Shown one piece after another: positions 1 to 64,000 of a stretch of DNA of 64,000 nt. How positions within the stretch are numbered: position 1 is the stretch's first letter; every line of letters begins with the position of its first letter. The DNA is from a virus (Duplodnaviria > Caudoviricetes): the IMG/VR virus record IMGVR_UViG_3300032221_000294, positions 35,521-99,520 of that record; one strand, written 5' to 3'. Under the pieces are notes generated by a model. It was not told where the DNA came from. It did no database searches and was given only the letters and a program-made list of their open reading frames with translations. The position numbers were made by a program, and so were the translations under genes.

Positions 1-177
1 TTCGTTGTAGTAATCTTGGCCGATTCGCTCTCTCCACTCAATAATCTTACTGAAAGCTTCAACCAGGTCAGAAGCGAAACCGCTTACGTGTTCGATTCCG
101 TCTGGTCCGTCATAGAGTTCAAATCGAAAGAACTCTTTTCCGGTATTGGTGAAGTGGTTAACAATCTCAATTTGCAT
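1..177 (-). CDS. Hypothetical phage protein, 3' end runs off the window
   Basis: Manual translation from ATG at 177 (MQIEIVNHFTNTGKEFFRFELYDGPDG...) is open to base 1 and overlaps the end of 167..538; absent from the ORF track. Confidence 0.6.
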   Translation of the reverse strand, partial: MQIEIVNHFTNTGKEFFRFELYDGPDGIEHVSGFASDLVEAFSKIIEWRERIGQDYYNE

Positions 178-538
178 CGTAAGTCAGTGGCTTGATCCCG
201 TAGTCGGTAGACCCGAACAGGTCTCTGTCGATAGATCTTCCCCCAAGGCGGGTGTAACAGTAAATTTCTCCGAGGAACTTAATGCGCTCATTTTGTTCTG
301 GAACGTGACCAATCTTCTTGAATTGGCGACGAAGAAACCACAGATGGTTAACTAGAATCGACTCACCGATGGGAAGGGGAGTTACGATCAAGTTGACGAG
401 GAGAATGGTGTCGAGGTCCCGCCGTTTTTCATGGCGGCGAAACTCTTTAATTCGACCGGAGCATTCAACTTTCGTTCCTTCCAACAGCCTTAAATCGTCG
501 CGTTGACGAATAACGGTGTTCACATCGACGGGTACCAC
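167..538 (-). CDS. Hypothetical protein (possible OB-fold-like)
   Basis: 123-aa ORF; TATAGT -10-like box just upstream. Confidence 0.65.
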   Translation of the reverse strand: MVPVDVNTVIRQRDDLRLLEGTKVECSGRIKEFRRHEKRRDLDTILLVNLIVTPLPIGESILVNHLWFLRRQFKKIGHVPEQNERIKFLGEIYCYTRLGGRSIDRDLFGSTDYGIKPLTYDAN

Positions 539-615
539 TCACCCTTTCACTATAGCGGAAGCAGTGGTGGGTAAAGTTATCGAGGGAAACTGCGGGATAT
601 TCCGCGAAATATATC

Positions 616-1368
616 ATGACACTCGGACAAACCACTTTTGATTTGAATAAAGGTCAGTATAACGAAAAGTTGGGGCGAATCATTAGTAACCACCGGGCAG
701 GAAGCCGCCTTTGTGGTGAGCCAGCCGAGTTCATTCTCCGAAGCTGCCGTTTGACGGAGCAGTGGGGAAAACTTGGGCAAGATTCGGACACGGTTGTTTA
801 CCTTCGCAACGTTGATATTGCAGGAGGCAGAAAAGTGAAGATGCTCTCGCTTGAGCGAGGGGGGACTCGCCAGCCGATATCAAAGAGCAAGTTGGTTGAG
901 GCACTGTATCCGACTAAGAAGATTGCCACCACGGCAACGGCGGAGGAAAAGCATTACAACACAGTCAAGTCTGCGATGCGTGGCGCTGTCAAAGACCAGT
1001 TGAAAAGGTTTCGGGACCAAATCGAGTTGCCGTGCGTTTGCTGCTTGACAGGGAAGCAGATTCGTCGAGGAATGCGCACAGATGTCGATCATACTGGGAC
1101 GTCGTTTAGCGAGATTGCCGATTGTTTTCTTACCGAAAATAAATTGAAGTACACGGATATTGCGCTGGTTGGGCCTCCAACTGCGAAGAAGTTTCGACTC
1201 GAGACGCTCTGGGAGTCGTGGAAAAAATTCCATAATGAAAAGGCGAGGTACGCAATCGTCCTCGCCAGTGCCAACCGAAGTAAGGGTTGCGGTGAATATG
1301 AAACACCCGAGTGCCTTTACGGGTCATTCTCGAGTGCAAACCCCGAAGAGTTGTCCCTTGAGTTTTAA
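616..1368 (+). CDS. DCL/DUF3223-like protein with C-terminal HNH-like nuclease motif
   Basis: AMRGAVKDQL...CCLTG...DVDH..FSEI..FL...WKKFH...ANRSKG pattern; GGGTAAAG at 569-576 upstream. Confidence 0.55.
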   Translation: MTLGQTTFDLNKGQYNEKLGRIISNHRAGSRLCGEPAEFILRSCRLTEQWGKLGQDSDTVVYLRNVDIAGGRKVKMLSLERGGTRQPISKSKLVEALYPTKKIATTATAEEKHYNTVKSAMRGAVKDQLKRFRDQIELPCVCCLTGKQIRRGMRTDVDHTGTSFSEIADCFLTENKLKYTDIALVGPPTAKKFRLETLWESWKKFHNEKARYAIVLASANRSKGCGEYETPECLYGSFSSANPEELSLEF

Positions 1369-1404
1369 GGATTCCGGCTTTATCTACTTAGACGAGCACG
1401 AGGA

Positions 1405-1581
1405 TCAACCTAGGGAGGGACCGCCACCTCCGCCACCTCCGCCACCTCCGCCACCTCCACCTCCTACCAGCTCCCAAGTGTTCGCTTGAGCGTTGTATCG
1501 ATATTGCCGGGTAGTAGGAATCGGCTGCTCAGGGTAAACCTGTCCATTAAACGGCGACGATGGGAAAATAAGAGTTGACAT
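1405..1581 (-). CDS. 58-aa mini protein: fibre-type N-terminal motif plus Gly15 tract
   Basis: Manual translation MSTLIFPSSPFNGQVYPEQPIPTTRQYRYNAQANTWELV-G15-PSLG*; GGGTAAAA motif 38 nt upstream; missed by the track. Confidence 0.65.
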   Translation of the reverse strand: MSTLIFPSSPFNGQVYPEQPIPTTRQYRYNAQANTWELVGGGGGGGGGGGGGGGPSLG

Positions 1582-1662
1582 TACGGCACCCTTTTAGTCT
1601 GCTGGCTATCTTCCCTTATTTTACCCTCCGGGTTTGGTAGTATAAATTGTAAATTTATAAGC

Positions 1663-2037
1663 CTAGGCAATACGTTGCCACAGACCACCCCAGCTAGGCT
1701 GAACACCATTATTTGGAGCGGCACCGTGTATGCATTGCCATGTGCCAGTAAAGTATGGGTTTGTATATTGAGTATCAAATGAGCCAGTTGAGGTGTTTCC
1801 GAACCACCCCATTGGTTGTAAATTATTCGCGGCTGTAGTTCCCCCGGGAACCACAGTAACACTGAAGGATCTGGCGAGCATATAGCAACCAACTCCCCCC
1901 GCCACCACTACAAGGGAAACCGAACCTGAAGAAATACTCGCGATTCGACCATCGATTCTCACCGTTATGTCCGGGTTGGTGTAAGCACCCGGTACAACTC
2001 CTGTCCAGTCTAAGAGTTCAACTTTATCTAAGGGCAT
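1663..2037 (-). CDS. Short tail-fibre-like protein
   Basis: GVVPGAYTNPDITVRIDGRI fibre repeat and C-terminal GTW...LWQRIA tip motif. Confidence 0.6.
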   Translation of the reverse strand: MPLDKVELLDWTGVVPGAYTNPDITVRIDGRIASISSGSVSLVVVAGGVGCYMLARSFSVTVVPGGTTAANNLQPMGWFGNTSTGSFDTQYTNPYFTGTWQCIHGAAPNNGVQPSWGGLWQRIA

Positions 2038-2096
2038 GGTAGTTAAAGGTTATTCAGGGGTCACGCTATCTTACTGTATTTTACCCCCCTAGGGGT

Positions 2097-2432
2097 TTAG
2101 GCAGGTTGGTCAGGCCAGAGCAAGTATTCTTCGCTCTGGGCGTAGGTGTTCAGTTCGTCTTTTGTCTCACAAACTTCAACCTGCTCTGCCTTCTGTTCGG
2201 CAGAGTCTCGAATTGCCTGTCGCCAGGCAGTGATGTTCGCTGGAACCGAAAGCCCTGTCTCTACTTCACGAGTGACATACCAGTCGGTTGGAGAGAGAAT
2301 CTCGTGGGCAAAAGAGTTTGTCTGAGAAATCATATACGTCTGCGAATCTCCCAGGGAGTCTTCCCACTCGAAGGGGGACTGGCGCCAGTCTGTTCCGCCC
2401 CAGCTAACAAATAGTTCTTGAGGTTGTAACAT
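2097..2432 (-). CDS. Tail fibre assembly chaperone-like protein
   Basis: LSPTDWYVTREVETG..VP...WRQAIRD and terminal WP motif. Confidence 0.6.
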   Translation of the reverse strand: MLQPQELFVSWGGTDWRQSPFEWEDSLGDSQTYMISQTNSFAHEILSPTDWYVTREVETGLSVPANITAWRQAIRDSAEQKAEQVEVCETKDELNTYAQSEEYLLWPDQPA

Positions 2433-2438
2433 TTTGAA

Positions 2439-2756
2439 TCAAGATTGTGGAGGTGGTGTTTGCGTAGAGTTGGGCGGTTGCTCCCCAGTAGGGGAAATCA
2501 TTAGAGCCCCGAGCCCATAGGTGTTCCCTTGCCACACATTCCCGTCTACAGTGGAATACCAGTGGGAGTCAGCGTATGAAACTACCGGGCCGAACTCGCC
2601 CGCCATAGCCAGGTCGTAGATTTCAACACCGTAAGGCTCAACATCCGTGGGAATCGCAGTGAAGGGAATGGGGCCGAAAGTAGGGTTGTCCCAAATTAAG
2701 GAGACGCCCGGTTGAGTTTCACTGAAGAGGTAAGGTTGAGAGCACGAGTACGTCAT
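2439..2756 (-). CDS. Tail fibre assembly-like protein
   Basis: FGPIPFTA.PTDVEPYG.EIY..A.AGEFGPV motif typical of Tfa-like N-termini. Confidence 0.55.
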   Translation of the reverse strand: MTYSCSQPYLFSETQPGVSLIWDNPTFGPIPFTAIPTDVEPYGVEIYDLAMAGEFGPVVSYADSHWYSTVDGNVWQGNTYGLGALMISPTGEQPPNSTQTPPPQS

Positions 2757-2792
2757 TGTTTTGAGTTTCTAAAGTGTGTGTGTGCAAAACTT

Positions 2793-3407
2793 TTACCCCC
2801 GTAGGTGCGCAGGGTACACATAGTACCAAGTCACTGCGACACGTTTTAACCCAGAAGTTACCAGTTGCCCTGAATGCGGGAAACACCAGCTCGAAGGAAA
2901 GACTAAGGCCTCGCCCGGCTGAGGTTTATACACCGCGTCCGCGAACTCAGTTCCTCCACCTTCGAAGTTCGACGTAAGGTACAGAACTACGGAGATGGTT
3001 CGATAGAATTCGTTACTATTGTGATCCCAGTTTTGGTCGTAGTGAAATTTATACTCTTGCCCGGGGATGTATTCTAGGATCTGAATACCTTCACGATGAG
3101 ACTTCGTCCCCGTCGCCCCTGGCGCAAGTGTGTAGTGGGTTAGTGAAGGATGAACCGCTTGAAGACGATCGCGATATTCAAGCAACGCCTTGTTTATCGA
3201 GTTCCCGATCAGATCAGTAACAGAATTTCCCTCAGTTAAAGTAAAACCTTCACTAGAACGAACTGAGGTGTCCTCTCTGAAATTTCCATCCCCTGAGAAA
3301 ACGGTGCATTTTTCTTTTCTCTGACTGTTGTTTTCGCAAAAGAGGTTGACTGAGCGCAGTTCCTCTTTGCTTAAAGTTGGTACAATTTGAACGAGTGGGT
3401 TTGGCAT
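2793..3407 (-). CDS. 2OG-Fe(II) oxygenase (prolyl 4-hydroxylase-like)
   Basis: HYD...RTISVVLYL..FEGGGTEF...GEALVFPS..FPH...VTSG.K: HxD...H triad and 2OG-binding Lys. Confidence 0.9.
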   Translation of the reverse strand: MPNPLVQIVPTLSKEELRSVNLFCENNSQRKEKCTVFSGDGNFREDTSVRSSEGFTLTEGNSVTDLIGNSINKALLEYRDRLQAVHPSLTHYTLAPGATGTKSHREGIQILEYIPGQEYKFHYDQNWDHNSNEFYRTISVVLYLTSNFEGGGTEFADAVYKPQPGEALVFPSSWCFPHSGQLVTSGLKRVAVTWYYVYPAHLRG

Positions 3408-3490
3408 TTAGAAAACGTTGTCGATGTTTGTGGAGTGTGACCGAGGACTTTTCGACTTTTGTATTTTAGCTCTGGCTGCAGATAATAAAC

Positions 3491-3886
3491 TTAGGCGGGC
3501 TTAATAGGCCACTCGATATCGTGGGGCCACCCTTCTTGTTCCGGTAGATCTAGCAAACTCCGTCGATAATCTGCCCACTCTTGTTGCTTTTCAGGACTTA
3601 AGTCGGCCCAACGGAGGGGGTTGGTTACCTGGGGGTCGACTTCGTCCTCTAGTTTTGTGTTCCGGATTATTCTGCCTATGACTGAGGCTTCCTCGTCGAT
3701 TTCTTCTTTAGTTGGAAGGGAAATTTGTCCATCCTTTACAATTTTGTCGTAAAGTTTACGAACATCAAATGAAGCTTCAGTGTCGCTTGGATTGCAAGTA
3801 AATGGGATCCACCCGTAGGCGGGATGATCTATTTCGCAGTCGACGCGAACTAGATCCAAACAGTATTTAGCGTTACGGTAGTTCAT
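3491..3886 (-). CDS. Tail fibre assembly chaperone
   Basis: DCEIDHPAYGWIPFT N-terminus and WADYRRSLLDLPEQEGWP..IEWP.KP C-terminus; directly follows a fibre gene. Confidence 0.8.
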   Translation of the reverse strand: MNYRNAKYCLDLVRVDCEIDHPAYGWIPFTCNPSDTEASFDVRKLYDKIVKDGQISLPTKEEIDEEASVIGRIIRNTKLEDEVDPQVTNPLRWADLSPEKQQEWADYRRSLLDLPEQEGWPHDIEWPIKPA

Positions 3887-3931
3887 TCTAAGGTGCGGTT
3901 GAGAAACTGGTTTAGTTAGTGACTACGGGAG

Positions 3932-4960
3932 TTACGATATCCTGGCCCAAAGTGAAGAAGACCCGCAGCCACCGCCGTCCAGTTCCCCCATAAGCCTCCA
4001 GGTTCCATTAAATTGTCCTGGTCCAGGGGTAACTGGCAGACCGCAAGCATTGCTGGGTATCAACCGTGACCCCGACGTAGTTTCCCCAGGGTTGATTCCA
4101 CTTGGGTTTGCGGTGAAATGTGCAAAAACATACGACCGGTTACTACCGTAATTCGTGCTAGCGCCGGGACCCTCTGGTCCGACTGGCCCCGGACCGCCCG
4201 TTGGTCCCGGCGGTCCCGGCGGTCCCCCCGGTCCCGTCGGTCCTCTTGCCCCAGTGGCGCCAGAAGGCCCAGGAGGTCCAGGAGGCCCGGCTGCCCCTGT
4301 TGATCCAGCTGGCCCCGTAGGTCCAGGAGGCCCATTTCCCCCTACTGGCCCTGTTGGCCCTGCTGGAACTTGGGCTGCAACCCAACCTACGAAATAGTAC
4401 CCGCTAGGGGGAGCACTTGCAAAGGTAACTTGGCTTGTTGCTGCGTTCCAGGTAAACCCTATTCCCGCATCCTGAATTGCCCCTCCAACGAATAAAACGA
4501 GGTCTTGAATTGTGACAGTGGAGGATAAATTAACACCACCGGATTGAAGGGTGAAAACTGTGGTTGACCCGTTAAACGTGATATTGTCTAGATACAGGAC
4601 ATTTAACCCACCACCACCTCCTCCACTTGGTCCAGGAGGTCCCGGAGGTCCGGGTGCTCCACCACCCGGTCCCGGAGGTCCCGGAGGCCCCGGAGTTCCA
4701 GCGCCTCCAGTTGGTCCCGGAGGCCCATCTCCCCCTGTTGGCCCAGTTGGCCCCGCTGGTCCAACAGGACCAGTAGGCCCTTCAGGAGGCACGAGTGCCC
4801 AGCTTCTTACGCCGGCAGCTGTGCTAACTAACCCATAACCGTCAACTGCCGGAACACTTAAGTTAGGCTCTGTGTCAGCCAAACCTAGAATTTGGTAGCG
4901 AAGGGGATTCGCTGTAGTAGGGGGGACAGGGATTACCTTCCCATCAAAAAATCCTGCCAT
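3932..4960 (-). CDS. Collagen-like tail fibre protein
   Basis: Two Gly-X-Y tracts rich in GPP/GPT, a [14 protein letters not shown]...FASAPP domain, and a GTWRLMG...LWARIS tip. Confidence 0.8.
4160..4790 (-). repeat. Collagen (Gly-X-Y)n coding repeats, two tracts (~4160-4370 and ~4620-4790)
   Basis: Recurring ggtcccggagg-like 9-nt periodicity. Confidence 0.85.
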
Positions 4961-4963
4961 GGC

Positions 4964-5299
4964 TTAGACTAGCGTTTCAAGGACACTTAAAGTAAATTTG
5001 ATATTCGGAGTTGATCCGACAATTGATAAACTATCCCCCGTCTGGAGAACAAGTTTTCCGGCCGTTCCGCCGGAGGCAATTAAAACTTCCGAAGAAGGGA
5101 TAGGGTAGTTATAGACTACGAAATGGGAGGTAGCACCCCTAACAACTTTCATTGAAAAGGTTTCGGTGTCGGGGTCGGTATTAACCGCTTGTGCAGTCAA
5201 GACGATCGAATTGTAACCTGTTGGCGCGGTGTAAACACTCGTAAGTGTGGTGGGCACATCGAGGGGAATAGTTTTAAAGACTGTTAATGGAAGAGCCAT
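4964..5299 (-). CDS. Small virion structural protein
   Basis: VYTAPTGYNSIV...KLVLQTGDSL motif common in cyanophage tail regions. Confidence 0.6.
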   Translation of the reverse strand: MALPLTVFKTIPLDVPTTLTSVYTAPTGYNSIVLTAQAVNTDPDTETFSMKVVRGATSHFVVYNYPIPSSEVLIASGGTAGKLVLQTGDSLSIVGSTPNIKFTLSVLETLV

Positions 5300-5302
5300 G
5301 TT

Positions 5303-7519
5303 TCAAGAGAGGGCGAGGATGTAAGGAATTACGATGGCCAGGATCGACTTTCTAAACGCTTGGCCAGAGATCGTTCCGGTATTTTGATTGATAACTAGGT
5401 CTTCACCAACACGGAAGTCACCCAGTTGGTCAGTGCTGGTAACAGCAACTCGGCCCCCGTTAATCTGGATAACCTCGTTAGCTTGGATGGCAGTTCCGCC
5501 TGAGAATGGGATCGCAGTATTTATGTCGATTCCGCTCCCCACGTACTCCATACAGTGGGAGTTGGCGATGATTCGGCTAACACGCCAAAAATTGACTGTG
5601 TCCCCAGGTGAGGGGTTGTAAGGTAGATTCTCCAAGATGGCGATAGAAACAGTTCCACCTACACCTGTGAAAGTCTCGGTAACTCCCGCCACTGTGTAAT
5701 AAACTGGGTTCTTGACAGCAATTGCCGCTGCAGAAGCACCACCACCACCAGTAATTGAAACTGTGATTACATCCGTGTCTGTATAGTTTTGTCCCGAAGA
5801 GGCAACCTCAATACCAATCAACTGCCCGCCGTCAATAATTGCAATCCCTTGCGCGGCGATGGCGTTCGGCCCGGTGCCAATCGAAACGCTTACGGTAGGG
5901 AGGCTTGTATAACCACTACCGGGGTTAGTGATTTCGAATGAGCTAACATTATAGTACAAGTCACCAACCGTAATCACTTGTCCCACGTAAGGGACTTGTC
6001 CGGTTGTTAATGTATTGAGGGCGAAAACGCTGTTGTTGACGGTGGAACTCACCAGAAGTCCCGATTGTTCTAAAGGCCCGGTGCCATCTGCATACATTCC
6101 AAAGTTACCGAAGTCAGAGTTACTGTTTGTAACGCTAACGAGTCCCCCTGTCTCAGCTAAAACGGACTTATCCGCGCAGATTGTGAACATACTCACAACC
6201 TGACAGTAACCTCTGTTGTAAACTTTTACGCCCACTCCGTCAGGGTTGTATTGCGTAAAGCTGTCAAGAACCATACTCTTCAGTCCACCTGCCTTACTGC
6301 CGTCGACGTTCAACCCGATGCTGTTCTCTACGAAGTTTGTGCAGTTTTGAACGTAAGGACTCTGAGTGATTACCCCTGACCCGGTGGGCCAGTACGACAT
6401 AATTCCCTTCGTCTGAATGAGTTCCGTAGGATTTAAAGGGTTCGGTGTCTTAGTTACGGAGCCCAGGAAAGAGAAGTTTTGAACGTAGCAGCCGTTTAGA
6501 ACCTGGAAAAGGTCGTCGTCATTCAACAGGGTGATGGTTGTAGAGCGTAAATCCGCTCCAACAATCGAAATGTCCGGGAAAGGGAAGATTAGAGGGTTTT
6601 GCTCGTTGTAGTTACCCGAAGCAACTCGAATTTGAGTCCCAGCTGTGGCTAGTGCCAACGCTGCTTTAATCGTTTGTTTTGCCGTCTGAGGGCTGGTGCC
6701 GTCATTACTATTATCACCGTTTACATCCACCCACAAAGTGTTGGAAATCGGCGTGATTCCCCTCCAACGAGTTCCGTCGTAAACAAGAAGACCGGGGGCA
6801 TTGGGGTTCGAAGTGTCTAACCACTGCTCACCAACCGAATTTCCGTTAGACCCTCCGCTCCCTTCAACAGTGATTACGGGGGATACGGGGAATATACTGT
6901 AGTTCCCTGGCGACAAAACCGAAACTGAAGTAATCGACGCCCCTGAAGCTGCCGTAACTTCCAATGTTGCGGGAACCCCTGAACCACCGCTAACAATTAA
7001 AAAATCGCCAACAGTGTAACCCGAACCACCGAAAGAAATGGTAGCGGAGATTACACCGCCGGTCAGGTTAAAGGTTGCTCCTGAGCCGCTACCACCAGTC
7101 ACGTTTACGGGAGAAACCGGGAACGTAGTGTAGCTGCCCGCGTTAGTTACGTTTACGGAAGTGATCACCCCCGACGACACTGTGGCAACGGTGAGGATCG
7201 AGGAAGTCCCGGAACCGCCCGTGACAGTTAGAACGTCGTTAACTGCGTACCCTGTACCACCAGAACTAACTGAGGCACACGAAACGCTGCCCACCAGGTT
7301 TAATGCTGCACCAGAACCACCGGTGTTACCGTTAGGAGGCGTCGGACCAACTGCGGTTGGACCTACTTTAAACAGGTTATCAGCAGCATCCGCGAAAAAG
7401 AGTCCGGGTTCAAACTCGTTGATGTTTACTGCGGGTTGGCCTGAGAGCAGAAGAGCAGGGTTAGGTCTCTGTTGAAATGCTTGCGAACGTAGTAATTGTA
7501 TGGGGGTCGAATTAGTCAT
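5303..7519 (-). CDS. Tail fibre/spike protein with beta-helix region
   Basis: N-terminal RP...GQPAVN..EPGLFF; GGTGY..GD repeats; WVDVNGDNSNDG..P..AKQTIKAAL; SPYVQNCT. Confidence 0.75.
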   Translation of the reverse strand: MTNSTPIQLLRSQAFQQRPNPALLLSGQPAVNINEFEPGLFFADAADNLFKVGPTAVGPTPPNGNTGGSGAALNLVGSVSCASVSSGGTGYAVNDVLTVTGGSGTSSILTVATVSSGVITSVNVTNAGSYTTFPVSPVNVTGGSGSGATFNLTGGVISATISFGGSGYTVGDFLIVSGGSGVPATLEVTAASGASITSVSVLSPGNYSIFPVSPVITVEGSGGSNGNSVGEQWLDTSNPNAPGLLVYDGTRWRGITPISNTLWVDVNGDNSNDGTSPQTAKQTIKAALALATAGTQIRVASGNYNEQNPLIFPFPDISIVGADLRSTTITLLNDDDLFQVLNGCYVQNFSFLGSVTKTPNPLNPTELIQTKGIMSYWPTGSGVITQSPYVQNCTNFVENSIGLNVDGSKAGGLKSMVLDSFTQYNPDGVGVKVYNRGYCQVVSMFTICADKSVLAETGGLVSVTNSNSDFGNFGMYADGTGPLEQSGLLVSSTVNNSVFALNTLTTGQVPYVGQVITVGDLYYNVSSFEITNPGSGYTSLPTVSVSIGTGPNAIAAQGIAIIDGGQLIGIEVASSGQNYTDTDVITVSITGGGGASAAAIAVKNPVYYTVAGVTETFTGVGGTVSIAILENLPYNPSPGDTVNFWRVSRIIANSHCMEYVGSGIDINTAIPFSGGTAIQANEVIQINGGRVAVTSTDQLGDFRVGEDLVINQNTGTISGQAFRKSILAIVIPYILALS

Positions 7520-7578
7520 TACTTATTTTGACGAGATTTCGAGGGGATGTGTTTTCAGTTATAGAAAGTTTTACCCTG

Positions 7579-7962
7579 TTAGTCCAACGTAAGTTCGCCG
7601 GTAGTCGAATTCACGGCGAAACCGTCGCCTAGAAGAAGTAGACCCTGAGAAGTCTCAACGTAGTAGTCAAGCGTTCCTGCACCTGTGCCGACTTGGAAGC
7701 TGTTGCCGTTTACAACGCTAAGCCCATTTCCAATGTTGAAGTGACCCGTCGAGCTCGTAATTTGAGCAGTTGAAGCAGTTGGGTAAGAAGTTCCGGAACC
7801 TGTACGAAGAATTTGCCCGTCAGCACTAACGGAGATTCCTGCATCAGCGATTTTCATGCTCCAGTAAGGACCCTTAACGAGATACTCCTGTGGTCCGTTA
7901 GGAATTGTTGGGGAAGGGTTTGGAATAGGGTTGTTAAACGGGGGGGGAGTTGGTAAAGTCAT
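7579..7962 (-). CDS. Hypothetical virion protein
   Basis: GNGLSV-type short fibre repeats; GGGTAAAA upstream. Confidence 0.55.
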   Translation of the reverse strand: MTLPTPPPFNNPIPNPSPTIPNGPQEYLVKGPYWSMKIADAGISVSADGQILRTGSGTSYPTASTAQITSSTGHFNIGNGLSVVNGNSFQVGTGAGTLDYYVETSQGLLLLGDGFAVNSTTGELTLD

Positions 7963-8070
7963 GAGGACTCAAAGCAGCCTATAGGAGCTTTTACCCTTCA
8001 GTTTCCCGTAAGATATTTCCTCCTAGGGGACTTCCTTGTAATTCTGATCAAATTTATCTCTGGTCACAAG

Positions 8071-11000
8071 TCAGGGGTTAGAAAGCTGCTGATTTCCGAC
8101 GTTAATTTCCGGGTTCGGGTCAGTATAGAATCGACCTGTCAAAGCTTGGCGTTGAGGACCAAACAGGACAATCTCTCCACGGCTATTTACGCCAGTAACC
8201 GTCACTCTCCCACCCCAGAGAACTGTTGACTGGAAGTCTGCGGATAGTTTTCTAGAAAGATCGTTGTTTTGGTATTTTGGAAGTCCCCGAGAATAGTCGA
8301 GGTAGCCTGTAAATGCCCAGGTATGGGTATTCGCAATGATTGTGGACGGAGTGTTAAACTCAAGTGGCCACCTTTCTGTCACTAACGCGTAACCTTGCGA
8401 AGGGGCGAAGGGAAGGGAAGTGACGGAAAGAGCTCTTTCACCCCAGTACTTAGGCCCCAAGTAAGGGAGAATCTCTTCGTTAGAATAACCCATCACCTCA
8501 AAGAACCTGAGAACTGCTTGTTTCGTGTTCCCCCAAAGCGGGTCGTAGGCATCTGCGTTAGGGACTCGGTTAGTTTCACAAACCGTGAGAAGAGTTGCTG
8601 ACGGCCAGTTTTTAACTTCGGTAGAAGGGTCAGGATAATAACTGTTTAGCCTGTTCAGTCTGATAGCGCGCACGACGGAGCCCGTGATTTCAACAACTTG
8701 CAAGTACTCATAGTTGAACTCGTCAGACAGCAAGATAATCGAGACTTCCTCCGTAGGGTCGTTAATAACTGAAACATTCGCAACCGAGAACTCTATAATT
8801 GCTGGGCGGTATCTTCTTAGATCGTCTGCATCCAGGGGTGTCTGAACAATAGAAATTCCGCCTAATGTTGTGGTTGTTGCGGTAGTTGGGACATTCGTTA
8901 GGCAAATTCCCATACTGTCGGAGCCGTCATCCCCGTTAAAGTACGATTGAATGCTATAAGAAGTGTACGGATATGTCGACCCCCGGAAATAAGTATCACC
9001 TTCGGAGTAGATCTCTCCTTCCAGGTACACATCGTTGGCGAAGGTACCCTGGTAAGTGTTGCTAACAAGATCCTGGCGCTCAAGAACACTGGTGTCAACA
9101 AACGGCGAGCAGGACTCTACCGGTGCAACTTTATAGGGCCCAGCGCTCGGGCGGAAGGAAGTTGCTTCCCCGTAGTACAGATTCCCCCAGAAGTTATTTT
9201 CTGCTGCGTACCAGTTTCTTTGCTGGTAAGTTACATAAGACCCCGTGGAATTGTTAAATTCTTGAGTCCATGGTCTAGAATAGTCAGAAACAGTTGCCGT
9301 AAAGTAGTAATTAACGTTTTCGTTGCTGTCCCCGATAACGTAGTTGTATTGCGGCGATTCTGCGAGCCCAGCAGTAAAAACGCGGTCAACTGTGAAAATT
9401 CTTCCCCAGCCACCCAAGACGCCGGGGTCAAATTGAACGTTAGGCCGAAGTGTTCCGGGGTTAATCGCCTGGTTAATCTGGTTGAGCCGTAGAACCGAGC
9501 CGAGTTGTGGAGGAATAACAGTTGGGTAAGTGTTAGAAACTTTGAAGCTGTATACCCGATCAAATTCTTGACGGGGATCGTAGAATCTTCGCAGGTAGGG
9601 AACCTCGAGCTCTTCCGTCAATGCTGATAGCGGAATTGTGCTATCCGACGACCGAATTCGCAAAGTTGAGGTCAAACCACAAGACCCTGGCGTTGAAATA
9701 ACTGTGGGTCCACCGTCTGTTGCAAAGAAACCTCGATAAGTCAATCCTGTAGAAGGATTAGCAACCCACACTGCACTTCCTGGTTCCAGCGAGTAAGGAA
9801 GGATGTAACAAGGGGAAAACTCCGAGCTTAACTCAATTAGCTGAATACCGGGATCCAGAGGGTCTAACTCCACTGCAGTGATCCTGGCGCCGAGTGAAAG
9901 AATCTGCTTGTTTTCATTGGAGGTTGCCTGGGACTGTGTGAGTGCCAACGGGCGTTGAATCCCTTCGAACAGAAATCCTGTTTGGTTGGCGTCTGCACCG
10001 CCAACTCTGTTGATTCCCGTGAATCCTTCAGATTTAATTGCCACTGACCCGAAATTACTCGTGCTGTTTGTCAGCGATACGTAACCGCCGTTCAGAGCCC
10101 ACACACCTACAGCACATCCGATAGTGTAAATAGACTGAAGCTGAGCGTACGCACCGTCACGAACCCGGAACCCGAAGTGCCTGAAATCTTCCTCAATGTT
10201 TACAATTCCGATATTCTCATTGCTGTCGGTGACTAAGTTCTGATAGTAGAAACGGATGTTTTTAATCTTTGTTTTGTTGAGAAGGTCTAATTGAGCTTCA
10301 ACTGGTACGGAGTCGATTGACCCAGGGCGCTCATCAAGGGGGAGAGACAGCAATGTTGCCCTAGCCAATGACCACCATTTCTGCTCCGAAACGTTTGTTA
10401 CGGGGTTTAGGATCGTGGTGTAGATTTCATAGGCGGCTGGGTCGGTCTGCAAAGATACAGACGTGCATTCATTAGCGATTAACGACCTAAACCCTTCAAG
10501 CTGACTCCCAATAATCTCACCCCAACACATTCCGAAGTTTGAGCGAAGGTTGACACTATTGGCGTAGGCCGAGGAGTTCTTTGTTGTGTTGACCCCCAAG
10601 TTGTTGGGGTAGGGTGTATCTGTGGGAGCAACAATAACGTACTCAGCTTGGCTGACCAGCGCAGCTCCGTTGGTCACTTGGCCGCCAAAGAAATCAGGAA
10701 ACGCCCTTTGAACTTTGGTGTAGTAGTCTGATAGTTCCCCCACAGTTGCGTTCAAGCTGCCGCGTAATCTGTGGGCGGATCTTAGCTGGTTTTCAACGGT
10801 TAGTATAGTTGAAACGGTGCTCGTGACTATGGGGATTGCCGAATACTCAATGAAGATTGAACCCGGTGCAGTCTGAAGGTAGAAAGAGAACGTGTCGATT
10901 GGGTACGCGTAATAATTCCCGTCCCGGAAAGTTCCGGTCGTCTGATTAACTCTGGAAGAAAAAGTAACCGTTACTCGATCCTCAACTTCAAGACCGTGGG

Positions 11001-11883
11001 GCCTACTCGAATAGAAAATAGCTTCTCCCGTGGGAGTGGACTCGATTCTCGTAATGTCTCGAGAATCAACTTTATCCAATATGGAAAAATTGTTCAGGTA
11101 TGTGTTTCCGGTCCACTTGAGAATCGAAGTGATCGGCTGATTAAAGTCCTGATCAACGCCTGACGGATAGGCAGGGTTCTTGTAGTTGGGGACGTATGTC
11201 GGGCTTATAATGCACTTCTTCAGGTCGAGACCAACGATCGAAATTCCACGGGGGACGATAATCCCGCCAGTGGGGCTATTGAACTGAGTCAGCTGCGTGG
11301 TCGTTACTTGATCGTAGGGAGACGTAGAGAAGTTGACGTTAAAATCGGCAACAGTTTTACCGGGGCCATTGTTCGCGGTAACACGGGAAGGGGCGAAGTA
11401 AATTGTATATTTGCTGTTCTCGCTCGCAGGGTTTGACCCTGCCAGAATCGCATTGATGGTAATCTTACTTAGCTCCAGAATCGCCCGTGTCAAGGTTTGA
11501 AACGGTAGGGCCTGACCATCATTTAGAGTAGAGTCAGTGGACCCGGGAAATTCAGGTGCCACGAACACCACGTAACCGCCGCCGCCAAGATATGGGGCCG
11601 CAATTGTTTGCCACTGAGATGCCGAATTTTTGAATACACCTGCGTTAAGAGTTCCATCTTGAGTGTTCAGCCAGAGTTCACCTTTAGCCGGCGTGTTCGT
11701 TGGAGGACTTGGCAAGACTGATGTCGGGCCTACTTTTACAACTGTATCATTATTAACTTCGAAGAAAAGGCCCGGATCGTTCGAGTTCGTATTCAGGCCA
11801 ATCTCACCAACCTCAAGGTTCGAGCTCGTCGGGCGTTTTCCCGGAATGCTCGAACGCTTGAAAATAATTTTTACAGCAGACAT
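8071..11883 (-). CDS. Large tail fibre/spike-like structural protein
   Basis: 1270 aa; N-terminal KRSSIPGKRP...GEIGLNTN..PGLFF (shared with 5303..7519); PFQTLTRA, PRGISIVGLDLKK and SNFG beta-helix motifs. Confidence 0.75.
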   Translation of the reverse strand: MSAVKIIFKRSSIPGKRPTSSNLEVGEIGLNTNSNDPGLFFEVNNDTVVKVGPTSVLPSPPTNTPAKGELWLNTQDGTLNAGVFKNSASQWQTIAAPYLGGGGYVVFVAPEFPGSTDSTLNDGQALPFQTLTRAILELSKITINAILAGSNPASENSKYTIYFAPSRVTANNGPGKTVADFNVNFSTSPYDQVTTTQLTQFNSPTGGIIVPRGISIVGLDLKKCIISPTYVPNYKNPAYPSGVDQDFNQPITSILKWTGNTYLNNFSILDKVDSRDITRIESTPTGEAIFYSSRPHGLEVEDRVTVTFSSRVNQTTGTFRDGNYYAYPIDTFSFYLQTAPGSIFIEYSAIPIVTSTVSTILTVENQLRSAHRLRGSLNATVGELSDYYTKVQRAFPDFFGGQVTNGAALVSQAEYVIVAPTDTPYPNNLGVNTTKNSSAYANSVNLRSNFGMCWGEIIGSQLEGFRSLIANECTSVSLQTDPAAYEIYTTILNPVTNVSEQKWWSLARATLLSLPLDERPGSIDSVPVEAQLDLLNKTKIKNIRFYYQNLVTDSNENIGIVNIEEDFRHFGFRVRDGAYAQLQSIYTIGCAVGVWALNGGYVSLTNSTSNFGSVAIKSEGFTGINRVGGADANQTGFLFEGIQRPLALTQSQATSNENKQILSLGARITAVELDPLDPGIQLIELSSEFSPCYILPYSLEPGSAVWVANPSTGLTYRGFFATDGGPTVISTPGSCGLTSTLRIRSSDSTIPLSALTEELEVPYLRRFYDPRQEFDRVYSFKVSNTYPTVIPPQLGSVLRLNQINQAINPGTLRPNVQFDPGVLGGWGRIFTVDRVFTAGLAESPQYNYVIGDSNENVNYYFTATVSDYSRPWTQEFNNSTGSYVTYQQRNWYAAENNFWGNLYYGEATSFRPSAGPYKVAPVESCSPFVDTSVLERQDLVSNTYQGTFANDVYLEGEIYSEGDTYFRGSTYPYTSYSIQSYFNGDDGSDSMGICLTNVPTTATTTTLGGISIVQTPLDADDLRRYRPAIIEFSVANVSVINDPTEEVSIILLSDEFNYEYLQVVEITGSVVRAIRLNRLNSYYPDPSTEVKNWPSATLLTVCETNRVPNADAYDPLWGNTKQAVLRFFEVMGYSNEEILPYLGPKYWGERALSVTSLPFAPSQGYALVTERWPLEFNTPSTIIANTHTWAFTGYLDYSRGLPKYQNNDLSRKLSADFQSTVLWGGRVTVTGVNSRGEIVLFGPQRQALTGRFYTDPNPEINVGNQQLSNP

Positions 11884-11931
11884 TTGCTAAGGAGCGAGTT
11901 GTGACGCGTAACGACGCTTCTACCTTTTACC

Positions 11932-12093
11932 CTAAAGGTAGGCTCCGCCGATAATCGCGTCTTCGCTCACTTCACCCTTCTCTCGCAGCTTCATGGCCGC
12001 TTCAAGATACAGGTCTGCCTTTTCGCCCAGCTCCTGCCTGCGCTCCTTGTAACGTGACATCAGAGCGATGTACTTCTCGTCGTGTTTACTCAT
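11932..12093 (-). CDS. 53-aa protein coupled to the kinase gene (candidate inhibitor/immunity protein)
   Basis: Manual translation MSKHDEKYIALMSRYKERRQELGEKADLYLEAAMKLREKGEVSEDAIIGGAYL*; ATG overlaps the kinase TGA (TGATG). Confidence 0.7.
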   Translation of the reverse strand: MSKHDEKYIALMSRYKERRQELGEKADLYLEAAMKLREKGEVSEDAIIGGAYL

Positions 12094-13982
12094 CAAACCC
12101 CCTCGTAAAGAATCGAGATGTACTTTTGAGCCTGTTCATTAGTTAGTTTAGTCCAGACCCCCTGCTCGTAAGTCTCCATTGGCGAACGAATTCCGTGATC
12201 CATCACCGTGGCAATGTCGTCTTTGGAGAAACCATCCCGAAGCATCGCGAATTGAACGTCAGCTTTGTTTTGTTGAACTCTGGCGAGAACGGGAGCTTTT
12301 TCTTCGAGGTCTTTTCGTGCCCTTTCTGTTGACACGGGTAGAGCACCAGATTTCAATCTTGACTCGTAAATTTCGAGGAGTCGGCCAGCCGTCCCATCCC
12401 ATCGACGAAGTTGCCAGTCTCCTTGTCCCGCAGCACCCATACCTCTTGTTGCCGAACCACCTTGTGGAGGCATAAACACACCCATCGCTTCGGCCAAAGC
12501 GGCTTTTGGCGAGTCTTGAGCAAGACCCATGTCAACGAAACGGGCTTTACCTTTGCGGTCTACAAGAACGTTGTCGATGTGCATATCATTGTGAGCGATG
12601 CCCATCCGGTGAAGTTTTGCCCTAGCAACCCAATATGCGTCGGCAACTTTGACTCCGCCGATTTCTTTGTCGGGTGCTTTTGAACCGATAGGGCTTCCTG
12701 CAACCACGCTCATCGCCACGCGACCAATTTTCGTACCGGCGTTATACTGCGAGTCACCGTCAAGTTGAGCAGCAAGAAGTTTTGGCCCAAGGTCAACTTT
12801 TCCAAGACGGTCAATCAAGTCGGCTTCAATTTTACCGACTTCGCCCCTCTTGATGGCGTTTCCTTTGTTTGGCTCACGAAGAACGGTCCCGTAAGCACCT
12901 CTTCCGAGAAGTTTTGACCCCGACCCATAGGAATCTTCCCAGCGGTAAGACTTGCTTCCGAGCTCACGGGAAATCCCTTTGTTTATCATGTCACCGTCAT
13001 GATCGCGAGCGTCTTCACGAGCGTAACGAACGTTTCCAGTTGCTTTTGTTTGTGGGCCTTTAATCGCCTCTTCCACAACTTTGAGCCGATCAACCAGCTT
13101 GTTGCGAAGCGCACCCGGTTTTACCTTTTGAACTTGCGATTTTAAGTTATTCCGCAAATTCCAGGCTTCTCCGAGAAGTCCCTCTAAGTCACGTCCAACT
13201 TCCCTACGAGTTAGAGCACCAAGTCCGAGAACGGATTGAAGCTGTGCGACTTGTGATTTGATTTTGACTCGCCCACTATTGTCGTCAATCATCGAGATAT
13301 ATCTCGGCGATTCGCCCTTCAAGAGGCGTGAAATATCATCCATTAAATCCTCGTCGGCCACTGTTCTCTTTACGGGGAGAACCGTCCTTGTTCTTGCGCC
13401 TGGTGACTTATCAAGTTGCCGTGGTGGCAGAACTAACAAAGGCTTCTCGCTCGGGGTTTCTTTTCTGCGAGCTAACTCTCGGTCAATTCTATCTTTGGTA
13501 TCCTGTAACACCTCCTTTTTCCCTGCCGGTGCTACTGAGAGACCTTTTCGGAATTTAACAAGAGCACTCGTATCCCATGCTCCGTACAGCTCGTCGGGTT
13601 GATTTTTTGCGTCGACAGTGGGTTTTTCAAAGGCTCGTTTAAATACATCCCCTAAGTTTGTTTCCGCCTTCGGTGCAGCGGCACCCCTTGCCGGTATAAC
13701 ACCAGCAGCAACTAAACGTCGTTTCAGTTCCCGTGCATCCTCGCCTGCGCGAATGTTCCTGCCAAGTTCCTGACGAAATTCCTTCTTGATTTTTTCAAAT
13801 TGGGCGGCGCCACCGCGCTTTCCGCCCGCAGCAGCGGCTCGGTAGAGTTCAACAACCCCCACCTCATCTGAGGCTTTATTGAGAATGTTATTTACAGCTG
13901 TAGGGAAGTTAAGTCGGCAAGATTTTGCATTGCTGATGCAACCAGCCCCACACGCTTTACTGCGGCTGCACCTTTTTCTCAC
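12093..13982 (-). CDS. Ser/Thr protein kinase with N-terminal Cys4 module and basic linker
   Basis: LGRGAYGTV (Gly loop), AIK, HNDMHIDNVLV (catalytic loop), FVDMG (DFG equivalent); N-terminal RCSRSKACGAGCISNAKSC. Confidence 0.85.
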   Translation of the reverse strand: MRKRCSRSKACGAGCISNAKSCRLNFPTAVNNILNKASDEVGVVELYRAAAAGGKRGGAAQFEKIKKEFRQELGRNIRAGEDARELKRRLVAAGVIPARGAAAPKAETNLGDVFKRAFEKPTVDAKNQPDELYGAWDTSALVKFRKGLSVAPAGKKEVLQDTKDRIDRELARRKETPSEKPLLVLPPRQLDKSPGARTRTVLPVKRTVADEDLMDDISRLLKGESPRYISMIDDNSGRVKIKSQVAQLQSVLGLGALTRREVGRDLEGLLGEAWNLRNNLKSQVQKVKPGALRNKLVDRLKVVEEAIKGPQTKATGNVRYAREDARDHDGDMINKGISRELGSKSYRWEDSYGSGSKLLGRGAYGTVLREPNKGNAIKRGEVGKIEADLIDRLGKVDLGPKLLAAQLDGDSQYNAGTKIGRVAMSVVAGSPIGSKAPDKEIGGVKVADAYWVARAKLHRMGIAHNDMHIDNVLVDRKGKARFVDMGLAQDSPKAALAEAMGVFMPPQGGSATRGMGAAGQGDWQLRRWDGTAGRLLEIYESRLKSGALPVSTERARKDLEEKAPVLARVQQNKADVQFAMLRDGFSKDDIATVMDHGIRSPMETYEQGVWTKLTNEQAQKYISILYEGV

Positions 13983-14491
13983 TTTGCGCTCTCCCGGTAC
14001 TCTTGAAGTTTGGCTTCGAGCTCAGCGATACGGGATCCGACGGACTGAATATGCTCGGAATAGGAATCATCCTGGTTCATAGTCCGATTGTAATCATCCA
14101 TTTGCTTACGGCCAAGATCAAGAGTGGAAAGCTTCGCGTCGAGAGCTTCTTTCGCTTTAATCAGGTCGTGCATTTGCTTCATCTGGGCTTGCAGACCTTT
14201 GAAATTTCCACGCATACGGGAGGTGCGCATCTCGTCTTGAAGCGAGTCAATGCGCATATCAAGCGATTTCTCTTGCTCAGCAAGGCTATCGTATTCCCCA
14301 CCGTCACGAACGTTTTCGGGGAGAATCTCGCCAAAGCGAGAGTTGATCACAGACGTGTTCTCGGGCTCCATAACGGTTCCCCGAGCGTAATCTGTCGGTG
14401 TGTGGGAGTAATCAAGGATCTGATGCCCCCGCTCCGAATAAATTAAATAGGCTTGTTCGATAGCCTTTTCTGAAATGGAGTCTTTCCGCAT
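13979..14491 (-). CDS. Coiled-coil protein, putative internal head protein
   Basis: Heptad-rich; DYAR/SYSE/EYRE motifs; GGGTAAAA upstream. Confidence 0.6.
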   Translation of the reverse strand: MRKDSISEKAIEQAYLIYSERGHQILDYSHTPTDYARGTVMEPENTSVINSRFGEILPENVRDGGEYDSLAEQEKSLDMRIDSLQDEMRTSRMRGNFKGLQAQMKQMHDLIKAKEALDAKLSTLDLGRKQMDDYNRTMNQDDSYSEHIQSVGSRIAELEAKLQEYRESAK

Positions 14492-14522
14492 GTCGAAAAG
14501 GAGACTTATACGTGATTTTACC

Positions 14523-15029
14523 CTATCTTGTGCCCTCTAGGGTCTTGCGGCCGATCTCGTTGATGGCCTGTTGCCGAGCCGAGCCGCTGGCATTTGGATT
14601 CGCTAAGGCCGCTGCTGATTGAGCAGGGGCTGCTGGTTGAACGTTTTTCGGTCGTGGCGATTGACTTGGTTTTACGGGTTTTGGACCCACTTTCTTTTCA
14701 CCGGCGACTGAACCCCATTCAACAAGAACGGGTTTGCCACCTTTTACGGCCCAACCCATCCGCTTGCCGTTCACCATTACGGGTTTGTTGCTCTTAACGT
14801 CCGAGCCCTGCTTCTTGGCTTCAGCTTCACCCGCTTCCTCTTGTTTGGTTTTCTTGCTGGAGTCGAAGTCCTTTTCACCGGTGCCGCCGCCAACTTTGCG
14901 GCAGACGCCGAATACCATCTTCTCGCCTTCTCCACAGCCTTGGCCGTCAGCGAAGTTCCAGTCGATAATTGTGTAGTGAACACCTTCAATGAGGTGGTCA
15001 ACTGAGGGAAAATTGAAATTGCTTTGCAT
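14523..15029 (-). CDS. Putative internal head protein
   Basis: Likely start MQSNFNF; NFAD followed by CGEGEKMVFGVCRK; basic remainder. Confidence 0.55.
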   Translation of the reverse strand: MQSNFNFPSVDHLIEGVHYTIIDWNFADGQGCGEGEKMVFGVCRKVGGGTGEKDFDSSKKTKQEEAGEAEAKKQGSDVKSNKPVMVNGKRMGWAVKGGKPVLVEWGSVAGEKKVGPKPVKPSQSPRPKNVQPAAPAQSAAALANPNASGSARQQAINEIGRKTLEGTR

Positions 15030-15034
15030 GGGGA

Positions 15035-15346
15035 TCACCACTTAACTTTGTTGGCCCAGTAGGAACCAGAGGAAGGACCTTTCGCGATGTTTTTTGCGTG
15101 CCGCGCTTTGAAAGCTTCGCGTCGCGCCTTGTAAGACTCCGACTCACCTTCTTTTTTCGGGGACCCTTTGACGCCAGCTTGACCGAAACGAATCAATTTT
15201 TCCTGACCGTCGTAACACGCTTTGACAACGTGGCTGTGTCCGCCTTGTGTGTCCGCCTGAGGCTTGTTACAAGCCAAGTCTGCCTTTTCGGCGTAGTCTC
15301 TACGAAACCGCTCAAGAACTCCCTCAAAGAAAGACCCCCACATCAA
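15035..15346 (-). CDS. Small basic phage protein (DUF6321-like), putative internal head protein
   Basis: KLIRFGQ.G...RR.AFKARH...YWANKVKW pattern, recalled from phage head-associated proteins. Confidence 0.55.
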   Translation of the reverse strand: MMWGSFFEGVLERFRRDYAEKADLACNKPQADTQGGHSHVVKACYDGQEKLIRFGQAGVKGSPKKEGESESYKARREAFKARHAKNIAKGPSSGSYWANKVKW

Positions 15347-15900
15347 CCTTCCTCCCCGAAGCGAATGAAATCACCGACGCTTGCCAGGGCGACTCCAGCG
15401 TTTGCAATCTTTGTAGCAGCCCACGGAGGCAGATTGTCTTCTTCGTCGAGCATATCGAGCATTATTTCGATCTTTTCTTGCGCAACACGAAGTTGGGTGA
15501 TGATCATCCCGCCATTATTTTCACTGGACTGAAAAATTTCTGAGTAGGAGTTGTCGTTCGCTGAAGCATGCATCGCAAGTTGACCGTTTTTGTTAGCTGC
15601 CCTTTTAATGACTTCCATGCGGGGCATCCGAATCGGAACTCCTTCGTTCATCTGTGGGTTCTTTTCGTCACCTTCGCCTGGCTCTTCGGGCAGAAAGTTC
15701 GGTGTCATTTCTGCTGTGGCGATGTCACCTTCCCCATGTTTTGACTCGAGAGGAACGCAGTTTGGAACTGTTCGTCCGCCTTTCTTCTTCACGCCGACGG
15801 CGTGGTAGCCCTTCCAGCAGGCTTTCTTCAAGCACTCACGAGAATCTTCGGAGAACCCGAAACCTTCGAGTCTCTCCCAATCGTAGTTGTTAGGGTTCAT
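15343..15900 (-). CDS. Two-module putative internal head protein
   Basis: GFSE then CWKGY..VG.KKKGGRTVPNCVP; SYSE then GM..TQL...LDMLDEEDNLPPW..TKI, modules recalled from T4-like cyanophage head proteins. Confidence 0.55.
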   Translation of the reverse strand: MNPNNYDWERLEGFGFSEDSRECLKKACWKGYHAVGVKKKGGRTVPNCVPLESKHGEGDIATAEMTPNFLPEEPGEGDEKNPQMNEGVPIRMPRMEVIKRAANKNGQLAMHASANDNSYSEIFQSSENNGGMIITQLRVAQEKIEIMLDMLDEEDNLPPWAATKIANAGVALASVGDFIRFGEEG

Positions 15901-16162
15901 GATCTGTGATCCTCCGGTGTAGTAGATCTTTCTGAATGTCTTCGACCTTTTCCGACAACCGAATATGATCTTCCCGAAGAGTGTACTTGATTGGCAGGTC
16001 CGTTCTCAGGTTATCGAGAACCGACTCCATCTTCTCCATATGGCGGATAATAGTTCCAAAACGGTCGTCGATTCGCTTTCCATTTCGTTCAAGAACCCAG
16101 CCAATTCCGCTAACGGAGGTGACAATAGACGCTAGAATACTTAAGATAGCTACGGGTTCCAT
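15890..16162 (-). CDS. Single-TM coiled-coil membrane protein (holin-like?)
   Basis: Hydrophobic N-terminus MEPVAILSILASIVTSVSGIGWVL followed by coiled coil. Confidence 0.5.
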   Translation of the reverse strand: MEPVAILSILASIVTSVSGIGWVLERNGKRIDDRFGTIIRHMEKMESVLDNLRTDLPIKYTLREDHIRLSEKVEDIQKDLLHRRITDHEP

Positions 16163-16163
16163 A

Positions 16164-16871
16164 CTACTCCGGCAAACCTGATTGACCTGAAGCAAGCCGA
16201 TCTTTCACGGATTGCGGTAAGCCCGACTCCCAGCCGTTCTTCTTCGCGATGCGAATGATGCTAGCCATAATTTTGCGAGGATTTTTTCCTCGCCCTACCG
16301 AAGACCAGGCGGCAGCAACGTCTTCCGGGCTCGAGATTGGAAAAGACATATCAGGGCCGGCAAATTCACCCTTGACTGCCCCGGCTTTGAGCTCTTCGCG
16401 CTTTCCGGTGCTCCACTCGCGGTACTCGGCTGCTTTGCGTTTCTTGTCACGGCAAACTGGGCAAGATCCTCCGCATTCGCATTCGGCCATTGCGAAAGGT
16501 TGCGCAATTGCGAGAAGCTCGGTGTCCTGAGAATCGCCCTCGGCGAACCCGTACTCGGCCCTTTTCATTTCCTTAAACGAAGCCATCCGAGATTTCTTGC
16601 GGTCGAAAATCTCTTTCATGGCCTTATTGCCATCGCAATTTTCGTTGTAATTTCGGTTGACGAGACTAGTACGCTTTTCGCGATTTGCAGCGTTCAACTT
16701 TAGAACACTTTCGTTGTGGTGAGACATTCCACCGGTAATGTCGGGAGACCATTTCTTACCGGAGGCGTTCATTTCTTTCAACCTGTCTACGCTAATTGCG
16801 TTCGAGGCGTTGATGTTACCGCCTACACCAGGAAGCGAAACGTCGGAGAAATCTAGACGGGATCCGTACAT
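16164..16871 (-). CDS. Putative internal head protein (C-terminal DUF6582-like domain)
   Basis: DFSD, GFAE and EYRE motifs; CECGGSCPVC; FAGPDMSFPI.SPEDV.AAW..VGR domain. Confidence 0.55.
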   Translation of the reverse strand: MYGSRLDFSDVSLPGVGGNINASNAISVDRLKEMNASGKKWSPDITGGMSHHNESVLKLNAANREKRTSLVNRNYNENCDGNKAMKEIFDRKKSRMASFKEMKRAEYGFAEGDSQDTELLAIAQPFAMAECECGGSCPVCRDKKRKAAEYREWSTGKREELKAGAVKGEFAGPDMSFPISSPEDVAAAWSSVGRGKNPRKIMASIIRIAKKNGWESGLPQSVKDRLASGQSGLPE

Positions 16872-16908
16872 ATAGGAGGCAGTGGCAATACTTTCCTTTT
16901 ACCCTTTA

Positions 16909-17226
16909 TTAGGGACTCTCCGATTCGTTGGTGGTTTTGCGACGACGAGTTACTTGCTCGACCTCTGCACCGGCAGCAGGTTCTGCGGGAACTAAAAGGG
17001 CCAGCAGGGTAGTTAATGCCAGTTTGCCAGTTTCGGCGAAGCTTGAGTTCGCCTGAGCGCAAACTAAGTTTGTTTTCTCCAGTTCGGCTGGGCTGCTTGA
17101 AAGTTTGAAACAGGTGGCAAACTGTGCGCCAGTGGACGCGAATTGAACTATGAAGATAGCAACGAGGCTTCGAATCAGAAAGCGGCGCTCGTTGAAGCTA
17201 CTCGTAGTCTTCGTCAGCAGGCTCAT
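16909..17226 (-). CDS. Small two-TM membrane protein
   Basis: Two hydrophobic segments and a basic C-terminal tail. Confidence 0.55.
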   Translation of the reverse strand: MSLLTKTTSSFNERRFLIRSLVAIFIVQFASTGAQFATCFKLSSSPAELEKTNLVCAQANSSFAETGKLALTTLLALLVPAEPAAGAEVEQVTRRRKTTNESESP

Positions 17227-17560
17227 TGTCCTCTTCCATTGAGAGTTCGCTTAGAATTTCATTGACAAGGGCGTCAACCTCGTCTTCAGTTAGTTCCTCT
17301 TCCTCGTCGGACTCTTCCTCCTCGTAGTAGGATTCCGGTTGGAAGGGTTGCTTCAGATCGTCATCGGGACCTTTTCCGCTCGGATAGCGCCAAAGGCCAG
17401 TATGCTCGATCCAAGGGGAAGTGTTTGAGATTTCGCCAGCAGGGAGACCGGTTCGGGTGTCCATATCCTGGTCTTCCGGAGTCATCAGTTGAGCGGCATA
17501 CGCAGCGCGGAATGCTTCAACGGCGTCCATGTCGAAATCGCCACCAATTCTGTTGGTCAT
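17198..17560 (-). CDS. Acidic hypothetical protein
   Basis: GGDFDMDAVEAFRAAYA leader-like N-terminus; Glu-rich C-terminus; GGGTAAAA upstream. Confidence 0.6.
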   Translation of the reverse strand: MTNRIGGDFDMDAVEAFRAAYAAQLMTPEDQDMDTRTGLPAGEISNTSPWIEHTGLWRYPSGKGPDDDLKQPFQPESYYEEEESDEEEELTEDEVDALVNEILSELSMEEDNEPADEDYE

Positions 17561-17598
17561 TTGTTAGTTGTAATGGAACTTGAAGAAATTTTACCCGC

Positions 17599-18321
17599 TC
17601 AGGCCGCCCCGAAAAACCGGTAATTCCCCTCGTCGTCCTCGTAAATAGATCCCTCGTAAGCGTCTGTCCCCCTAGTAATTGCCTCGACGTCTTTGTCGGT
17701 CCACCCCAACACTTTCTTCAGAACTTTTTTTGGTACCGTAGCTGCAAGATCATCGTAGGAGGCGTTTTTGTCAACGTATTTCTGTAATTTCGGGTGCTCC
17801 ATAACCCTTTCGATGGCCTCGTCAACTCTTGATGGTAATCCAGCCTTGGCGAATTCGCCGAGTGCTTCTTGCTTTCTCTTCTTTCCCGTATCCTTGGTCA
17901 CACCCCCTGGCCCGTAAGTGTTATTTTTATGCCCGTATAGACTTGACTTGTACGCGTCAGCTTCTCTGCGTCTTTCCCTTTCACCGGGCGTCATATTCCC
18001 CCTGGTATCGCCCTTCTTATAAGGTTCACGCGCACGACCAGCAGCGTTCGCTGCGAGTTGGTCATACATGGCTTTTCTTTCAGGTGTTTGATTCTTTTTC
18101 TGACGTGCCAGTTTCGCTGCTCTTTCCGCTACTTTGGCTGCTGCGCCTTTGGTGGATTCTACACCTTTGCGGCATTGCCCTCCCGTGCCGTAGATAGACC
18201 CGTCGGGTCGCATACATCGGGTGAAGTCGTAGCTCTCTCCCTCGGAGAAATCCGCAGATTGTGTTTGTGAAACCATCTCCGAATACTGGAGGAGAGCCTT
18301 TTCTGAGAAAGAACCTAGCAT
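17599..18321 (-). CDS. Putative internal head protein, paralog A
   Basis: GSFSE..L..YSE...QTQSADFSEG..YDFTRC.RPDGS.YGTGG.CRKG.E leader shared with 19140..19835. Confidence 0.7.
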   Translation of the reverse strand: MLGSFSEKALLQYSEMVSQTQSADFSEGESYDFTRCMRPDGSIYGTGGQCRKGVESTKGAAAKVAERAAKLARQKKNQTPERKAMYDQLAANAAGRAREPYKKGDTRGNMTPGERERRREADAYKSSLYGHKNNTYGPGGVTKDTGKKRKQEALGEFAKAGLPSRVDEAIERVMEHPKLQKYVDKNASYDDLAATVPKKVLKKVLGWTDKDVEAITRGTDAYEGSIYEDDEGNYRFFGAA

Positions 18322-18352
18322 GATACTAAAGTAATCTGCTCAAGTTTTACCC

Positions 18353-18799
18353 TTAGCGTTTCTTGATCTTGCCCGAGATATCTTGCCCCATCTTGCTATT
18401 GCCCATGAGCTTTTCTTCGTACTCTTTAACTTCCTTTTTGACATCTGCCTTGAGTTTACCTTCCTGAAGCATTTTTTCCTTCTTAGACTCAAGGATTTCA
18501 GGGTCGTAGGGGGCATTCTTCTCTCGCTCTTTCTTCGCCTTTTCCTTGCCCTTCTGCATTGTTTTCGCAGTTTGCTCACGCTTGGCAAGTTCTTCTTTGT
18601 GAACGAGTTTCCCTTCTTCGTCAAACTTGTGGTCTTTTGGAAGCTCGGGGGGAGTGTACTCTTGGTGAATTTCCTGCGCCAGGCGATCAAGAAGTTGGTC
18701 GTACGAGTCACGCAGGCGCCGTCTGCAAACGCCGGCAGCAGCCACAGTCATCGGGCCACAGGGAATCCTGTGCTGAGTAATTTCTTCGAGTGCGTTCAT
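18353..18799 (-). CDS. Lys/Glu-rich protein, putative internal head protein
   Basis: Likely start MNALEE; CGPMTVAAAGVCRR motif. Confidence 0.55.
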   Translation of the reverse strand: MNALEEITQHRIPCGPMTVAAAGVCRRRLRDSYDQLLDRLAQEIHQEYTPPELPKDHKFDEEGKLVHKEELAKREQTAKTMQKGKEKAKKEREKNAPYDPEILESKKEKMLQEGKLKADVKKEVKEYEEKLMGNSKMGQDISGKIKKR

Positions 18800-18800
18800 G

Positions 18801-19136
18801 TTAGGCTCCTTTTCTTTGGCGAATGCGACCGTCGTTGTGCTCGTCGTAGTGAACTCCCTTCCTCTTTTCCTTGCGGGGGTTTGAGTCCTGACGATTTGTT
18901 TCCCGCATCGACTGAACCATTGTGTCGCGCATGTTGCGAAGTTGCTCACGCGGCAGAGTGCAATGATCGCTGTCACGATAGGAACGATACCAGCGGCAAA
19001 CTTCCGACGGGTCGTCAGCCTGGAGCATCATATTCCACACCCCGAGTGCTTGCGCATCGGCTAGGGTGCCAGGCTTGAGTTTGGCCTCAATTTCGTGCCG
19101 CTCGGGGCGATTGAATCGGGTGTCTTTGCGCATCAC
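18801..19136 (-). CDS. Hypothetical protein
   Basis: 111-aa ORF tiling the cluster. Confidence 0.6.
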   Translation of the reverse strand: MMRKDTRFNRPERHEIEAKLKPGTLADAQALGVWNMMLQADDPSEVCRWYRSYRDSDHCTLPREQLRNMRDTMVQSMRETNRQDSNPRKEKRKGVHYDEHNDGRIRQRKGA

Positions 19137-19139
19137 TGA

Positions 19140-19835
19140 TCAGAGTTTTCCTATTTGCCATTTAATACCGACGTCACTAGTCCACGGATGCACGACTGTA
19201 TATCCGTCTTTGGTTTTCTTTACTTGAAAATTATCGCCTCCTTGCTTCTTATTAAGAGCGTTAGCAAGCTCTTGAGCTTTGTTTTTGGGGAAAATTAAAG
19301 AATCGGACGAACGCTCTGACGAAGTTCCTTTTGAACTCTTCTGTCCCTTACCCGCAAGCTGAGCCAGAGCATTTTTAGCATAGCGGGAAAAGGAACCTTT
19401 GGCCCCATCTTCTTGATAACGATCTGAAGCATTATCGAGAGCACTAACGAGTTTTTGTTTTTGTTCGGGGTTTAATTTTAGGCCCAGTGCTTTTTCTAAC
19501 TTGGGTGCGAGTGTCTCCCCGGCATACCCAGGGGTGGAATCTGACTCTCCGTCCTCAAAGGCCATAAACGCTTTGTCCCAAGCCTTATACAAACCATCTA
19601 CGATTTTGGCAGCATCTTTCTTTGGTCCACCCGACGCTCTCTTCGCTTTTTCTTCAATTTCTTTAGCGCCTTCCGTGCCCTTTCGGCATTTACCCCCAGT
19701 GCCATACGCCGACCCGTCGGGTCTCACGCAACGGGTGAAGTCGTAGGTATATCCTTCAGAGAAATCCGCAGCTTGAGTCTGAGCCGCAAGTTCTGCGAAG
19801 TGACGCAAAGCGTCTTCAGAAAAATGACCGTTCAT
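19140..19835 (-). CDS. Putative internal head protein, paralog B
   Basis: Start MNGHFSE, 22 nt after GGGTAAAA; same leader as 17599..18321 with an unrelated C-terminus. Confidence 0.7.
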   Translation of the reverse strand: MNGHFSEDALRHFAELAAQTQAADFSEGYTYDFTRCVRPDGSAYGTGGKCRKGTEGAKEIEEKAKRASGGPKKDAAKIVDGLYKAWDKAFMAFEDGESDSTPGYAGETLAPKLEKALGLKLNPEQKQKLVSALDNASDRYQEDGAKGSFSRYAKNALAQLAGKGQKSSKGTSSERSSDSLIFPKNKAQELANALNKKQGGDNFQVKKTKDGYTVVHPWTSDVGIKWQIGKL

Positions 19836-19872
19836 GGCTGTAAAATAATATACAAGTTTTACCCCCTTGGTG

Positions 19873-21720
19873 TTACAAATCTGCGATTTGTTGAAGTACC
19901 TCGTCTTGAATGTCTTTGATCTTCGGCGCAAGGAAATCAATTAACCCTGTCCTCGTTGAATACTGCGTTTCTCGAACTCTATTTCCTTTGTATTTTTCTT
20001 CGTTTAAGTCGAGAAGTTTCCTCTGAGCCCCGCTCAAAATTGAGCCCATCTTCATCAAACCCCCGTTATCTCCCTTTTCCTGGAGCTCAGCGACTTTATC
20101 CGCTAGAGCTTTACCGACGGACGCGCCTCCTACATCTTTTCCGTACCAGTACAGAGGTTTGGGCACAGAACGTAAACTCCCCTCCTTGGCTGACTGGATT
20201 CCAATAGCAACGGTTCGTGACGAATCTGTCCACGCGGAGACAACTTTACCCATTAGATTTGCCCGGTCTCCCGCGTTAAGCTCATTAGTGGGGATAAGGG
20301 CAATAGACGCTAACGCTTTTTGAGGATCTAGAATCTTGTCTAAGATGTCATCCCCGATTGTTTTCTTTGCTGAGTTTATTTCTTCCCGTTTTTCGTGGAA
20401 AAGTTTACCGTCTTCCGTGAGTTTTCCGTTTCCGTCAAAAGTTATCATCCGTGGCTTACCCGAGGTCTTTGAGGTGTTGGTGTTGAACCAACCTGCGGTG
20501 TTAGTTGTTAGCAGGTAATCCGGACTGCCTTCCCCTTTCCCTCGGTTTATTCGAGAGTTTGTTAACGACCAGTTGTTCCCGATATTGGCATTTGCACCTG
20601 CGACCCCCGCTGGTATCAAGTGCTCTAAGTCCACGCTCAACAAATTCAGTTTCTCCCCCGTGTATACGTCCTTGAATCCTGACTCCATAGCGATCTTCAT
20701 AATTAAGAAAGATTTTGCCTTATCCTCCTCTGCTTTTGACATCTTCTTCCCCGAGGGAATTACGTCTCCCTTCGGAGTTACAGATCTGTAGGATCCAGGA
20801 ATTTCTGAACTTCCCGCACTCTTCAGATAGGTGAAAACTTGGGGGGGCATCAGACCCATCATAAAATGGACCTCTGAGTCTTTGACGTCCTGATTTCTGT
20901 ACCATTTTGCGAAAGGTTCTAGTGCCTTGGAAAATTCTTCAGGGTTCTTATATTTACCTGTCTTATAGTTGTCATAGACACTCGTAAGTTCTTTAAATTT
21001 GTCTTGACGCTCTTTCGAGGCCATTCGTTCTATGCCCTCGTTAGAAACAACTGGGGCTACATCTTTCCTCCCGTATAAGACGTCAAAAGCCTGACTCACC
21101 ATGTCCCGCATTTTTTGCCTGCGCTCTTTAGGGTCGGGGTAATCTTTGGTTAAGCCGTTGATCCCCTCCCGAAGAAAAGAAGTCCTTTCTTTCAACTCAG
21201 TTTGAACTTTCCCCGTTCTAAATTCTTTTGGCAGGGTGTCTTCCGCCAGTTTTCCTTTCACAAGCGAGTTAGAGAAACCTGTGTATTGTTTAAATCGTTT
21301 TGCGGCTTCAGCGGTGGTCAAGTTTCCTTGAGCAATTTCTGATTTCAAGTAATTTCGTACTTTAGTGACTTCTCCTGAAATTTCTGCAGGTAACTGCAGG
21401 ATGCAGTCGTTGCGGTAGAAAATGCAGGAAGCCCCACAAGATTTACCTTTCTTACACCGGTCACGTTTTGCGGAGAAGCTTTTTCTTTGAGCTGCCGCAT
21501 TCATTGCGCTCTCTTTCTTCGCTTCTGTGATCACTTTCTTTCCCCCGTCAGACGTCTTTTTAGGGGACCCACCTGTTTGAGGGGAAGCCGCTGGTTTACC
21601 GGGCAGAGGTGAAGATTCACCTACAATCCCTTGTCTTTGCCCAAGGCGCTCTACTTTTGCATCATCCCCTTGCATATTGCGGGAGTCTGCAAAATCAAAC
21701 CAGCGATACTTACTTCCCAT
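19873..21720 (-). CDS. Large basic protein with Cys4 module and HNH nuclease domain
   Basis: RCKKGKSCGASCIFYRNDC; DVYTG...DLEHLIP...NNWSLTNSRINRGKG (HNH). Confidence 0.7.
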   Translation of the reverse strand: MGSKYRWFDFADSRNMQGDDAKVERLGQRQGIVGESSPLPGKPAASPQTGGSPKKTSDGGKKVITEAKKESAMNAAAQRKSFSAKRDRCKKGKSCGASCIFYRNDCILQLPAEISGEVTKVRNYLKSEIAQGNLTTAEAAKRFKQYTGFSNSLVKGKLAEDTLPKEFRTGKVQTELKERTSFLREGINGLTKDYPDPKERRQKMRDMVSQAFDVLYGRKDVAPVVSNEGIERMASKERQDKFKELTSVYDNYKTGKYKNPEEFSKALEPFAKWYRNQDVKDSEVHFMMGLMPPQVFTYLKSAGSSEIPGSYRSVTPKGDVIPSGKKMSKAEEDKAKSFLIMKIAMESGFKDVYTGEKLNLLSVDLEHLIPAGVAGANANIGNNWSLTNSRINRGKGEGSPDYLLTTNTAGWFNTNTSKTSGKPRMITFDGNGKLTEDGKLFHEKREEINSAKKTIGDDILDKILDPQKALASIALIPTNELNAGDRANLMGKVVSAWTDSSRTVAIGIQSAKEGSLRSVPKPLYWYGKDVGGASVGKALADKVAELQEKGDNGGLMKMGSILSGAQRKLLDLNEEKYKGNRVRETQYSTRTGLIDFLAPKIKDIQDEVLQQIADL

Positions 21721-21725
21721 TGCAG

Positions 21726-22547
21726 TTAATCTTCGTAGCGGTCGAGTATGTGAGCGATGACGGAGTTGCGAACGATGTCCTCTTTCGAGAACTCTACGAT
21801 ACCAACTTCCGTCAGGTGACGCAGCCGATGAATAGCATCAACCAGGCCATTCTCCCTCCGGAAAACTTCCATATCGGTCTGTTTCGTGTCTCCAATCAGA
21901 AGGATCTTCGAATCTTTGCCGACACGGGTTAGAACCGTTTTGATTTGTGAAGGGAGGAAGTTTTGAGACTCATCCACAATGATGAAAGCCTCGTTAAGCG
22001 ACCGTCCTCGAATATCTTCCAGGAGGACAGGCTCGATAATTTTCTTGTTCAGTAGGTACTCACTTGCGCCATGGGACTTCATGATGCAGGGCAAGTTGTC
22101 AAGAACAGGCGCAATCAGGGGTGCGATCTTCTCGGAAAGGTCTCCAGGCAGCGCTCCGCGCCCGCGCTGGAATTCAACACCTACGTCACTTCGAACGTAG
22201 TACACCTTATCAAAATCACCAGAGGCGACACCAAACAATCCGTAGTGCAACGCAATCAGCGTCTTTCCGGTCCCGGCACACCCATGTGCGAGAGTAACAG
22301 TGTTTTTCTTAAGGGTGTTCCACAGGTCTTCTTGCCGCCAAGTCAGAAACTTGGGAGGCATGACATCCATACCTTTCGAGTAGGAATGCTCTAACATCTG
22401 GGCATTTTCGGAACGGCGAGCCTTGCGCTTTGTCTTTGAGTCTAACATGTTTAAGGGAGTGGGACAGTCGGTGGGTAGTTCATACACTTTGCTGCTTAAT
22501 AGGATTACATCCTTATCACCCCCTTCAGAACTAGTGGGACGAGTCAT
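21726..22547 (-). CDS. phoH: PhoH-like ATPase
   Basis: GCAGTGKT Walker A, GALPGDLSEKIAP, IRGRSL, DESQN, LTRVG, GDTKQTD, DIVRN; start 22547 or 22448. Confidence 0.92.
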   Translation of the reverse strand: MTRPTSSEGGDKDVILLSSKVYELPTDCPTPLNMLDSKTKRKARRSENAQMLEHSYSKGMDVMPPKFLTWRQEDLWNTLKKNTVTLAHGCAGTGKTLIALHYGLFGVASGDFDKVYYVRSDVGVEFQRGRGALPGDLSEKIAPLIAPVLDNLPCIMKSHGASEYLLNKKIIEPVLLEDIRGRSLNEAFIIVDESQNFLPSQIKTVLTRVGKDSKILLIGDTKQTDMEVFRRENGLVDAIHRLRHLTEVGIVEFSKEDIVRNSVIAHILDRYED

Positions 22548-22669
22548 GGTTGGAAGGGAAACTCGTACAGTAGGTTTTACCCTACTAATCTGGCGAGCAC
22601 CGTTCGGCGGGTAAAATTGAAATAAATTAGTGAACGCAACTTCACACGAAATGATAACAACCATTTGTT

Positions 22670-23134
22670 TTGGTCAGAGTTGTGGCTGAAAATCAAAATA
22701 GCGAGTACAGTTTACTTTTTGGCGACGACCTGAGTACAGCGTCCGTCCAAGCTCAAGTTGTAGAGCTACTAGTGAACACCAAAATCTACAGCCTCGACCT
22801 TGCAAGAGGTAGACTCAATAAAGTCGTGATGGTGATTTTACACAAACCCACAAGCGCGGTGGTAGGGGTGGTAACAGGTTCTGAACGGTATTCCCATTGC
22901 CTGAATGGCAGATACTGCCATCTCGGGGTGGTCATTTTACCTCACCACTCCAACAGACCAAAAATCCTTGAAAGGGTGTTCAATTTTCTTCGTGACTCTA
23001 AGCATCCTCACCTAAAAGGGGTCGCCATTTTTCGAAAAAATCGCAAGATCTCAGACAACCTTCTGAGGCGGTATAAATTCAAACCCTCCATCAAACCTGA
23101 TTTGTATTTCAGAGATTTTAACACAACGGGTTAA
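22670..23134 (+). CDS. Hypothetical protein (weak GNAT-like pattern)
   Basis: TTG-start ORF 1 nt before the desaturase; plus-strand GGGTAAAA at 22609-22616. Confidence 0.5.
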   Translation: MVRVVAENQNSEYSLLFGDDLSTASVQAQVVELLVNTKIYSLDLARGRLNKVVMVILHKPTSAVVGVVTGSERYSHCLNGRYCHLGVVILPHHSNRPKILERVFNFLRDSKHPHLKGVAIFRKNRKISDNLLRRYKFKPSIKPDLYFRDFNTTG

Positions 23135-23135
23135 G

Positions 23136-23819
23136 ATGAAATTACACAGAAACGCGAGACTGTACACAACTCTTTACATACTAAGTCACTTCGTCCTGGG
23201 GGTGTATTTTTACGTTTTCGGCTACACCTACGCGATAACCTCTTTATTCCTGGGACTACTCATTTTCAATACCGCTACCTATGCGTTTATGCATAGGGCA
23301 GTCGCACACAATCAGTTTCACTTTTCTCCCCGAATCAAGAGGTTTCTGTGCAATCTCTTTTCAATGTGCGGGTTCGGTAGCCTTGCCGTGAATTGCGCAG
23401 TTCATACTCAACACCACAAGTACAGCGACACTCAACTCGACCCGCACGATTTTCGTCGGGTAGGCCTGGTAAAAACAGTTTTCAAACAATGGGACGAAAA
23501 GTACTACCCGCCGGTGAAATCTTACGCAAGATATTTAAGGGACCACGAGATTCTTTTGCAGCATCGAAATAACGCTAAATTCTTTCTCTTTTCATCCCTT
23601 GTGTTTCCCTTTATACCGGTGGTGTCCTTTTGGATGCTGAACCTAATCTTTATTGTGAATCACCTGGGGGAGGGTGATAGCTCCCTGAATGTTCCCGTCC
23701 TGTACCCGCTGATGTGGGGGGAGGAATTTCACTCTGATCACCACTCCCACCCCGAAAGAAGAAAAATGCACAAACTAGACCTTATCTTCCTGATAGCTTC
23801 CTTTCTGGAGCGAGTTTAA
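23136..23819 (+). CDS. Membrane fatty acid desaturase (Delta-9, DesC-like)
   Basis: Three His boxes HRAVAH, HTQHHKYSD..DPH, GEEFHSDHH; hydrophobic segments. Confidence 0.85.
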   Translation: MKLHRNARLYTTLYILSHFVLGVYFYVFGYTYAITSLFLGLLIFNTATYAFMHRAVAHNQFHFSPRIKRFLCNLFSMCGFGSLAVNCAVHTQHHKYSDTQLDPHDFRRVGLVKTVFKQWDEKYYPPVKSYARYLRDHEILLQHRNNAKFFLFSSLVFPFIPVVSFWMLNLIFIVNHLGEGDSSLNVPVLYPLMWGEEFHSDHHSHPERRKMHKLDLIFLIASFLERV

Positions 23820-23823
23820 CCCT

Positions 23824-24021
23824 TTAGTGAAGCCGCTCGGCGAAGTCATCAAATCCGTCTTTTCCGCCGCACCATCGGGAGTACCGGTCGTCCGGCACGT
23901 TGTATTGTTTGACTTTTGCTTTTGTCAAATACTTGTCAGCTATTGGCGAAGTTGCCAATACCACAGTGCCATACTCGGCACGCATAATCTCACTGTTAAA
24001 GTCAGTTGGATGAATAGCCAT
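23824..24021 (-). CDS. Hypothetical protein
   Basis: MAIHPTDFNSE... 65 aa downstream of the terminase. Confidence 0.55.
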   Translation of the reverse strand: MAIHPTDFNSEIMRAEYGTVVLATSPIADKYLTKAKVKQYNVPDDRYSRWCGGKDGFDDFAERLH

Positions 24022-24081
24022 GGTAATCTGTCTTGAGGACAGCAACTTTTATTTTATACCGTGGTGGTTACCAATCACCAC

Positions 24082-25815
24082 TCAGTCGTAACCAATGCGA
24101 CCCCTGCCGCCCCTTCTGCTGCTAACGAAAGGTGAACGAGCGTCGACACCCATTGTTGAGGCATCGTAATCCGGATCGTTAATCGCGGTGTCACCTGTGA
24201 ACAACTTCTGCCGCCCTGTGCGAATTTCCCCAAAGACGGACTTATCACCGAGTCCTTCACGAAGAAGGTCTCCTTTGAATCGTTTGTTCTGAATAATCGT
24301 TTCCTGAAGTCCACGATCAACAACGTCCATTTTCATCGCATAGTAAGTGAGCGCCCAAGTAAAAGCATCCGTGCTGTCGTCGTGACGAACAAACGGAAAT
24401 GCGGTTAGTTCTTTGATGAAGGCGTCGGTCCAGTATCCCTGAACCAGTTTAACCCGGCTGTTCTCCAGTAAAGGACAAATCGCCTGCAATCTTGTAGTCT
24501 TTGACTTCAAGGGTCGCATCTCTTCGATCGGAACTTTTGCTTCTTTTCGAAGAACTTGAATGAGCGAGTGGCCCGACGCGGCCTTTTCGATGCATAGAAC
24601 TTTTGCCTGGTAATGAGCGTAGTTTTGTTTTACAGCTTCGACTAAGTCAGGGAATCCCCAGCGACCTTTCACGATCTCTCGAATGTAAATCACAGTCGGG
24701 TCTCGCATACTAATTCCGGCCACACAAATTGCCGTTTCGTCCGCCATCTGCTTCTCCGAGAAAGCGCAGTCGGCGGCCAGCCATACAACGTCAAGTGGGG
24801 GACAATCCTCCTCCTCTACAACTTCGATCCAGCTGTTCTTGACAATCTGACCTTCTGAGGCAACAGGAACACCTTGGTAAAGTGCCGCGAATTTGAAGCT
24901 GCCCATGATCTTCTTCTGCGACTCAAGCATCGGCACAGAAAAAGTTGGGTTATCGGCCCAGTGTGACTCCCCCATCGAACGTTGGAGGGGGTCAGTAGAC
25001 GGATCTTCGCAAAGTCCTGCGACATTGATCCAGCGCCAACCGAACTCGTTGTCAATTTCATCGTAAAGGCCATCACCATCCATCAGAACGCCATGCAGAT
25101 CTTTCTCGTGAAAACGAGTTGCGATGATCATTTGGCAGTAATGGTTAGTTCTTCGCGTCGACGCCTGCTCCTGCCACCATGATTCGAGGTTGTCAAGTGC
25201 TTGTTTCGAATCCGATGATTTCAACGGGTCGTCAATTACCATGGCGCCAACGCCAGGGCTGTCCATATCCGTGGTTCCGGCGGTGAAGCCAGTTAGCACC
25301 CCCCCAACAGATGTAGAAAGGATGAAACCGCCACCAACCATGTCATACTTTGAGTCCGGGCAGAATCCAAGCCATTCGGGAAAAACCCGCTTGAACTCCT
25401 TCGACTTCATCATATGAACTACTTCACGGTGAAATTTGAAGGAGAGGGAAGCACCGTAGGAGGCAATGACGTGCTGTGTTCTTTGGTCCCTTCCGAGCAG
25501 CCACGCCAGGAACATAGTTGCAAGCATTGACTTTCCCGAACGCGGCGGGCAGGAAACAATCAATCGCTTGTACCTTCTCGTAGCAAGGTCTTCAAATGCC
25601 GAGCCGATCAATTCGTGAAATGGGGCAACCTGAAGGTCGCCATGCTTCATGATATCGCAGAAGGCAAGGAAGCAATCTCGGGCAGCTTTGTGCCGAAACT
25701 CTTGAATTACCATGCGCGGAGCTTCCATGAGCGTTAGTTCACGTATGCCCCGCTGGTATTTTCTCCATGAGCTATGTTCTTCCAGCTGGCTGGCTTTCGT
25801 GATTATGGGGCGCAT
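24082..25815 (-). CDS. terL: Terminase large subunit
   Basis: PPRSGKS Walker A, IDDPLK Walker B, TRFHEKDL, YQG.P, IEKAASG, FP..RHDDSTDA nuclease. Confidence 0.95.
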   Translation of the reverse strand: MRPIITKASQLEEHSSWRKYQRGIRELTLMEAPRMVIQEFRHKAARDCFLAFCDIMKHGDLQVAPFHELIGSAFEDLATRRYKRLIVSCPPRSGKSMLATMFLAWLLGRDQRTQHVIASYGASLSFKFHREVVHMMKSKEFKRVFPEWLGFCPDSKYDMVGGGFILSTSVGGVLTGFTAGTTDMDSPGVGAMVIDDPLKSSDSKQALDNLESWWQEQASTRRTNHYCQMIIATRFHEKDLHGVLMDGDGLYDEIDNEFGWRWINVAGLCEDPSTDPLQRSMGESHWADNPTFSVPMLESQKKIMGSFKFAALYQGVPVASEGQIVKNSWIEVVEEEDCPPLDVVWLAADCAFSEKQMADETAICVAGISMRDPTVIYIREIVKGRWGFPDLVEAVKQNYAHYQAKVLCIEKAASGHSLIQVLRKEAKVPIEEMRPLKSKTTRLQAICPLLENSRVKLVQGYWTDAFIKELTAFPFVRHDDSTDAFTWALTYYAMKMDVVDRGLQETIIQNKRFKGDLLREGLGDKSVFGEIRTGRQKLFTGDTAINDPDYDASTMGVDARSPFVSSRRGGRGRIGYD

Positions 25816-25816
25816 T

Positions 25817-26095
25817 TCAATCTCCCGTCAGTTTCTTCAGGAGCTCCCCAACTTTCCCGTCGTACGCAACCGCAAGCTCTTGCTCGCTCTTGGAATCAAT
25901 CTGTGTGAGGGAAACGATGTCCGAGGTGATTTCTCTGTGCGCTTTGATCGCGCTGTTAAAGATGGAAACGAGGTCTCGAGTGGAGCACTCTTCCATCTGG
26001 TTGGCAAGCTGGTCTAGAGCATCTTTCGCCACAAGAAGGGTGTCTTGCGCAAGGATCTCTTTCTGCTTGATAATGTCTTCGCGTGATTTAGCCAT
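25817..26095 (-). CDS. Putative terminase small subunit
   Basis: Helical protein immediately upstream of terL; likely start MAKSRED. Confidence 0.5.
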   Translation of the reverse strand: MAKSREDIIKQKEILAQDTLLVAKDALDQLANQMEECSTRDLVSIFNSAIKAHREITSDIVSLTQIDSKSEQELAVAYDGKVGELLKKLTGD

Positions 26096-26253
26096 TAGTA
26101 AAGCCTCTTTCTGCATTTGGAGCAACCGCCTCTCGGCGGCGGGGGATTCCCCTTGTAAGCCATGATCTTTTGCAAGATCTTTTTCGCTTCTTCCATTTCA
26201 TTCCGCTGTACGGCGGTGTGGTAGCTATGCCAAAGTTCTTGAGATGAGTTCAT
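26095..26253 (-). CDS. 52-aa protein with C-terminal CxxC
   Basis: Manual translation MNSSQELWHSY...GGCSKCRKRLY*; TAATG overlaps at both ends; missed by the track. Confidence 0.6.
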   Translation of the reverse strand: MNSSQELWHSYHTAVQRNEMEEAKKILQKIMAYKGNPPPPRGGCSKCRKRLY

Positions 26254-27470
26254 TAACAAGGGGCAACGGGGCCAGGGTTACCTACGCATGGAACGCAACC
26301 TAGCTTCCATAGCGAGTTGATGGAGGCGAGTTGGAAGGTATCTTCCAAAATCCACCCTTTGCCTTGGGGTGATTTCGCCACGAAATAAAACCTTCCCTTC
26401 GGAGTCTGAATGAAAGTCTCCGGAACGATACCAACCAGGGAGCCCCCTTCGAGGTACAGTTGTTTTGCTTCGGGGTTCAGAGGGTCGATGTTTAGGAAGG
26501 TGTACGCCCCTAGAACAACGGCAAATTCACCGGCATTGATTCCAGTAAACCACTCTGCATATTTTGACGCACGGTCAGAAATCGGGTCGGCTTTGCCAGC
26601 GACGTCATTCCACAGCTCGATCGCATATCGTGCTAGGAACTTTCCAGTTGGAGAGTAGAAAACTTCTTCAAGCGGCTCCGCAGTTTCAGCGTCCCAAACA
26701 GTTACAACTAATCTACCATCCTCAGTATAGCTGTTATTACTCAAAAGATAAATCGGTTGGTTGAGGGGATCAGGAAGGAATACCGTCTCGGTGTCACACA
26801 CAAATACCCAGTTTCCTGACTGAGTTGCAGGATTGCTCCAGGTAACACCGTACGGCGCAGAGTAATCTTCGAGTGGCAATTTATCTCCGGTATACCACGG
26901 AACGTAGATCTCTCCGCTAGCAGAGTCAACGACGCCAGCCAAAGGTAGGCTAGTTTCGACGTTGGGCCCAGGGAAGATCTGGCGGCAATCCCCCCTTTGC
27001 ACGCAAGGATCAAGGGCAATGTAAGGAAGCGTTTCTTCCGCCACAAGAACGTAAGTCTGGGTGTAGGTGTACTGAGATTCGGGGCTCAATCCGGTGAACG
27101 ATTCGACCGAACAAGTGAAAGGTTCAATAACCTGAATCGAGGCGCCAGAAGGGACACTGCCGTTAATTGTATTGAAAGCGCCTGTAATAAGCTGTGTGGC
27201 GAAATCGTGACCAGAGGATGTAAGGTAGTTCTGACAAGAGAAATTTAACTCGAAACTCATACTTCTCTCGAAAACCATCGGGATTCGGTTCTTAACTGTG
27301 TTTGAAGAGCCTACGTAACGAATTACGATGTTGTTAGTTTGCTGAACTACGCCCTCGTTTTCGATCGCATCGGCGAGGCGAAGAACATTGACGCTGATTG
27401 GAATCAGGGGGGAGGCTATAAGGGCATCAACAATGAATTGCTCGATACGATTGATGGTGTTAAGTTCCAT
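26253..27470 (-). CDS. Putative tail terminator/head-tail connector with C-terminal extension
   Basis: INRIEQFIVDAL N-terminus resembling Mu gp37-type proteins; follows a gp36-like gene. Confidence 0.45.
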   Translation of the reverse strand: MELNTINRIEQFIVDALIASPLIPISVNVLRLADAIENEGVVQQTNNIVIRYVGSSNTVKNRIPMVFERSMSFELNFSCQNYLTSSGHDFATQLITGAFNTINGSVPSGASIQVIEPFTCSVESFTGLSPESQYTYTQTYVLVAEETLPYIALDPCVQRGDCRQIFPGPNVETSLPLAGVVDSASGEIYVPWYTGDKLPLEDYSAPYGVTWSNPATQSGNWVFVCDTETVFLPDPLNQPIYLLSNNSYTEDGRLVVTVWDAETAEPLEEVFYSPTGKFLARYAIELWNDVAGKADPISDRASKYAEWFTGINAGEFAVVLGAYTFLNIDPLNPEAKQLYLEGGSLVGIVPETFIQTPKGRFYFVAKSPQGKGWILEDTFQLASINSLWKLGCVPCVGNPGPVAPC

Positions 27471-27473
27471 AGT

Positions 27474-28553
27474 TTATGGGAAGTTAGTGTTTGAGCCGTT
27501 GATGTACCACCCACCAGCATCGTTTGGCGAAGTAGTTTGAAGGGTTGAGGCCAGCTCCAGAAAATTATTCGATGTGATCCAGTTCGGAAAATCGTTATTC
27601 TGGCCGACTGCACCCCAGCCAATTCGGTAGTCAGGGGCCTGATTCCCAGCTGTGTCGGTTGTCCACCCTGAGAGACCTTTTCCGGATACAGAGTTGTAAC
27701 GTTGTGGAACGCGCCACGACCGCATAATACCTTGCGGTGTATCAATCGCCGAGTCTCCATTACCTGCGCGAATCGCAGTCATTTTCATCTCGGCCTGCAT
27801 CTGCTTCAGAGCGGCGTCGTAATCTTTGTAGACGTCCTCTCTGCGGCGAACCGTATCAAGATAGTAACGGGCGATAGTCAGCGCCGTGCGGCGCCGATTG
27901 CTCGTAATTAAAACCATTCCGGCTTTTCCGGATTGTTCAATGTACGAGTCGATCAAAGAGTTGGCATCTTGAATCGCCATCTGCAACTTTGCCACATTCA
28001 CCGTGGTGGCTGCTGCATCGTCGATGTTTGTAAGTTGTATGGCTTCTTTTAGTCCGAACGCGACGGTAAAGTCGTCGGGTGACGCACTTCGGGGATCGGA
28101 TTTGTGGTTAGTTAAAACTCCTGAGCGATTCTGGTATGGGAAACCGTAACCACCGATCGTTTGACCCAGGTTAGACTGAATGCGGGAGCCATCAGTTGAT
28201 TCGTCCGGGGCGAGTGTGTTTCTCGCTGCAACACGGTAAAAGGCGCGAGTCGCGTTGCGCTTCTTAACAACGTCGTTTGCAGTAGGTGGAATCGGACCAC
28301 GCAGACAAAGGTTGAGGTCGAGTGGCGGCTCGTAGGAAACGAACGCTTGATCCCAAGGCGTCAGAGTGCTGTCTATCCCGATGGATACCATCGTGTCCGA
28401 GGAATAGATTAGGGTTTCCACCCCATACTGGCCATAGTTGACGGTGAATGACGTTAACGGCACCGGAACATTTGTGTCCAGTGGTGCGTCAAAATACAGA
28501 ACAACTGTTGTTGGCGTCGTAACTAGAATTTCTTTGATCTTAGGCGCAGCCAT
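27474..28553 (-). CDS. Head-tail adaptor (Mu gp36/DUF1320-like) with N-terminal SwmB/Ig-like domain
   Basis: FG.KEAIQLT...KLQMAIQDANSLIDSYI...IARYYL...YKDYDAALK; N-terminal VVLYFDAPLD..P..SFTV. Confidence 0.7.
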   Translation of the reverse strand: MAAPKIKEILVTTPTTVVLYFDAPLDTNVPVPLTSFTVNYGQYGVETLIYSSDTMVSIGIDSTLTPWDQAFVSYEPPLDLNLCLRGPIPPTANDVVKKRNATRAFYRVAARNTLAPDESTDGSRIQSNLGQTIGGYGFPYQNRSGVLTNHKSDPRSASPDDFTVAFGLKEAIQLTNIDDAAATTVNVAKLQMAIQDANSLIDSYIEQSGKAGMVLITSNRRRTALTIARYYLDTVRRREDVYKDYDAALKQMQAEMKMTAIRAGNGDSAIDTPQGIMRSWRVPQRYNSVSGKGLSGWTTDTAGNQAPDYRIGWGAVGQNNDFPNWITSNNFLELASTLQTTSPNDAGGWYINGSNTNFP

Positions 28554-28561
28554 CAGCTTCC

Positions 28562-28984
28562 TCAGCTATAAAGGTTGGTACGAGGGTCGTTGGAGAACGG
28601 GTGGAAATATTCGCTCACCCAGAATGAATATGCTTCTTGTGGAACTTCGATGACGTAACCGTCTAACTCACGGTATTTGCAATTTTGCAAGTAGTTCGCG
28701 GCCAACCGAAGCGGCCATTCATCTCTCCAATTTACTTCCCAGGAGTCGATTGTGACGAGGAAACCTTCGATCGTGTAATCAATACGACCAACGATTGAAC
28801 CGCCGCGTTGCTCGTCATCGGCATATGGGGGGTTACTATAGTCGAAAGTTTCCGAGACTCGATCGAAAATTTCCCCGTCCCACTTCACGAGCAGATACCG
28901 AAGCTCACTCGGAGGATCCTCATGATAAAGAAAATCTTGGAAGAGCCACGTGGGCGATTGAATTCCGGGACGACGAATTGCCAT
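28562..28984 (-). CDS. Hypothetical virion-module protein
   Basis: 140-aa ORF tiling the operon. Confidence 0.6.
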   Translation of the reverse strand: MAIRRPGIQSPTWLFQDFLYHEDPPSELRYLLVKWDGEIFDRVSETFDYSNPPYADDEQRGGSIVGRIDYTIEGFLVTIDSWEVNWRDEWPLRLAANYLQNCKYRELDGYVIEVPQEAYSFWVSEYFHPFSNDPRTNLYS

Positions 28985-28987
28985 GAG

Positions 28988-29797
28988 TTAAGAGGGGGGT
29001 TCGTGCCAAGTGGCTTCCCCGCCGTAAGGGTTCGGGCGAGGTGAAGTTCCGTACGCAGAGAATTTGCTCATTTCTTCTAATGAAGTCGGGAAAACAAAAT
29101 CCCAGACCGCTTGTTCGTCGACGGGCGGTTCTACGTCTCCGCCACTGTCGAGTGGCTGCAATCCGTCGTTTTCGCCAGCGTGTCCATGCTGTAAATCAAC
29201 GTGACGCACCCAGATATACTGGCCTTGCCTCTTAAGGCAAACACACAACCAGTCAGAATCCATTGGGCCATCTTCTTCGATGACTGTGCACCCGTGGTTT
29301 TCCAGTGATGCTGGAGGGAGGGTCCCGGCGGGGTACACCGGAAGTCGGACCATTGTGCTATTGTTCGGCATTTCAAGGTTTTTCTCTGCCTTGGGTGCCA
29401 ACAACTGGGGGTCAAACAAAACATCTTGTAAGATCGCGTACTGGTACTCCCCGCTAGACGGTGCTATGTTAACCCTCTTACCAAGCAACCCTTCAGGTTG
29501 CCTCCCCACGAAAGCGGGCGATGTATCAATCCAGTGCGACGGAGCAGCTTGCTCCCCAGGTCGTTCAGCAGAAAATTCCCCGGTTGCCCCAGTGAACTGA
29601 GGTATGTCGATGTTGTGATCGTCAAAGATGACCTTAACTCGTCCCCGGTCCATCGGATCGTTTATATCAACAATCGTCCCCCGCAAAGTACCTCTCGGCA
29701 GCCCCGCGAATTTCATATTTGTCTCAGTTGCGTTCAGAATCGAAACAAACTGACTCACAAATTCAGAAGCTCTGAGTTTGGGCGGATGCATGCTCAA
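28988..29797 (-). CDS. Baseplate spike/hub (gpV/gp5 OB-fold) protein
   Basis: RGTIVDINDPMDRGRVKV...SHW motif. Confidence 0.7.
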   Translation of the reverse strand: MSMHPPKLRASEFVSQFVSILNATETNMKFAGLPRGTLRGTIVDINDPMDRGRVKVIFDDHNIDIPQFTGATGEFSAERPGEQAAPSHWIDTSPAFVGRQPEGLLGKRVNIAPSSGEYQYAILQDVLFDPQLLAPKAEKNLEMPNNSTMVRLPVYPAGTLPPASLENHGCTVIEEDGPMDSDWLCVCLKRQGQYIWVRHVDLQHGHAGENDGLQPLDSGGDVEPPVDEQAVWDFVFPTSLEEMSKFSAYGTSPRPNPYGGEATWHEPPS

Positions 29798-30057
29798 ATA
29801 CCGTTGTGAGATTTAGAAAATCTTGGTGTGTTTCTGGGGTGACGCTTGGGAGGGGGGGACAGGGGAGGGGGAGTCCGAACTTTGGCTGGTTTTGCCGGCT
29901 CCACGGTTTTCGGTTCTTCAATAACCGGTTGCTCGACTGTCAGAACTTCCGGAGTAGTCTCGGTGGCTTCTTCCTGGGCAGGTTGCAGTTCTTCTTCTAT
30001 TGTTTCGAATGAGCTCACTTCTGGTTGCGGCATTGGTTTACGTCGTCTGGTGGTCAT
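29794..30057 (-). CDS. Low-complexity Glu/Pro-rich protein
   Basis: GGGTAAAA 23 nt upstream; ATGA overlap with the next gene. Confidence 0.55.
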   Translation of the reverse strand: MTTRRRKPMPQPEVSSFETIEEELQPAQEEATETTPEVLTVEQPVIEEPKTVEPAKPAKVRTPPPLSPPPKRHPRNTPRFSKSHNGI

Positions 30058-30131
30058 ACGTAGGTTAGGTACTAGAAAGTTTTACCCCCTTTGCCTTTCG
30101 GCAAAGTTTGAATTGTTTTGTGAAGCAAAAC

Positions 30132-32609
30132 TTAGTTCGTGATAACGGTCCAACCTTTGCCTTGAAGCGATAGCTTCGCAGCGGCACCTGCGGCGCCAGG
30201 GGCAGCCGAGGTTCCGAATTGGATGCCTACAATTCCATTACTTTGACCAGCTGTGTCGAGGGAAACGAGAATGTTATCAACGCTAGTTTGGTCGAGAGCA
30301 CAATCTTGCCAAGCCATGTTGAAGTTGGTTGCTGTGCAAGTGTCAAACATTCCCGCAGGGAATGTGGTTAGGCTGGTGCAGCTGAGCCACGCAGAAATGA
30401 AATTAGTTCCGTTGCTAACGTCAAGTAGGGGGAAGGAGGTTAGGCTGGTGCAGCTTTGCCAAGTAGCGTTAAAATTAGTCCCGTTGCTAACGTCGAGTAA
30501 GGGAAATGAAGTTAGGCTGTTGCAGTTATACCAAGAGAAGTTAAAATCAGTTCCGGAGCTAACGTCAAGTTCGGGGAAGGAGGTTAGGCTGTTGCAGTTG
30601 AACCAAGCTTCTTGAAAATTCGTTCCGCTACTAACGTCAAGAAGGGGGAAGGAAGTTAGGCTGGTGCAGCCCTCCCAAGCAGAGTAGAAACCAGTCCCGT
30701 TGCTAACGTCGAGTAGAGGGAAGGAGGTTAGGCCGGAGCAGAGGGCCCAAGCAGTGGCGAAATTAGTTCCGTTGCTAACGTCAAGTAGGGGGAAGGAGGT
30801 TAGGCTGGTGCAGCTTTGCCAAGTAGCGTTAAAATTAGTCCCGTTGCTAACGTCGAGTAAGGGAAATGAAGTTAGGCTGGTGCAGTTATACCAAGAGAAG
30901 TTAAAATCAGTTCCGGAGCTAACGTCAAGTTCGGGGAAGGAGGTTAGGCTGTTGCAGTTGAACCAAGCTTCTTGAAAATTCGTTCCGCTGCTAAAGTTGA
31001 TCGGGAGGAAGGAGGTTAGGCTGGTGCAGTTGTACCAAGTACGTGAGAAATTGGTTCCGCTGCTAAAGTCAAGTAAGGGAAACGAAGTTAGGCTGGTGCA
31101 GCCGTTCCAAGCATTCTCGAAAGTTGTTCCGTTGCTGACGTTGAGTAAAGAGAAGGAGGTTAGGCTGTTGCAGTCGGCCCAAGCACTCTCGAAATTTGTT
31201 CCGTTGCTAACGTCGAGTGGGGGGAAGGAGGTTAGGCTGGTGCAGTTGTACCAAGTACGTGAGAAATTGGTTCCGCTGCTAACGTCGAGTAAGGGAAATG
31301 AGGTTAGGCTGGTGCAGTTGTACCAAGCAAACTCGAAATTAGTTCCGGAGCTAACATCAAGTAGAGGGAAGGAGGTTAGGCTGGTGCAGTTGTACCAAGC
31401 AGCCTCGAAAGTCGTTCCGGAGCTAACATCAAGTAGAGGGAAGGAGGTTAGGCTGATGCAGAAGTTCCAAGTGTAGAAGAAGTTTGTTCCGTTGCTAACG
31501 TCGAGTAAGGGGAAAGAGGTTAGGCTGGTGCAGTTGTACCAAGCAGCCTCGAAAGTCGTTCCGGAGCTAACATCAAGTAGAGGGAAGGAGGTTAGGCTGG
31601 TGCAGGTGGCCCAAGCACCGTTGAAATCAGTGACACAATACGGATCAACACTCGTATTACAACCATACGGGGGGAAATCACAGGGTGGGCAGTCGTTGTA
31701 ATTAATCGTCCAAGATTTATCAATTAGACTATCGTAAGCGGCAGTGGCAAGTGCAGTCCACTCGCCGGAGCAGGCGTTGGTTCCCCCGTCAATACCTAGA
31801 ATACCGTTTGTAACCCCGCTGGTGTCTAAAGAAACAAGAATGTTTTCGATACTTTGAGACGTCAGAGCACAAATCTGCCAAGCACGGTCGAAATTGGTTG
31901 CTGTGCTAGTGTCAAACATTCCCGCAGGGAATGTGGTGAGGCTAGTGCAGTTGGACCAAGCACCGACGAACTCAGTTCCGTTGCTAACGTCAAGTAGGGG
32001 GAAAGAGGTTAGGCTGTTGCAGCCGGCCCACGCCTGAAAGAAATCAGTTCCGTTGCTAACGTTCAGCAGGGGGAAGGAAATTAGGCTGGTGCAGTTAAAC
32101 CAAGCATCACTGAAATCAGTCCCGCTGCTAACGTCAAGCAGGGGGAAGGAGGTTAGGCTGGTGCAGTGGGCCCAAGCCCTGTTGAAAGTAGTTCCGCTGC
32201 TGACGGTAAGTAGGGGGAAAGAGGTGAGGCTGGAGCAGCCTTCCCAGGTGCGGAAGAAAGTGGTACCCGAATCAACAAAGATGAACGGGAAACTTGGCAA
32301 ACTACTACAGTCTTTCCAGGTTCGGTCAAAAACAGTGGCCGAACTTAGGTCGTAAGCTCCAAAACTCGTGAGACTCGAACAACCCTCCCACGTCTGTACG
32401 AACTCGGTTGCGTCTCGCAACTGGTTGTACAGGTAAAGCGTGGAGATAGTTGCCATTGAAGAGCAATTAGCCCAAGTATAGTTGAAATTAAGCCCCGAGT
32501 TGAAATCCTTGGGTGGGAAGCTCTCCATAGAGGTGCAGCCCTCCCAACCGTAGGATAAATCCACCAATCCGGCAGTGTCTACATTAGGGTCACAGTTGAA
32601 GTTTGGCAT
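30132..32609 (-). CDS. BspA/DUF285-like 24-aa repeat solenoid protein
   Basis: About 29 units of xxWxxCTSLTSFPLLDVSxGTxF arranged in two capped modules. Confidence 0.85.
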   Translation of the reverse strand: MPNFNCDPNVDTAGLVDLSYGWEGCTSMESFPPKDFNSGLNFNYTWANCSSMATISTLYLYNQLRDATEFVQTWEGCSSLTSFGAYDLSSATVFDRTWKDCSSLPSFPFIFVDSGTTFFRTWEGCSSLTSFPLLTVSSGTTFNRAWAHCTSLTSFPLLDVSSGTDFSDAWFNCTSLISFPLLNVSNGTDFFQAWAGCNSLTSFPLLDVSNGTEFVGAWSNCTSLTTFPAGMFDTSTATNFDRAWQICALTSQSIENILVSLDTSGVTNGILGIDGGTNACSGEWTALATAAYDSLIDKSWTINYNDCPPCDFPPYGCNTSVDPYCVTDFNGAWATCTSLTSFPLLDVSSGTTFEAAWYNCTSLTSFPLLDVSNGTNFFYTWNFCISLTSFPLLDVSSGTTFEAAWYNCTSLTSFPLLDVSSGTNFEFAWYNCTSLTSFPLLDVSSGTNFSRTWYNCTSLTSFPPLDVSNGTNFESAWADCNSLTSFSLLNVSNGTTFENAWNGCTSLTSFPLLDFSSGTNFSRTWYNCTSLTSFLPINFSSGTNFQEAWFNCNSLTSFPELDVSSGTDFNFSWYNCTSLTSFPLLDVSNGTNFNATWQSCTSLTSFPLLDVSNGTNFATAWALCSGLTSFPLLDVSNGTGFYSAWEGCTSLTSFPLLDVSSGTNFQEAWFNCNSLTSFPELDVSSGTDFNFSWYNCNSLTSFPLLDVSNGTNFNATWQSCTSLTSFPLLDVSNGTNFISAWLSCTSLTTFPAGMFDTCTATNFNMAWQDCALDQTSVDNILVSLDTAGQSNGIVGIQFGTSAAPGAAGAAAKLSLQGKGWTVITN
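30380..32300 (-). repeat. 72-bp tandem coding repeats, including a ~230-bp near-exact duplication (30401-30634 vs 30761-30994)
   Basis: Recurring ggaggttaggctggtgcag...gttccgttgctaacgtc; the two blocks differ at about 2 positions. Confidence 0.9.
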
Positions 32610-32611
32610 GA

Positions 32612-35600
32612 CTAATCCGGATTAGATACGGGAAAGGACGTTAGACTGCTGCAGTTTAACCAGGTGGCTACAAAGGTGGGCGAGTCTATGGGAGGCGGCG
32701 TCGGCAAGATTGTCACGGTGATTGGCTCCCCGGGTCCAGAAGGCTCAGCCGGGCACTTCGGAACGATATAGAGCGTCTTAGGCTGAGTTTCAGGAATCCT
32801 CCACGCAGCTTCTTGTTGCGGGTCAAAGAAACCGTCTTCGGCAACCGAAGCATCCGCCACGAAATAAGCATAGCAAATCTTGTAGTTGTTTGCGTCCACG
32901 CTGTATGTCCCTGAGGGGTTATCGCAAGTTGGCGGGCATTTGTAAATACTTGCGTCCCAAATCGGAGCCTCAATGGGTTCTACCACAGCGTCTAGTACGT
33001 CATTTATGTAGTACCCGCTTAAGAAACCGCAAGCGTTGATGTTCAGGTAAACGCCTTGCCAATTTCCGAAACCTGCGTCGGAAAAGTCAACCAATCGGTT
33101 ATGAAGAGGGTCGTAATCAATAAACTGTGCCTCTGAGAACTCGTCGTAGTCTACATCAACAGTCGGCCGAACGGCGCCGTTAGTGTAAGAAGCGTCCACA
33201 GACGAAAAATCGTCGTACACAACCGTTGAATACAAGAAAGGTTCAGAATACACGTAAGTGTAGTCAGTCCTATCGTTGTTTAAAACCACCTCCTCGTAAA
33301 TCTTCGGTAGACTGGCACCCGGCGGGCAGTCCATCTTCTCGGGTTCGATGTTGCTACCGTAGTAAGCGAAATCTTCACAAATGAGGGCTGCCTTTTGCCA
33401 AGCTGCCCCGTTGCGCCCATAATCCAAGGGCATCCTGACGAAGAAACGTTGCCAGTTGTCAAGAGCAGGCCCATTGTTAAGGTCGGCAACAAGCGGGTTT
33501 GGGTAGATATCCCTTAATAAAAGTTCCGTCGTGTTTGCAGTTTGAAGGTGTTGGCTTGCCCACAACCGGAGGGGAGTTTCTGCGTCATAAACATTGGGGG
33601 ACATCCGGTAGGTCACCCCGCTGAACACGAGAGATGAAATATCAAGTTGATACGAAGATGTTAGTGAGTCGGAGATTACAATTTTGGGGAAATTCGTTTT
33701 GCCGGTGGGAGTCAGAGGCCGGTACTGCACGAAGTACAGACCTATTTTTGGTTCGAAGTCGTAGGTGAACTCATAGTCACCCGTAAGAAAACCGGTGCCG
33801 GCTGTTAAGAGGTTTCCGTCACAGTAGAAAAGAACCGTACTCAGGTCCAAACTATAAGAAGGCTCGGAAATGCGGGTATTCTGGTTGATCGGAATCCATG
33901 TGAAGTCGTATAACAACGCGGCAGCCCGATTTTCCGGGTCCGGGTTCGCGTAATCCCACCAGAGCTCGCCCCAGGCTGGGTCTTCGGGCGGTGCGTCGAA
34001 GGTTGTTAATACCCCTATCGAGCCATAGAACAAAGAACTATTGGCAATAAACTTGAGTATCGAATCCGGAAACAGAGTCCACTCCGTAGGACCGTTTTCC
34101 TTCACGAGAACGGTCTTGTACATCCCCGCGACAGTAATTTCAAGGTTGTTAATAGTGTAGTTCGCCCCTGCCGGACTCAATCCGGTTGAGTTCAAAATGT
34201 ACGTTGGAACATTGAAAGGAATGTTGGCGCTCGCGACATCGAAAGTGTCTACGTTCAAAAACTCAAACCTGACAGGCACCCAGTACTGAGTGTCAGATTG
34301 ACGATACAAGTACACGCTTCCTGAGCCTGTAAAAGGCTCTTCGATGTTCAGAACATTGTCAGCCGAGGAAAGCCCGGTGATGTCAAGGATGACGATACTG
34401 ATTGTGCTTGGCGGAACCGAGCCCTGGTCAGCTACAAAAGCGGCAACATCGGGAAAAGCAATCTCCGGAACAAGTTCTTGTTCGGGCGCTTCTCGATACT
34501 CAACTTCAACCCAAATCGGGCATGTTTCCTCTTGTTCAACTTGAATAGCTAAGACCCCACTGGTGGTGTTCCACCACAGTTTTCCAGGGGGAAGTTGCCC
34601 AGGGATGCCTGAGTCGATTGTCGCCCTTTGAGCGTACACCAAATCAACTACGTCGTTGAAAGCAAGCTCTCGCTCAATTACAGGGAGGTAGAGAGAGTTG
34701 TTTTCGTCAAACCCATGAATCGACAGGCTGTCAAAGGCCAGGTTAAAGGGAAGAGGACCCCCTTTGTTCCCCCACGCACCAAGAAAGTTTTCAAGGACGC
34801 ATTCAATGTTCCAGTCGGAAGGGTCACGCCAGTTTTGAATCTGAACCTGACGAGTTGAGTTCTCGTAAGGCCACACAAGGGTCGCAGTGACTCCAGGGGA
34901 GTTCTCTTCAAGACCCCTGGGTATGCTTAGAACCCATCGACCCGTATCTTCATTGTACGTTGGTGAAACGTCTACATATAGAGCGTCCGAGTAGGACAGG
35001 TACAGAGGTTTGTCAAAGGCGTAAGCTGACCCGGCAAAAAGTATCGGAAAAAGGTACGGGAATTGACCGGTTGTGTCGTAACTCGGGAAAAGATTAAGTG
35101 TTCCGCCATCGTCTGTGCAGTTGAATGCGTTGTCGCCTGCTACACCAATTTCAGGTCGGTAGAAAGGAGCCGGTCGTGCAGAGGGAATGTCAATCCTAAG
35201 TTGCGTGTTATTGTTTATTTCCGTGAAGAACGTATCGTCAACTTCTCCGAAGTTGAGCACCATCCCAGCGGCAGTTTCTGTGAGAGATAGGATAGGGTAG
35301 GCGTATATATCAAGGTAGGCAATTTGACCTGCTTGAATTTTGTCGTCCCGCTCAATCTCTACAATCGCAACGCGGGGGGAACTAAAATCTTCGATGTTTT
35401 CCCAAGTTTTTATGGTTAGAACTCGAGGAAGAATGAAGTTGTTGTAAACACCGTAAGACCCGCCAAGAAGCTGTCTCTTTTGTGAGACCGTTGCAGGAAG
35501 GTTAGTCCAGTAGTTACTACCGCTCCAGCCCAGCATCTGAGCAAGAAAGTCCAACTGACCGTTAACTCGAGACTCAGCTAAGGACACCTGCTCAGCTTGA

Positions 35601-35677
35601 TCGGGCGACAGGTATTTGTTTGTGAAATTACGAAGCTCGAACTCGCTTGCGCTAAAACTAGGATTCGCTGCAGTCAT
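32612..35677 (-). CDS. Large baseplate/fibre-associated structural protein
   Basis: 1021 aa, acidic; GKLWWN/GELWWD motifs; lies in the baseplate operon. Confidence 0.65.
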   Translation of the reverse strand: MTAANPSFSASEFELRNFTNKYLSPDQAEQVSLAESRVNGQLDFLAQMLGWSGSNYWTNLPATVSQKRQLLGGSYGVYNNFILPRVLTIKTWENIEDFSSPRVAIVEIERDDKIQAGQIAYLDIYAYPILSLTETAAGMVLNFGEVDDTFFTEINNNTQLRIDIPSARPAPFYRPEIGVAGDNAFNCTDDGGTLNLFPSYDTTGQFPYLFPILFAGSAYAFDKPLYLSYSDALYVDVSPTYNEDTGRWVLSIPRGLEENSPGVTATLVWPYENSTRQVQIQNWRDPSDWNIECVLENFLGAWGNKGGPLPFNLAFDSLSIHGFDENNSLYLPVIERELAFNDVVDLVYAQRATIDSGIPGQLPPGKLWWNTTSGVLAIQVEQEETCPIWVEVEYREAPEQELVPEIAFPDVAAFVADQGSVPPSTISIVILDITGLSSADNVLNIEEPFTGSGSVYLYRQSDTQYWVPVRFEFLNVDTFDVASANIPFNVPTYILNSTGLSPAGANYTINNLEITVAGMYKTVLVKENGPTEWTLFPDSILKFIANSSLFYGSIGVLTTFDAPPEDPAWGELWWDYANPDPENRAAALLYDFTWIPINQNTRISEPSYSLDLSTVLFYCDGNLLTAGTGFLTGDYEFTYDFEPKIGLYFVQYRPLTPTGKTNFPKIVISDSLTSSYQLDISSLVFSGVTYRMSPNVYDAETPLRLWASQHLQTANTTELLLRDIYPNPLVADLNNGPALDNWQRFFVRMPLDYGRNGAAWQKAALICEDFAYYGSNIEPEKMDCPPGASLPKIYEEVVLNNDRTDYTYVYSEPFLYSTVVYDDFSSVDASYTNGAVRPTVDVDYDEFSEAQFIDYDPLHNRLVDFSDAGFGNWQGVYLNINACGFLSGYYINDVLDAVVEPIEAPIWDASIYKCPPTCDNPSGTYSVDANNYKICYAYFVADASVAEDGFFDPQQEAAWRIPETQPKTLYIVPKCPAEPSGPGEPITVTILPTPPPIDSPTFVATWLNCSSLTSFPVSNPD

Positions 35678-36994
35678 TTAATTTAATTCCACTCCGTAAG
35701 TTTCAAGGGCTAAATACTCCTGGCGAACGCACACAACGGGGCTCATCCAGAGGGTCGAGTAACCCTTGACTTGCTCATAAAAGTTAATCAAGTCTTCGTC
35801 GAAAGGTTTTGTTAACCAGTCGGCAATCGGTTTGTACTCCCTGTTGATTATCGGTCGAATGTCTTGAATGTCTAGCAGCTTAGAGTTAAAGTCTACGTCG
35901 ATGTAAGCAAGGTTGCAGTATGTCGCCGGAATTTCCTCCCCTTGAGAGTTAAACACGGTGGTTGGGACAGCTTCTGCAGGGTATATCGATAAGGCGCAGC
36001 GGGTAGCAGGCCCGGCCTGAGGTGTAACCTTTGTGACTACCCCTGAGACTGTTATCGACTGAATTTTCATACTTAACTCTGTGAAGTCGATGCGCCAGCC
36101 TGTTTGTAGACGTGGTGAAACGATGTTGAACTCAAAGTATTGGCTCGTTTGATCTACTGACACGGTTGAGGTTGCTACTTCCGTCACTCCCAGGGAATCG
36201 ACATAACTAAGGGTTGCACTTCCAGAGTAGCTGGTTCCGGAAGGGCAGCGTAAAACAACCGTGGAATAAGCTGATGGAAGAATTGTTTCCGGCGCAATTG
36301 GCGAACTTTGAAAAGTTTCATTACTTTCCCATTGAATAAACGACTCCACCGGTTGAACAAACTCCGGAAAGTACGTATCGCTGTTTGACCAGTAGGTTGT
36401 CGTGTTCAAGAAAGCATTTACTACTGGGTACCGCCAACCAAGGATTCCATCACTACTCGACGTCAAAATGAGCTTGGTGCCCGCCAACGAGAAATCTTTC
36501 ACCTCATAGTAATTCTCGACGGGAGCGTCATCGTACACCAACTGGTACGCCACAAGATAGCGACCGCTACCAAAGTCAAGTTCTTTCAGGTTGAGGATGG
36601 CGGGTGGAACAACGGTGGTCCCGTACTTCCACACAATTTGACCCGCCTTTATGATTAGGTCCTCCGCCGAGTCAGACGCTACTGCTTCCGTAGAAACTGG
36701 GCCAAATATCCCTTCCCCCCACGGAATATACACGTATCCGACATCTTGTGTCCCACCAAGCTGAATGGCAGTGTTTGTCGCAGGTAGTATACTGAAAAAG
36801 TCTGTTTGATAAGTTTCGCTTACAGCCGGCAGTCTCCGATAGATGGGTCTGCCGTCAATAACCCACTCGGTAGGGCGACTCTTTAGGTTTTTTACGTCGA
36901 TATACTGAAGCGAGGGAGTGTTTACACTCCTCCTCTCCGTGGATGTCTGCAGGGTTTGAACCCCCCCGCTAATTGGAACAAGCTGCTGGCTCAT
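35678..36994 (-). CDS. Putative baseplate protein
   Basis: Coupled (ATGA) downstream of the baseplate J-like gene. Confidence 0.6.
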   Translation of the reverse strand: MSQQLVPISGGVQTLQTSTERRSVNTPSLQYIDVKNLKSRPTEWVIDGRPIYRRLPAVSETYQTDFFSILPATNTAIQLGGTQDVGYVYIPWGEGIFGPVSTEAVASDSAEDLIIKAGQIVWKYGTTVVPPAILNLKELDFGSGRYLVAYQLVYDDAPVENYYEVKDFSLAGTKLILTSSSDGILGWRYPVVNAFLNTTTYWSNSDTYFPEFVQPVESFIQWESNETFQSSPIAPETILPSAYSTVVLRCPSGTSYSGSATLSYVDSLGVTEVATSTVSVDQTSQYFEFNIVSPRLQTGWRIDFTELSMKIQSITVSGVVTKVTPQAGPATRCALSIYPAEAVPTTVFNSQGEEIPATYCNLAYIDVDFNSKLLDIQDIRPIINREYKPIADWLTKPFDEDLINFYEQVKGYSTLWMSPVVCVRQEYLALETYGVELN

Positions 36995-39816
36995 AGACCC
37001 ATAGTCCCGTTTCTATAGTTCGGCGGTGCGTAAAGGTAAGTAGTCCCGGTAAACCACGAGAGCTGAGGAGTTTCAGAAGCAGTGGCGGCGTTCTCCCAAA
37101 CATACTTGTAGGACGTCAAAGAGTTGTTAAATCGCTCCTCATTCTTTGGAATTAGAGTGACTTGCGCGATTCCAAGTTTGATTGCGGAAATGTCGCGGCC
37201 GAACTGGGACCTAATTTGCTCATCGCATGAGTACACGTTCACATAACGTAGGAGATTTCCTGCGTACTCTTCGATTCGCGGAGTGTTGACAACAACCGTA
37301 TTTGTCCAGTCTACCACAGTTGGGGGCGGTGAGAAAGCTCTCATGACTCGGTACAAGTTTCGCCCGTCTCCTGAAAGAATGGTGTCTTCCGAGTAAAGGG
37401 CGTAAGACGGGTTGAAGTAAGGAATGTAGGGAAGTGTTAAGAACCCTTCCTCTGTGAATTCAGCGGTAGGTACGAATACCCCGTTCTCTACGTAAACAGA
37501 GAAGTCAAATAGAGGGCTCACGTTTGTTGTAGCCGTATAAGACAGAACGGTACTGCCCTGCCTAAAGATCGTTGTATCGCCCTCAAAGAACCGGAACATT
37601 CGTGTGGGTTTGGTTACAGTGCCGTTGAAGAGTTCTTCCGTGAGTTGAAGGTTTTGCTGGGTAGTGTAGGCAAGAGGAATAACCAACGCCTGGTCTATTA
37701 AGTCGTTGATCAATGTGCTACCAGGTGTAAAAAATTCCGTGGCAATGAAGTATTGTGGGCTTGACACACTTGTCTCCCTGTATTCAAGGTAAGTGCCGAC
37801 GGGGAACCTTGGCCTGTACTTGAAAATCGGTAACCCATTGTCCGCGTTCTGAACAATTATTTCCTTTATGATTCCAAGCTCCACCAGTTGGTCAAAATAG
37901 TTTTTGGTGGAAAGACCGTTCGGCTCGTATATAAAGCCCTGTAAAACATATGCAAATTTGTTTACCGCCCCCTTTGTCGGGTCAACATAGTTGTAGTACG
38001 GGTCAGAAACAGCATTTGGGCCCGGACCAATTTGAGGCGTAGCTACCCACTGCCCCGAGATACAAGAAATACCGGGTGTCAGGGTTAAAGGGGTGACTCC
38101 CGAGCCAAGTAAACCAGCCGACAATGCACTGGTTACATTGTTTGAAGCTTGCCCTAGAGTGAAATCTTGAGAAACAACCCAAGCCAGTGCGCCAGGGCGC
38201 TTTTCGAGGGGTATTGAAGAAGCTGAGTCCGGAATAAACTGACCGTCGCCTGGGACGTAGTCGTATTGAACAATTTCAGGGTTGTATACGCTGCTCTGAG
38301 TAATGGTGTAACTGTTTCCTACTGTCCAGGTTGAGTAAATTTTTGGTCCGGAAATTTTTCCTTCTGCTATCAAAACAGGAATTTCAATTTTGGACCCGAT
38401 GTCTAAATTGTCTAAAATAACGTGGAGCTCTCCGTCCCCCCCGTCGTTCGGGTTCCAATAAACGATGTCGCTTTGAAGATAATTCCCTGCCTGGAGAAGC
38501 TGAATCTGCTTCATCTTCAAGTTTCCGTAAAGTGTTTGATCTCCTTTATCATCCGAGTAAGGAGTGAAAGACGACAACACCCGGTAGTAAGTCTTGGACG
38601 GAATAGTTTGAAGAACTAAATCGTTCTGGCTAAGCAATTGCTCAGACGGCTCAAACGTGTACACTTGCGTGTAAAGAGCTGCGGAAGCCGTAAGTTGAGG
38701 AGGTGTGTTGAACGCTTTTGCCGAGAAGATTCGTGGGTTTACATACCGGTCAGGAGCGTCAAAAGTTAGGTTGAAGGCGGAGTCAACATCACTAACACTG
38801 GGGTCAGTATAAGCTGGAAAAACGTTCCCAGGCTGTAAGATATCAAACAGTCGATTTCGAAAGTTTAACGAAGAATTGCGAAGATTCACCCCGTATGAGC
38901 TATTAGCATCAACTTCAAGAGTAATGTCGTATTGAACTTGACTGAGCGTAAGAGGGTACAGATGCCCTGTCACTCCAACCGGCACTGAAAAGTTGACAAC
39001 GTTTTGACCTCTGCTCAACTGCTCGTCCGTCAACTCCACACCGTCTGGTCCGAGGACGAAGAAAGAAACTTGACCACTCGGCAGAACGTAGTTGGTTAAA
39101 TAATTGTAAGAATACTCGGAGCCTCTGTTAGGTTGGACGGAGGTTTGAGTACCGATTCCGTAAAAGTCTATGAAGAAATCTTGCCAATCTTGGCTGCTAA
39201 CCGGATTCTTCCTACGAATAAGGGTGAAGAAACGTTCTTGAACTTCCTGATATGTTTCTACGTCCGACCCGCCAGTCGCCGGTTGAGGGTTAGTGGCCGA
39301 TAACCCAACTACATTTACGGCCGAGGAGCCGACTATAGAGTTGGCAGGAACATTGTTCAGGATTCCAACGAACTCAGAATAAACGGAGACGTACAGAACA
39401 GTCTCCCCTGGAGGGAAAGTGTGTGCCTCAGTTGTCACAAAGTTGAAAACTTGACCACCCGTAATATTCGGGTTAGTGGTGAAAACAGAGCCAGACGGGA
39501 CAGTAACCGGTACGTTCGACGGAGGTATTGTCAACACAAGACGTGCGATTGAAGCCGTCCCCAGGCGACGCATAGCGCCCAGGAAAGGTCCAATCCATTC
39601 GATAAGTAATTTCTGTGGAAGCTGATTTAACCAGAAGAGGAATTCACCCTGCGCAAAAACCTGCCCTTCAAGCAAGGCTGCCAAAGGGTTTCCCGCACTA
39701 AAATCGTTAAGAGTCTGGTTAGACGCAAAGTAGACTCTCTGGGAAGCTGCTTGAACAAGTTGAGCCTCGTTTCTAGGGTCAATAGAAACAGAGGGTAGCG
39801 GAGCGTATCTAGGCAC
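36991..39816 (-). CDS. Baseplate J-like wedge protein with long C-terminal extension
   Basis: IDPRNEAQLV...LNDFSAGNP..ALLE, ATNPQPATGGSDVET...R, VSSQDW. Confidence 0.85.
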   Translation of the reverse strand: MPRYAPLPSVSIDPRNEAQLVQAASQRVYFASNQTLNDFSAGNPLAALLEGQVFAQGEFLFWLNQLPQKLLIEWIGPFLGAMRRLGTASIARLVLTIPPSNVPVTVPSGSVFTTNPNITGGQVFNFVTTEAHTFPPGETVLYVSVYSEFVGILNNVPANSIVGSSAVNVVGLSATNPQPATGGSDVETYQEVQERFFTLIRRKNPVSSQDWQDFFIDFYGIGTQTSVQPNRGSEYSYNYLTNYVLPSGQVSFFVLGPDGVELTDEQLSRGQNVVNFSVPVGVTGHLYPLTLSQVQYDITLEVDANSSYGVNLRNSSLNFRNRLFDILQPGNVFPAYTDPSVSDVDSAFNLTFDAPDRYVNPRIFSAKAFNTPPQLTASAALYTQVYTFEPSEQLLSQNDLVLQTIPSKTYYRVLSSFTPYSDDKGDQTLYGNLKMKQIQLLQAGNYLQSDIVYWNPNDGGDGELHVILDNLDIGSKIEIPVLIAEGKISGPKIYSTWTVGNSYTITQSSVYNPEIVQYDYVPGDGQFIPDSASSIPLEKRPGALAWVVSQDFTLGQASNNVTSALSAGLLGSGVTPLTLTPGISCISGQWVATPQIGPGPNAVSDPYYNYVDPTKGAVNKFAYVLQGFIYEPNGLSTKNYFDQLVELGIIKEIIVQNADNGLPIFKYRPRFPVGTYLEYRETSVSSPQYFIATEFFTPGSTLINDLIDQALVIPLAYTTQQNLQLTEELFNGTVTKPTRMFRFFEGDTTIFRQGSTVLSYTATTNVSPLFDFSVYVENGVFVPTAEFTEEGFLTLPYIPYFNPSYALYSEDTILSGDGRNLYRVMRAFSPPPTVVDWTNTVVVNTPRIEEYAGNLLRYVNVYSCDEQIRSQFGRDISAIKLGIAQVTLIPKNEERFNNSLTSYKYVWENAATASETPQLSWFTGTTYLYAPPNYRNGTMGL

Positions 39817-39828
39817 GGGGGAATCTCC

Positions 39829-40386
39829 TTAAAGCGGGCAAACTGTTACGGTATTTCCTGCGCCTACGGAATAGTTTTTACAATCGGTGTCTGCTTCTGA
39901 GTAGTAAACCCCGTTATCAATAACCAACTGCTCCAGTAAATCGTCGATTTGATCTTTTATAACTAGCTTGGTTATCAAGTCCTCGTTATCTAGACCTGCA
40001 AATTTCTGAGGGATTGTCGGAGAAGGGTAACCAGCAGGATTGTTATATTTATCGTTCGTCGTGTAACTCTTAGGAGCGTTTTCGTTGATGTTGGCTGGGT
40101 TACTGAGGCCGGGGTCTGAATCGTAACCGAAATTCCACACACCTGTGACAACTTTGGAGCCGGAGATAGCAATTCCACTAATCAGCTGACCTCCTTCAAC
40201 GTTTGGCTGAGGCGTTGTTAGAGTGATAAACCTGGAGTCTAAGCCATTTGGGCCCGCTGTTATGAGGGAATTCAGACCAAGCGGGGAGTAATGCCAGTCA
40301 AGGTCTTGGCCGTCAAATGAAATTTGCTTAGCGCCATTTAGCCACTGGCTTGTAACGATGACACCACTAGAAAAAGTTGTCTTCAT
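39829..40386 (-). CDS. Putative tail/baseplate protein
   Basis: KTTFSSGVIVTSQWLN motif of fibre N-termini; GGGTAAAA upstream. Confidence 0.55.
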   Translation of the reverse strand: MKTTFSSGVIVTSQWLNGAKQISFDGQDLDWHYSPLGLNSLITAGPNGLDSRFITLTTPQPNVEGGQLISGIAISGSKVVTGVWNFGYDSDPGLSNPANINENAPKSYTTNDKYNNPAGYPSPTIPQKFAGLDNEDLITKLVIKDQIDDLLEQLVIDNGVYYSEADTDCKNYSVGAGNTVTVCPL

Positions 40387-40423
40387 GAATCCCTACGGAT
40401 TACCTTCTTACACTGGTTTTACC

Positions 40424-40936
40424 CTACTTTGCCTTGCACCTTATACCTCTAAGGTGTTTCGTAAGATTGCCAACATTCATGAGCATGCCACATTGAGGGC
40501 ATGGTTGTTTTTTGGCGTTGGTTGCGGATACGGCCCGAGACTGAGCGGCTTTTTTGTGGGCGGGCTGGGCCTTGGCGCTTTTGGCAGATTCGCTCATCTT
40601 TTGACGAACTTCTTTGCTCCACCGCCCGCCATCAAAAAATACTCGGGATGCTTCAAAGTTTTTACGGGAGGAGGTTTGAGAACATCCTATTTTGTTGCTC
40701 TCCTCCCACCACTCCCTGCCACCAAACTCGCAGACAAGCCACTCACCCTCTATGAGAAACTCTCCAATCTCTCCAAAAGTGACGGGTGCATGATAGTCAT
40801 TTGCCCGGTAGGGGACAAACCTGTTTGTCTTTCGTTTGTTGTAACTCTCGTCTGCGATGATAAGGTTTTCTCGTACATTAAGCCCGCTAACTAAAACCCC
40901 CCTTTCGGGGTCGATATGCTCTAGAGTAAAAGACAT
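40424..40936 (-). mobile_element. Free-standing HNH homing endonuclease with NUMOD3-like motif
   Basis: TLEHIDP..SGL..NL...N.RK.N (HNH), WSKEVRQKMSESAK (NUMOD3-like), C-terminal CPQC...HL zinc finger. Confidence 0.7.
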
Positions 40937-40969
40937 AAAAAAGCCCTCAAAAGGTTTACTTCTGAGGGC
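40937..40969 (-). terminator. Intrinsic terminator after the tail tube gene
   Basis: Minus-strand GCCCTCAGAAG-loop-CTTTTGAGGGC followed by TTTTTT. Confidence 0.75.
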
Positions 40970-41008
40970 ATTATAGTGAATGTAACTAATGGGTAAACTA
41001 GGTGAAAC

Positions 41009-41452
41009 CTATGTTCTCTCCCAGTAGTTTACCGTAAAGGCACACTCAATCGTCTGAACGTTTCCGCTCTCACGGTCAACATCAGCAGTTGTAACTGACT
41101 TGTACTGACAGCCGTAAAGAACGTATTGGCCGCCTGCAGGAGCAGAACCAGCGCCGACACAATCTTTAGGGGTCACTGTAACTGTGATTTCCTCGCAGTT
41201 ATACGAAAGCCAGAATTGTTCGAGTTGTTTGAAGATGGTAGGGTCGTACGGGGCCTCTAACGTTACGTCGTCTGCGGTTCTTGGTCCGATGACGTGATAC
41301 AGTCTGTTGCCAGATCCGTTGGCGTACCGACTGTCCTCGGCTGAATCCTTGATACCGCTGAACTTAGTGAACACCGCTGTAAAAGTGGGTCCACCAAGAG
41401 CTGTGAATGAAACTTCGTACTGAGACTTGGTAATTGGTCTTAAAATAGCCAT
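41009..41452 (-). CDS. Tail tube protein
   Basis: FTKFSGIKD...G...GPRT.DDVTLE.PYD...YVLYGC...DVDRESG; strong AAGGAGGTG SD. Confidence 0.8.
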   Translation of the reverse strand: MAILRPITKSQYEVSFTALGGPTFTAVFTKFSGIKDSAEDSRYANGSGNRLYHVIGPRTADDVTLEAPYDPTIFKQLEQFWLSYNCEEITVTVTPKDCVGAGSAPAGGQYVLYGCQYKSVTTADVDRESGNVQTIECAFTVNYWERT

Positions 41453-41480
41453 GATGACACCTCCTTATGTATTTCTTGGA

Positions 41481-42533
41481 TCAACCAAGAATGTTGGAGA
41501 TCATCGCGCCAGAACCGATAAGACCAGTGGCACCAAGACCAACCAGGTTAACAACACGCTCAACAGTGATTTCAGCACGAACCACGCGGCGCTCACGAAT
41601 GTAGTACTCGGGGCGAACAGCAGGGGTGCCGGTCAGTTGATAGGTGTAAGCGAAAGCAGGGGTAGCAGCGTTAGCGCCACCAGCAGGCATTACGCTGTCT
41701 GAAGGACCATTGGGGCTGTAGAACAGCAGGATTCCGTTTGAAGGGAATACAGGCTGCAGGGTGCCATCGGTGGCGAGATAACGGCCCTCAGCAACGCGCA
41801 GACCACGCTCAAGACCGAAGTAACGGGCAAGAAGGTCTGTGTCGATTGAATCGGCAGTGGTGTACTTGATACGCTCAAGGATAGCCTGGTTGGTCAGCAG
41901 TTGATCAAATACGGCAGTTCCCAGAACCATGGAGTTCGGGCGAATACCAATCTGGTTGGCAACTGAACGCTTCAGGGTCAGAACGTCTTCGATCGGGTTG
42001 GAAGTCAGTGAAGACCAAGCCGAAGGGCCAGCTGCAGAAGTGTAGCTAGCGGCAAAGTTTGTCCAGCTGGTGAAACCAAGACCGGTTTGAGTAGCAGCGC
42101 CAGCGCTGGGCTCGTAAGGGTTGTAACCAGCAGTTACAGTCACAGCCTGGCTTACGGTGTACTCGTAAGCATTCATCAGGCGGGACATGGCGTTGCGTGT
42201 TTCAATCGCACGCAGGTCAACTTGCGCAGGACCTTCGCCAGCGTTCTCGATGACTTCTTCGGGCAGTTCCCAAGCCACGACTTCTTGCTCAAGCGCATAA
42301 GGCTCGGCGTCGTAACGGCTTTGAACGAACGGAATGTTGGTTCCGTATGCACGACGGAAATCGTTGATGGCGAACTGCTCTTTGCCGAAGCGCAGAATGC
42401 GGCCAGCACGAGTCGGGGTGTCAACAACAGGGGCAATAAAGTTGGCGATATTAGTCGCCGGAAGCATGAAACCTTGTGCGAGCGTAGTCAGAATCGGATC
42501 TACGCCAGCATAGGTTTGCTGGAGGTTCATCAT
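41481..42533 (-). CDS. Major capsid protein
   Basis: VDPILTTLAQGF...IAPVV...FGKEQF..RRAYG; IGIRPNSMVLG..VF..L..N..ILERIKYT. Confidence 0.9.
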   Translation of the reverse strand: MMNLQQTYAGVDPILTTLAQGFMLPATNIANFIAPVVDTPTRAGRILRFGKEQFAINDFRRAYGTNIPFVQSRYDAEPYALEQEVVAWELPEEVIENAGEGPAQVDLRAIETRNAMSRLMNAYEYTVSQAVTVTAGYNPYEPSAGAATQTGLGFTSWTNFAASYTSAAGPSAWSSLTSNPIEDVLTLKRSVANQIGIRPNSMVLGTAVFDQLLTNQAILERIKYTTADSIDTDLLARYFGLERGLRVAEGRYLATDGTLQPVFPSNGILLFYSPNGPSDSVMPAGGANAATPAFAYTYQLTGTPAVRPEYYIRERRVVRAEITVERVVNLVGLGATGLIGSGAMISNILG

Positions 42534-42626
42534 GGGAGGGAGGCTCCTAAATAATTAAACGACTTCAAATGGTTTGAAACCACAGTTGGGACTTACACCC
42601 GGAGGATGCCCAACTGAGTTTAGTTA

Positions 42627-43106
42627 TCAGGCGAAGCTGACAAGAGCGAACTTGCGACCGCCGATTCCGATTTGCTCGCGAATCAGAGGAGTGGTGCCGT
42701 CCAGGGTGACGGGGGTGCCGTCGCCAACGCCAACAGCTTGACCCAGATCGTTAATTTCGAGTTGGGTGTTGAGGGTCAGATCGGTTAGAGTTGCAGCAGG
42801 AGCAACTTCAACCAACAGAAGACCGGAAGTAGCAACGGTCAGCTGACGAGCGGTGTAAGGCTGAGCCAGAGCGGTAGGCATATAAGCCTGGTTGATACCA
42901 ACGATGGTGTCTACGCCGCCGGGGGTAGTGAAAGCATCTGGGGCAGCAGCGAAGTTAGGGCCAGCCCAGGTAGCGTAAGAAACGGCGCGGAATTCGCCGA
43001 TTTCAACAACACCGGGATCGCCATCTTGATTGTCAGCAGGAGCTTCGAAAGTTTCTGCGTAACGGATGTACTGGCGGCCATATACGGGACCTGCGTTTGT
43101 AGCCAT
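42627..43106 (-). CDS. Capsid cement/decoration protein (DUF2190-like)
   Basis: TVATSGLLLVE...INDLGQAV; lies between the scaffold module and the capsid gene. Confidence 0.65.
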   Translation of the reverse strand: MATNAGPVYGRQYIRYAETFEAPADNQDGDPGVVEIGEFRAVSYATWAGPNFAAAPDAFTTPGGVDTIVGINQAYMPTALAQPYTARQLTVATSGLLLVEVAPAATLTDLTLNTQLEINDLGQAVGVGDGTPVTLDGTTPLIREQIGIGGRKFALVSFA

Positions 43107-43193
43107 GTTAATGTCTCTTAATAATAGGACTTCAATGTTTTTTGTTTGCTCTGGGGCTTGTTTTTAACCCAGTTAAACTGAATGGTTTTACCC

Positions 43194-43847
43194 TTATCGG
43201 TAGTCGATGCTACACCGGCAACGGTCGTAGCATTGACATTCTTTGCCTGGCATAGGGAGGGTACCCATCGGTTGCCAGCCAAGTCGGCCAAACATAACGC
43301 AATCAGGGCAAGTTCGTGAGTCGAGTTTTGGAACTCGCATCATTTCCTGGTATCCCTGATCTTGTCGAACGTAGTACTGGCCGAGATTGAAGAAAGAGTA
43401 TGAAGGGTTAGCTAAGTAACGAACAACACGAACCAGCAACCCAGGCCAACTCTTAACTTCGCTGAAATCTTGTGTCTTGTCGCCCAACAGAATTCCTCCG
43501 TTGTCGAGTGCGTCTTTTGTTTCAACCAAAAATTCTTGAAGCGGAGGGAGCATTTCGCCGACGATTGTGGGCCATGCCCGCTCCATCTTGCCACGAGGGT
43601 TGATATCTTCGGCGCCGAGGTTGACAGCGGCAAGCGCAGAGATGAGAGTTTTGTCGAGTAACGACCTCTCGTACTCATCCCACCTCATTTGCTTATCTCG
43701 AAGACCTTTCACCAAAACTTTCGACTCCTGAGTCATGCGCTCTTCAAGCTCGGCTTGAGAATTCACTTTCTTTCGAAGAGCCTCGGCTTGGGTGAAGTAA
43801 TCTCCCCTCCGTTTCGTGGCCATGCCAATCAGAGAGAGGAGATCCAT
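43194..43847 (-). CDS. Head morphogenesis protein (MuF/SPP1 gp7-like, no toxin extension)
   Basis: DSRTCPDC...GWQP.G.LP.PG.ECQCYDRCRC. Confidence 0.75.
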   Translation of the reverse strand: MDLLSLIGMATKRRGDYFTQAEALRKKVNSQAELEERMTQESKVLVKGLRDKQMRWDEYERSLLDKTLISALAAVNLGAEDINPRGKMERAWPTIVGEMLPPLQEFLVETKDALDNGGILLGDKTQDFSEVKSWPGLLVRVVRYLANPSYSFFNLGQYYVRQDQGYQEMMRVPKLDSRTCPDCVMFGRLGWQPMGTLPMPGKECQCYDRCRCSIDYR

Positions 43848-43855
43848 TTCAAACC

Positions 43856-46255
43856 TCAGTTGTACATTGTGCGCTTGATAGCTTCGACGTAGTCAATCCC
43901 TTCGGACTCGACCATCTTCAGAGCTTTTGCGTGAGGATCCAGATCTTCCTCGGCAAACTGGAAGGTTCCGCCAGCGATCTCACCGTAGGAAACCATCGAA
44001 GGAAGCTTGCTCAGAAGGCCAAGCAGTTTCGTGGCAGCCGTTTCACCCTCGGAGAACTCCAGGGTTCCGAAGTCAAGACCTTCGCAGTAGCTTTGAAGCT
44101 CGGACTGAGGCATAATGCCGTCGGTCAGGCGACCATCTTCGTAGATAGACTCAACGAACGAGGCGATTTTCGCTTTGCGAGCGTTCATCTTCTCTTCAGC
44201 GAAGCGGCGCTGGAGTTCGGAATGCTCTTTCTTCAGGCGATCCAGCTCCTCGAAGATGGCGGAGGGGAAACCGTCTGGCTTGGCTTGGGCCATTGAACCC
44301 ATGCCGTAGTCCATACCGCAGTGGTCAGAGGAAAGCTCGTTGAAGTCTTCCTCCTCGTCACCTTCACCGTCTTCGTCGTAAGTTGAACCGAACCCAGTTT
44401 TGGTGTAAGGGTTCTTCTTCTCGCCGTGCTCTTCAGCGAACACACCTCCTGAACGCTTCGTCTTCTGGTTAGGGCCACCGTCAAAGTCGCCGCTCAGATT
44501 GTCCTCGGCGAATGCACCGTCGGGACCAACAACTTGGGCAGCCTCGTCGATTTCATCCATCGCACCGGGAGTAAGTTGCTTCTTAGAAGATTTCTTCTCA
44601 CCTTCGCAATCCTCAGAGAACACACCGCCGGGTCCGGTGATTTCAGCCACACCGCCTTCGAAATGACCGGGTTCCAGTTGACCTTTCTTGACTTTGGCTT
44701 TGCCTTGCGTCAGGTCGTCCACTTCGCCCATGGCAGTTACGCCCAGCTCAGAAGTTGTCTCATCCGCTTCAGGCTCAGCGTAGTTGATCTTACCGCCCTT
44801 GGTGGCTTGACGTCCGGTGCTGCTTGTCTGACGCATTACGCGCATACTTCCGTCTGACATAACGTTGATGGTGTTCACGGCGAACACTTCGTTGTCAGGA
44901 GATTCTTCAGTTTCGGTGGGAATCTTGGTGTCAGCATCTGCGCGGCCAGCAGGGTTTGAACCGGAGGCAGTCTTAGGCTGATTGGGCTCAGGGTAGCTGT
45001 CAGCGTCGGTGTCGTATTGATCACCGTTCATGGTGCGATCTTCACCATCAGCTTGACCCGCCCAGCGAGATTCACCAGTTGCGTTATCTGAACCGTCTTT
45101 GGCAGTTTTCTTCCGGTCGGAATCTTGCTCAGAGTTCTTAGAAGAGCTGACGCGATCGGCCTCCTGCTCTCCACTCTTGGCGGTGTTCATGCGGTCGTCG
45201 CCAACGCCGCTTTTGCCTTCTTTACCGGTCTTCATGCGGTCGGCGTAACCGTTGTCAGACGAACGAGCTGTGTCATAGCGACCAGTCTCGTCATAATTCA
45301 TTTCGTCGCCTTCTTCCATTTCGACCTTTTCGCCAGGGTTAGCCTTGGCTTTGGCCTTCATTTCTTCGGCTTTCTTTCTGAGTGCCGGGGGCAGCTCTTT
45401 GTGTTGTTCGTCGTAGACATTTTCTACAACTTGAACTACTTGGCCGTGGGCACCTTTGGCGTGCTTACGGCTGATTTTTCCGTCTTCCATAAATTGTTCC
45501 TCTGGGAATTGGTCTTCAAGTTCAGCCGTCTGCTGAGTGATTTCGTTGGTTTTGATGCCAGGCTTGGTTTGTTTTCTGCCTTCGGTGAATTGTTGGTTTT
45601 CCCCGGAGTTGGCTTTTTCAGCTGGAGCTTCTGCACCAGCCGCTTGATCCACGTTGGTATCCTGTTGAGTGTCGCTTGCTTCTTGAAGATCTTTGACAGC
45701 GGATGAAACATCTTGTCGAACTTCTTCAAGTTTTTCGCGGAGAATCTCAAGGGGGCTCTTTTCAACGATCAAGGTTGGCCCAAGTTCGTCGTCAAAGATT
45801 TGATCCGGGGACAAAGTTACAGCGAAGTCAAAACACCCTTCCGCCTCATTAAATGAGAAAGGTTCGAGTCCTTTAACCGCAGGTGGTGATGCCCCCAACA
45901 AGGCCAGGTGCCTTGCGCTCCATTTCCCCCCGTGCGGGTTGATTTGGCTGTCCGGAGAATAGAAGGAAATCGATACTTTCCTGTAGTGACCATTCTTGAC
46001 TAACTCTTTTGCTGTGTCTGAAAAGGAGACATCAGCATAAAGGTTTTGTCCTTCTCTTGAAAATCCTTGGATCCACCCGAAAGAAGGCAAACTGTCGTTA
46101 TCCCCCTGGTGGCCAAGAACTATAGGAGCTTCATGGATCGAGGGGTCGTATGTGTCGACAACTTGTTGAAGATCGTCTGGAGAGAATGTCCGCTTAATTC
46201 CTTGAGCAGAGGTTTGATCACCCGCACGAAATACGTGAATTCTTTTAGTGAACAC
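43856..46255 (-). CDS. Mu gpI-like prohead protease fused to a long scaffold
   Basis: IHVFRAG, HEAPIVLGH, GWI, YRKVSISFY, HLALLGASPPAVKGL; acidic linker; C-terminal DYVEAIK. Confidence 0.88.
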   Translation of the reverse strand: MFTKRIHVFRAGDQTSAQGIKRTFSPDDLQQVVDTYDPSIHEAPIVLGHQGDNDSLPSFGWIQGFSREGQNLYADVSFSDTAKELVKNGHYRKVSISFYSPDSQINPHGGKWSARHLALLGASPPAVKGLEPFSFNEAEGCFDFAVTLSPDQIFDDELGPTLIVEKSPLEILREKLEEVRQDVSSAVKDLQEASDTQQDTNVDQAAGAEAPAEKANSGENQQFTEGRKQTKPGIKTNEITQQTAELEDQFPEEQFMEDGKISRKHAKGAHGQVVQVVENVYDEQHKELPPALRKKAEEMKAKAKANPGEKVEMEEGDEMNYDETGRYDTARSSDNGYADRMKTGKEGKSGVGDDRMNTAKSGEQEADRVSSSKNSEQDSDRKKTAKDGSDNATGESRWAGQADGEDRTMNGDQYDTDADSYPEPNQPKTASGSNPAGRADADTKIPTETEESPDNEVFAVNTINVMSDGSMRVMRQTSSTGRQATKGGKINYAEPEADETTSELGVTAMGEVDDLTQGKAKVKKGQLEPGHFEGGVAEITGPGGVFSEDCEGEKKSSKKQLTPGAMDEIDEAAQVVGPDGAFAEDNLSGDFDGGPNQKTKRSGGVFAEEHGEKKNPYTKTGFGSTYDEDGEGDEEEDFNELSSDHCGMDYGMGSMAQAKPDGFPSAIFEELDRLKKEHSELQRRFAEEKMNARKAKIASFVESIYEDGRLTDGIMPQSELQSYCEGLDFGTLEFSEGETAATKLLGLLSKLPSMVSYGEIAGGTFQFAEEDLDPHAKALKMVESEGIDYVEAIKRTMYN

Positions 46256-46282
46256 AGTCTATAAGGGATCTGATAACATTTT

Positions 46283-47680
46283 TTACCCTTCTTCTTCAGC
46301 GATCTGAATTTCCTGCTGATCTGCCGATTCCTCTGCAGGTAGAGCAGTTTCATCAACCGCAACTCCACTTTCATCTCCAAAAATTGAACCAAACAGGTCC
46401 TGATCTTCCTCAGGGTTGAAGGTCGTTGCTGAAGCGGTGTCAGCCGGCCCACCACTCTCTTTCTTATCGTCCAGTTCAACGCGGAAGTGCCGCTCTATCC
46501 ATTCTTTCTTTGGTGTGAAACCAGATTGAATGAGCAGAGAAACGTCCGGCATTGTTAGAGTTGACTCCTCAATCCGAAATTCTCGTGTGAGAACGGGAGC
46601 AGCAACGTCAGTTCCGAAGTTCAGATCGACGATCCACCGAACAAGAGTTTGCGTGAGATTCTGTGAGATAATCTCAGAAAGTTCCGACGCTTTGACAATT
46701 CTAACAACGTTCGCAACTTGAGAGGAAGCACGAGAGCCAGCCTCGGCTTGACCTGCTTCATTCTCCCCACACAGTAGAACGCTAATTTCTTTGTCAATAT
46801 AATCGATCAGATTCTTGAACACGTCAGGGCTTCCGGTTGGTGTCACGAAGTCTAACTCGTAACCTTCCGGAAGAATCATCGCCGTTTCTTGGCTCAGGTT
46901 GGAAAGGTGATCGTACAGGGTATCGATTTCTTTCGTGCTTGCGCTCAAAGGTGCTTTCGCAACTGCGGTGGGTGTAGCATACCGGTCCCCATAAAGAACG
47001 TACGACTCAATCGCCCTGCGACGAAATTTGACGAGTGGGTACAGAATGCGGCCCAAAGATGAGCCGTAGGGGTCACCGTTGTGAGACACCCAGTAGCGGT
47101 TAACGATGAATTTGCGCGTCGGAAGCTCCACACCCTCGAACATTCGGTTGAATGTCAGGCAACGCATTGTGAATCCCGTCTGAGCATTCTCCTGTTCCTG
47201 GAAAACGAAGCGACGCTGATCACGCATACGAACGTCAAACGGAACCACGCCCCTTTTCGTCTTTTTCCACATCACTTCTCCAACGGAGAAGCCGGTGATA
47301 ATTGCTTCGGCTAAACCTTTATAGATCTCATCTAGAGGGATTTCTTCAAGAACTTCGCTTACAAAATCCCTTACGGCAATGTCGCCCGGTTTATCGCTGT
47401 ATTGCTCGACGTACCATGGGCGAGACGTAACTTCTTGAACAAGTTTGGCGAAACAGCCTTGAACCTGCTCGTCGTAAAGAAGGCGCTGATATACAACTAG
47501 GGCGCGGTTCCCGCCCTTTTGAATGAGGAGATCGTCGTTTGGTCTGACGATTGTGTTACCTTGACCAGTGAACGGGCTGCTAGACCCGAACATGTAAATC
47601 GAAGATAAATTATAGGGATCAGAAGTATAACGTGCTACTTCTCCCGATGGCACTGGGGCTGTTTTGAATCTTTGAGCCAT
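46283..47680 (-). CDS. Portal protein (DUF935/Mu gp29-like)
   Basis: DEQVQG...SRPW, AIITGFSVGEVMW, DPYGSSL.R.LY, IDYIDKEIS..LCG, GSRA. Confidence 0.9.
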   Translation of the reverse strand: MAQRFKTAPVPSGEVARYTSDPYNLSSIYMFGSSSPFTGQGNTIVRPNDDLLIQKGGNRALVVYQRLLYDEQVQGCFAKLVQEVTSRPWYVEQYSDKPGDIAVRDFVSEVLEEIPLDEIYKGLAEAIITGFSVGEVMWKKTKRGVVPFDVRMRDQRRFVFQEQENAQTGFTMRCLTFNRMFEGVELPTRKFIVNRYWVSHNGDPYGSSLGRILYPLVKFRRRAIESYVLYGDRYATPTAVAKAPLSASTKEIDTLYDHLSNLSQETAMILPEGYELDFVTPTGSPDVFKNLIDYIDKEISVLLCGENEAGQAEAGSRASSQVANVVRIVKASELSEIISQNLTQTLVRWIVDLNFGTDVAAPVLTREFRIEESTLTMPDVSLLIQSGFTPKKEWIERHFRVELDDKKESGGPADTASATTFNPEEDQDLFGSIFGDESGVAVDETALPAEESADQQEIQIAEEEG

Positions 47681-47697
47681 CCAATCCTCTGGTAGTT

Positions 47698-47877
47698 CTA
47701 GTCCTTATTGATAGTTTTACCCTCGACGGAGTCTGGAAAATTCTGCGAGATGTAATTTTCTAACTTTTCCAGGATCCGAGAATATTCGTCGTAAAGGCTT
47801 TCGCTTGACGTTTGGCCCATGTAATTTCGGCAAGCCGAGATTAACCGGTAGATATCTTTTTCTTGTAATGAGTACAT
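47698..47877 (-). CDS. 59-aa hypothetical protein
   Basis: Manual translation MYSLQEKDIYRLISACRNYMGQTSSESLYDEYSRILEKLENY...; TAATG coupling; missed by the track. Confidence 0.6.
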   Translation of the reverse strand: MYSLQEKDIYRLISACRNYMGQTSSESLYDEYSRILEKLENYISQNFPDSVEGKTINKD

Positions 47878-48254
47878 TAGTTTGCTAGAGTGAATTGCAT
47901 TGGTGGTTGAGGAACACCGTTCACAGAGTACTGGATAAATACATGATACACACCATCATCTCCCCCAGTTTTCCAGTCACCTGTGACGCTTATATCCGAC
48001 AGTCCGGGCACATTTGCAGAAATCGAAGCCTGCAACTCAGAGTTGACTTGGCCCGGATCCATGACATCCAGAATCCGATCTGCAATACCGTAATTTGCTC
48101 TAATCACCCGTTCGAAGTATCGAGTTTCAACTACGCTGCGCACTTGCTGAGTGATTAACGCGTAATCTACACTTGTTGATAAGTTCCCGTTGACAATCGT
48201 CAAAGGGTACGTAAGTCCGCGAATACTGGAGGATAAAGGTTCTGTTACGCTCAT
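47877..48254 (-). CDS. Baseplate wedge gp25/gpW-like protein
   Basis: GLTYPL...LITQQVRSVVETRYFERVIRANYG. Confidence 0.85.
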   Translation of the reverse strand: MSVTEPLSSSIRGLTYPLTIVNGNLSTSVDYALITQQVRSVVETRYFERVIRANYGIADRILDVMDPGQVNSELQASISANVPGLSDISVTGDWKTGGDDGVYHVFIQYSVNGVPQPPMQFTLAN

Positions 48255-48541
48255 CGGTATCTACGGGAAATTTCAAATTCTAAGTTGTTCAACCTCCTGC
48301 GTATATCCTCGGCGGGAAGGGAACTTTCAATGACTTTGCTGACCTCTTGCCGCATTCCGGTGTGGCTCAAGGATCGATAGTAGGAAGGATCAACCAGATC
48401 CTCTTCTTGTTTTACGCTGGAAAGAAGGGAGAGGCAAAGGGTTTCGGTTGAAACCCCTTGCGCTCTAGCCCTTAGTTCAAGCTGTAGTAGAAGAGAGTCA
48501 GGAATCAGTAGCGTTAATTCCTTGTTCATTGTGACTCTCAT
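48251..48541 (-). CDS. Ribbon-helix-helix-like DNA-binding protein
   Basis: LTLLIPDSLLLQLELRARAQGVSTETL. Confidence 0.55.
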   Translation of the reverse strand: MRVTMNKELTLLIPDSLLLQLELRARAQGVSTETLCLSLLSSVKQEEDLVDPSYYRSLSHTGMRQEVSKVIESSLPAEDIRRRLNNLEFEISRRYR

Positions 48542-48546
48542 TTAGG

Positions 48547-51500
48547 TTAGAAACCGGTATTGTTAGTTCCCAGTCCTTGAGCATTCAGCTCATTCTGCAT
48601 CTGACCAATAGCAACCCGGATCAGATCGATCTGGATTCTTTCCAGTGTTGGAACAGGAGTTACGAACACCTTAGCGTTGATAATTCCGTTCTCGAGTGAG
48701 GCAGGAGGGTTAATCCGAGCATCACAGATAACCTGGAAGGCATCACTTGGGCGAGCGCCGAACAGAGCACCTCGTGAGTACAGCTGGTTCAGAACGCTGT
48801 TGCCAACCGAGATGATCTGGTTGAACGCAACGCCGAAGCCGTCGATCACGTTAAAGATCTGGCTATCGAAGGCATTTCTCAGCGAACCGTAAACAACGTT
48901 CAGAATGACGCGGGTGTTTACGAACTGATACAGGCGCTGTTGAGCATCGGCCGAGTTGACGCGAGTTCTTCCACCCCAGACAAACACCGCGCTGGTTGGG
49001 TAACCAGGCAGGGTACGGATTGCGTTGCAACCGTCTGGATTCAGCAGGTTCTGCTGAGCCGAGTTGATCGGAATCTGGGCAGACACGGCGTCGGCAAGTT
49101 GATACTTGACGCCGGCAGGTGGGAACTGGTAACCTTCAGCACGGTAACGACGCAGGGCGATTCCAGTCACGTAAGGTGAAGGGGGAATCCACTGACCTGA
49201 AGCGTTCTCGATGTAAGGACCGTAGTAAGCGATGAAGCCAAAGGGTTGGAAATAACGCTGACTATCTGTGTACAGACGGTTCACGTTGTCTACACCGGCT
49301 TCGATGAACTCAGCCTGAGGAACACCGTTGAAACCAACTCCACGAAGAGCATCGTTGATGATTTCTGTGGAGGTGATTGGGTCGAAACGCCAGAGAACAC
49401 TCGGGGGAGTTGTCTCAGGTGTAAAGTTCAGACCAACCTGTGAACCGTAGCAGGGTTGACCAACGGCAGTTAGATCGCCAGTAGCAGAAACAACCGTCCA
49501 GTTATAGACTGAACCGTTGTAAGTAACCGCGACCCGGTCGCCGGTAACAACGGGGGTTGTTCCGTCAGGTGCAGTACCATCTGCAGTAACTTCGAAGTAA
49601 ACACCTGTAAGTTCAGCGATTTTGTTCTGAACAAAGTCACCGTCGCTGCCGTTCGTAATACCGGTGGCATCAACATAATCTGTAACACCTGAAACAGCAC
49701 CTTCAATCGAGGGTGTGATTGTAGCAACAGGCACGGTCAAACTAGAACCACCACCGAGCAGAGAGCCGGCAACGGAAAGTGTGTCACCCGCAGTGTAACC
49801 AACACCGTTACCGGCGATAGTAACTGTGGAAACAGTGACAGCAGCTGTGATTGTAGCAACAGGAACGCTGGAGCCTGTGACACCGCCGATATCACCGGCA
49901 GAGATTGTCAGGGAGTTACCAGCAGTGTAACCAGTGCCAGCGCCATTCAACACCACGGTCGAAACGGCAACGGGGAGAGTTACCTCATCGACCAGGAAGG
50001 AGAAACCAGTTACTCCGCCAATGTCGCCTGTTAAAGCATCCAGGCTATTGCCGTTGGCGTAACCTGAACCCAAAGCAACGATTACCACATCAATGACGTC
50101 GCCACCCGCGCCAACTTCGATATCGGCAGTAGCGCCAACACCGGTGCCAGTGATATTAGTAAGAGCCACGCCAGAGTAAGTTCCAGGTGTGCCACCTGTA
50201 CCACCTGTGATAACGCCAACGCTAAGGGTGCCAGCAATCAGAGGACCAACTCCTGCAGTTTGTGTAACAGTTACGTTACCAGTAGCAGCAGAACCTGTAC
50301 CACCATTCAAAGCAACAGCGGTGTAGGTGTTGGTGTAAACAGCAGCAGCAACATCCACGGTGCCAGCACCAGGAACACGTGTTCCAAGGGTAGCAATAGG
50401 TCCGGTCGTGCTAGCAACTTTAACAACGTTAAGAGTTGCGTCAATTCCAGTTCCACCGGTAGTAGCAACAACGTTGTAAGTCCCAGCTGAACCGCCAGCA
50501 CCACCGGTTGAAGAGCCAAGAGTAGCTACAGGACCTGTGGTTGTAGGCGCAGAAGGATCGTAATCTCCCCCAAAAATTGGGTCGATTGAAGGAACCAGGA
50601 ATGCTTGCGACGCAAAGTTCTGATCAACGGTTGGTGTGCAATACCAGTTTTCCAGCGTTGTGGAAGCGGAACCAGGAGCTGTAAGAATAAGCTCAGGGAG
50701 CCACCCAGCGTTGGGGTCTTCACCGAACGGGGAAACAAGACCAACACCAAGAGCTGTCAGACTATTGCTGAAGAAGATTGAAACAGCAGGGTTAGATGCC
50801 AAAGGTGCGGGGGAGGAATCAGCCACAGCAGCTTCAGACGCAATCTGACCGCTGTTTAGACCGTACTTTCTACCACGGACAAACGGAACAACCGACAATT
50901 CAGCAAGAGTAGCCGAGGTTTCCTCACCGCCAAGAACCTTCGTGTAGAAGATTGTGGGGCTGGACACCAAGGAGGCTGTGCCGTTCGGAATTGTTACAAA
51001 GGAACCGCTGGTGTAGGCAGTTAAACTTTCAGCCAGACTAAAGGTGTCGGCATCTACCACGTTAACGTAGTAAAGCGTCTCAGAAACTTTAGTCGTTGCG
51101 CGGAAGAGGCTCACTCCAGCGTCTGTTTTCACCGCTTGTGTGAAGTACAGTTTCTGACCATTTGCCAAACCGTGACCGACACAAGTGATCTGAGCCGTAC
51201 CTGTGTAAGCTCCAGTAGAACCAGCCACCGAGGTGTCGGGATCCAGGATTGTACGAGATACGAAATTCAGGCGGTAGTTCGCGGTAGCGTCTTGAAGGCT
51301 AGCGGGAAGGTGCAGTGTGTTTACATACTGAGCAGAGCCAGTAATGTTCTGCAGGAGGTTTGAAGTTTGACCGTTGATCGTCTGAGGTAGGCTGTAGAAA
51401 GGAACGACGTAAGTGAGGTCACATGTTCCAACGCTTCCGCCGAAGTTAATTGCGTCTACCGGTGTTGTCAGGTTAACTGATCCACCAGCAGCAATAACTT

Positions 51501-53004
51501 CGTTTAGAACAGAGACGGCGCGGGGGGCGTCGTAAGCGAAGAACACGTTATTAAACGAGTAATCACCGGTCGCTGTCAGATCGTAAGGGGGTGCAACCAC
51601 GAAGATTGTCCCGGAGGCTCCAATCTCGCCCAGAATGTCGCCAGTAGCATTGCTAAAGGTAACTTCCTGAATCTGATATGAAACAGGCCAGTAGTTTTGA
51701 ACATCGAGGACAACCATTGTGTCGTCGACGATTGAATCAACCTCAAAAGAGGCGGAATCCAGGAGACCGACTTTTTCGCCAGCGGCAACCGGAGTCGCAG
51801 TCGAAGACTGAGTAACGGCAGTTTCTGCAGTAGGTGAGGCGATCAGAGCTTGATAGGTGAGCTTATCGTAAGATACATCTGCACCAATCCACTCGTAAAT
51901 GGCATTGTCAACCAGGTACTTTAGGCCAGTAACTAGATTAGCAGCAGGCTCATGAGGATTGTATGCGCTGTACTTGTTTACGTCCGTAATTAGGAAAGGA
52001 CCGGGATCAGCAAGTGCCATCCACTTGTAGTTGTTATTGGCGCAATGATCGGCAGCAGCAGCTCCAATCGCAGCACGACCGTCAGCGTCAAACTGCGCGT
52101 ACGCGGTAGGAGTGATCAGGTAACCTTGATCTTGCTGACCGTCGAAAGCAGTGTCGATGCACTGGATGTAATCCTGAGGAACTCTTTCCAGATTCTGTTG
52201 TTGACCAACAATGTTCTGGATGTCGTACACGTTCTGCATGAGAACGTACTGAGCTCCGATCGGCAGCACCAAGGGAACAACGCTCACATTGGAGTCAAAA
52301 GTTGTTCCAGCAATGCTTACGAAAGCATTCTCTGAGTTAGACAGGGGGTCAACCGAAGTTACAAGGCCGAAATCACGAACGTAAACCGAGCTGCTGACGC
52401 TGGGGTTACTCTCGATAGCTGCTGCGATTGCAGTAGCAATAGCCGAAGAGATTCTACGGTTGTTAACCTCGTCGCCAGGAATATAGTCCACCGGAATTGT
52501 AACCGGGACACCCAGCCACTCTCCATCGGCAGTGTAACCTGTAGATCCATCGCCTGCTACGAGACGATTACCGTTGATCACAAGCTGAGAGTAAACAACG
52601 TCTCCAGCCTCTAGATTTGAGGGAAGACCTGCGTTGCTCAGCTTGGTTCCGCTTGGAAGAATCTCGATTTCGACGATTTGGTCAGGAGTTCCAACGCGAA
52701 CAACGCGCAGATCGCCAACCTGTGCGTTCTGGAAAAACTCGTTGATGCAGTTGTAGCTCAGCAAGGGGATCCGAGCTTCGGGAACACTTCCACCAACCAG
52801 GGCGAAATAATCGTTCAACGAAGTGATCGGAACAGGTGTGTTGAAAGGGAATACTGTAACCGGCACTGTTTCTGGAGTTTCCACCAGCATGTAAACAGTG
52901 CTAAAATTAGCAATGTCAGCGTTTGCAACAACACCGGCACGTTCGTTGATGTATACACCAGGAGCGCCGGGGGTTGTTCCACCGCCAAGAGAGAATGTGG
53001 CCAT
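48547..53004 (-). CDS. Contractile tail sheath protein with large insertions
   Basis: APGVYINE N-terminus; YYGPYI...IPPS..VTG, FPPAG, VWGGRT, FVNTRVI, LFGA...AFQVICD..IN C-terminus; start MATFSL at 53004. Confidence 0.92.
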   Translation of the reverse strand: MATFSLGGGTTPGAPGVYINERAGVVANADIANFSTVYMLVETPETVPVTVFPFNTPVPITSLNDYFALVGGSVPEARIPLLSYNCINEFFQNAQVGDLRVVRVGTPDQIVEIEILPSGTKLSNAGLPSNLEAGDVVYSQLVINGNRLVAGDGSTGYTADGEWLGVPVTIPVDYIPGDEVNNRRISSAIATAIAAAIESNPSVSSSVYVRDFGLVTSVDPLSNSENAFVSIAGTTFDSNVSVVPLVLPIGAQYVLMQNVYDIQNIVGQQQNLERVPQDYIQCIDTAFDGQQDQGYLITPTAYAQFDADGRAAIGAAAADHCANNNYKWMALADPGPFLITDVNKYSAYNPHEPAANLVTGLKYLVDNAIYEWIGADVSYDKLTYQALIASPTAETAVTQSSTATPVAAGEKVGLLDSASFEVDSIVDDTMVVLDVQNYWPVSYQIQEVTFSNATGDILGEIGASGTIFVVAPPYDLTATGDYSFNNVFFAYDAPRAVSVLNEVIAAGGSVNLTTPVDAINFGGSVGTCDLTYVVPFYSLPQTINGQTSNLLQNITGSAQYVNTLHLPASLQDATANYRLNFVSRTILDPDTSVAGSTGAYTGTAQITCVGHGLANGQKLYFTQAVKTDAGVSLFRATTKVSETLYYVNVVDADTFSLAESLTAYTSGSFVTIPNGTASLVSSPTIFYTKVLGGEETSATLAELSVVPFVRGRKYGLNSGQIASEAAVADSSPAPLASNPAVSIFFSNSLTALGVGLVSPFGEDPNAGWLPELILTAPGSASTTLENWYCTPTVDQNFASQAFLVPSIDPIFGGDYDPSAPTTTGPVATLGSSTGGAGGSAGTYNVVATTGGTGIDATLNVVKVASTTGPIATLGTRVPGAGTVDVAAAVYTNTYTAVALNGGTGSAATGNVTVTQTAGVGPLIAGTLSVGVITGGTGGTPGTYSGVALTNITGTGVGATADIEVGAGGDVIDVVIVALGSGYANGNSLDALTGDIGGVTGFSFLVDEVTLPVAVSTVVLNGAGTGYTAGNSLTISAGDIGGVTGSSVPVATITAAVTVSTVTIAGNGVGYTAGDTLSVAGSLLGGGSSLTVPVATITPSIEGAVSGVTDYVDATGITNGSDGDFVQNKIAELTGVYFEVTADGTAPDGTTPVVTGDRVAVTYNGSVYNWTVVSATGDLTAVGQPCYGSQVGLNFTPETTPPSVLWRFDPITSTEIINDALRGVGFNGVPQAEFIEAGVDNVNRLYTDSQRYFQPFGFIAYYGPYIENASGQWIPPSPYVTGIALRRYRAEGYQFPPAGVKYQLADAVSAQIPINSAQQNLLNPDGCNAIRTLPGYPTSAVFVWGGRTRVNSADAQQRLYQFVNTRVILNVVYGSLRNAFDSQIFNVIDGFGVAFNQIISVGNSVLNQLYSRGALFGARPSDAFQVICDARINPPASLENGIINAKVFVTPVPTLERIQIDLIRVAIGQMQNELNAQGLGTNNTGF

Positions 53005-53115
53005 TTCTATAAGTAAGAGTTCCTTCTTTCCCTTCAACAGTGTAGGCAAGGATGACTCCTACGTGGTCTCCGTGGAGCTGCTGTTGGGACACGAATGTGT
53101 ACTTACTTTTACCCC

Positions 53116-53478
53116 TTACTGAACCCCGGTAATTGCGGGGAGGCTGTCCGAGCTGTAACCGTTCAGGGATTCCCGTAGGACAACACCCTGTAAAGTATAC
53201 CGATCAAGAGAAGCATTATATTCGCTTTCTGAGTCAAAGGGGAAGATTGCGTCGGGATCAGTTCCCCCGGGATTTGCGGAAATGAACGTCGCTTGTTGAA
53301 GACTCCCCGAAGGGCTCTCAGGATTGGGCAGAAGAATTTGAGCACCAAGGGGCGGAAGTTCAGTAACTGTCCACTGTGGGTTCAACTCAAGGACGGCCCG
53401 ATACTCAAGGGAATTGGTGTAGTACTGATACCCAAGTTTCCTCCAAGTGAACTGAGGCTGAAAGGGGAGTGTAATCAT
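53116..53478 (-). CDS. Tail X/LysM-like baseplate protein
   Basis: TWRKLGYQYY...YRAVLELNP...GAQILLP. Confidence 0.7.
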   Translation of the reverse strand: MITLPFQPQFTWRKLGYQYYTNSLEYRAVLELNPQWTVTELPPLGAQILLPNPESPSGSLQQATFISANPGGTDPDAIFPFDSESEYNASLDRYTLQGVVLRESLNGYSSDSLPAITGVQ

Positions 53479-53480
53479 CT

Positions 53481-53921
53481 TCAGACCATTTTACGTGAGC
53501 GAGCTAAAAGACGAGCGCCGATTGATGTTCCGCGATTAAGGGCAAATCCTTCTTGCTCTGCAACTTTCTTAGCGGCAGCCTCAAGAACAGCTGGGCTGGT
53601 GGGGACGAAAATGTCCTCTTCTTGTGTGCGACTCTGAAGTTTTTTGCGAACGTCGGTTTCAATCTGCTCTTTCTCCACAGCTGGGGGAGCAGGAACCGGC
53701 TCTTCGCTTGGTGTTTGCAGTTCGACCTTCGCAGGCTCGGGTTGTGTTTCCACCTTCGCAGGCTCGGGTTGTGTTTCCACCTTCACTTCGGCTTCAACTT
53801 CAACATCGGTCTTTACTTCTTCGACTTGCGCAGTTTGCGCATAAGCCTCATTAACTTCGGGAGTCGTTGGATTGTCGGCGGTGAATGTACCGTCTGTATC
53901 GTGAGCTCTTTTTCTAGCCAT
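53481..53921 (-). CDS. Glu-rich virion-associated protein
   Basis: MARKRAHDTDGTFTADNPTTPEVNEAY; 27-bp tandem repeat (KVETQPEPA x2). Confidence 0.6.
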   Translation of the reverse strand: MARKRAHDTDGTFTADNPTTPEVNEAYAQTAQVEEVKTDVEVEAEVKVETQPEPAKVETQPEPAKVELQTPSEEPVPAPPAVEKEQIETDVRKKLQSRTQEEDIFVPTSPAVLEAAAKKVAEQEGFALNRGTSIGARLLARSRKMV

Positions 53922-53923
53922 GA

Positions 53924-54337
53924 TTAACGTTTTTGTGTGAGAATGTTTTTCCAAGCGATCGGAGCAATCTGCTTGAGTGATTTGTCCGGAATACCCACCC
54001 ATGGCCTCGCAGCCATCTTAGATGTTCCGTACTGGTGATATACGCCATACGGGGCGGCTTTCACCTCAAAGCCTTCCCCTTTCGGTAGAATCTCGGCTTC
54101 GTCTTGCATGTATCCCGTTGCCCGCAAAATAGGTTGCCCGGGATGTTTGCGGAGTTTCGCAAGTGCGTATTTTGGCGTGAGGGAAGCCCACGGTCTTCCT
54201 GTCGTGGGGTCGGCTTCCTGCCGCCACGGAACGATATGATCTTTCAAGAGAATAGGAGCCCACTCTTTCTGTGTGGGTTTCCACCAATCTAAATTGAATT
54301 GGGTGAAACCATCCTTCTTAACTTGAAAATTGATCAC
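53924..54337 (-). CDS. Virion morphogenesis/tail completion protein (Mu gpG-like)
   Basis: DPTTGRPWASL.P.Y, IL..TG, YGVYHQYGT.KM.ARPWVGI. Confidence 0.85.
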   Translation of the reverse strand: MINFQVKKDGFTQFNLDWWKPTQKEWAPILLKDHIVPWRQEADPTTGRPWASLTPKYALAKLRKHPGQPILRATGYMQDEAEILPKGEGFEVKAAPYGVYHQYGTSKMAARPWVGIPDKSLKQIAPIAWKNILTQKR

Positions 54338-54762
54338 TTCCGCCTCGAGCTCTTTTTAACCTCTTGCTCTTGCTTTTCTGCAAAGTTTTCAACAATGTTA
54401 ATCATTGTAAGAACTTTGCTCATTGGTTGTTTCTCCAGCCAGTCTACAGTGCTGTCCCAACGTTGTTTACACAAATGGAAAGAAACCTCAAGCCAGTTTT
54501 CGACTGTCAGAACTTTCTCATTGATAACCTCTTCTCCGATCCAGTTGAAGATTTTCTCCGTCTGCGGGAGAGTGAAATAAGCCAGATCGTCCACGTTTTG
54601 TATGAGGCGAGAAATCATTGGGAGCATCCCAGTCTCTTTATTTCGTAAAAGTTGCGCGAAATAAAAATCTTTCGGGCAAAGCTCTCGAACGTGAATGAAG
54701 GTGCCCCCACCAAAACTCAAACGGTAAGAAAAATCTTCAAGATCTTCAACGATTAGTTTGGG
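54334..54762 (-). CDS. Tail assembly chaperone, -1 frameshift extension
   Basis: The -1 frame is open from the slippery site C CCA AAC into ORF 54334..54720. Confidence 0.7.
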   Translation of the reverse strand, partial: PKLIVEDLEDFSYRLSFGGGTFIHVRELCPKDFYFAQLLRNKETGMLPMISRLIQNVDDLAYFTLPQTEKIFNWIGEEVINEKVLTVENWLEVSFHLCKQRWDSTVDWLEKQPMSKVLTMINIVENFAEKQEQEVKKSSRRK

Positions 54763-55079
54763 TCAGAGTCATCCTCCGTTCCGCTTGCCTTGGCAACAAG
54801 ATCGCTAAGCTTCCTGAAATCTTTAACACCGAGGTCAAGGATTTCTTCGTAAGTGATTTTGTCGGAGCCCACAATCAGGCGCTCAATGATCTTCATGCCA
54901 CGCTCAACGTCGCCAGCCTTGCCAAGCTCTTTCTCCATATACAGGAGGTCTCGGCCAGTCATTTCACGGATCTGAATCTCACGACCATCCGAAATTGTGG
55001 TGGAGAATGTTTCGACTATCTTTTGTTTTGGTTCGGCTGCTGGAGTTGATTGTCCAGCATCTGTTGAAATGGTTCGCAT
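54753..55079 (-). CDS. Tail assembly chaperone (Mu gp41/P2 gpE-like)
   Basis: IQIREMTGRDL...ITYEEILDL.VKDF..L; ends DPN*. Confidence 0.8.
   Translation of the reverse strand: MRTISTDAGQSTPAAEPKQKIVETFSTTISDGREIQIREMTGRDLLYMEKELGKAGDVERGMKIIERLIVGSDKITYEEILDLGVKDFRKLSDLVAKASGTEDDSDPN
54756..54762 (-). promoter_or_regulatory. Programmed -1 ribosomal frameshift heptamer CCCAAAC
   Basis: XXXYYYZ heptamer in the correct phase immediately before TAA. Confidence 0.75.
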
Positions 55080-55087
55080 AGTAATTG

Positions 55088-55309
55088 CTAAGTGAATCTG
55101 TCAAGTTTTACCCTCGCTTGGAATAAAGCACTCTCAAGCTCTTCATCGCCCTCGCCGGGGGGCAAGGTTAAGTAAATCCCCTGGGCTGTCTTCCAACTGT
55201 AATTGGCCCCTTCTATGTCGCTTTCGATTCGATCGGCGATATCGCCTATCCAGGTCCACACTAATTCCCTCCGAAATTGAGGATCAATTGGAAGGGGGAA
55301 TGGCGTCAT
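55088..55309 (-). CDS. Hypothetical protein
   Basis: MTPFPLPIDPQF..., ATGA-coupled. Confidence 0.55.
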   Translation of the reverse strand: MTPFPLPIDPQFRRELVWTWIGDIADRIESDIEGANYSWKTAQGIYLTLPPGEGDEELESALFQARVKLDRFT

Positions 55310-55494
55310 AGAGCTTGGGAAATCGTGAACGCTTGCTGAGGAGAGAAATACTCGGAGTTGTAAGCGCAATGGACCGAGGAGGGAATTTCCCTTCCCTTCT
55401 TATCATAGGGAGTGACCAAATAGTAAACTCCAGCGATGCCTACCATTGTTTCCAGAGAAGCTGATGCGACGCGTGACTTGCGTGACTTTTTCAT
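55306..55494 (-). CDS. Hypothetical protein
   Basis: 62 aa, ATGA-coupled to the polymerase stop. Confidence 0.5.
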   Translation of the reverse strand: MKKSRKSRVASASLETMVGIAGVYYLVTPYDKKGREIPSSVHCAYNSEYFSPQQAFTISQAL

Positions 55495-58286
55495 TTAATG
55501 AGACCTTTTTTAATTGCGTTGTAACGAGTGTGAAGCTTTTCGATCGCGCCAATCTCAGAGAGTTCTTGCATCGAGTATTCCACGCCGGACGGCTCTTTAT
55601 CGCCACCAGGATTGGAAGGAGTGACAGTCTTTTCCCGAGGGGACTTGCGAATCCGGTTGTCAATCGCCACGCTTGAGAAGTACGCTCGTGACAAGGGTAG
55701 TTCCGGAATGCCGACTGAGGACTGAAACAGGGACCAGGTGTACATGTGAGCGATTTGAAACAGAACCGCAAACTGCTCAGCGTATCGCTCGGGGGTCATG
55801 AACCAAATCTCGTCATGAATGCTCAGCATGAATCGCGATGGAATCTTGTACTCCTTGGCAAGCCAGTGGATTGAAGTAAGGAAGATCGAAAGGATTTCCG
55901 CACCCGAAGATTGAATCGTCCAGTTCACTCGGCCAGTCTTGAAGTCGGACCCGACAGCAGCAGGTCGCATCGCAGTCGAGATCTTGGTGCCCAAACAAGG
56001 GAGTTGAGGCACACGAGTTCGCATTGCGATCTCTTCCATATAGTTGAAGCAACCGGAGTCGGAACCACCTTCATAGAGTCCGGACCGCTGTTTGCCCTTC
56101 TTGCCTTCCAGAATCCGGTAGGCGAAGTTTTTCACTTCCGTGGGCGACTTCTCAGGGTATTTGCGGCGAATGTAGGTCTGCACAGCACGGACACCAGCTC
56201 CGTATAGAACGGCAAAGCCGGCGATCTTCGCTGTGTCCCGATCCACCCCTGCCAGCTTGGCGAGGGCGCTGTGCGGGTCCGTGCCTGCCTCCTTAGAGCC
56301 ACTCAGAACGTTATAACCGAAAGGTGAACAACCGACGTGACCACCCTCCCACTTATCGCTGTAGATTGAAGCAATCTGCATTTCCTGACCGTCAAAGTCA
56401 GCACCCACAATCTTCCAACCATCTGGAGCTTGAACTCGGGTTTTGAGCTCAGTGCCGATGCGCCAGTTCTTCGTGGAGCACATCGTAACCATCAACGATT
56501 CCACGGTCCTGCGAGTTACCGTGCCGTGGCAAAGGATCTCAGGCAGAGTTACCAGCGAGTCCTCGCCGTGCGGATTGTTGGCCCGCAGGAAGATGCGGTC
56601 CATCACACGCTTACGAACGGAAGTCCAATAGGACACAGAGTTGGCAATCTCGAGTGCGCGTTTGGCTTCAGGAAGGTCGCTGCTGAGACGACCAACCGCC
56701 ATATCTTCAACGAAATCTTTACTCAGCACCCCGCCAACGTTATCGTCATTACCTTTCGGGTGCGGAATCTTTGTGAGATTTGCTTCCTCGTTGTGATAGC
56801 ACCACCCTGAATCCTTTGTGAAGATCATTGGGCTCCCTTCATACTTGAGTTTTAGCATTAGGTGGGCCAGGTTAGACTTCACGCCAATATGCTGGTTCTC
56901 GTCTTTGATGAACGGACGCAGCCAGTTCGGAATGTGCGCATATTTACCTTTCGTAGACTTGACTTCCCAGTCGAGCTGAGAAACCCAAGGATCTTTCCGA
57001 ACCCACCGCTGAGCCGCATCGGGATCGTTGAGATACAGAACCCGCCAGTCTTCGTAAGTTTTCCACACCAGATCCTTACAGATCTGCGTCATCTCGTCGT
57101 TGTATTCTTTGTAGACGCGCTCGACATCTTCAATCCACTCAGACCAGTTGTCTACGAGGGGGATGATTGAACCGTTAAGATGGTAGTGACCGCAGAGGGC
57201 AACCATCGAGGGAGTGCTATCCAGGTATTTGGGCCACAACGCCTGAAACAGCTCGGCAGTGTAGTAAGCATCTTTCAAAGCGTAGTCAACAGCGTCAGTC
57301 AGAACCTGACGAATCTGGGACAAGTGAGTCGCATCCACGAAGATGTTACGGACCTTTTTATCCACGGCGCCAAGCTCTTTTACATCGTTCCCGAAATATT
57401 TCTGTACGGCAGCAACGTGAAAGTTGTAACACTGCACAAGGCTATTCGTAGCGCCTTTGTCAAGCCACTTCGGGGCAAAGCGCAGTTTGCGCTTTTCTTC
57501 CGGAGTTAAACTATCTGGGTCCTTTCCAGCAAGAACGTAGAGCCAGCGTTGCCCGCTGGCCAAACCTGACACGCCGATGTGAGCGGACAGAGTGTCGAAG
57601 TAGAAGTTTTCCGGTGCGGTTTGATCGAGATTGTAACCTTCACGAGCACGAACACGGTCGTAGCTAATGTTGTGACCGGGAATGAAGCGGTTGGTACCAA
57701 TCGGAATCAGTTCGTGTTGGTCCCACTGGTTTTCCGGAATGGTTGGGTCGATTAGTTCCGCAGCCAGCCACACATACGCAGCTTTCTCACTCAGGGCGGT
57801 GCCAATGATCGGAAACGCACCGCCGTGCACATAAGTCTCGGTATCGAACGTGAACGCTTCCTCTTGGGGGAATTCCACTTTCTCGATATACCAGCCACCG
57901 GCAGCTTCATTTTCAACCCACTCGTATCGGGTCCAACCCGCTTCAAACCGAAACTCTTCAGGAGGGGGGAGTGAAGGAAGTTTGCAACGGGAGAATTGAT
58001 CACCGAGCTCTTTGTAGCGGCCAACTTGATCACTGGCAATCTTTTCGAAGTGATCGCGCAAAAAATCACCCTTCAAGTCTGGAAGCGGCAGAGGGCCATC
58101 ATACAGACCTGCAGGGTGATCAACAGGAACAGAGATATTAAAGTCTTTTAGCAGGTTTTCTGCTTTCTGAATGGATAGACGAGACATTTTCTGTGGCTTT
58201 TCGGTGCCAAAGATTTTGTCATGCAGATCGTCTGACAGAACGGGGTATCCAAGTTGAGTTTTCTTCACGGACGTTAGGTTTTTCAT
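55491..58286 (-). CDS. Family A DNA polymerase, mitochondrial Pol gamma-like
   Basis: FDTET, GHNISYDRVR, FDTLSAHIGVSG, GTVTRRTVE, IGTELKTRVQAPDGWKIVGADFDGQE, GTDPHS, RDTAK..FAVLYGAG, RVNWTIQSSG, SIHDE. Confidence 0.95.
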   Translation of the reverse strand: MKNLTSVKKTQLGYPVLSDDLHDKIFGTEKPQKMSRLSIQKAENLLKDFNISVPVDHPAGLYDGPLPLPDLKGDFLRDHFEKIASDQVGRYKELGDQFSRCKLPSLPPPEEFRFEAGWTRYEWVENEAAGGWYIEKVEFPQEEAFTFDTETYVHGGAFPIIGTALSEKAAYVWLAAELIDPTIPENQWDQHELIPIGTNRFIPGHNISYDRVRAREGYNLDQTAPENFYFDTLSAHIGVSGLASGQRWLYVLAGKDPDSLTPEEKRKLRFAPKWLDKGATNSLVQCYNFHVAAVQKYFGNDVKELGAVDKKVRNIFVDATHLSQIRQVLTDAVDYALKDAYYTAELFQALWPKYLDSTPSMVALCGHYHLNGSIIPLVDNWSEWIEDVERVYKEYNDEMTQICKDLVWKTYEDWRVLYLNDPDAAQRWVRKDPWVSQLDWEVKSTKGKYAHIPNWLRPFIKDENQHIGVKSNLAHLMLKLKYEGSPMIFTKDSGWCYHNEEANLTKIPHPKGNDDNVGGVLSKDFVEDMAVGRLSSDLPEAKRALEIANSVSYWTSVRKRVMDRIFLRANNPHGEDSLVTLPEILCHGTVTRRTVESLMVTMCSTKNWRIGTELKTRVQAPDGWKIVGADFDGQEMQIASIYSDKWEGGHVGCSPFGYNVLSGSKEAGTDPHSALAKLAGVDRDTAKIAGFAVLYGAGVRAVQTYIRRKYPEKSPTEVKNFAYRILEGKKGKQRSGLYEGGSDSGCFNYMEEIAMRTRVPQLPCLGTKISTAMRPAAVGSDFKTGRVNWTIQSSGAEILSIFLTSIHWLAKEYKIPSRFMLSIHDEIWFMTPERYAEQFAVLFQIAHMYTWSLFQSSVGIPELPLSRAYFSSVAIDNRIRKSPREKTVTPSNPGGDKEPSGVEYSMQELSEIGAIEKLHTRYNAIKKGLIK

Positions 58287-58319
58287 GATTTATTTTAGTG
58301 GTTTGCCTGCCCAGTAAAC

Positions 58320-58688
58320 TCAGTACGCGGTCAGGTTGTCGATCGGCGGGGCAGGAATTGAGCCGGTTGTGCCGCAAGGAACGATCGCTCTGATTGGTTT
58401 CGTTGGCAAGAATCCTTCGGTGTTAGTCCACCAAATGTTTGTCGGTCTGACGGGGAACCATCTGTATCGCGGAGTACCGTCTGCTTCATAGGAGTAGACG
58501 CAAGGTTGACCCGCGAAGGGTGTCCCAGGGTTAAACTGCAGATTGTCAGTCCGTGTGAAATAGTTTGCGCTATTGTTTGCCCACCCACGCAGGAAGGGGG
58601 CCAAAATGTTACCTAGAAGATCAGTATCAATAGATCCGGCGTCGTACTCGGCGACGGCTTTTGCCATCTGAACAGCACGGGGATTCAT
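58320..58688 (-). CDS. Hypothetical protein
   Basis: 122 aa; variant GGGTAAGA upstream. Confidence 0.6.
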   Translation of the reverse strand: MNPRAVQMAKAVAEYDAGSIDTDLLGNILAPFLRGWANNSANYFTRTDNLQFNPGTPFAGQPCVYSYEADGTPRYRWFPVRPTNIWWTNTEGFLPTKPIRAIVPCGTTGSIPAPPIDNLTAY

Positions 58689-58718
58689 ACACTTTCGTCA
58701 CAGTCAACTAATCTTACC

Positions 58719-58976
58719 CTAAAACACACAGTCCCAACAAAGTTTCCCAGGGTCTTCATCGTACAGTCCAAGATTTCTAGCATCGTTAATTGCCTCAAGG
58801 ATTTCAACGTCATTCTTCAGGCGGCGATGTAACCGAAGGCGCCATAAGGTGTACTCGCGGGCATTTCTCTCAGTTGGCTCAGCAAGATACTTTTGATATC
58901 TGTTCTCAACCGTTTGAACAATGCCGATACCAACTTTCTCGATGAGGTGGTCAACTTTCTGAAGAGCTTTTGCCAT
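58719..58976 (-). CDS. Hypothetical protein
   Basis: TAATG-coupled ORF. Confidence 0.6.
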   Translation of the reverse strand: MAKALQKVDHLIEKVGIGIVQTVENRYQKYLAEPTERNAREYTLWRLRLHRRLKNDVEILEAINDARNLGLYDEDPGKLCWDCVF

Positions 58977-59782
58977 TAGTTTGCGGAGTTGAAGGAGAAC
59001 ATTTTGAGCTCAAAATTGCGAACACCCGAGCTTTCGTAGACGATATCTTTGTTCTTCTTGTAGATCTCGTAGGCGTCGAACACCGGAGAGAAGTGCATCG
59101 GGCGATCAGCAGGGCTGTTCCGCCAAAGAAGCATTTCTTGAAGCGAAAGCGGGACATCGATGTCCCACTGCTCGTCTCGCGAAGAGTACAACAGGGGGAG
59201 GGCGTCATTCCGCCACCAGTCGCAGATCTGCGAGCTGTACTCCTCCCAGGCCAAAGGATCTGTCAGGTGGGTATCGCAAGTTTCGCGTATCCAACTCACA
59301 TACTCACGACCTCTCTCAACGACAAGTTTGGCGCTCGTAGGAACTTCTTCCAGGAAATAAGCTTCCTCATCGCCCTTCACAACCCGCTCAATAATTGCAG
59401 GGAACAGGAAGGACTCGGAGATAAGGCGAAAATCTTCAGCACCTTCGCTAACCGACCGCAGAACAACCTCAAGGATTGACATGGTAGTCGCAATCTGAAG
59501 CTCTTCACCCGAAGCAGAAGCCTTCGGCTTTTCGTTGGACAGACCTTTTCGCAGAAGACTCAGTTCCCGCTCGAGGCGACGAACCTCTCGACCCATCTCC
59601 CTCTCGAGTTTGTTCTTGTAAATCTCCGACTGTGTGGTTAAGTTGTCAAACTTGGTGTCCAGTTTGTCTAGCTCGGCGTCAAAGTGTTCAACGGAAACTT
59701 TAAGATTGGAAAGTTTCTTCTTGAGGGAAGTGACCGAGGAGCGTATTGAATTGGTTGCGTAAAGTAGGTTGTCTGCAGTCAT
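58976..59782 (-). CDS. Hypothetical protein with N-terminal coiled coil
   Basis: 268 aa; heptads in the first ~80 aa. Confidence 0.7.
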   Translation of the reverse strand: MTADNLLYATNSIRSSVTSLKKKLSNLKVSVEHFDAELDKLDTKFDNLTTQSEIYKNKLEREMGREVRRLERELSLLRKGLSNEKPKASASGEELQIATTMSILEVVLRSVSEGAEDFRLISESFLFPAIIERVVKGDEEAYFLEEVPTSAKLVVERGREYVSWIRETCDTHLTDPLAWEEYSSQICDWWRNDALPLLYSSRDEQWDIDVPLSLQEMLLWRNSPADRPMHFSPVFDAYEIYKKNKDIVYESSGVRNFELKMFSFNSAN

Positions 59783-60336
59783 CAGATCGGGCGAATCGTT
59801 GCTCTAAGTTGGTCTGTGTTCACGTCGATCACCTCGACGTTAAACGAGTATAGGCGCTCAGGCTCGCTAAGTAAGTGAAAACTTCCTTCAAAGCGGTCGC
59901 CATCCCGAGAACGCAAGTAAAAGTTACCAGGGGTAGGCGGAGAGCAGAGTGCGATATTTCCGGAAAATTCCGGATTAGACTCTTCAATCGCTGCGACAAG
60001 CCTTTGGTAAATTGCGGAAGCGGCTGCCATCTCACTGTCATCTGAGAACTGGGCTCTCATTTCCCCCTCAATCGCCTCTAAGCTGGCTGCAATTCCACTG
60101 TCAAGTACAATCTCGAAAGCAGCACCTTCGTCCCGTGCAAGAAAACAAACTTCCTCGGAGTCAAAGGCACATTCGTCGGGATCCTCAAAATCTTGGAAAC
60201 CATGCTCCAGAAGCTCGTAGAAGGTTTCCTTCAGAACGTCGGCGTCAGGGCCACCCAAGTAGTTGGAGATGGCGTGAAAAATGCGGGGGTTGGCAAGCAA
60301 ACGAGCCACCGGATAAATAAGCTGTTGTTCGTCCAT
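59782..60336 (-). CDS. Acidic hypothetical protein
   Basis: 184 aa, TGATG-coupled. Confidence 0.7.
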   Translation of the reverse strand: MDEQQLIYPVARLLANPRIFHAISNYLGGPDADVLKETFYELLEHGFQDFEDPDECAFDSEEVCFLARDEGAAFEIVLDSGIAASLEAIEGEMRAQFSDDSEMAAASAIYQRLVAAIEESNPEFSGNIALCSPPTPGNFYLRSRDGDRFEGSFHLLSEPERLYSFNVEVIDVNTDQLRATIRPI

Positions 60337-60406
60337 TACAGTGCTCTCACGAAACAGTATAGCGATAACGCCGGTTGGTAATCGTTTAACATGGTTTTAC
60401 CCGGTG

Positions 60407-62401
60407 TCACAGCTTAACCTCCTCAAGGTTGGCCACCTTGATCCCTTTCGCCCCAGGTCGACCTTGCTTCACAGTGCTTACACTCAGCTCTACCTTCTTC
60501 TTACGGGACGAAACCCAAGCAACAGGGTAAGAGCCTTCACCAAGGTACACAAACTCAGCTTCAGAAGGGAGAAACAGTTTGCCCTTGCTGGTTGCCTTGC
60601 ACAGATCCTCACCGTTGAGCACAACCGCTTTTAATTGGCCCTCCAGTTTGAAGACACACAGGTACTTTCGCTGAGAAACTTCGACTTCACGTTTTGCGAG
60701 GGCCACAGGACCATAGCCTGAAGAGATTGGGCCTTTGAAAGTTGCTCCAACCTTCTTTAGTATGCCGTCTTGGGTCATTAAAACCACTTTTTCTTTTGCG
60801 TCGACTACCATCGCACCCCGTGGTCCTTTGGCTTGCTCAACAACGCCTTTTTTCAAATCAATCTTGAGAAACCGTGGCTTAGGCGAGGCTGGAGGCCTCT
60901 TTTGCCCGGTCGTGGGGCCGACGGCGACGCTTCCGGCGGGAGGGTCCACCAGGGCGCTCCTGCGGGCCTCTCCGTGGCGTTTGGCCAGCTCCGTGATTTG
61001 TGTGTAGGCCCACTGGTGACGCACCTCTTTGTTCTTTACCAGCTCGTCAAGAGTTTTCAGTTGTTCCTCAAGGGTTTGCTTCTCGCTTTCTAGCTCAGCC
61101 TGGTCAAGACCAGTTAGCTGACGAAGGCGCATCTCGAGGATTGCCTCGGCTTGATCTCGAGTGAACTTAAACGGGCGGTCAACAAGGGCAACCAAAGCTT
61201 CCCTCTTTGACGCCGACTCTTTGATCTTCTTGATGATCGCGTCAATCTTATCGATGGCTTTGATGAAGCCCATCACGATCTCAAGCCGCCGTTCTGTTAG
61301 GTCTAGCTCTTGAGAGAACTTTCGCTCCAGGCGAACCATTCGCCACGAGAACCATTTCTGACAAATTTCAACTGGGCTGAGCTCAACGGGTCGCGTACCG
61401 TCAATAACCAGCGTTTTTGCTGAATAACGAGTGTCAAGATCGGTGTATGCGTAGAGTTGCTCAAGCAGCGGCTCAGTTCCGATATTGGCCTTCGCAATAA
61501 CTGTGACACGGTCTCCGGAGAGATCAGATTCGTCGATAACTTCTGCGATACCGTCGATCTTTCCTTTCTCCAGAGCGTCGCGAACCTGCTCACCGAGTTT
61601 CTCAGGGTTGACCCCAGGCGGGAAATGCGTGAATGTAAGTGTGAGGCGATCTTTTGCCTTGCCACCTCGTTTCTGTACGCCTGACTCGTGCTTAGCGCGG
61701 CAACGAATGTTGCCAGAGCCCGTTTCTTTGTACCTTTTAAGTTCTTCGTCATTGACAATGTCGCACCCAGTAGGGAAGTCGGGGATTAGGAGTTCGCGTG
61801 CTTTTGCCTCCTTTGGGGACTTAAGATCGCACGCAAGTTTGGTTGCCTCCACAACTGCTCGCAGAGAGTGCGGTGCCAGCTTAGTTGCGAAGCCCACGGC
61901 AATTCCTGTGTCACCGTTTAGTAACACGGAGGGAATCGCAGTGTTAAACCACACTGCCTCCTGACGGGAACCGTCGTAGTTTGGCCTTGTTTCCCAAGTT
62001 GCTTTGTCCTGTAAAAGCAATTCAACAGCGGAGGGTCGCAGTTTACACTCGGTGTAACGGGCGGCGGCGGGACCGTCAACGGTGCTACCGAAGTTGCCGT
62101 GCCCGTCAACCCACGGAACGTTATTGTTCCACGATGTGGACATGTTGACCAGGGTGCCGTAACAATCGCCGTGAGGGTGGTAGTAACCCATCGCAAGGCC
62201 AGTTACGCGGGCGCACTTCACGTAGCGTTTGTCGGGCATCAAACCCTCCTCAAGCATCGTCTGAAGGACGCGGCGCTGGGCAGGTTTTAACCCGTCATAC
62301 ATGTCTGGAATGGCTCGCCCAAGAAGGACGGCCATTGAGTACGCCATGTAATCCTCCTTCATTTGGGAGGTTAGGCTGGTTGTCGTGAGCTTTTCTGTCA
62401 T
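60407..62401 (-). CDS. Type IIA topoisomerase (gyrase/topo IV) subunit A
   Basis: RAIPD.YDGLKPAQRR, YHPHGD, GHGNFGS, AAARYTE (catalytic Tyr), GIAVGFAT, PDFPTG, QAEAILEMRLRQLTGL. Confidence 0.95.
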   Translation of the reverse strand: MTEKLTTTSLTSQMKEDYMAYSMAVLLGRAIPDMYDGLKPAQRRVLQTMLEEGLMPDKRYVKCARVTGLAMGYYHPHGDCYGTLVNMSTSWNNNVPWVDGHGNFGSTVDGPAAARYTECKLRPSAVELLLQDKATWETRPNYDGSRQEAVWFNTAIPSVLLNGDTGIAVGFATKLAPHSLRAVVEATKLACDLKSPKEAKARELLIPDFPTGCDIVNDEELKRYKETGSGNIRCRAKHESGVQKRGGKAKDRLTLTFTHFPPGVNPEKLGEQVRDALEKGKIDGIAEVIDESDLSGDRVTVIAKANIGTEPLLEQLYAYTDLDTRYSAKTLVIDGTRPVELSPVEICQKWFSWRMVRLERKFSQELDLTERRLEIVMGFIKAIDKIDAIIKKIKESASKREALVALVDRPFKFTRDQAEAILEMRLRQLTGLDQAELESEKQTLEEQLKTLDELVKNKEVRHQWAYTQITELAKRHGEARRSALVDPPAGSVAVGPTTGQKRPPASPKPRFLKIDLKKGVVEQAKGPRGAMVVDAKEKVVLMTQDGILKKVGATFKGPISSGYGPVALAKREVEVSQRKYLCVFKLEGQLKAVVLNGEDLCKATSKGKLFLPSEAEFVYLGEGSYPVAWVSSRKKKVELSVSTVKQGRPGAKGIKVANLEEVKL

Positions 62402-62667
62402 TCGGTTTTCGGAAGGGAGCGAATTCGCTCGATCAGGGTGTTTACATCGTCAACAGTGCAGAACCGAATCACATCAGCTGTGATATCAGTGTCGCAGGTC
62501 AAGTGCGAATGCCTACCCTCATTATGGGTGAGCACACCAACTTCGTAAAGCCGCACCTCGGCACTCTTCTGTTCCGGGATAACGGAAATTCCGTATCCGT
62601 TGTCAAACAATTCTTTGTATTGCAATCCGAAACGGTGAGTGAAAGTTTGCAGGTCTTCAAGTTTCAT
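62398..62667 (-). CDS. Small phage protein
   Basis: FDNGYGISVI...LYEVGVL...TDIT.DVI pattern common in phage early regions. Confidence 0.65.
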   Translation of the reverse strand: MKLEDLQTFTHRFGLQYKELFDNGYGISVIPEQKSAEVRLYEVGVLTHNEGRHSHLTCDTDITADVIRFCTVDDVNTLIERIRSLPKTE

Positions 62668-62870
62668 TCTTCAAACAACTCCATGAATTCTTCCTCGGTG
62701 GTGTTATCTTCAATTGCTCCAATCAGTTCTTCGTCCGTGTAACTTCCGAGGTAGTCCAGTTGGATATCGCAAAAGAACCGCTCAAGATCACGGTAAGACA
62801 TTCCATCAAGATAACGGTCAACAAGAAACTCTGCGAGAGCGGAACGCTTTTCAAGTGTTAAAGAAGTCAT
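62664..62870 (-). CDS. Small acidic phage protein
   Basis: VDRYLDGMS..DL...YTDEEL. Confidence 0.6.
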   Translation of the reverse strand: MTSLTLEKRSALAEFLVDRYLDGMSYRDLERFFCDIQLDYLGSYTDEELIGAIEDNTTEEEFMELFEE

Positions 62871-63328
62871 CAGAAGCAGGTGCGAAAGTAGTGGTCACCG
62901 TAACGGTCGACGTCGTGGTCCAGGAGGTACTCCGCAGTCGATTCCCAATCTACTACGATCATGTAATACAAGCGATCTACTTCGTGCTCAAGAAAATCTT
63001 CAGCCATTCGTGCCGGCGAGGAGTATTCGCCAATGTATGCGGTGGCGAACTTGTCAAGGTCACTTAAGTCCGCAACGTCGTTAATGAAGTAGTCGACCGC
63101 TTCATAGCCGTTGTCTTCGCCAATTTCTACGTATTCTGCGTAGTACTCGAGAAAGTCTTCTTCGTAGTACTTGTCGATAAACTCCAGGATTGAGCCAAGG
63201 TTGTAGACCTCGTTCTCCAGGAGTCGGTCAATTTCAAGAAGAGTCTCTGGGGCGAAGATTTCGCGGTAGTTTGAAGTGAGAGTGACAGTCAATGTTGTTT
63301 CAGAAAGTGGTTTACAGGTAACAGGCAA
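62870..63328 (-). CDS. ArdA-like acidic antirestriction (DNA mimic) protein
   Basis: Very acidic; AYIGEYSS...AEDF...VDWE..A...D...G.HYFR; start uncertain. Confidence 0.6.
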   Translation of the reverse strand: MPVTCKPLSETTLTVTLTSNYREIFAPETLLEIDRLLENEVYNLGSILEFIDKYYEEDFLEYYAEYVEIGEDNGYEAVDYFINDVADLSDLDKFATAYIGEYSSPARMAEDFLEHEVDRLYYMIVVDWESTAEYLLDHDVDRYGDHYFRTCF

Positions 63329-63502
63329 TTAGTTGCCGTTGAGGAAATCGTATATGGCTTCCTGATATTGCTCGTAGGTATCGTAACGATCCCGCAAGTT
63401 GGCGGGAACACGCTTGTCAGCGACAGCGGGAGCCCGACGGATTTCGGCCAGGGTGTAGCCCTTCTGGACCAGGTATTCTTCGTAGCAGTTAAGGTTCTTC
63501 AT
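63329..63502 (-). CDS. Small early protein
   Basis: MKNLNCYEEYL...; CATAAT box 6 nt before ATG, suggesting a leaderless transcript. Confidence 0.55.
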   Translation of the reverse strand: MKNLNCYEEYLVQKGYTLAEIRRAPAVADKRVPANLRDRYDTYEQYQEAIYDFLNGN

Positions 63503-63573
63503 GACTTTATTATGGCTCATTTTGTCGGAAAAGTAAGGGGGGTAACCCGCCCTTCGAGGTACGGGAAACCGCC

Positions 63574-63966
63574 CTATTCCCCGAGGATCTGACCTTCCAG
63601 CTCGGCGGCGATGGCGAGGAGTTCTGCGCGAATCCCTACGCACAAATCGATGCAGCAGTCCCAGCCGCACGGGTCGGGTGGCACCACCTGATCAGCAGCG
63701 GCGCGAATGGCGGCGGCGATTGAAAGGGGAATGTCTTGATAATGGTGATAAGTAAAAGAGGCATTCATCACCGCCTGAGCGGCGGGGGATAGTTCAGCCA
63801 CGGTCGTAGTCCTCCTGGTTAATAGTGTTGTTTGGGGTGTGCCCCAGCAGGCAAGGACGGCGCGAAATACCAAAGCAATGTCTGATACCTTGGCTGATCT
63901 AGGGTTGCCAGGGTTGCCAGCGGTAAGCAAGTAACCTTGATGTTGGTAAAGAATTCCGTGACTCAT
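63574..63966 (-). CDS. Hypothetical protein (true start may be internal)
   Basis: LSPAAQAVM.A...IAAAIRAAADQVVP...IRAELLAIAAELE motif, recalled from cyanophage early genes. Confidence 0.5.
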   Translation of the reverse strand: MSHGILYQHQGYLLTAGNPGNPRSAKVSDIALVFRAVLACWGTPQTTLLTRRTTTVAELSPAAQAVMNASFTYHHYQDIPLSIAAAIRAAADQVVPPDPCGWDCCIDLCVGIRAELLAIAAELEGQILGE

Positions 63967-64000
63967 CAGGATTTTGCGAACATCCTCATCCGTCAGCTCA

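Follow-up and report, generated by a model that had tools for sequence, protein, structure and literature searches.

In phage T4, a conserved targeting leader (the CTS) is carried by diverse internal proteins and removed by the prohead protease (PMC3012670), and the same principle is found in SPN3US and phiKZ (PMC10052503). Virion-associated kinases have already been published for cyanophages (PMC10665884), so the architecture considered here is not without description, as an initial annotation had supposed. What is previously undescribed is the set of shared N-terminal tags in the window analysed, a stretch of 64,000 nucleotides from an uncultured cyanophage. These tags are larger than the initial annotation saw. 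They are conserved, nearly always N-terminal and precede unrelated cargo, and the tagged proteins are probably head cargo delivered with the DNA.

The tags are found in a cluster between phoH and a tail fibre gene, a placement that is confirmed, although the interval holds 15 ORFs, all on the minus strand, rather than about 14. One tag is an 18-residue leader with the consensus M-x-G-x-F-[S/P]-[E/D]-x-x-L-x-x-F-x-x-x-Y-A, whose core can be written M-x-G-x-F-[S/P]-E-x-x-L-x-x-F; it is common to unrelated protein families. The other is a Cys module, and the four versions first described (CGx7GVCR[KR], C.RPDGS.YGTGG.CRKG, CWKGY...PNCVP and Cx3KxCGAxCIx5C) are present as claimed.

21726-22664: phoH, one cluster border
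19873..21720, minus strand: A, 615-aa basic protein with W-F-D-F-A-D at residues 7-12, a low-complexity linker and CysA (Cys 89-116)
19140..19835, minus strand: B, 231 aa, with leader MNGHFSEDAL.., two further F-[S/A]-E copies, the CysB hairpin C-x-R-P-D-G-S-x-Y-G-T-G-G-x-C-R-K-G and a unique basic C-terminus
18801..19136, minus strand: C, untagged 111-aa basic protein conserved in relatives (S-CBWM1 gp107)
18353..18799, minus strand: D, 148 aa, N-proximal CysC hairpin P-C-G-P-x7-G-V-C-R-R-R-L, then a K/E-rich tail
17599..18321, minus strand: E, 240 aa, leader and CysB as in B, basic C-terminus unrelated to that of B
17198..17560, minus strand: F, 120-aa acidic protein (pI 4.1) whose N-terminus, G-G-D-F-D-x-D-A-V-E-A-F-R-x-x-Y-A, resembles the leader more weakly
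16909..17226, minus strand: G, 105 aa, with a hydrophobic segment, homologue of S-CBWM1 gp109
16164..16871, minus strand: H, 235 aa, N-terminal M-Y-G-S-x-L-D-F-S
15890..16195, minus strand: I, 101-aa membrane-anchored coiled-coil protein (phrog_462)
15343..15900, minus strand: J, 185 aa, with a C-W-K-G-Y...P-N-C-V hairpin downstream of G-L-G-F-x-E (residues 13-18)
15035..15343, minus strand: K, 102 aa, 18-residue leader (MWGSFFEGVLERFRRDYA-E) and a phrog_7595 core
14523..15029, minus strand: L, about 168 aa, starting with M-Q-S-N-F.., in which the CysC hairpin C-G-x7-G-V-C-R-K precedes a basic tail
13979..14491, minus strand: M, 170-aa acidic coiled-coil protein, with S-CBWM1 gp115 as a shorter homologue
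12093..13982, minus strand: N, 629-aa basic protein resembling Ser/Thr kinases, CysA at its extreme N-terminus
11932..12096, minus strand: O, 54 aa, untagged, translationally coupled to the kinase N
8071-11883: tail fibre, 1270 aa, the opposite cluster border

Gene order within the cluster is kept in S-CBWM1, the sole cultured relative, and in 25 IMG/VR relatives, with positional homologues in S-CBWM1 gp106-gp115 for every gene except B, E, J, K and L. Similarity among the cluster proteins is limited to the N-terminal modules, apart from that of the two kinases to each other, which bears out the claim of unrelated C-termini; the tagged proteins are mostly basic (pI 9-9.8). B and E are 67% identical over residues 1-58, and an HMM of family K only, run against 1,893 six-frame ORFs, gives as its three best non-self matches E, B and F, each by its N-terminus. 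F, at E 0.38 in this search, may tentatively be assigned to the leader family. The K core occurs without a leader in head or late modules of other marine phages, and its presence in head modules supports the cargo reading. The CysC module of D is kept in 22 relatives, and the hairpin of J is a mini-module that recurs in many cyanophage proteins, its position differing among them. Relatives of A conserve an N-terminal [F/Y]-[D/N]-F-A and CysA with a variable linker between relatives, and those of L conserve D-W-N-F-A-D with a variable Pro-rich linker. A weak HNH-like motif lies near residues 365-395 of A, whose homologue P0007 passes the Pfam HNH cut-off. An internal E-Y-G-F-[A/S]-E-G-D-S-Q-D near residue 109 of H is strictly conserved in 20 relatives, and M has conserved sites at about residue 18 (L-I-[Y/F]-[S/A/K]-E) and about residue 144 (S-Y-[S/T/A]-E). 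N has PHROG kinase matches and a Pfam Pkinase match at E 3.5e-5, under the gathering score; it is the positional counterpart of S-CBWM1 gp113 (a RIO-like kinase) and matches S-CREM2 gp14. The untagged members C, G, I and O would be accessory; G and I look like membrane proteins and are probably not cargo.

The cluster is divided by GGGTAAAA, a promoter-like element present 21 times in the window against 2.6 expected, a count reached by 0 of 100 shuffles, with 20 of the 21 copies on the minus strand. Copies lie 23-60 nt upstream of the start codons of head, tail and cluster genes, and this shared element supports the cargo reading; the phoH-to-tail-fibre block would form a late-expressed cassette. 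Six copies concern the cluster:

11925-11932, minus strand: promoter-like GGGTAAAA at the cluster border
14516-14523, minus strand: promoter-like GGGTAAAA within the cluster
16897-16904, minus strand: promoter-like GGGTAAAA within the cluster
17589-17596, minus strand: promoter-like GGGTAAAA within the cluster
18345-18352, minus strand: promoter-like GGGTAAAA within the cluster
19857-19864, minus strand: promoter-like GGGTAAAA within the cluster; the start of gene B was reassigned to the ATG downstream of it

The five internal copies correspond to the motifs originally said to subdivide the cluster.

Beyond the window, CysA, a Lys/Arg-rich module of ~50 residues, is found in 622 representative protein clusters and is N-terminal in nearly all. 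The cargo in 102 of these that were scanned includes Pkinase (13), APH (8), ABC1 (6), ADP-ribosyltransferase (3) and HNH (2) domains. The leader joined to CysB is found in 721 protein clusters with ADP-ribosyltransferase or NMNAT-like cargo (in the top 120 of the 721, 10 with ADP-ribosyltransferase domains and 6 with PF01467). The module searches reveal the anticipated cargo swapping between kinase, ADP-ribosyltransferase, HNH and NMNAT/cytidylyltransferase. The proposed grammar of leader, Cys module and unrelated cargo is real and general. Some cluster genes are untagged or encode membrane proteins, and a cargo role does not extend to the whole cluster. Kinase N and three S-CBWM1 kinases have CysA and no leader, so the leader is not required, and CysA is also internal in P0001 and a 297-aa paralogue, copies that a simple propeptide model does not predict. 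On CysA-bearing IMG/VR contigs, a Mu portal and this protease-scaffold occur together in 7 of 20 fragments; ~6.5 of 20 would be expected, given estimated completeness, if all such contigs had both, which again supports the cargo reading.

A second tagged cluster adjoins an endolysin gene and small membrane-like ORFs, and could have a lysis-related rather than a head-related role. This neighbour, the membrane proteins G and I, and a Lys/Arg-rich CysA that could bind nucleic acid all fit an explanation in which the tagged proteins serve as late intracellular effectors, without entering the particle, in host shut-off, DNA handling or the timing of lysis. Their shared N-termini would be ordinary paralogous domains, such as DNA- or metal-binding knuckles, and carry-over would account for the detections in virions of relatives; contamination of virion preparations by abundant late proteins is a possibility that PMC10665884 itself raises. 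We regard this as unlikely, as the tags are nearly always N-terminal and fused to unrelated cargo, and the block lies between terminase and tail fibre in conserved order in the relatives.

Evidence from S-CBWM1 argues further against intracellular effectors. This phage encodes five CysA proteins (gp106, the RIO kinase gp113, the ChoK kinase gp161, the APH kinase gp162 and gp174) and two CysB proteins (gp165 and the NMNAT gp39); the annotated starts of two of its kinase genes clip off the tag. APH, ChoK and Rio2 kinases and an NMNAT-like protein are reported from purified S-CBWM1 virions (PMC10665884, citing Xu et al. 2018). All four of these non-structural enzymes fall among the seven tagged genes, an overlap with a chance of ~8e-7 by a rough estimate that assumes ~182 S-CBWM1 proteins, and the untagged PknB-like kinase gp173 is not among the virion enzymes named in that account. 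A fifth tagged gene is linked to the virion by annotation, the A paralogue gp174 being a 'virion structural protein'. The proposed virion association has thereby gained indirect but specific support: by homology plus the literature, as far as that account goes, tagged proteins of the cultured relative occur in virions. As all four virion enzymes are tagged, the tags probably load swappable cargo into the head.

The same cargo classes bear T4-type capsid-targeting peptides in T4-like cyanophages, which also argues against intracellular effectors. In S-CREM2, gp14, gp13, gp6 and gp15 have T4-CTS-like starts (MKDFDSFLEE, MKDLHSFLTE, VKRFDAFLTE), the kinase gp14 has been detected in virions and gp13 is listed among virion proteins (PMC10665884). 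Judged by these N-termini, S-CREM2 and the tagged phages would appear to send the same cargo under different addresses. Homologues of O are S-CBWM1 gp114 and the C-terminal part of S-CREM2 gp13. Each of the two kinases precedes a small translationally coupled ORF (O, and a 50-aa ORF after the second kinase), A diverges strongly (22-42% identity among close relatives against 80-95% for PhoH), and a constant N-terminus is combined with swapping cargo domains. Such features would suit a polymorphic toxin-immunity system, with the tagged enzymes as toxins that phages or cells exchange, and the coupled small ORFs as immunity proteins remaining in the producer. We consider this very improbable. Most tagged proteins have no small adjacent ORF. 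MuF polymorphic toxins were reportedly described by Jamet et al. in 2017; MuF, Rhs and other known toxin-trafficking domains are absent from all cluster proteins. Given the capsid-targeting-like leader and virion listing of S-CREM2 gp13, co-packaging fits better than immunity and the label 'polymorphic toxin' is unwarranted. O probably travels bound to the kinase.

Four head genes outside the cluster bear on loading and processing:

46283-47680: Mu-type portal (PF06074, E 2e-70)
43856..46255, minus strand: Mu-type prohead protease fused to a long scaffold (PF10123, phrog_976)
43194-43847: 217-aa DFSE-carrying protein matching phrog_24776 only (unknown function)
42627..43106, minus strand: 159-aa head protein beside the major capsid gene; Y-I-R-[Y/F]-A-E-T is conserved near its N-terminus

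By its PF06074 match, the first of these is a portal and not a MuF protein. The separate, toxin-less MuF originally proposed is not supported: the 217-aa protein has no MuF match in Pfam, and relatives do not keep the [S/A] of its DFSE. S-TIM5 gp152, the counterpart of the 159-aa protein, has Y-V-E-T and is annotated as a virion structural protein.

All the instances of the aromatic-[S/A]-[E/D] tripeptide first listed are present. [FYW][SA][ED] occurs within the first 30 residues in 8 of the 15 proteins of the cluster and in 6 of the 116 outside it (Fisher p=8e-6), the six including three in the second tagged cluster and one head protein; N-proximal enrichment stands, with 'most proteins' amounting to 8 of 15. 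Over the whole cluster there are 16 copies against 4.9 in within-protein shuffles (p about 3e-4). The protease-scaffold shares the motif, as proposed, with 10 copies against 1.64 expected (p<=2e-4); counts are 5 against 1.2 in S-CBWM1 gp170, 6 against 1.3 in S-TIM5 gp151 and on average 9.0 against 1.8 in 120 homologues. Its ten [F/Y]-[S/A]-E sites fall mainly in G-rich linkers and in the C-terminal domain, and an alignment of 13 relatives shows sites conserved. In the scaffold part, H (8x), F (6.7x) and Y (6.7x) are enriched at P3 ahead of [S/A]-E, and E is enriched 5x at P1. Candidate sites in H, M, J, L and A are conserved across relatives with 57-92% identity.

We know of no cleavage site for any Mu-type (PF10123) prohead protease, so we infer the role of the motif from its enrichment alone. 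Trimming at [F/Y/H]-[S/A]-E by this protease is plausible, its chances evenly balanced, given motif enrichment and conservation in scaffolds from three lineages. A somewhat unlikely alternative is that the proteins are virion components in which aromatic-S/A-E docks to coat, portal or scaffold, the scaffold copies being interaction repeats and the mature proteins retaining their N-termini. Docking would suit the longer context G-P-D-G-[A/V]-F-[S/A]-E conserved in scaffold repeats, and families A and H, in which P1 is not always acidic: in A the residue following F-D-F-A is often G or A, and S-CBWM1 gp111 has D-N-S-D in place of the D-F-S-D of H, neither of which fits a strict P1 acid. However, third-position Glu is 5-fold enriched among scaffold [FYW]-[S/A]-x tripeptides, and the Gly-rich or acidic linkers duplicate and diverge while the tripeptide persists. 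Multiple sites in scaffold and propeptides with Glu at P1 also match the T4 and phiKZ-type proteolysis pattern.

Taken as a whole, a late cassette with tag-specified virion loading, protease trimming and delivery with DNA is a reasonably likely reading. Lineage-specific address modules at the N-terminus, acting in combination, would direct the tagged members into the virion and most likely inside the head; these members are A (HNH-like), B, D, E, H, J, K, L, M, N (kinase) and probably F. The first module would be an amphipathic leader of ~18 residues, or a shorter [F/Y]-[D/N]-F-[A/S] peptide with a variable linker, and the second one small Cys hairpin (CysA, CysB, CysC or CW..GY..PNCV). Exchangeable cargo would follow, here a kinase, an HNH-like nuclease and basic proteins, and in relatives ADP-ribosyltransferase and NMNAT-like enzymes. 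The tags may bind a Mu-type procapsid component ahead of DNA packaging. With cuts after [F/Y/H]-[S/A]-Glu the protease would both fragment its own scaffold and trim the leaders, and the mature, mostly basic proteins would exit with the DNA to act early in the next host. Two further observations point the other way: the major capsid protein has no such motif, and CysA was not found in S-TIM5, despite virion kinases there.

The closest parallel is with T4 IPI-III and Alt (Mullaney and Black 1996; PMC3012670), where a short conserved N-terminal address is likewise placed on a varied set of mostly basic proteins and enzymes, one of them an ADP-ribosyltransferase, with loading in the scaffolding core, prohead protease trimming after Glu and ejection with DNA. 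Here, by contrast, the leader sequence differs, the protease is Mu-type (PF10123) rather than gp21, P3 is proposed to be aromatic or His where T4 has Leu or Ile, and a Cys-hairpin module without T4 counterpart is present, which in the leaderless kinases is the only module. The ejection proteins of SPN3US, phiKZ and 201phi2-1 (PMC10052503, PMC7411985) similarly have propeptides with several Glu-ending protease motifs, many head-internal proteins, some in paralogous families, and a protease that also self-cleaves, but phage lineage, protease family and motif differ and no shared short leader or Cys module is described there. The virion kinases and NMNAT-like proteins of S-CBWM1, S-CRM01, S-TIM5 and S-CREM2 are the same cargo, for which PMC10665884 reports virion presence and names no N-terminal tag. 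MuF toxins and polyvalent proteins (Iyer et al. 2017, PMC5512222) also use head-associated modules to bring interchangeable effectors of overlapping classes (kinase, ADP-ribosyltransferase, nuclease) into the next host, whereas here separate small genes with their own short tags take the place of a MuF, portal or giant multi-domain carrier. The P1 Dar proteins (PMC9024508, PMC12810830) are likewise a head-internal set including enzymes, loaded during head assembly, ejected and acting early; their incorporation, however, is hierarchical via DarA and Hdf, with no common N-terminal tag described and no sequence relation to the proteins of this cluster.

Proteins of a 15-gene minus-strand cluster, A–O, carry short N-terminal tags that are modular and conserved, and tagged proteins of a cultured relative are associated with its virions, as shown by homology and second-hand literature. 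The initial annotation had read this region as a set of leader, cysteine dock and cargo proteins loaded into a Mu-type head for injection. Its observation is confirmed and its interpretation is upheld in part, namely in the modularity and conservation of the tags and in the virion association of the relative's proteins. The source phage is uncultured and known from a metagenomic contig alone, 99.5 kb long, of which the window is the final 64 kb. In its major capsid protein it shares 67% identity with Synechococcus phage S-CBWM1 and 39% with S-TIM5. The head genes and one border of the cluster are as follows; a tail fibre of 1270 aa forms the other border.

46283–47680: Mu-type portal (PF06074)
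43856–46255: protease-scaffold fusion (PF10123, phrog_976)
21726–22664: phoH, upstream border of the cluster

The order terL, phoH, A to the kinase N, O and tail fibre recurs in S-CBWM1 (gp105–gp116) and is kept in 25 IMG/VR relatives, where the H gene is 57–92% identical and the B, E and L families and the kinase are present or absent by relative. A is just 22–42% identical among relatives, compared with 80–95% for PhoH. The cluster proteins span 54–629 aa, and none has more than one enzymatic domain that can be recognised. Pfam and PHROGs are almost blank across all 15, with matches limited to N (kinase), K (phrog_7595), I (phrog_462) and J, the last to families of unknown function at its CW..GY motif, and no isolate phage matched the cluster by megablast. 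Homing-endonuclease-like ORFs, HNH-like (M-K-H-x-H-H..) or GIY-YIG-like, lie at differing cluster positions in different relatives (loci in their own coordinates):

L029, 8871–9536
L030, 5029–5607
L036, 9038–9850
L038, 7764–8351
L047, 9639–10337

Other genes of the window include the following, the first two of which are probably auxiliary metabolic genes.

23136–23819, plus strand: fatty-acid desaturase (PF00487, E 5e-9), adjoining phoH on the opposite strand
2793–3407, minus strand: 2OG-Fe(II) oxygenase (PF13640), among tail genes
48547–53049, minus strand: 1500-aa protein whose final ~430 residues match tail-sheath families phrog_17610 and phrog_23, preceded by a very long extension at the N-terminus; gp167 of S-CBWM1 is alike
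55491–58286, minus strand: DNA polymerase (phrog_22619, E 2e-229), amid same-strand structural gene blocks
1405–1581, minus strand: small ORF with a terminal run of ~15 glycines, in the tail-fibre region

Alignment of each cluster family across relatives delineated the N-terminal elements. The leader comprises 18–20 residues at the extreme N-terminus with the consensus M-x-G-S-F-S-E-x-x-L-x-x-F-x-x-x-Y-A-E, and B, E and K carry it, as do variant forms of L and J and the product of a further gene (101 aa) in one relative; the acidic protein F begins with a weaker form. Among 1,893 six-frame ORFs, the three best non-self matches of an HMM built from family K only were E, B and F, each at its N-terminus. 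The K core (phrog_7595) occurs without the leader in roseophage SIO1, and is also found between head-morphogenesis and major head genes in cyanophage KBS-S-2A and after internal virion protein D in a Lentibacter podovirus. Because this core occurs elsewhere without it, the leader looks like an add-on. A and L instead begin with a short [F/Y]-[D/N]-F-[A/S] peptide, then a variable low-complexity linker and a cysteine module (W-F-D-F-A-D then CysA in A; D-W-N-F-A-D then CysC in L). Further kept sites, internal or N-proximal, are E-Y-G-F-[A/S]-E-G-D-S-Q-D in H, L-I-[Y/F]-x-E and S-Y-S-E in M, and G-L-G-F-x-E in J.

The four cysteine modules are exactly as first described, and likeness between cluster proteins ends after the N-terminal modules, which bears out the proposal of unrelated C-termini. 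A 40-column CysA profile searched against 1.84 billion proteins (E<=1e-3) recovered 622 representative clusters, nearly all with the module within the first ~100 residues, and yielded a fuller consensus, T-x-S-x-I-x-x-A-K-x-x-A-V-G-G-K-R-K-R-C-x-K-G-K-S-C-S-A-T-C-I-x5-C-L-V-D-L-P. Where CysA starts at least 30 residues in, 31 of 59 proteins have [D/N]-F-[A/S] at their very N-terminus, compared with just 2 of 87 short forms. The cargo swap that the initial annotation proposed to look for was recovered by profile searches, with kinases, ADP-ribosyltransferase, HNH and PF01467 domains behind CysA or leader plus CysB. A Pfam scan covering 102 of the 622 CysA clusters detected Pkinase (13), APH (8), ABC1 (6), ADP-ribosyltransferase (3) and HNH (2); the leader+CysB profile gave 721 clusters, the best 120 of which include ADP-ribosyltransferase (10) and PF01467, cytidylyltransferase/NMNAT (6).

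CysA is without a Pfam family. Its AlphaFold model (pLDDT 77) has a helix, a cysteine-holding beta-hairpin and two confident helices; Foldseek against PDB and BFVD returned nothing at E<=1e-3, S-CBWM1 gp174 alone matching weakly, and the ESM Atlas gave no usable match for the leader+CysB part. Obligatory four-cysteine zinc binding is doubtful, since two kinases in relatives retain just two of the four CysA cysteines. S-CBWM1 is the one genome of 50,697 from isolates that carries CysA; the profile search found the module absent from S-TIM5 and S-CREM2. Of the longer CysA-bearing IMG/VR contigs, located by a degenerate DNA pattern, 7 of 20 encode both the Mu portal and a near-identical protease-scaffold, where ~6.5 would be expected at their completeness if all had them; one 67-kb contig, 91% complete, has neither. 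J holds a different module at residues 19–63 (15343–15900, minus strand), a C-W-K-G-Y...V-P-N-C-V hairpin that matches six PHROG families, none with a known function, at positions that differ widely. This hairpin occurs in 270 isolate genomes, mostly of T4-like cyanophages; the S-RIM2 copy is part of a 456-aa protein whose gene is flanked by small terminase and virion structural genes.

The link to the virion comes from S-CBWM1: according to PMC10665884 (citing Xu et al. 2018), its particles were found to hold an NMNAT-like protein and three kinases, APH, ChoK and Rio2. The CysA profile has exactly five matches in this genome:

gp106: homologue of A
gp113: RIO-like
gp161: ChoK-like
gp162: APH-like
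gp174: paralogue of A, annotated 'virion structural protein'

The CysB profile matches two more, gp165 and gp39 (NMNAT), and the leader profile gp165 alone, weakly; the leader profile had no match in S-TIM5. All four of the non-structural virion enzymes reported there thus fall among seven tagged genes, of roughly 180, a coincidence with a roughly estimated chance of about 8e-7, and the PknB-like kinase gp173 is both untagged and absent from the virion enzymes named there. In gp113 and gp161 CysA lies upstream of, or across, the annotated starts (S-CBWM1 70398–70481 and 117824–117904; loci L058 and L060), and since the open frames continue on the 5' side to M-S-K-R-C.. and M-G-K-N-C.., respectively, the two starts are probably mis-annotated. 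T4-like S-CREM2 offers a parallel, in that four proteins listed for its virion have N-termini like the T4 capsid-targeting sequence (CTS; locus L027, S-CREM2 3837–13331), which the passages of PMC10665884 examined do not mention:

gp6: SAM hydrolase
gp13: homologue of O, small neighbour of gp14
gp14: kinase
gp15: also virion-listed

Judged from these N-termini, the address on each cargo class appears to fit the head type in S-CREM2 and S-CBWM1 respectively. The same cargo classes bearing different addresses in each head lineage would be a clear instance of convergence in the evolution of virion cargo.

N matches Pfam Pkinase at E 3.5e-5 and 23.8 bits (gathering score 31.7) and phrog_18305 'kinase' at E 2.7e-5, and tblastn aligns its residues 343–503 to annotated cyanophage kinases at 29–33% identity. 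It resembles the virion-detected kinases, since its N-terminal CysA is common to S-CBWM1 gp113, gp161 and gp162, its position is that of gp113 and its kinase domain matches S-CREM2 gp14. A itself has no Pfam match; its homologue P0007 scores 23.1 bits against the HNH profile (cut-off 21.4), and the motif regions align just weakly.

The predicted enrichment of the tripeptide [FYW][SA][ED] is borne out, the cluster having 16 copies where shuffles give 4.9. Of the 15 cluster proteins, 8 have it within their first 30 residues, compared with 6 of the 116 others (p=8e-6 by Fisher's test); three of these six come from a second tagged cluster and one is a head protein. Its recurrence in the protease-scaffold also holds, at 10 copies against 1.6 expected, as it does for S-CBWM1 gp170 (5 against 1.2), S-TIM5 gp151 (6 against 1.3) and 120 homologues (mean 9.0 against 1.8). 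Across 13 aligned scaffolds the kept sites are G-P-D-G-[A/V]-F-[S/A]-E, G-G-V-F-[A/S]-E-E-H-G-E, G-T-L-E-F-S-E-G-E-T-A and F-Q-[F/Y]-[A/S]-E-E-D-L, the linkers around them duplicate and diverge, and N-Y-A-E swaps with D-H-A-E. Within the scaffold part, His, Phe and Tyr are enriched 7–8 fold at P3 preceding [S/A]-E, and Glu is 5 times more frequent than expected after aromatic-[S/A]. From this enrichment alone we derive the candidate cleavage motif [F/Y/H]-[S/A]-E; no experimentally defined motif for any PF10123 protease was found in the literature searched. As the leader HMM gave no match to the scaffold sites, no likeness between leader and scaffold is claimed beyond the tripeptide. Complex prediction for the protease domain (1–180) with the leader+CysB part of B or E (1–62) gave no answer (score 0.00), the fold of the partner being uncertain, and so counts for neither side.

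Cluster and structural genes also have an upstream element in common. GGGTAAAA is present in 21 copies in the window against 2.6 expected. Twenty of them are on the minus strand, where they precede the start codons of cluster, portal, protease, sheath and tail genes by 23–60 nt, for example at:

47715–47722, minus strand
53107–53114, minus strand
43186–43193, minus strand
7989–7996, minus strand

It behaves like a promoter element common to both gene sets and is likely to be phage-specific, perhaps late. S-CBWM1 encodes a sigma-70-type factor of its own, gp152.

The second tagged cluster lies outside the window (6715–10992 in locus L004, genome 1–20000). It encodes a kinase-like protein with CysA and a coupled 50-aa ORF, an endolysin (phrog_10051, Peptidase_C39_2) with the N-terminus F-F-D-F-A-Q-F-A-D, and three further proteins that bear the leader, CysB or both; in one of these the module is internal, behind DUF6496. 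A lysis-cassette reading, prompted by G and I in the first cluster and by the endolysin in the second, is retained just as part of a less likely alternative, in which the tagged proteins are late intracellular effectors that never enter the particle. We regard the tagged proteins as probably virion cargo.

For such cargo, the tags would dock on a procapsid component ahead of DNA packaging, the Mu-type protease would cleave after [F/Y/H]-[S/A]-Glu in its own scaffold and in the leaders, and the mature basic proteins would exit with the DNA. Protease trimming at this motif is an evenly balanced proposition. The weak points of the mechanism are that A and H do not conserve the acid following the motif, that the kinases lack a leader, that the tag is internal in some proteins, that the capsid protein is without a motif site, that four cluster proteins (C, G, I and O) bear no tag, and that the second cluster adjoins an endolysin. 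The broadest reading is tentative, and we place it somewhat short of even: a large, mostly uncultured clade of Mu-head cyanophages may use a combinatorial N-terminal address code, an aromatic-S/A-Glu leader that the Mu-type protease recognises and removes plus a CysA/CysB dock, to load exchangeable enzymes of host takeover (kinases, ADP-ribosyltransferases, NMNAT-like enzymes and HNH nucleases) into the capsid for injection. Cyanophage virions repeatedly yield kinases and NMNAT-like proteins whose route into the particle is without explanation. If CysA, CysB and leader are loading signals, the pre-made protein arsenal that this widespread clade delivers becomes readable from genomes, and the proteins injected by hundreds of uncultured phages could be predicted from sequence alone; such signals would also provide the first proposed cleavage specificity for Mu-type prohead proteases and a compact tag with which foreign proteins could be packaged into a head not of T4 type. 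The S-CBWM1 culture makes the claim directly testable.

The architecture had been thought undescribed, which seems to hold for the tags but not for the principle. No papers describing the CysA, CysB or leader tags were found in the literature searched, whereas the same principle is known from the T4 CTS (PMC3012670) and the ejection-protein propeptides of SPN3US and phiKZ (PMC10052503). The tags belong to neither system because leader, protease family and motif all differ. Nor are the cluster proteins MuF toxins or polyvalent proteins, since such domains are not present. MuF polymorphic toxins join an N-terminal MuF domain (PF04233) to a C-terminal toxin domain, and Pfam detects no MuF match among the cluster proteins; the 217-aa head protein has none either and is treated as a head protein of no assigned family. 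A MuF reading of 46283–47680 was ruled out, this gene being the portal. Polyvalent proteins are giant and join many effector domains, unlike the small proteins here. The T4 CTS is a ~10-residue M-K-x-Y-x-E-F-I-A-E-like peptide ending in [L/I]-x-E, whereas the leader here reads M-x-G-x-F-[S/P]-E-x-x-L, and T4-like CTS peptides, though seen in S-CREM2, are absent from this phage. T4 uses a gp21-family prohead protease; here the Mu-type enzyme is the sole head protease found. T4 internal proteins lie in the capsid with the leader removed; here such a location is indicated indirectly, by the tagged homologues reported in S-CBWM1 virions. If the address code is real, it would be an equivalent of the T4 CTS that arose by convergence.

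Follow-up and report, generated by a model that had tools for sequence, protein, structure and literature searches.

The window analysed here (that is, the whole stretch of 64,000 nucleotides taken from a 99.5-kb record of a tailed cyanobacterial virus) contains, between the TerL/PhoH genes and the tail fibre genes and adjoining TerL/PhoH, two genes whose products carry the same small four-cysteine (Cys4) module in front of different putative enzymes (Table 1). The GTG start of the gene for the 629-aa protein overlaps the stop of the upstream gene (13979–13982), and megablast of the region against cultured phages returned zero matches.

Table 1. Features of the two module-bearing genes (window coordinates)
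Feature	Position	Strand	Basis
615-aa protein: disordered leader, Cys4 module, helical region, Cas9-type HNH nuclease domain (predicted)	19873..21720	(-)	ORF
N-terminal leader, residues 1–84, low complexity	21469..21720	(-)	predicted disordered (AlphaFold)
Cys4 module copy 1	21358..21477	(-)	residues 82–121 of 615-aa protein
HNH (beta-beta-alpha-metal) core, residues ~351–400 (predicted)	20521..20670	(-)	family alignment and profile matches
629-aa protein: N-terminal Cys4 module, ~310-aa charged linker, protein-kinase-like domain (predicted)	12093..13982	(-)	ORF
Cys4 module copy 2	13863..13982	(-)	residues 1–40 of 629-aa protein
Kinase core, residues ~355–495 (predicted)	12498..12920	(-)	motifs in translation

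The module spans approximately 40 residues and consists of a basic run, the core C-x2-G-K-x-C-G-x2-C-I-x5-C, a phi-phi-[DE]-[LF]-P motif and a short helix. Its four invariant cysteines all fall within 18 residues, with a spacing (5/3/6) that differs from the usual pair of CxxC knuckles, and it is strongly basic (K/R run ahead of Cys1 and K-G-K in the core). An earlier note on this DNA had described two cysteine stretches of identical spacing, each followed by a helix and then by unrelated sequence, and the translations bear this out. In the 615-aa protein, residues 88–111 read R-C-K-K-G-K-S-C-G-A-S-C-I-F-Y-R-N-D-C-I-L-Q-L-P directly after S-F-S-A (Cys89, 95, 99 and 106; window 21403–21456), and the 629-aa protein begins M-R-K-R-C-S-R-S-K-A-C-G-A-G-C-I-S-N-A-K-S-C-R-L-N-F-P (Cys5, 11, 15 and 22; window 13917–13970). 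In the AlphaFold model of the 615-aa protein a helix (residues 112–130) directly follows the module, and in BLASTP between the two proteins the module is the sole significant segment (E 3e-6, residues 2–52 versus 86–140), with nothing significant elsewhere (all E > 0.8). A six-frame search of the whole record with the strict pattern C-x3-[KR]-x-CG-x2-C-x5-7-C gave three matches, each near the start of a long open frame; the third, outside the window (G000:C1:7608-7661, minus strand), heads a kinase-like ORF of 274–300 aa that aligns with the 629-aa protein at residues 357–488.

The enzyme assignments made in the earlier note also hold up, as predictions from sequence. The 629-aa protein has the motifs of a kinase core (G-loop G-R-G-A-Y-G-T-V, A-I-K lysine, H-N-D-M-H-I-D-N catalytic loop and D-M-G), matches PHROG phrog_18305 ‘kinase’ over residues 359–493, Bud32/RIO-type families in NCBIfam and, below the gathering score, Pfam Pkinase (E 3.5e-5, residues 456–493), which together support a protein-kinase-like fold with predicted activity. 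For the 615-aa protein, the strongest support for a Cas9-type HNH nuclease domain comes from the match of the HNH family profile to the SpCas9 HNH domain (6o56_A; E 1.1e-7), with weaker matches to Cas9d in NCBIfam (E 1.8e-5) and, for the single sequence and under the curated cut-off, to Pfam HNH_4 (E 0.004, covering 1–53 of 54 profile positions). The D...[DE]-H...N...N catalytic motif of the HNH profile is present in this cargo, and D351, H367 and N383 are invariant across the family alignment. The AlphaFold model is mostly of good confidence over the cargo (residues 170–615, pLDDT 80–95) and below pLDDT 50 over residues 1–94; a Foldseek search with the whole model gave no significant match, with Cas9 HNH chains among the weak rows only, so that the HNH assignment depends on the sequence profiles. 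The start of the leader (W-x-[DN]-F-x-D-S-R-N...VER) is conserved and is common to the 615-aa protein and HOU61_gp023 of phage S-CBWM1.

As a word-indexed homologue search recovers close orthologues only, the extent of the family required an exhaustive profile search. An HMM built from 41 modules and run against 1.84 billion representative proteins (cut-off E ≤ 1e-3) retrieved 629 protein clusters (50% identity). In all but a few of the best 150 of these, the module begins no further than ~90 residues from the N terminus, and the 135 representatives drawn from the same 150 fall into 18 cargo clusters: 87 (~64%) are kinase-like, 16 are HNH-like, 11 share a 560-aa type of unknown function and the remainder are mostly unknown. 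Lipase/esterase (alpha/beta-hydrolase) domains occur in giant proteins that have three or four internal module copies (CL131 gp048, P0122 and P0128), and 98% of the phage module proteins are without a signal-peptide-like segment. The polymorphic cargo family that the earlier note envisaged is thus real, large and nearly always N-terminal, with at least 18 unrelated cargo groups rather than one invariant partner domain, though about two-thirds of the representatives are kinase-like.

The family is also uncatalogued in the resources searched. Five isolated modules gave zero Pfam matches at E ≤ 10, NCBIfam found nothing over the module region of whole module-bearing proteins, and neither PDB sequence profiles nor the ESM Atlas gave a match (none usable in the latter case). 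A Fer2_BFD hit to one module (E 0.024) was judged a chance C-G-x-x-C match and set aside. Searching 185,579 species-representative bacterial and archaeal genomes with the strict motif confirmed no case, a result limited by the pattern, which misses a looser bacterial family described below; IMG/VR held no close relatives of P0128 or P0116.

Phage genomes carry 3–10 copies clustered in the structural region (three in this record, and five each in S-CBWM1, a phage that infects Synechococcus CBW1002, and the Aphanizomenon phage CL131), those of S-CBWM1 belonging to gp106, to RIO-, ChoK- and APH-like kinases and to gp023, and a 98%-complete genome of 154 kb has ten, nine of them within 20 kb of the portal/DUF2213 region. 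In CL131 the module genes immediately precede the tape measure gene, and L034 encodes five tandem kinases with the module. L083 has the order TerL, module gene, portal, MuF-like ‘minor head protein and DNA pilot’, two module genes, neck, protease and major head protein, with a similar order in L157, whereas in L140 the module is part of a lambda-type portal protein itself (at residue 521). Contigs related to S-CBWM1 usually encode an HNH-type module protein directly downstream of PhoH, and in L028 and L029 an unrelated 299-aa module protein replaces the HNH type at this position. Separately, the 299-aa cargo of L028, like P0092, shows a weak match to ATLF (E ~0.004, under the cut-off), on which no weight is placed. 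In some lineages (L147, L154 and L157) a hydrophobic, membrane-like segment follows soon after the module; in the two proteins of the window the helix that follows is amphipathic and not hydrophobic. The phage copies therefore lie within late/structural regions in at least three lineages, and not mainly outside such contexts, a finding that the earlier note had named as fatal to its proposal. No partner gene conserved across the lineages was found in a search for one: DUF2213 and the MuF-like phrog_220 are present in CL131-like genomes and absent from the window's record and S-CBWM1.

Direct evidence from particles comes from another lineage. LC-MS/MS of CsCl-purified CL131 virions detected ORF047 (14 peptides) and ORF048 (105 peptides, 54.6% coverage, the top score among the rows listed; PMC6293099 Table S5), which are the two module-bearing proteins of that phage. 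In S-CBWM1, HOU61_gp023 matches the 615-aa protein in leader, module and HNH-type cargo, and its gene adjoins that for the major head protein; its label, ‘virion structural protein’, is the annotation of the record. The earlier note had proposed that the module is a trafficking or docking domain, and of this the presence of module proteins in virions is now established for CL131, whereas a loading role of the module itself stays an inference. By extension, the kinase and nuclease of the window may likewise be packaged and ejected.

Structure prediction says little about the module, which reaches pLDDT 65 alone, too low for a meaningful fold search, and 37–64 in protein context. A more informative relative is a bacterial eight-cysteine domain (CC-K-x-C-x-K-G-K-A-C-G-[DN]-S-C-I-x5-C-x4-G-C-A-C-[DN]-G), which has no name in Pfam or NCBIfam and no PDB sequence-profile match. 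It has an invariant core identical to that of the module, and the two align profile to profile with a probability of 97% (E 3e-11, 23 columns). Unlike the module, it has four extra cysteines and forms the C terminus of small, chromosomally encoded proteins of Pseudomonadota and others, with a signal-peptide-like start in 93% of the family and no link to virions; fusions with SNase, LysM or SH3_3 also occur. Given these signal peptides, disulfides are expected in the bacterial form. In the phage form, which is made in the cytoplasm, the cysteines may coordinate a metal, with Zn the likeliest candidate; the earlier note had proposed stabilization by either Zn or disulfides. Since a secreted bacterial domain without a virion link is built on this core too, the fold is neither intrinsically capsid-docking nor phage-specific.

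On balance, and by somewhat better than an even chance, we suggest that the module is a new tag for loading host-directed enzymes into the virion, analogous to MuF carriers or the T4 capsid-targeting sequence. Under this proposal, the module would be an autonomous mini-domain of about 40 residues, placed as a common N-terminal tag on late-made phage enzymes (that is, putative kinases, a Cas9-type HNH nuclease, alpha/beta-hydrolase lipases/esterases and many unknown domains), and would keep these on or in the assembling particle. Virions released from the cell would contain the tagged enzymes and bring them, along with the DNA, into the next host, where the kinases might re-programme host proteins and the nuclease might attack host or competitor DNA. 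Several observations count against this reading: giant proteins have three or four internal copies, when one tag per polypeptide should suffice unless they are cleaved into units; no partner is common to all lineages (phrog_220 and DUF2213 are lacking in the window's record and S-CBWM1); AlphaFold predicts the module with low confidence; and the same core defines the secreted bacterial domain. It is possible, although we hold this only tentatively, that the module is a self-sufficient, MuF-independent loading handle recognized across unrelated myo- and siphoviruses by a conserved HK97-type head feature or by the packaged DNA, and that it might also act as a redox or metal switch, locked in the particle outside the cell and released in the reducing cytoplasm. 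On this reading, any protein furnished with the 40-residue tag would be taken up into particles and reach the host.

The basic character of the module invites a different view, in which it is a metal-binding knuckle that tethers enzymes to packaged or host DNA and presence in the virion is a by-product. The fusion of bacterial relatives to staphylococcal-type nucleases, the putative nuclease cargo in the window and the location of the module in the C-terminal part of the portal protein of L140, a region assumed to face the packaged DNA, would all fit. However, it is not apparent why the lipase/esterase and many of the kinase cargos would require tethering to DNA, and no nucleic-acid-binding family (in Pfam, NCBIfam or PDB profiles) matched the module. 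In addition, proteins bound to DNA should be stripped off at the portal channel during terminase-driven packaging, and DNA binding alone therefore does not explain loading; we consider a DNA tether unlikely. We are more doubtful that the module is a mere stabilizing mini-domain (that is, a metal or disulfide knot) derived from the extracellular bacterial domain and without an addressing role, spread by lineage-specific domain shuffling and paralogue expansion. The core shared with a bacterial family that is largely signal-peptide-bearing, the large share of paralogous kinases among the phage representatives and the multiple internal copies in giant proteins are what such an origin predicts, but the unrelated cargo groups are numerous, the lineages have different head genes, and both the near-N-terminal position and the structural-gene context are kept throughout; a fixed N-terminal place and long, disordered, charged linkers before the cargo are unexpected for a passive role. 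Least probable, in our estimation, is that, once proteins have been ejected, the module sends them to the periplasm or membrane of the host envelope, where it could form disulfides and help the proteins to breach or traverse the cell wall. The lipase/esterase domains of giant tail-region proteins whose genes adjoin the tape measure gene, the membrane-like segments of L147, L154 and L157 and the extracellular location of the bacterial relatives point in this direction, but the substrates of the kinase and HNH cargos (ATP and DNA) are cytoplasmic and the helices in the two proteins of the window are of the amphipathic kind.

Phages are known to bring enzymes with them into the cells that they infect (for example, T4 Alt, the N4 RNA polymerase and MuF-fused toxins); to our knowledge, the loading devices identified so far are few and have been studied in only a handful of phages. 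The module, a common feature of cyanophages from freshwater, estuarine and marine settings, is a compact and easily recognized candidate for a further such device. If it is indeed a loading tag, a large set of Pfam-dark proteins, among them a Cas9-type HNH nuclease and batteries of as many as five tandem kinases, become candidates for delivery at infection, and a tag of 40 residues would also be a practical handle for loading proteins into phage particles. The link to the secreted bacterial domain offers a starting point for finding what the fold binds.

The nearest known arrangement is that of the MuF polymorphic toxins and MuF/portal–effector fusions (the Mu gp30/SPP1 gp7 family; summarized in Iyer et al. 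2017, PMC5512222). As in these toxins, module proteins combine a constant N-terminal carrier with interchangeable C-terminal enzymes (as in the swap between the HNH type and the 299-aa protein), their genes stand beside portal or terminase (L083, L157 and the window), and the proposed route would be head packaging and delivery with the DNA; L140 is a direct portal–module fusion, as in the MuF/portal fusions. The carrier differs, being ~40 residues with four cysteines, whereas the MuF domain has ~110 or more. Pfam and PHROG scans of the two proteins of the window and 40 other module proteins gave no MuF-like match, Pfam finding nothing in module proteins apart from their cargo, and a separate MuF-like gene coexists with the module in L083, L157 and CL131, with none found in S-CBWM1-like phages. 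The same survey describes the polyvalent proteins of phages and conjugative elements, giant virion-associated proteins with several effector domains including kinases (PMC5512222), a description that CL131 gp048, P0122 and P0128 fit; most module proteins, including both in the window, differ in having a single cargo domain. The kinases here, with Bud32/RIO-like matches, are set apart by description from the truncated clade of that survey, the text of which contains neither ‘cysteine’ nor ‘cyanophage’, and the Cys4 module is therefore not among its domains.

The module also resembles the T4 capsid-targeting sequence in being a short N-terminal element on otherwise unrelated proteins, which in T4 are loaded into the head and injected. 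The T4 sequence (on IPI–III and Alt) is about 10 residues long and cysteine-free, and the prohead protease cleaves it off. The module, by contrast, is a Cys4 unit without sequence similarity to it, and members of the kinase type start directly with the module. Alt itself is a packaged enzyme (PMC5512222), and the module proteins, to judge from their sequences, would likewise include host-modifying enzymes among their cargo.

The two four-cysteine stretches that an earlier note had described at the heads of a 629-aa kinase and a 615-aa HNH nuclease are present where it placed them, and the observation is confirmed and extended here. Across the six frames of the record, a strict motif pattern had three matches, all of them close to where a long open frame begins, and in a BLASTP comparison of the window's proteins with each other the module was the sole significant segment (E 3e-6; nothing else at E < 0.8). 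Although the 24-residue core described earlier is there, an alignment of 41 distinct copies gives the module a longer extent, that is, a K/R run, C-x2-G-K-x-C-G-x2-C-I-x5-C and phi-phi-[DE]-[LF]-P, in which C, G, K, C, G, C, I and C of the core are invariant or nearly so and a conserved K follows about 14 residues past the last cysteine. Five isolated copies drew no Pfam model at E<=10, NCBIfam named nothing over the module in whole module-bearing proteins, and the module profile had no match among PDB chains, nor the module a usable one in the ESM Atlas. Modelled alone by AlphaFold, the module is a hairpin plus helix (pLDDT 65, too weak to build on); in the model of the 615-aa protein, residues 1–94 are disordered, the module has pLDDT 37–64, the cargo (that is, the sequence behind the module) is mostly at 80–95 from residue 170, and the predicted helix lies directly behind the module (residues 112–130), as had been proposed.

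The assignment of the two cargos as kinase and HNH nuclease also proved correct. The translated 629-aa protein has a Gly-rich loop, an A-I-K lysine, an H-N-D...N catalytic loop and D-M-G, with matches to Pkinase (sub-threshold), a PHROG 'kinase' family and Bud32/RIO-type proteins; both kinases of the record have module and kinase core in common. For the 615-aa protein, a single-sequence Pfam scan was empty and Foldseek with the whole multi-domain model gave no significant match. The nuclease family profile matched the isolated SpCas9 HNH domain (6o56_A, E 1.1e-7) and then a long list of Cas9 chains, its only PDB sequence matches; D351, H367 and N383 are invariant among 23 aligned family members, a C-terminal fragment matched HNH_4 over the full profile length (E 0.004), and NCBIfam returned Cas9d (E 1.8e-5). 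For a protein from the structural region of a phage, kinship with a Cas9-type HNH is unusual.

Genes in the window include those for tail fibre, baseplate, terminase, head-tail adaptor and head protease. The closest cultured relative is Synechococcus phage S-CBWM1 (Aokuangvirus; large terminase identity 59%), and a nucleotide-level search of cultured phages found no match to the region. The head maturation protease gene (43856–46255, −) encodes 799 aa, of which phrog_976 covers residues 3–349 only, leaving an unexplained C-terminal extension of ~450 residues. Two paralogous basic proteins (17599–18321 and 19140–19940, both −) have in common an N-terminal element other than the Cys4 module, with a two-cysteine motif (G-x-F-S-E-x-A-L ... 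D-F-S-E-G-x-Y-D-F-T-R-C-x-R-P-D-G-S-x-Y-G-T-G-G-x-C-R-K-G); the record has one more relative upstream (observed through matches in loci L052 and L055), and the element looks like a second shared tag of the same gene block. A 185-aa protein (15343–15900, −) carries C-L-K-K-A-C-W-K-G-Y-H-A-V-G-V-K-K-K-G-G-R-T-V-P-N-C-V-P, another small cysteine motif common to phage proteins; this short stretch alone matches five PHROG families of unknown function (phrog_4359, 9737, 727 and others). Just upstream of the third module-kinase, outside the window, a 243-aa protein (L003:1611–2342, −; about 7712–8443 of the full record) is by its look a candidate cysteine peptidase (Y-Y-S-Q-R-D-N ... C-F-S-S-S-C-A-M); the S-CBWM1 gene at this position is annotated 'putative peptidoglycan-binding protein'.

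Coordinates of the module-bearing genes and related features
Feature	Position	Strand	Remarks
Window	35521-99520 of the 99.5-kb IMG/VR record		CheckV completeness 46%
Module-gene region	window 12-22 kb	-	gene run flanked by PhoH/terminase genes and 1270-aa tail fibre gene
Module-kinase	window 12093-13982	-	629 aa
Module-nuclease	window 19873-21720	-	615 aa
Cas9-type HNH core	window 20521-20670	-	D-x-Y ... D-x-E-H-x-x-P ... N-W-x-L-T-x-S-x-x-N-R-G-K
Module copy 3	G000:C1:7608-7661 (full record)	-	outside window; heads second, smaller kinase-like protein
S-CBWM1 gp106	adjoining PhoH		module on HNH-type gene
S-CBWM1 kinases			module on RIO-like, ChoK-like and APH-like kinases
S-CBWM1 HOU61_gp023	beside major head protein gene		module on second HNH-type paralog, annotated 'virion structural protein'
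S-CBWM1 RIO-like kinase, start region	L004 about 10411 = NC_048106.1 about 70374-70463
S-CBWM1 ChoK-like kinase, start region	L016 about 5837-5932 = NC_048106.1 117836-117931
L140 portal protein	L140:1685-4066	+	lambda-family, 794 aa, Phage_portal_2 E 1e-107, residues 22-360
Bacterial eight-cysteine family	L091, L093, L119, L066, L115, ~25 other loci; P0192-P0311		widespread; C-terminal domain

A word-indexed protein search found orthologs only. An exhaustive profile search of 1.84 billion representatives gave 629 clusters at E<=1e-3 (91 at E<=1e-10), and among the best 150 of the 629 the module begins, with few exceptions, no later than residue ~90. Clustered by the sequence behind the module, the 135 representatives in which this part is 80 residues or longer gave 18 cargo groups (87 kinase-like, 16 HNH-like, 11 of an unknown ~560-aa type, and 15 small groups), non-kinase cargos being mostly Pfam-dark. 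The polymorphic cargo family proposed earlier is well supported, and the accompanying interpretation is supported in that part, its docking role standing as a candidate. The module occurs three times in one giant protein (1495 aa) and four times in another (1787 aa), and lipase/esterase-type alpha/beta-hydrolase domains lie between the copies.

In a first IMG/VR scan, nearly all of 42 loci (53 module ORFs) were S-CBWM1-like with the window's gene order; a degenerate DNA pattern built on the core matched at least 120 stretches. Of 23 PhoH-containing loci, 11 have the start of a module gene no more than 400 bases downstream of PhoH; in 4 others the two genes are neighbours, but the gap is wider or PhoH is inverted. 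This position is held by an HNH-type protein in most loci and, in L028 and L029, by an unrelated 299-aa module protein whose cargo has a weak, sub-threshold likeness, given no weight here, to the N/C-terminal domain family of anthrax lethal factor; locus L034 has five module-kinases within 7.5 kb. In a different lineage (L083), TerL is followed by a module gene, portal, a MuF-like 'minor head protein and DNA pilot', two module genes, neck protein, head protease, structural protein and major head protein. Locus L157 has a portal-like gene, two module genes and a MuF-like gene, its genome (154 kb, 98% complete) holding ten module matches, nine of them within 45.8–65.5 kb; a complete 279-kb genome holds five. 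In the L140 portal protein, the module (residue 521) lies in an extension of 430 residues at the C-terminus. A partner gene common to all lineages was not found: DUF2213 and the MuF-like phrog_220 occur in genomes resembling Aphanizomenon siphovirus CL131 but not in this record or S-CBWM1.

S-CBWM1 has five module copies, and HOU61_gp023 has the same leader as the window's 615-aa protein. The deposited start codons of its RIO-like and ChoK-like kinases fall downstream of the module; given the in-frame upstream sequence (M-S-K-R-C-... and M-G-K-N-C-...), this suggests that the true starts are earlier than annotated. CL131 likewise has five: ORF047 carries one, and ORF048 (1811 aa, with several alpha/beta-hydrolase nucleophile regions) carries four, both genes lying directly upstream of the tape measure gene. 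LC-MS/MS of CsCl-purified CL131 particles identified 23 virion proteins, among them ORF047 (14 peptides) and ORF048 (105 peptides, 175 spectrum matches, 54.6% coverage; PMC6293099 Table S5). The experimental evidence verified here for module proteins travelling in particles is that from CL131.

The degenerate pattern scan also gave small proteins with a signal-peptide-like start; these end in CC-K-x-C-x-K-G-K-A-C-G-[DN]-S-C-I-x5-C-x4-G-C-A-C-[DN]-G, and a secreted SNase has the four-cysteine form right behind its signal peptide. A search from one small eight-cysteine protein found 347 proteins, all unnamed, many on chromosomal contigs (Salinicola, Alcanivorax, Celeribacter and others) and a few fused to SNase, LysM or SH3_3; the domain is without a model in Pfam and NCBIfam and without a relative in the PDB. 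The core C-x2-GK-x-CG-x2-CI-x5-C is intact in 112 of 120 relatives among those listed of the 347, which is fairer evidence of kinship than the profile-profile match (probability 97%, E 3e-11, 23 columns), because the bacterial alignment for the latter was gathered with the pattern itself. An uncharged N-terminal segment occurs in 93% of these bacterial members versus 2% of phage proteins, and the strict phage-type motif was confirmed in none of 185,579 species genomes. Judged by sequence, the phage module seems to correspond to the four cysteines at the core of a bacterial extracellular domain.

Our preferred reading, with moderate confidence, is that of a loading tag on enzymes carried by the particle, given the fixed N-terminal position of the module on unrelated cargos, the grouping of module genes among structural genes in phages that are not related, and the virion data for CL131; the particle would carry the tagged enzymes into the host. 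Several copies in one giant protein would be surprising for an address tag, unless the protein is processed into separate units. As the relatives are secreted, disulfides are suggested, whereas the phage proteins are made in the cytoplasm, which suggests a metal site. Among the readings other than a loading tag, a nucleic-acid-binding knuckle seems unlikely to us. We give rather little weight to the view that the module is a knot with a stabilising role only, spread through domain shuffling, and an envelope-directed element is improbable.

The proposed loading tag resembles MuF-effector fusions and the T4 capsid-targeting sequence in its mode of working, but the module proteins have no MuF domain and the module does not resemble the T4 peptide. 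That peptide is cysteine-free. The giant module relatives fit the polyvalent proteins, from which the single-cargo proteins of the window differ; the words 'cysteine' and 'cyanophage' are absent from the survey of that class (PMC5512222), and our literature search found no description of the Cys4 module. The module proteins belong to none of these three systems, and the module is an uncatalogued carrier-type module, new within a known strategy.

What the first reader, a model, noticed from the sequence alone, without database searches (positions are those of the whole stretch)
17599..19835. Paralog pair with a conserved ~55-aa leader and swapped C-termini
Seen: 17599..18321 and 19140..19835 align closely over G[SH]FSE..L..[YF][SA]E...QTQ.ADFSEG..YDFTRC.RPDGS.YGTGG.CRKG.E, then diverge completely. 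Each has its own GGGTAAAA 22-24 nt upstream. Both keep the 13-nt near-palindrome GACCCGTCGGGTC (18197-18209; 19711-19723). Weaker versions of the leader start 15035 (GSFFEGVLERF..DYAE) and 17198 (GDFDMDAVEAF..AYA). Inference: a portable promoter + capsid-targeting cassette into which new cargo is recombined.
Basis: partly seen in the sequence, partly recalled or inferred. Interest (0 to 1): 0.7.

Follow-up and report, generated by a model that had tools for sequence, protein, structure and literature searches.

The report
Shared head-loading tag on phage proteins
Two neighbouring genes of a large uncultured cyanophage-like virus begin with the same undescribed ~55-residue tag, carried by hundreds of unrelated viral proteins, which most likely loads them into the phage head for delivery into the next host, while the part behind the tag is swapped by recombination.

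Summary
The two minus-strand genes share 39 of 58 N-terminal residues and nothing after that. The shared part is a real module: an acidic helix, a [DN]F[SA]E junction and a basic two-cysteine hairpin (YDFTRC.RPDG..YGT.G.CRKG.E).

- It is absent from Pfam, PHROGs and NCBIfam, yet 377 metagenomic cluster representatives match it at E<=1e-10.
- It has 4 copies in this 46%-complete record and 15 in a near-complete 277-kb relative.
- Cargo exchange is shown directly. Two relatives are 96-100% identical through the upstream gene, promoter and tag, then 57% identical from just after CRKG to the stop codon.
- GGGTAAAA is the genome-wide promoter, also used by portal, protease and tail genes. It is not part of a cassette.
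- The 13-nt palindrome is only the RPDGS codons.

Head loading is inferred, not shown. The supports are the shared promoter, the concentration of [FY][SA]E in the protease-scaffold, and basic cargo that includes ADP-ribosyltransferases and kinases. In addition, the only tag-bearing enzyme of the cultured relative S-CBWM1 (NMNAT gp39) is reported in its virion proteome.

The scan has noted the same family on other genomes. I class it as a new variant of a known kind.

The parts
17599..18321 (-). Gene A, 240 aa: tag (residues 1-58), basic low-confidence helical stretch (59-160), small folded C-terminal domain (about 161-240)
   Evidence: ORF. Homologues P0001, P0003 and P0005. AF2 pLDDT is about 80 for residues 161-240 and below 50 for 95-160. 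No Pfam, PHROG or NCBIfam hit.
18241..18321 (-). A pro-region (residues 1-27): acidic amphipathic helix with three [FY][SA]E motifs (FSE 5-7, YSE 13-15, FSE 25-27). Proposed removable propeptide.
   Evidence: AF2 gives a helix at 7-20 and a low-confidence linker at 21-30. Family-wide net charge is -4.3.
18157..18231 (-). A two-Cys hairpin core (residues 31-55, YDFTRC..CRKGVE)
   Evidence: D, C, G, YG, G, C and KG are invariant across 50 sequences. AF2 gives three short strands. Net charge is +3.2.
18345..18352 (-). GGGTAAAA promoter-like motif of A, starting right after the stop codon of the upstream gene
19140..19835 (-). Gene B, 231 aa: tag (1-58) plus unrelated cargo made of two modules (about 63-157 and 162-230; the second is repeated in P0062 and L013)
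   Evidence: The orthologue in the closest relative is 230 aa.
19755..19835 (-). B pro-region (residues 1-27) with FSE, FAE and FSE
19671..19745 (-). B two-Cys hairpin core (residues 31-55)
19857..19864 (-). GGGTAAAA promoter-like motif of B
18197..18209 (.). 13-nt near-palindrome in A. It is the codons of R-P-D-G-S, with no independent role found.
19711..19723 (.). The same near-palindrome in B
43856..46255 (-). Mu gpI-like prohead protease fused to an acidic scaffold-like tail. Proposed enzyme that cuts after [FY][SA]E.
   Evidence: phrog_976 at 2e-67 and PF10123. It has 7 [FY][SA]E against 0.9 expected. Homologues have 5-7 each, with a conserved GTLEF[SA]EGE.

Best explanation
A and B are two members of a large, virus-restricted family of basic proteins that share an N-terminal loading module.

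Shown:
- The module has three parts: an acidic helix (M.G.FSEEAL..[FY][SA]E...), a [DN]F[SA]E junction and a basic two-cysteine hairpin (YDFTRC.RP[DN]G..YGT.G.CRKG.E).
- It heads many unrelated cargos, including ADP-ribosyltransferases, protein kinases and a cytidylyltransferase/NMNAT, but mostly small basic proteins of unknown fold.
- Its genes carry the same GGGTAAAA promoter-like motif as the portal, protease and tail genes.
- Cargo is exchanged by recombination, with breakpoints at the end of the tag and at the stop codon or next promoter.

Inferred:
- The proteins are made late and the hairpin docks them inside the assembling head.
- The Mu-gpI-like prohead protease cuts after [FY][SA]E, removing the acidic helix and leaving the basic hairpin at the new N-terminus of a basic protein, which lies with the DNA and enters the next host with it.
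- The conserved tag DNA and the conserved promoter of the next gene act as homology arms for the cargo exchange.
For: Family and architecture:
- 877 cluster representatives match at E<=1e-3 and 377 at E<=1e-10. The core starts near residue 31 in most.
- 63 viral loci carry it, with several copies per contig.
- Copy number is 15 in a 98%-complete 277-kb genome, 10, 8, 6 and 3 in four fragments, and 4 in this record.
- Among 185,579 prokaryote species there are only 5 hits, all on short MAG contigs.

Cargo:
- ADP-ribosyltransferase in 11 of 150, plus kinases, a cytidylyltransferase and a RIO kinase.
- Cargo is basic, median +6.3 per 100 aa.

Cleavage-site inference:
- 150 of 191 cores have [FY][SA]E within 12 residues upstream, against a background of 0.6%, and 114 share one spacing. 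17 of 30 internal cores have it too.
- The motif is counted 48 times in the record against 22 expected. It is concentrated in the protease-scaffold (7 against 0.9) and in the tagged proteins.
- It persists in fast-evolving scaffold linkers of five relatives and of S-CBWM1.
- It sits in the low-confidence linker of the AF2 model.

Late co-expression:
- GGGTAAAA occurs 28 times against 1.75 expected, before portal, protease and tail genes as well as A and B.
- The same holds in cultured S-CBWM1, before sheath, portal, peptidase and the tagged gp39.

Virion presence:
- S-CBWM1 has a single cytidylyltransferase/NMNAT gene, gp39, and it carries the core.
- Two papers report, citing Xu et al. 2018, that an NMNAT was detected in the S-CBWM1 virion proteome (PMC9602691; PMC10665884).

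Recombination:
- (Fisher p 2e-46 and 1e-12).
- Gene A is replaced by a GIY-YIG-like ORF in the closest relative.
Against: - No direct evidence that A, B or any [FY][SA]E-bearing member is in a virion or is cleaved.
- The virion report for gp39 is second-hand, because the primary paper is not held. Purified virion preparations can carry abundant non-packaged proteins.
- gp39 has the hairpin but no [FY][SA]E, so packaging would not depend on the cleavage motif.
- The fixed 4-residue spacing between E and the core could mean the motif is part of the fold rather than a cleavage site.
- The timing of GGGTAAAA transcription is inferred from the genes behind it, not measured.
- Two cysteines cannot build a zinc site alone, and no structural relative was found, so what the hairpin binds is unknown.
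Confidence: 0.55

Rival explanations
1. The module is not a packaging signal. It is a domain that works in the infected cell and is shared by many phage enzymes, for example by docking them on one host or phage partner (DNA, RNA polymerase, ribosome, membrane) or by making them oligomerise.
For: The hairpin is basic and extremely conserved, as expected for binding one fixed partner. The cargos are host-modifying enzymes that would also be useful if simply expressed.
Against: The genes share the promoter motif of portal, protease and tail genes rather than a separate early signal. The tagged NMNAT of S-CBWM1 is reported in virions. The coupling to a motif that is otherwise concentrated in the protease-scaffold is unexplained by this reading.
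Confidence: 0.2
2. The module is a head-loading tag but is never cleaved. The [FY][SA]E junction is a structural part of the domain, and the whole 55 residues stay on the packaged protein.
For: The spacing between E and the core is fixed in 114 of 150 cases. Members with only 7-16 residues before the core, and gp39, lack the motif yet keep the hairpin.
Against: The junction is the least confident part of the AF2 model. The same FSEGE-like string recurs in the scaffold tail, where it is kept while the surrounding sequence changes. Internal cores in two-core proteins are also preceded by it, as expected if polyproteins are cut into hairpin-headed pieces.
Confidence: 0.15
3. Plain duplication and divergence: A and B are tandem paralogues whose C-termini drifted beyond recognition, with no cargo exchange.
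For: A and B lie 1.5 kb apart. Their leaders are old (68% nucleotide identity). The alignments used for hhalign are shallow.
Against: There are sharp identity steps at the tag/cargo junction in both directions. L006 against L007: flanks 96-100%, cargo 57% plus a 294-nt indel. Own genome against L006: flanks 85-89%, cargo 96%. 28 leader-identical pairs have unrelated cargo. The cargos include different enzyme superfamilies.
Confidence: 0.05
4. The conserved DNA (the palindrome GACCCGTCGGGTC and the leader) is a nucleic-acid signal such as a protein-binding site, recombination site or RNA hairpin.
For: There are two exact copies in the window against 0.16 expected. The recombination breakpoints lie within 40 nt downstream of it.
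Against: It is exactly the codons of RPDGS. In 76 related copies the palindrome arms are never longer than 3 nt, while the peptide is kept with varied codons. The closest homologues of A read RPNG and lose the symmetry.
Confidence: 0.02

Closest known systems
Phage T4 capsid targeting sequence (CTS) proteins IPI, IPII, IPIII and Alt, processed by prohead protease gp21 (established knowledge; Mullaney and Black 1996, cited in PMC10052503; Alt described in PMC5512222)
   Same: A short N-terminal leader is shared by otherwise unrelated proteins and ends in a Glu-containing protease motif. The proteins are basic, are made with the head genes, are packed with the DNA and are injected. One cargo class is an ADP-ribosyltransferase.
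   Different: There is no sequence similarity. The T4 CTS is about 10 residues with no cysteine hairpin. The T4 site is L/I-x-E and the protease is gp21, whereas here the protease is Mu gpI-like (PF10123). Here the most conserved part, the hairpin, would stay on the mature protein. Loading and cleavage are untested here.
Propeptide-bearing ejection and inner-body protein paralogue families of giant phages phiKZ, 201phi2-1 and SPN3US, processed by gp175/gp245 (PMC10052503, PMC5694885)
   Same: Large genomes; multi-member paralogue families of head-internal proteins; N-terminal propeptides holding several copies of the protease motif ending in Glu; a scaffold-like protein cut at the same motif.
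   Different: The protease lineage and motif differ. No shared sequence was seen: Pfam and PHROGs gave no family for the tag. Those paralogues are homologous along their length, whereas here only the tag is shared and the cargo is swapped.
Polymorphic toxin systems and polyvalent proteins of phages and conjugative elements (Iyer, Burroughs and Aravind 2017, PMC5512222)
   Same: A constant N-terminal trafficking part with variable C-terminal effector domains (ART, kinase and others), exchange by recombination, and proposed delivery with the invading DNA.
   Different: Here there are many small single-cargo genes rather than giant multidomain proteins. There is no MuF-type head domain in the tagged proteins and no linked immunity gene. 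The tag itself was not found in the passages of that paper that I searched.
Encapsulin cargo-loading peptides (established knowledge)
   Same: A short portable peptide directs diverse enzymes into an HK97-fold shell.
   Different: Those peptides are C-terminal, are not cleaved, and the shell is not a virus. There is no sequence relation.

Membership tests
Phage internal/ejected head proteins with an N-terminal targeting propeptide (T4 CTS / phiKZ type) | The same N-terminal leader on otherwise unrelated proteins of one phage | tested here: met
   There are 4 copies in this record and 15 in a near-complete relative, with unrelated C-termini.
Phage internal/ejected head proteins with an N-terminal targeting propeptide (T4 CTS / phiKZ type) | Leader removed by the prohead protease at a consensus site also used in the scaffold | tested here: inconclusive
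   [FY][SA]E is coupled to the core (150/191) and enriched in the protease-scaffold of six phages. No cleavage data exist.
Phage internal/ejected head proteins with an N-terminal targeting propeptide (T4 CTS / phiKZ type) | Protein physically present in purified virions | not testable with these tools
   Literature only. The NMNAT of S-CBWM1 is reported in the virion proteome (PMC9602691, PMC10665884). I showed that its only NMNAT gene, gp39, carries the core. Nothing is known for A or B.
Phage internal/ejected head proteins with an N-terminal targeting propeptide (T4 CTS / phiKZ type) | Co-expression with head genes | tested here: inconclusive
   A, B, portal, protease and tail genes share the GGGTAAAA motif. 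Timing was not measured.
Phage internal/ejected head proteins with an N-terminal targeting propeptide (T4 CTS / phiKZ type) | Sequence homology to the T4 CTS or phiKZ propeptides | tested here: not met
   No Pfam, PHROG or NCBIfam family matches the leader. tblastn against 50,697 phage records finds the leader only in S-CBWM1.
Polymorphic toxin-like modular effectors | Constant N-terminal part, unrelated C-terminal parts, recombination breakpoints at the junction | tested here: met
Polymorphic toxin-like modular effectors | Cognate immunity gene directly downstream of each effector | tested here: not met
   The gene after A (17198-17560, acidic) has its own promoter and is kept in the closest relative, where A is absent.
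Zinc ribbon / zinc knuckle | Four metal ligands (Cys/His) in one module | tested here: not met
   Only two invariant Cys and no conserved His in 50 and in 150 aligned sequences.
Zinc ribbon / zinc knuckle | Matching fold | tested here: inconclusive
   AF2 gives three short strands at pLDDT about 71. Foldseek against the PDB gives nothing at E<=0.001.

The most novel reading that the evidence does not exclude
The two-cysteine hairpin is a new, general capsid-loading (and perhaps ejection or redox-switched) tag of a clade of large cyanophage-like viruses. Together with the conserved promoter of the next gene it serves as a homology arm. Each phage therefore keeps an array of up to about 15 virion-delivered effectors whose payloads are continually exchanged between phages. 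That would be a capsid-borne counterpart of polymorphic toxin systems.
Probability: 0.4. Interest if true: 0.75.

Novelty: new variant of a known kind. Interest (0 to 1): 0.62.

Why it matters
If the tag loads proteins into the head, it defines the set of proteins these abundant aquatic phages inject with their DNA. That set includes ADP-ribosyltransferases, kinases and NAD-pathway enzymes, besides many unknowns. It would turn a long list of hypothetical genes into candidates for first-minute host takeover or counter-defence. It would also give a simple sequence rule for finding such proteins in metagenomes, and a portable peptide for loading foreign proteins into a capsid. The mapped breakpoints show how the payload repertoire evolves. 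A cultured relative (S-CBWM1 on Synechococcus CBW1002) makes all of this testable.

Tried and rejected
I used the search for related loci instead.
- blastn of the region against 50,697 phage records found no match.
- The profile handed to the exhaustive HMM search kept the C-terminal columns of P0007 (306 positions). A few of the 877 hits may therefore be ADP-ribosyltransferases without a tag. 133 of the 153 sequences inspected do carry the core.
- Foldseek with the leader model found nothing.
- VIA-align with the full-length A model gave only generic helical matches at Z about 6 on the low-confidence half.
- The ESM Atlas gave nothing usable for A, and only TM<0.35 for B cargo.
- A word-based search with A residues 160-240 returned only close orthologues.
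- The weak hit of A cargo to S-CREM1 ORF219 could not be tied to that phage's virion proteome.
- The primary S-CBWM1 paper (Xu et al. 2018) is not held.
- Rejected readings: signal peptide or lipobox (no hydrophobic stretch, and the residues before the Cys do not fit); RiPP precursor (the cargos are enzymes and 100-700-aa proteins); a functional palindrome; a cassette-specific promoter.
Full report
**Setting**

The window is bases 35521-99520 of a 99.5-kb IMG/VR virus record that CheckV rates 46% complete. Almost all genes are on the minus strand. The window encodes:
- a large terminase, a portal, a Mu-gpI-like prohead protease with a long acidic tail, a major capsid protein and a tail tube protein;
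- PhoH, a protein kinase and an HNH-like protein.

Relatives found later reach 277 kb (98% complete). The only cultured relative is Synechococcus phage S-CBWM1.

**The observation**

- Genes A (17599-18321, minus, 240 aa) and B (19140-19835, minus, 231 aa) share 39 of 58 N-terminal residues (E 9e-27) and nothing after that.
- hhalign of small alignments of the two C-terminal parts gives probability 0.5%.
- At DNA level the leaders are 68% identical, and 19 of the 39 conserved residues use different codons. These are old copies kept by selection on the peptide.
- The 'weaker versions' at 15035 and 17198 are not detected by an HMM of the helix part. They remain pattern-level resemblances, with some support from the closest relative's homologue of 17198.

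**What the leader is**

It has three parts:
- Residues 1-27 form an acidic helix (AF2 helix 7-20), M.G.FSEEAL..[FY][SA]E.
- A low-confidence linker ends in [DN]F[SA]E.
- Residues 31-55 form a basic hairpin of three short strands with invariant D, C, G, YG, G, C and KG.

Family-wide, the pro-region has net charge -4.3 and the core +3.2.

The record holds four cores: A, B and two more outside the window.
- In one of those two, the helix and the core are separated by a 70-residue P/Q linker.
- In the other, the core follows a DUF6496 domain.

The parts are therefore separable.

**Size and spread of the family**

- No Pfam, PHROG or NCBIfam model matches the leader.
- An exhaustive profile search finds 877 cluster representatives at E<=1e-3 and 377 at E<=1e-10. 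The core starts near residue 31 in most, and 12 of 133 proteins have two cores.
- A scan of IMG/VR gives 63 loci, several per contig.
- Copy number is 15 in the near-complete 277-kb genome, with eight copies inside 15 kb.
- Among 185,579 prokaryote species' genomes there are only five hits, all on short MAG contigs of unrelated taxa. These are most likely mis-binned virus.

**Cargo**

- Most cargos have no known domain.
- The recognisable ones are ADP-ribosyltransferases (11 of 150), protein-kinase-like and RIO kinases, and a cytidylyltransferase/NMNAT.
- Cargo is strongly basic, median +6.3 per 100 residues.
- A has a basic, poorly predicted middle and a confident about 80-residue C-terminal domain.
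- B has two modules, the second of which is repeated in other family members.
- Neither cargo could be assigned a function.

**Cargo exchange is shown directly**

- Loci L006 (240-aa protein) and L007 (142-aa protein) come from different metagenomes. They are 95.7% identical in the upstream gene, 100% in stop codon, promoter and 5' UTR, and 98.1% in leader codons 1-53.
- Identity then drops to 57%, with a 294-nt indel, from just after TGCCGCAAAGG (C-R-K-G) to the stop codon. It returns to 92% at the next promoter (Fisher p 2e-46).
- The reverse pattern appears between this genome and L006: flanks 85-89%, cargo 96% (p 1e-12).
- Across the family, 104 pairs have leaders at least 85% identical. 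In 28 of them the cargos have no detectable similarity.
- In the closest relative (protease 92% identical) gene A, together with its promoter, is replaced by a 192-aa GIY-YIG-like ORF. The homology ends exactly at the stop codon of the upstream gene.

**What is not part of a cassette**

- GGGTAAAA occurs 28 times on the coding strand against 1.75 expected, with no conserved -35 element. It lies 20-50 nt before portal, protease, tail-fibre-sized and many other genes.
- A sigma-70-like gene lies next to tagged genes here and in the 277-kb relative.
- The palindrome is the codon string of RPDGS. In 76 related copies the arms never exceed 3 nt.

**Why head loading is the best reading (inference)**

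1. Host-modifying enzymes sit behind the promoter motif used by head and tail genes. The same is true in S-CBWM1, where the motif precedes sheath, portal, peptidase and the tagged gp39.
2. [FY][SA]E precedes 150 of 191 cores against a background of 0.6%, including 17 of 30 internal cores.
   - In this record the motif is twice as frequent as expected, and it is concentrated in the protease-scaffold (7 against 0.9) and the tagged proteins.
   - Five relatives and S-CBWM1 keep 4-7 copies in the scaffold tail, some in linkers that otherwise change freely.
   - All keep GTLEF[SA]EGE, which resembles the leader's DFSEGE.
   - This is the pattern described for T4 and for SPN3US/phiKZ, where propeptides and scaffold share a Glu-ending protease motif (PMC10052503).
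3. S-CBWM1 has one NMNAT gene, gp39, and it carries the core. Two papers state, citing Xu et al. 2018, that an NMNAT was detected in its virion proteome.
4. The cargo is basic, like the internal proteins that travel with DNA.

Because gp39 and other members with very short N-termini lack the helix and the motif, the hairpin is the more likely docking element. The acidic helix is more likely a removable mask. This step is my inference.

**Limits**

- Nothing here shows cleavage or packaging of A or B.
- The virion report is second-hand.
- The fixed spacing of the motif could be structural.
- The partner of the hairpin is unknown.
- Two Cys without His cannot form a zinc site in one chain. A disulfide or an intermolecular site is possible but untested.

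**Earlier notes of the scan**

Other first readers flagged the same tag, the 4-Cys tag and the promoter in this genome. A follow-up on another genome reached a similar reading. I re-derived each point here and did not use those notes as evidence.

**Verdict**

This is an undescribed tag family that works like the T4 and phiKZ propeptide-directed internal proteins, combined with polymorphic-effector-style cargo exchange: a new variant of a known kind.

Noticed in passing
window 12093-13982 (-) and 19873-21720 (-); L005:5835-6791 and the region upstream of L005:4980: A second tag, a four-Cys motif (C..GK[SA]CG..C[IV].....C), heads the 629-aa kinase and lies near residue 88 of the 615-aa HNH-like protein. 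S-CBWM1 gp162 (APH-like kinase) starts with it. The frame upstream of the annotated start of gp161 (ChoK-like kinase) encodes it too, so that start is probably mis-called. Both kinases are reported in S-CBWM1 virions (PMC10665884). The HNH-like protein is a homologue (E 6e-18) of S-CBWM1 gp174, annotated 'virion structural protein'.
   Followed up: partly
window-wide, e.g. 47715-47722, 46281-46288, 11925-11932, 7569-7576; sigma-like gene at L004:2062-2841: GGGTAAAA occurs 28 times on the coding strand against 1.75 expected, with no -35 element, before structural and tagged genes. The record and a 277-kb relative encode a sigma-70-like protein next to tagged genes.
   Followed up: partly
L009:7491-8069 and L009:3622-4107 (closest relative): Where this genome has gene A, the relative has a GIY-YIG-like ORF. 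It also has an extra 161-aa HNH ORF between PhoH and the 615-aa protein. Homing-endonuclease-like genes mark the variable spots of this cluster.
   Followed up: partly
window 42627-43106 (-); L081:2400-2915: The small protein between protease and major capsid protein keeps QYIR[YF]AE at residues 12-18 in this phage and in S-CBWM1 gp172. This is a candidate short propeptide ending in the same motif.
   Followed up: no
window 13979-14491 (-); L050:5617-6459: The 170-aa coiled-coil protein that overlaps the start of the kinase is, in another phage, fused in one frame to EFSE, a two-Cys core and cargo. This suggests that split and fused (polyprotein) forms interconvert.
   Followed up: no
window 43194-43847 (-): A 217-aa protein between protease and capsid genes ends in a Cys-rich string (C.DC ... 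C.C..C.C). From memory, this recalls MuF/SPP1 gp7-type minor head proteins. Pfam gave no hit.
   Followed up: no
window 15343-15900 (-): A 185-aa protein has another two-Cys motif (CWKGY...VPNC) that matches six PHROG families of unknown function (E down to 9e-9). This may be a third small Cys module of this gene cluster.
   Followed up: no
window 17198-17560 (-): A 120-aa extremely acidic protein (runs of E and D) has its own GGGTAAAA. It is conserved in the relative that lacks gene A, so it is not an A-specific partner.
   Followed up: partly
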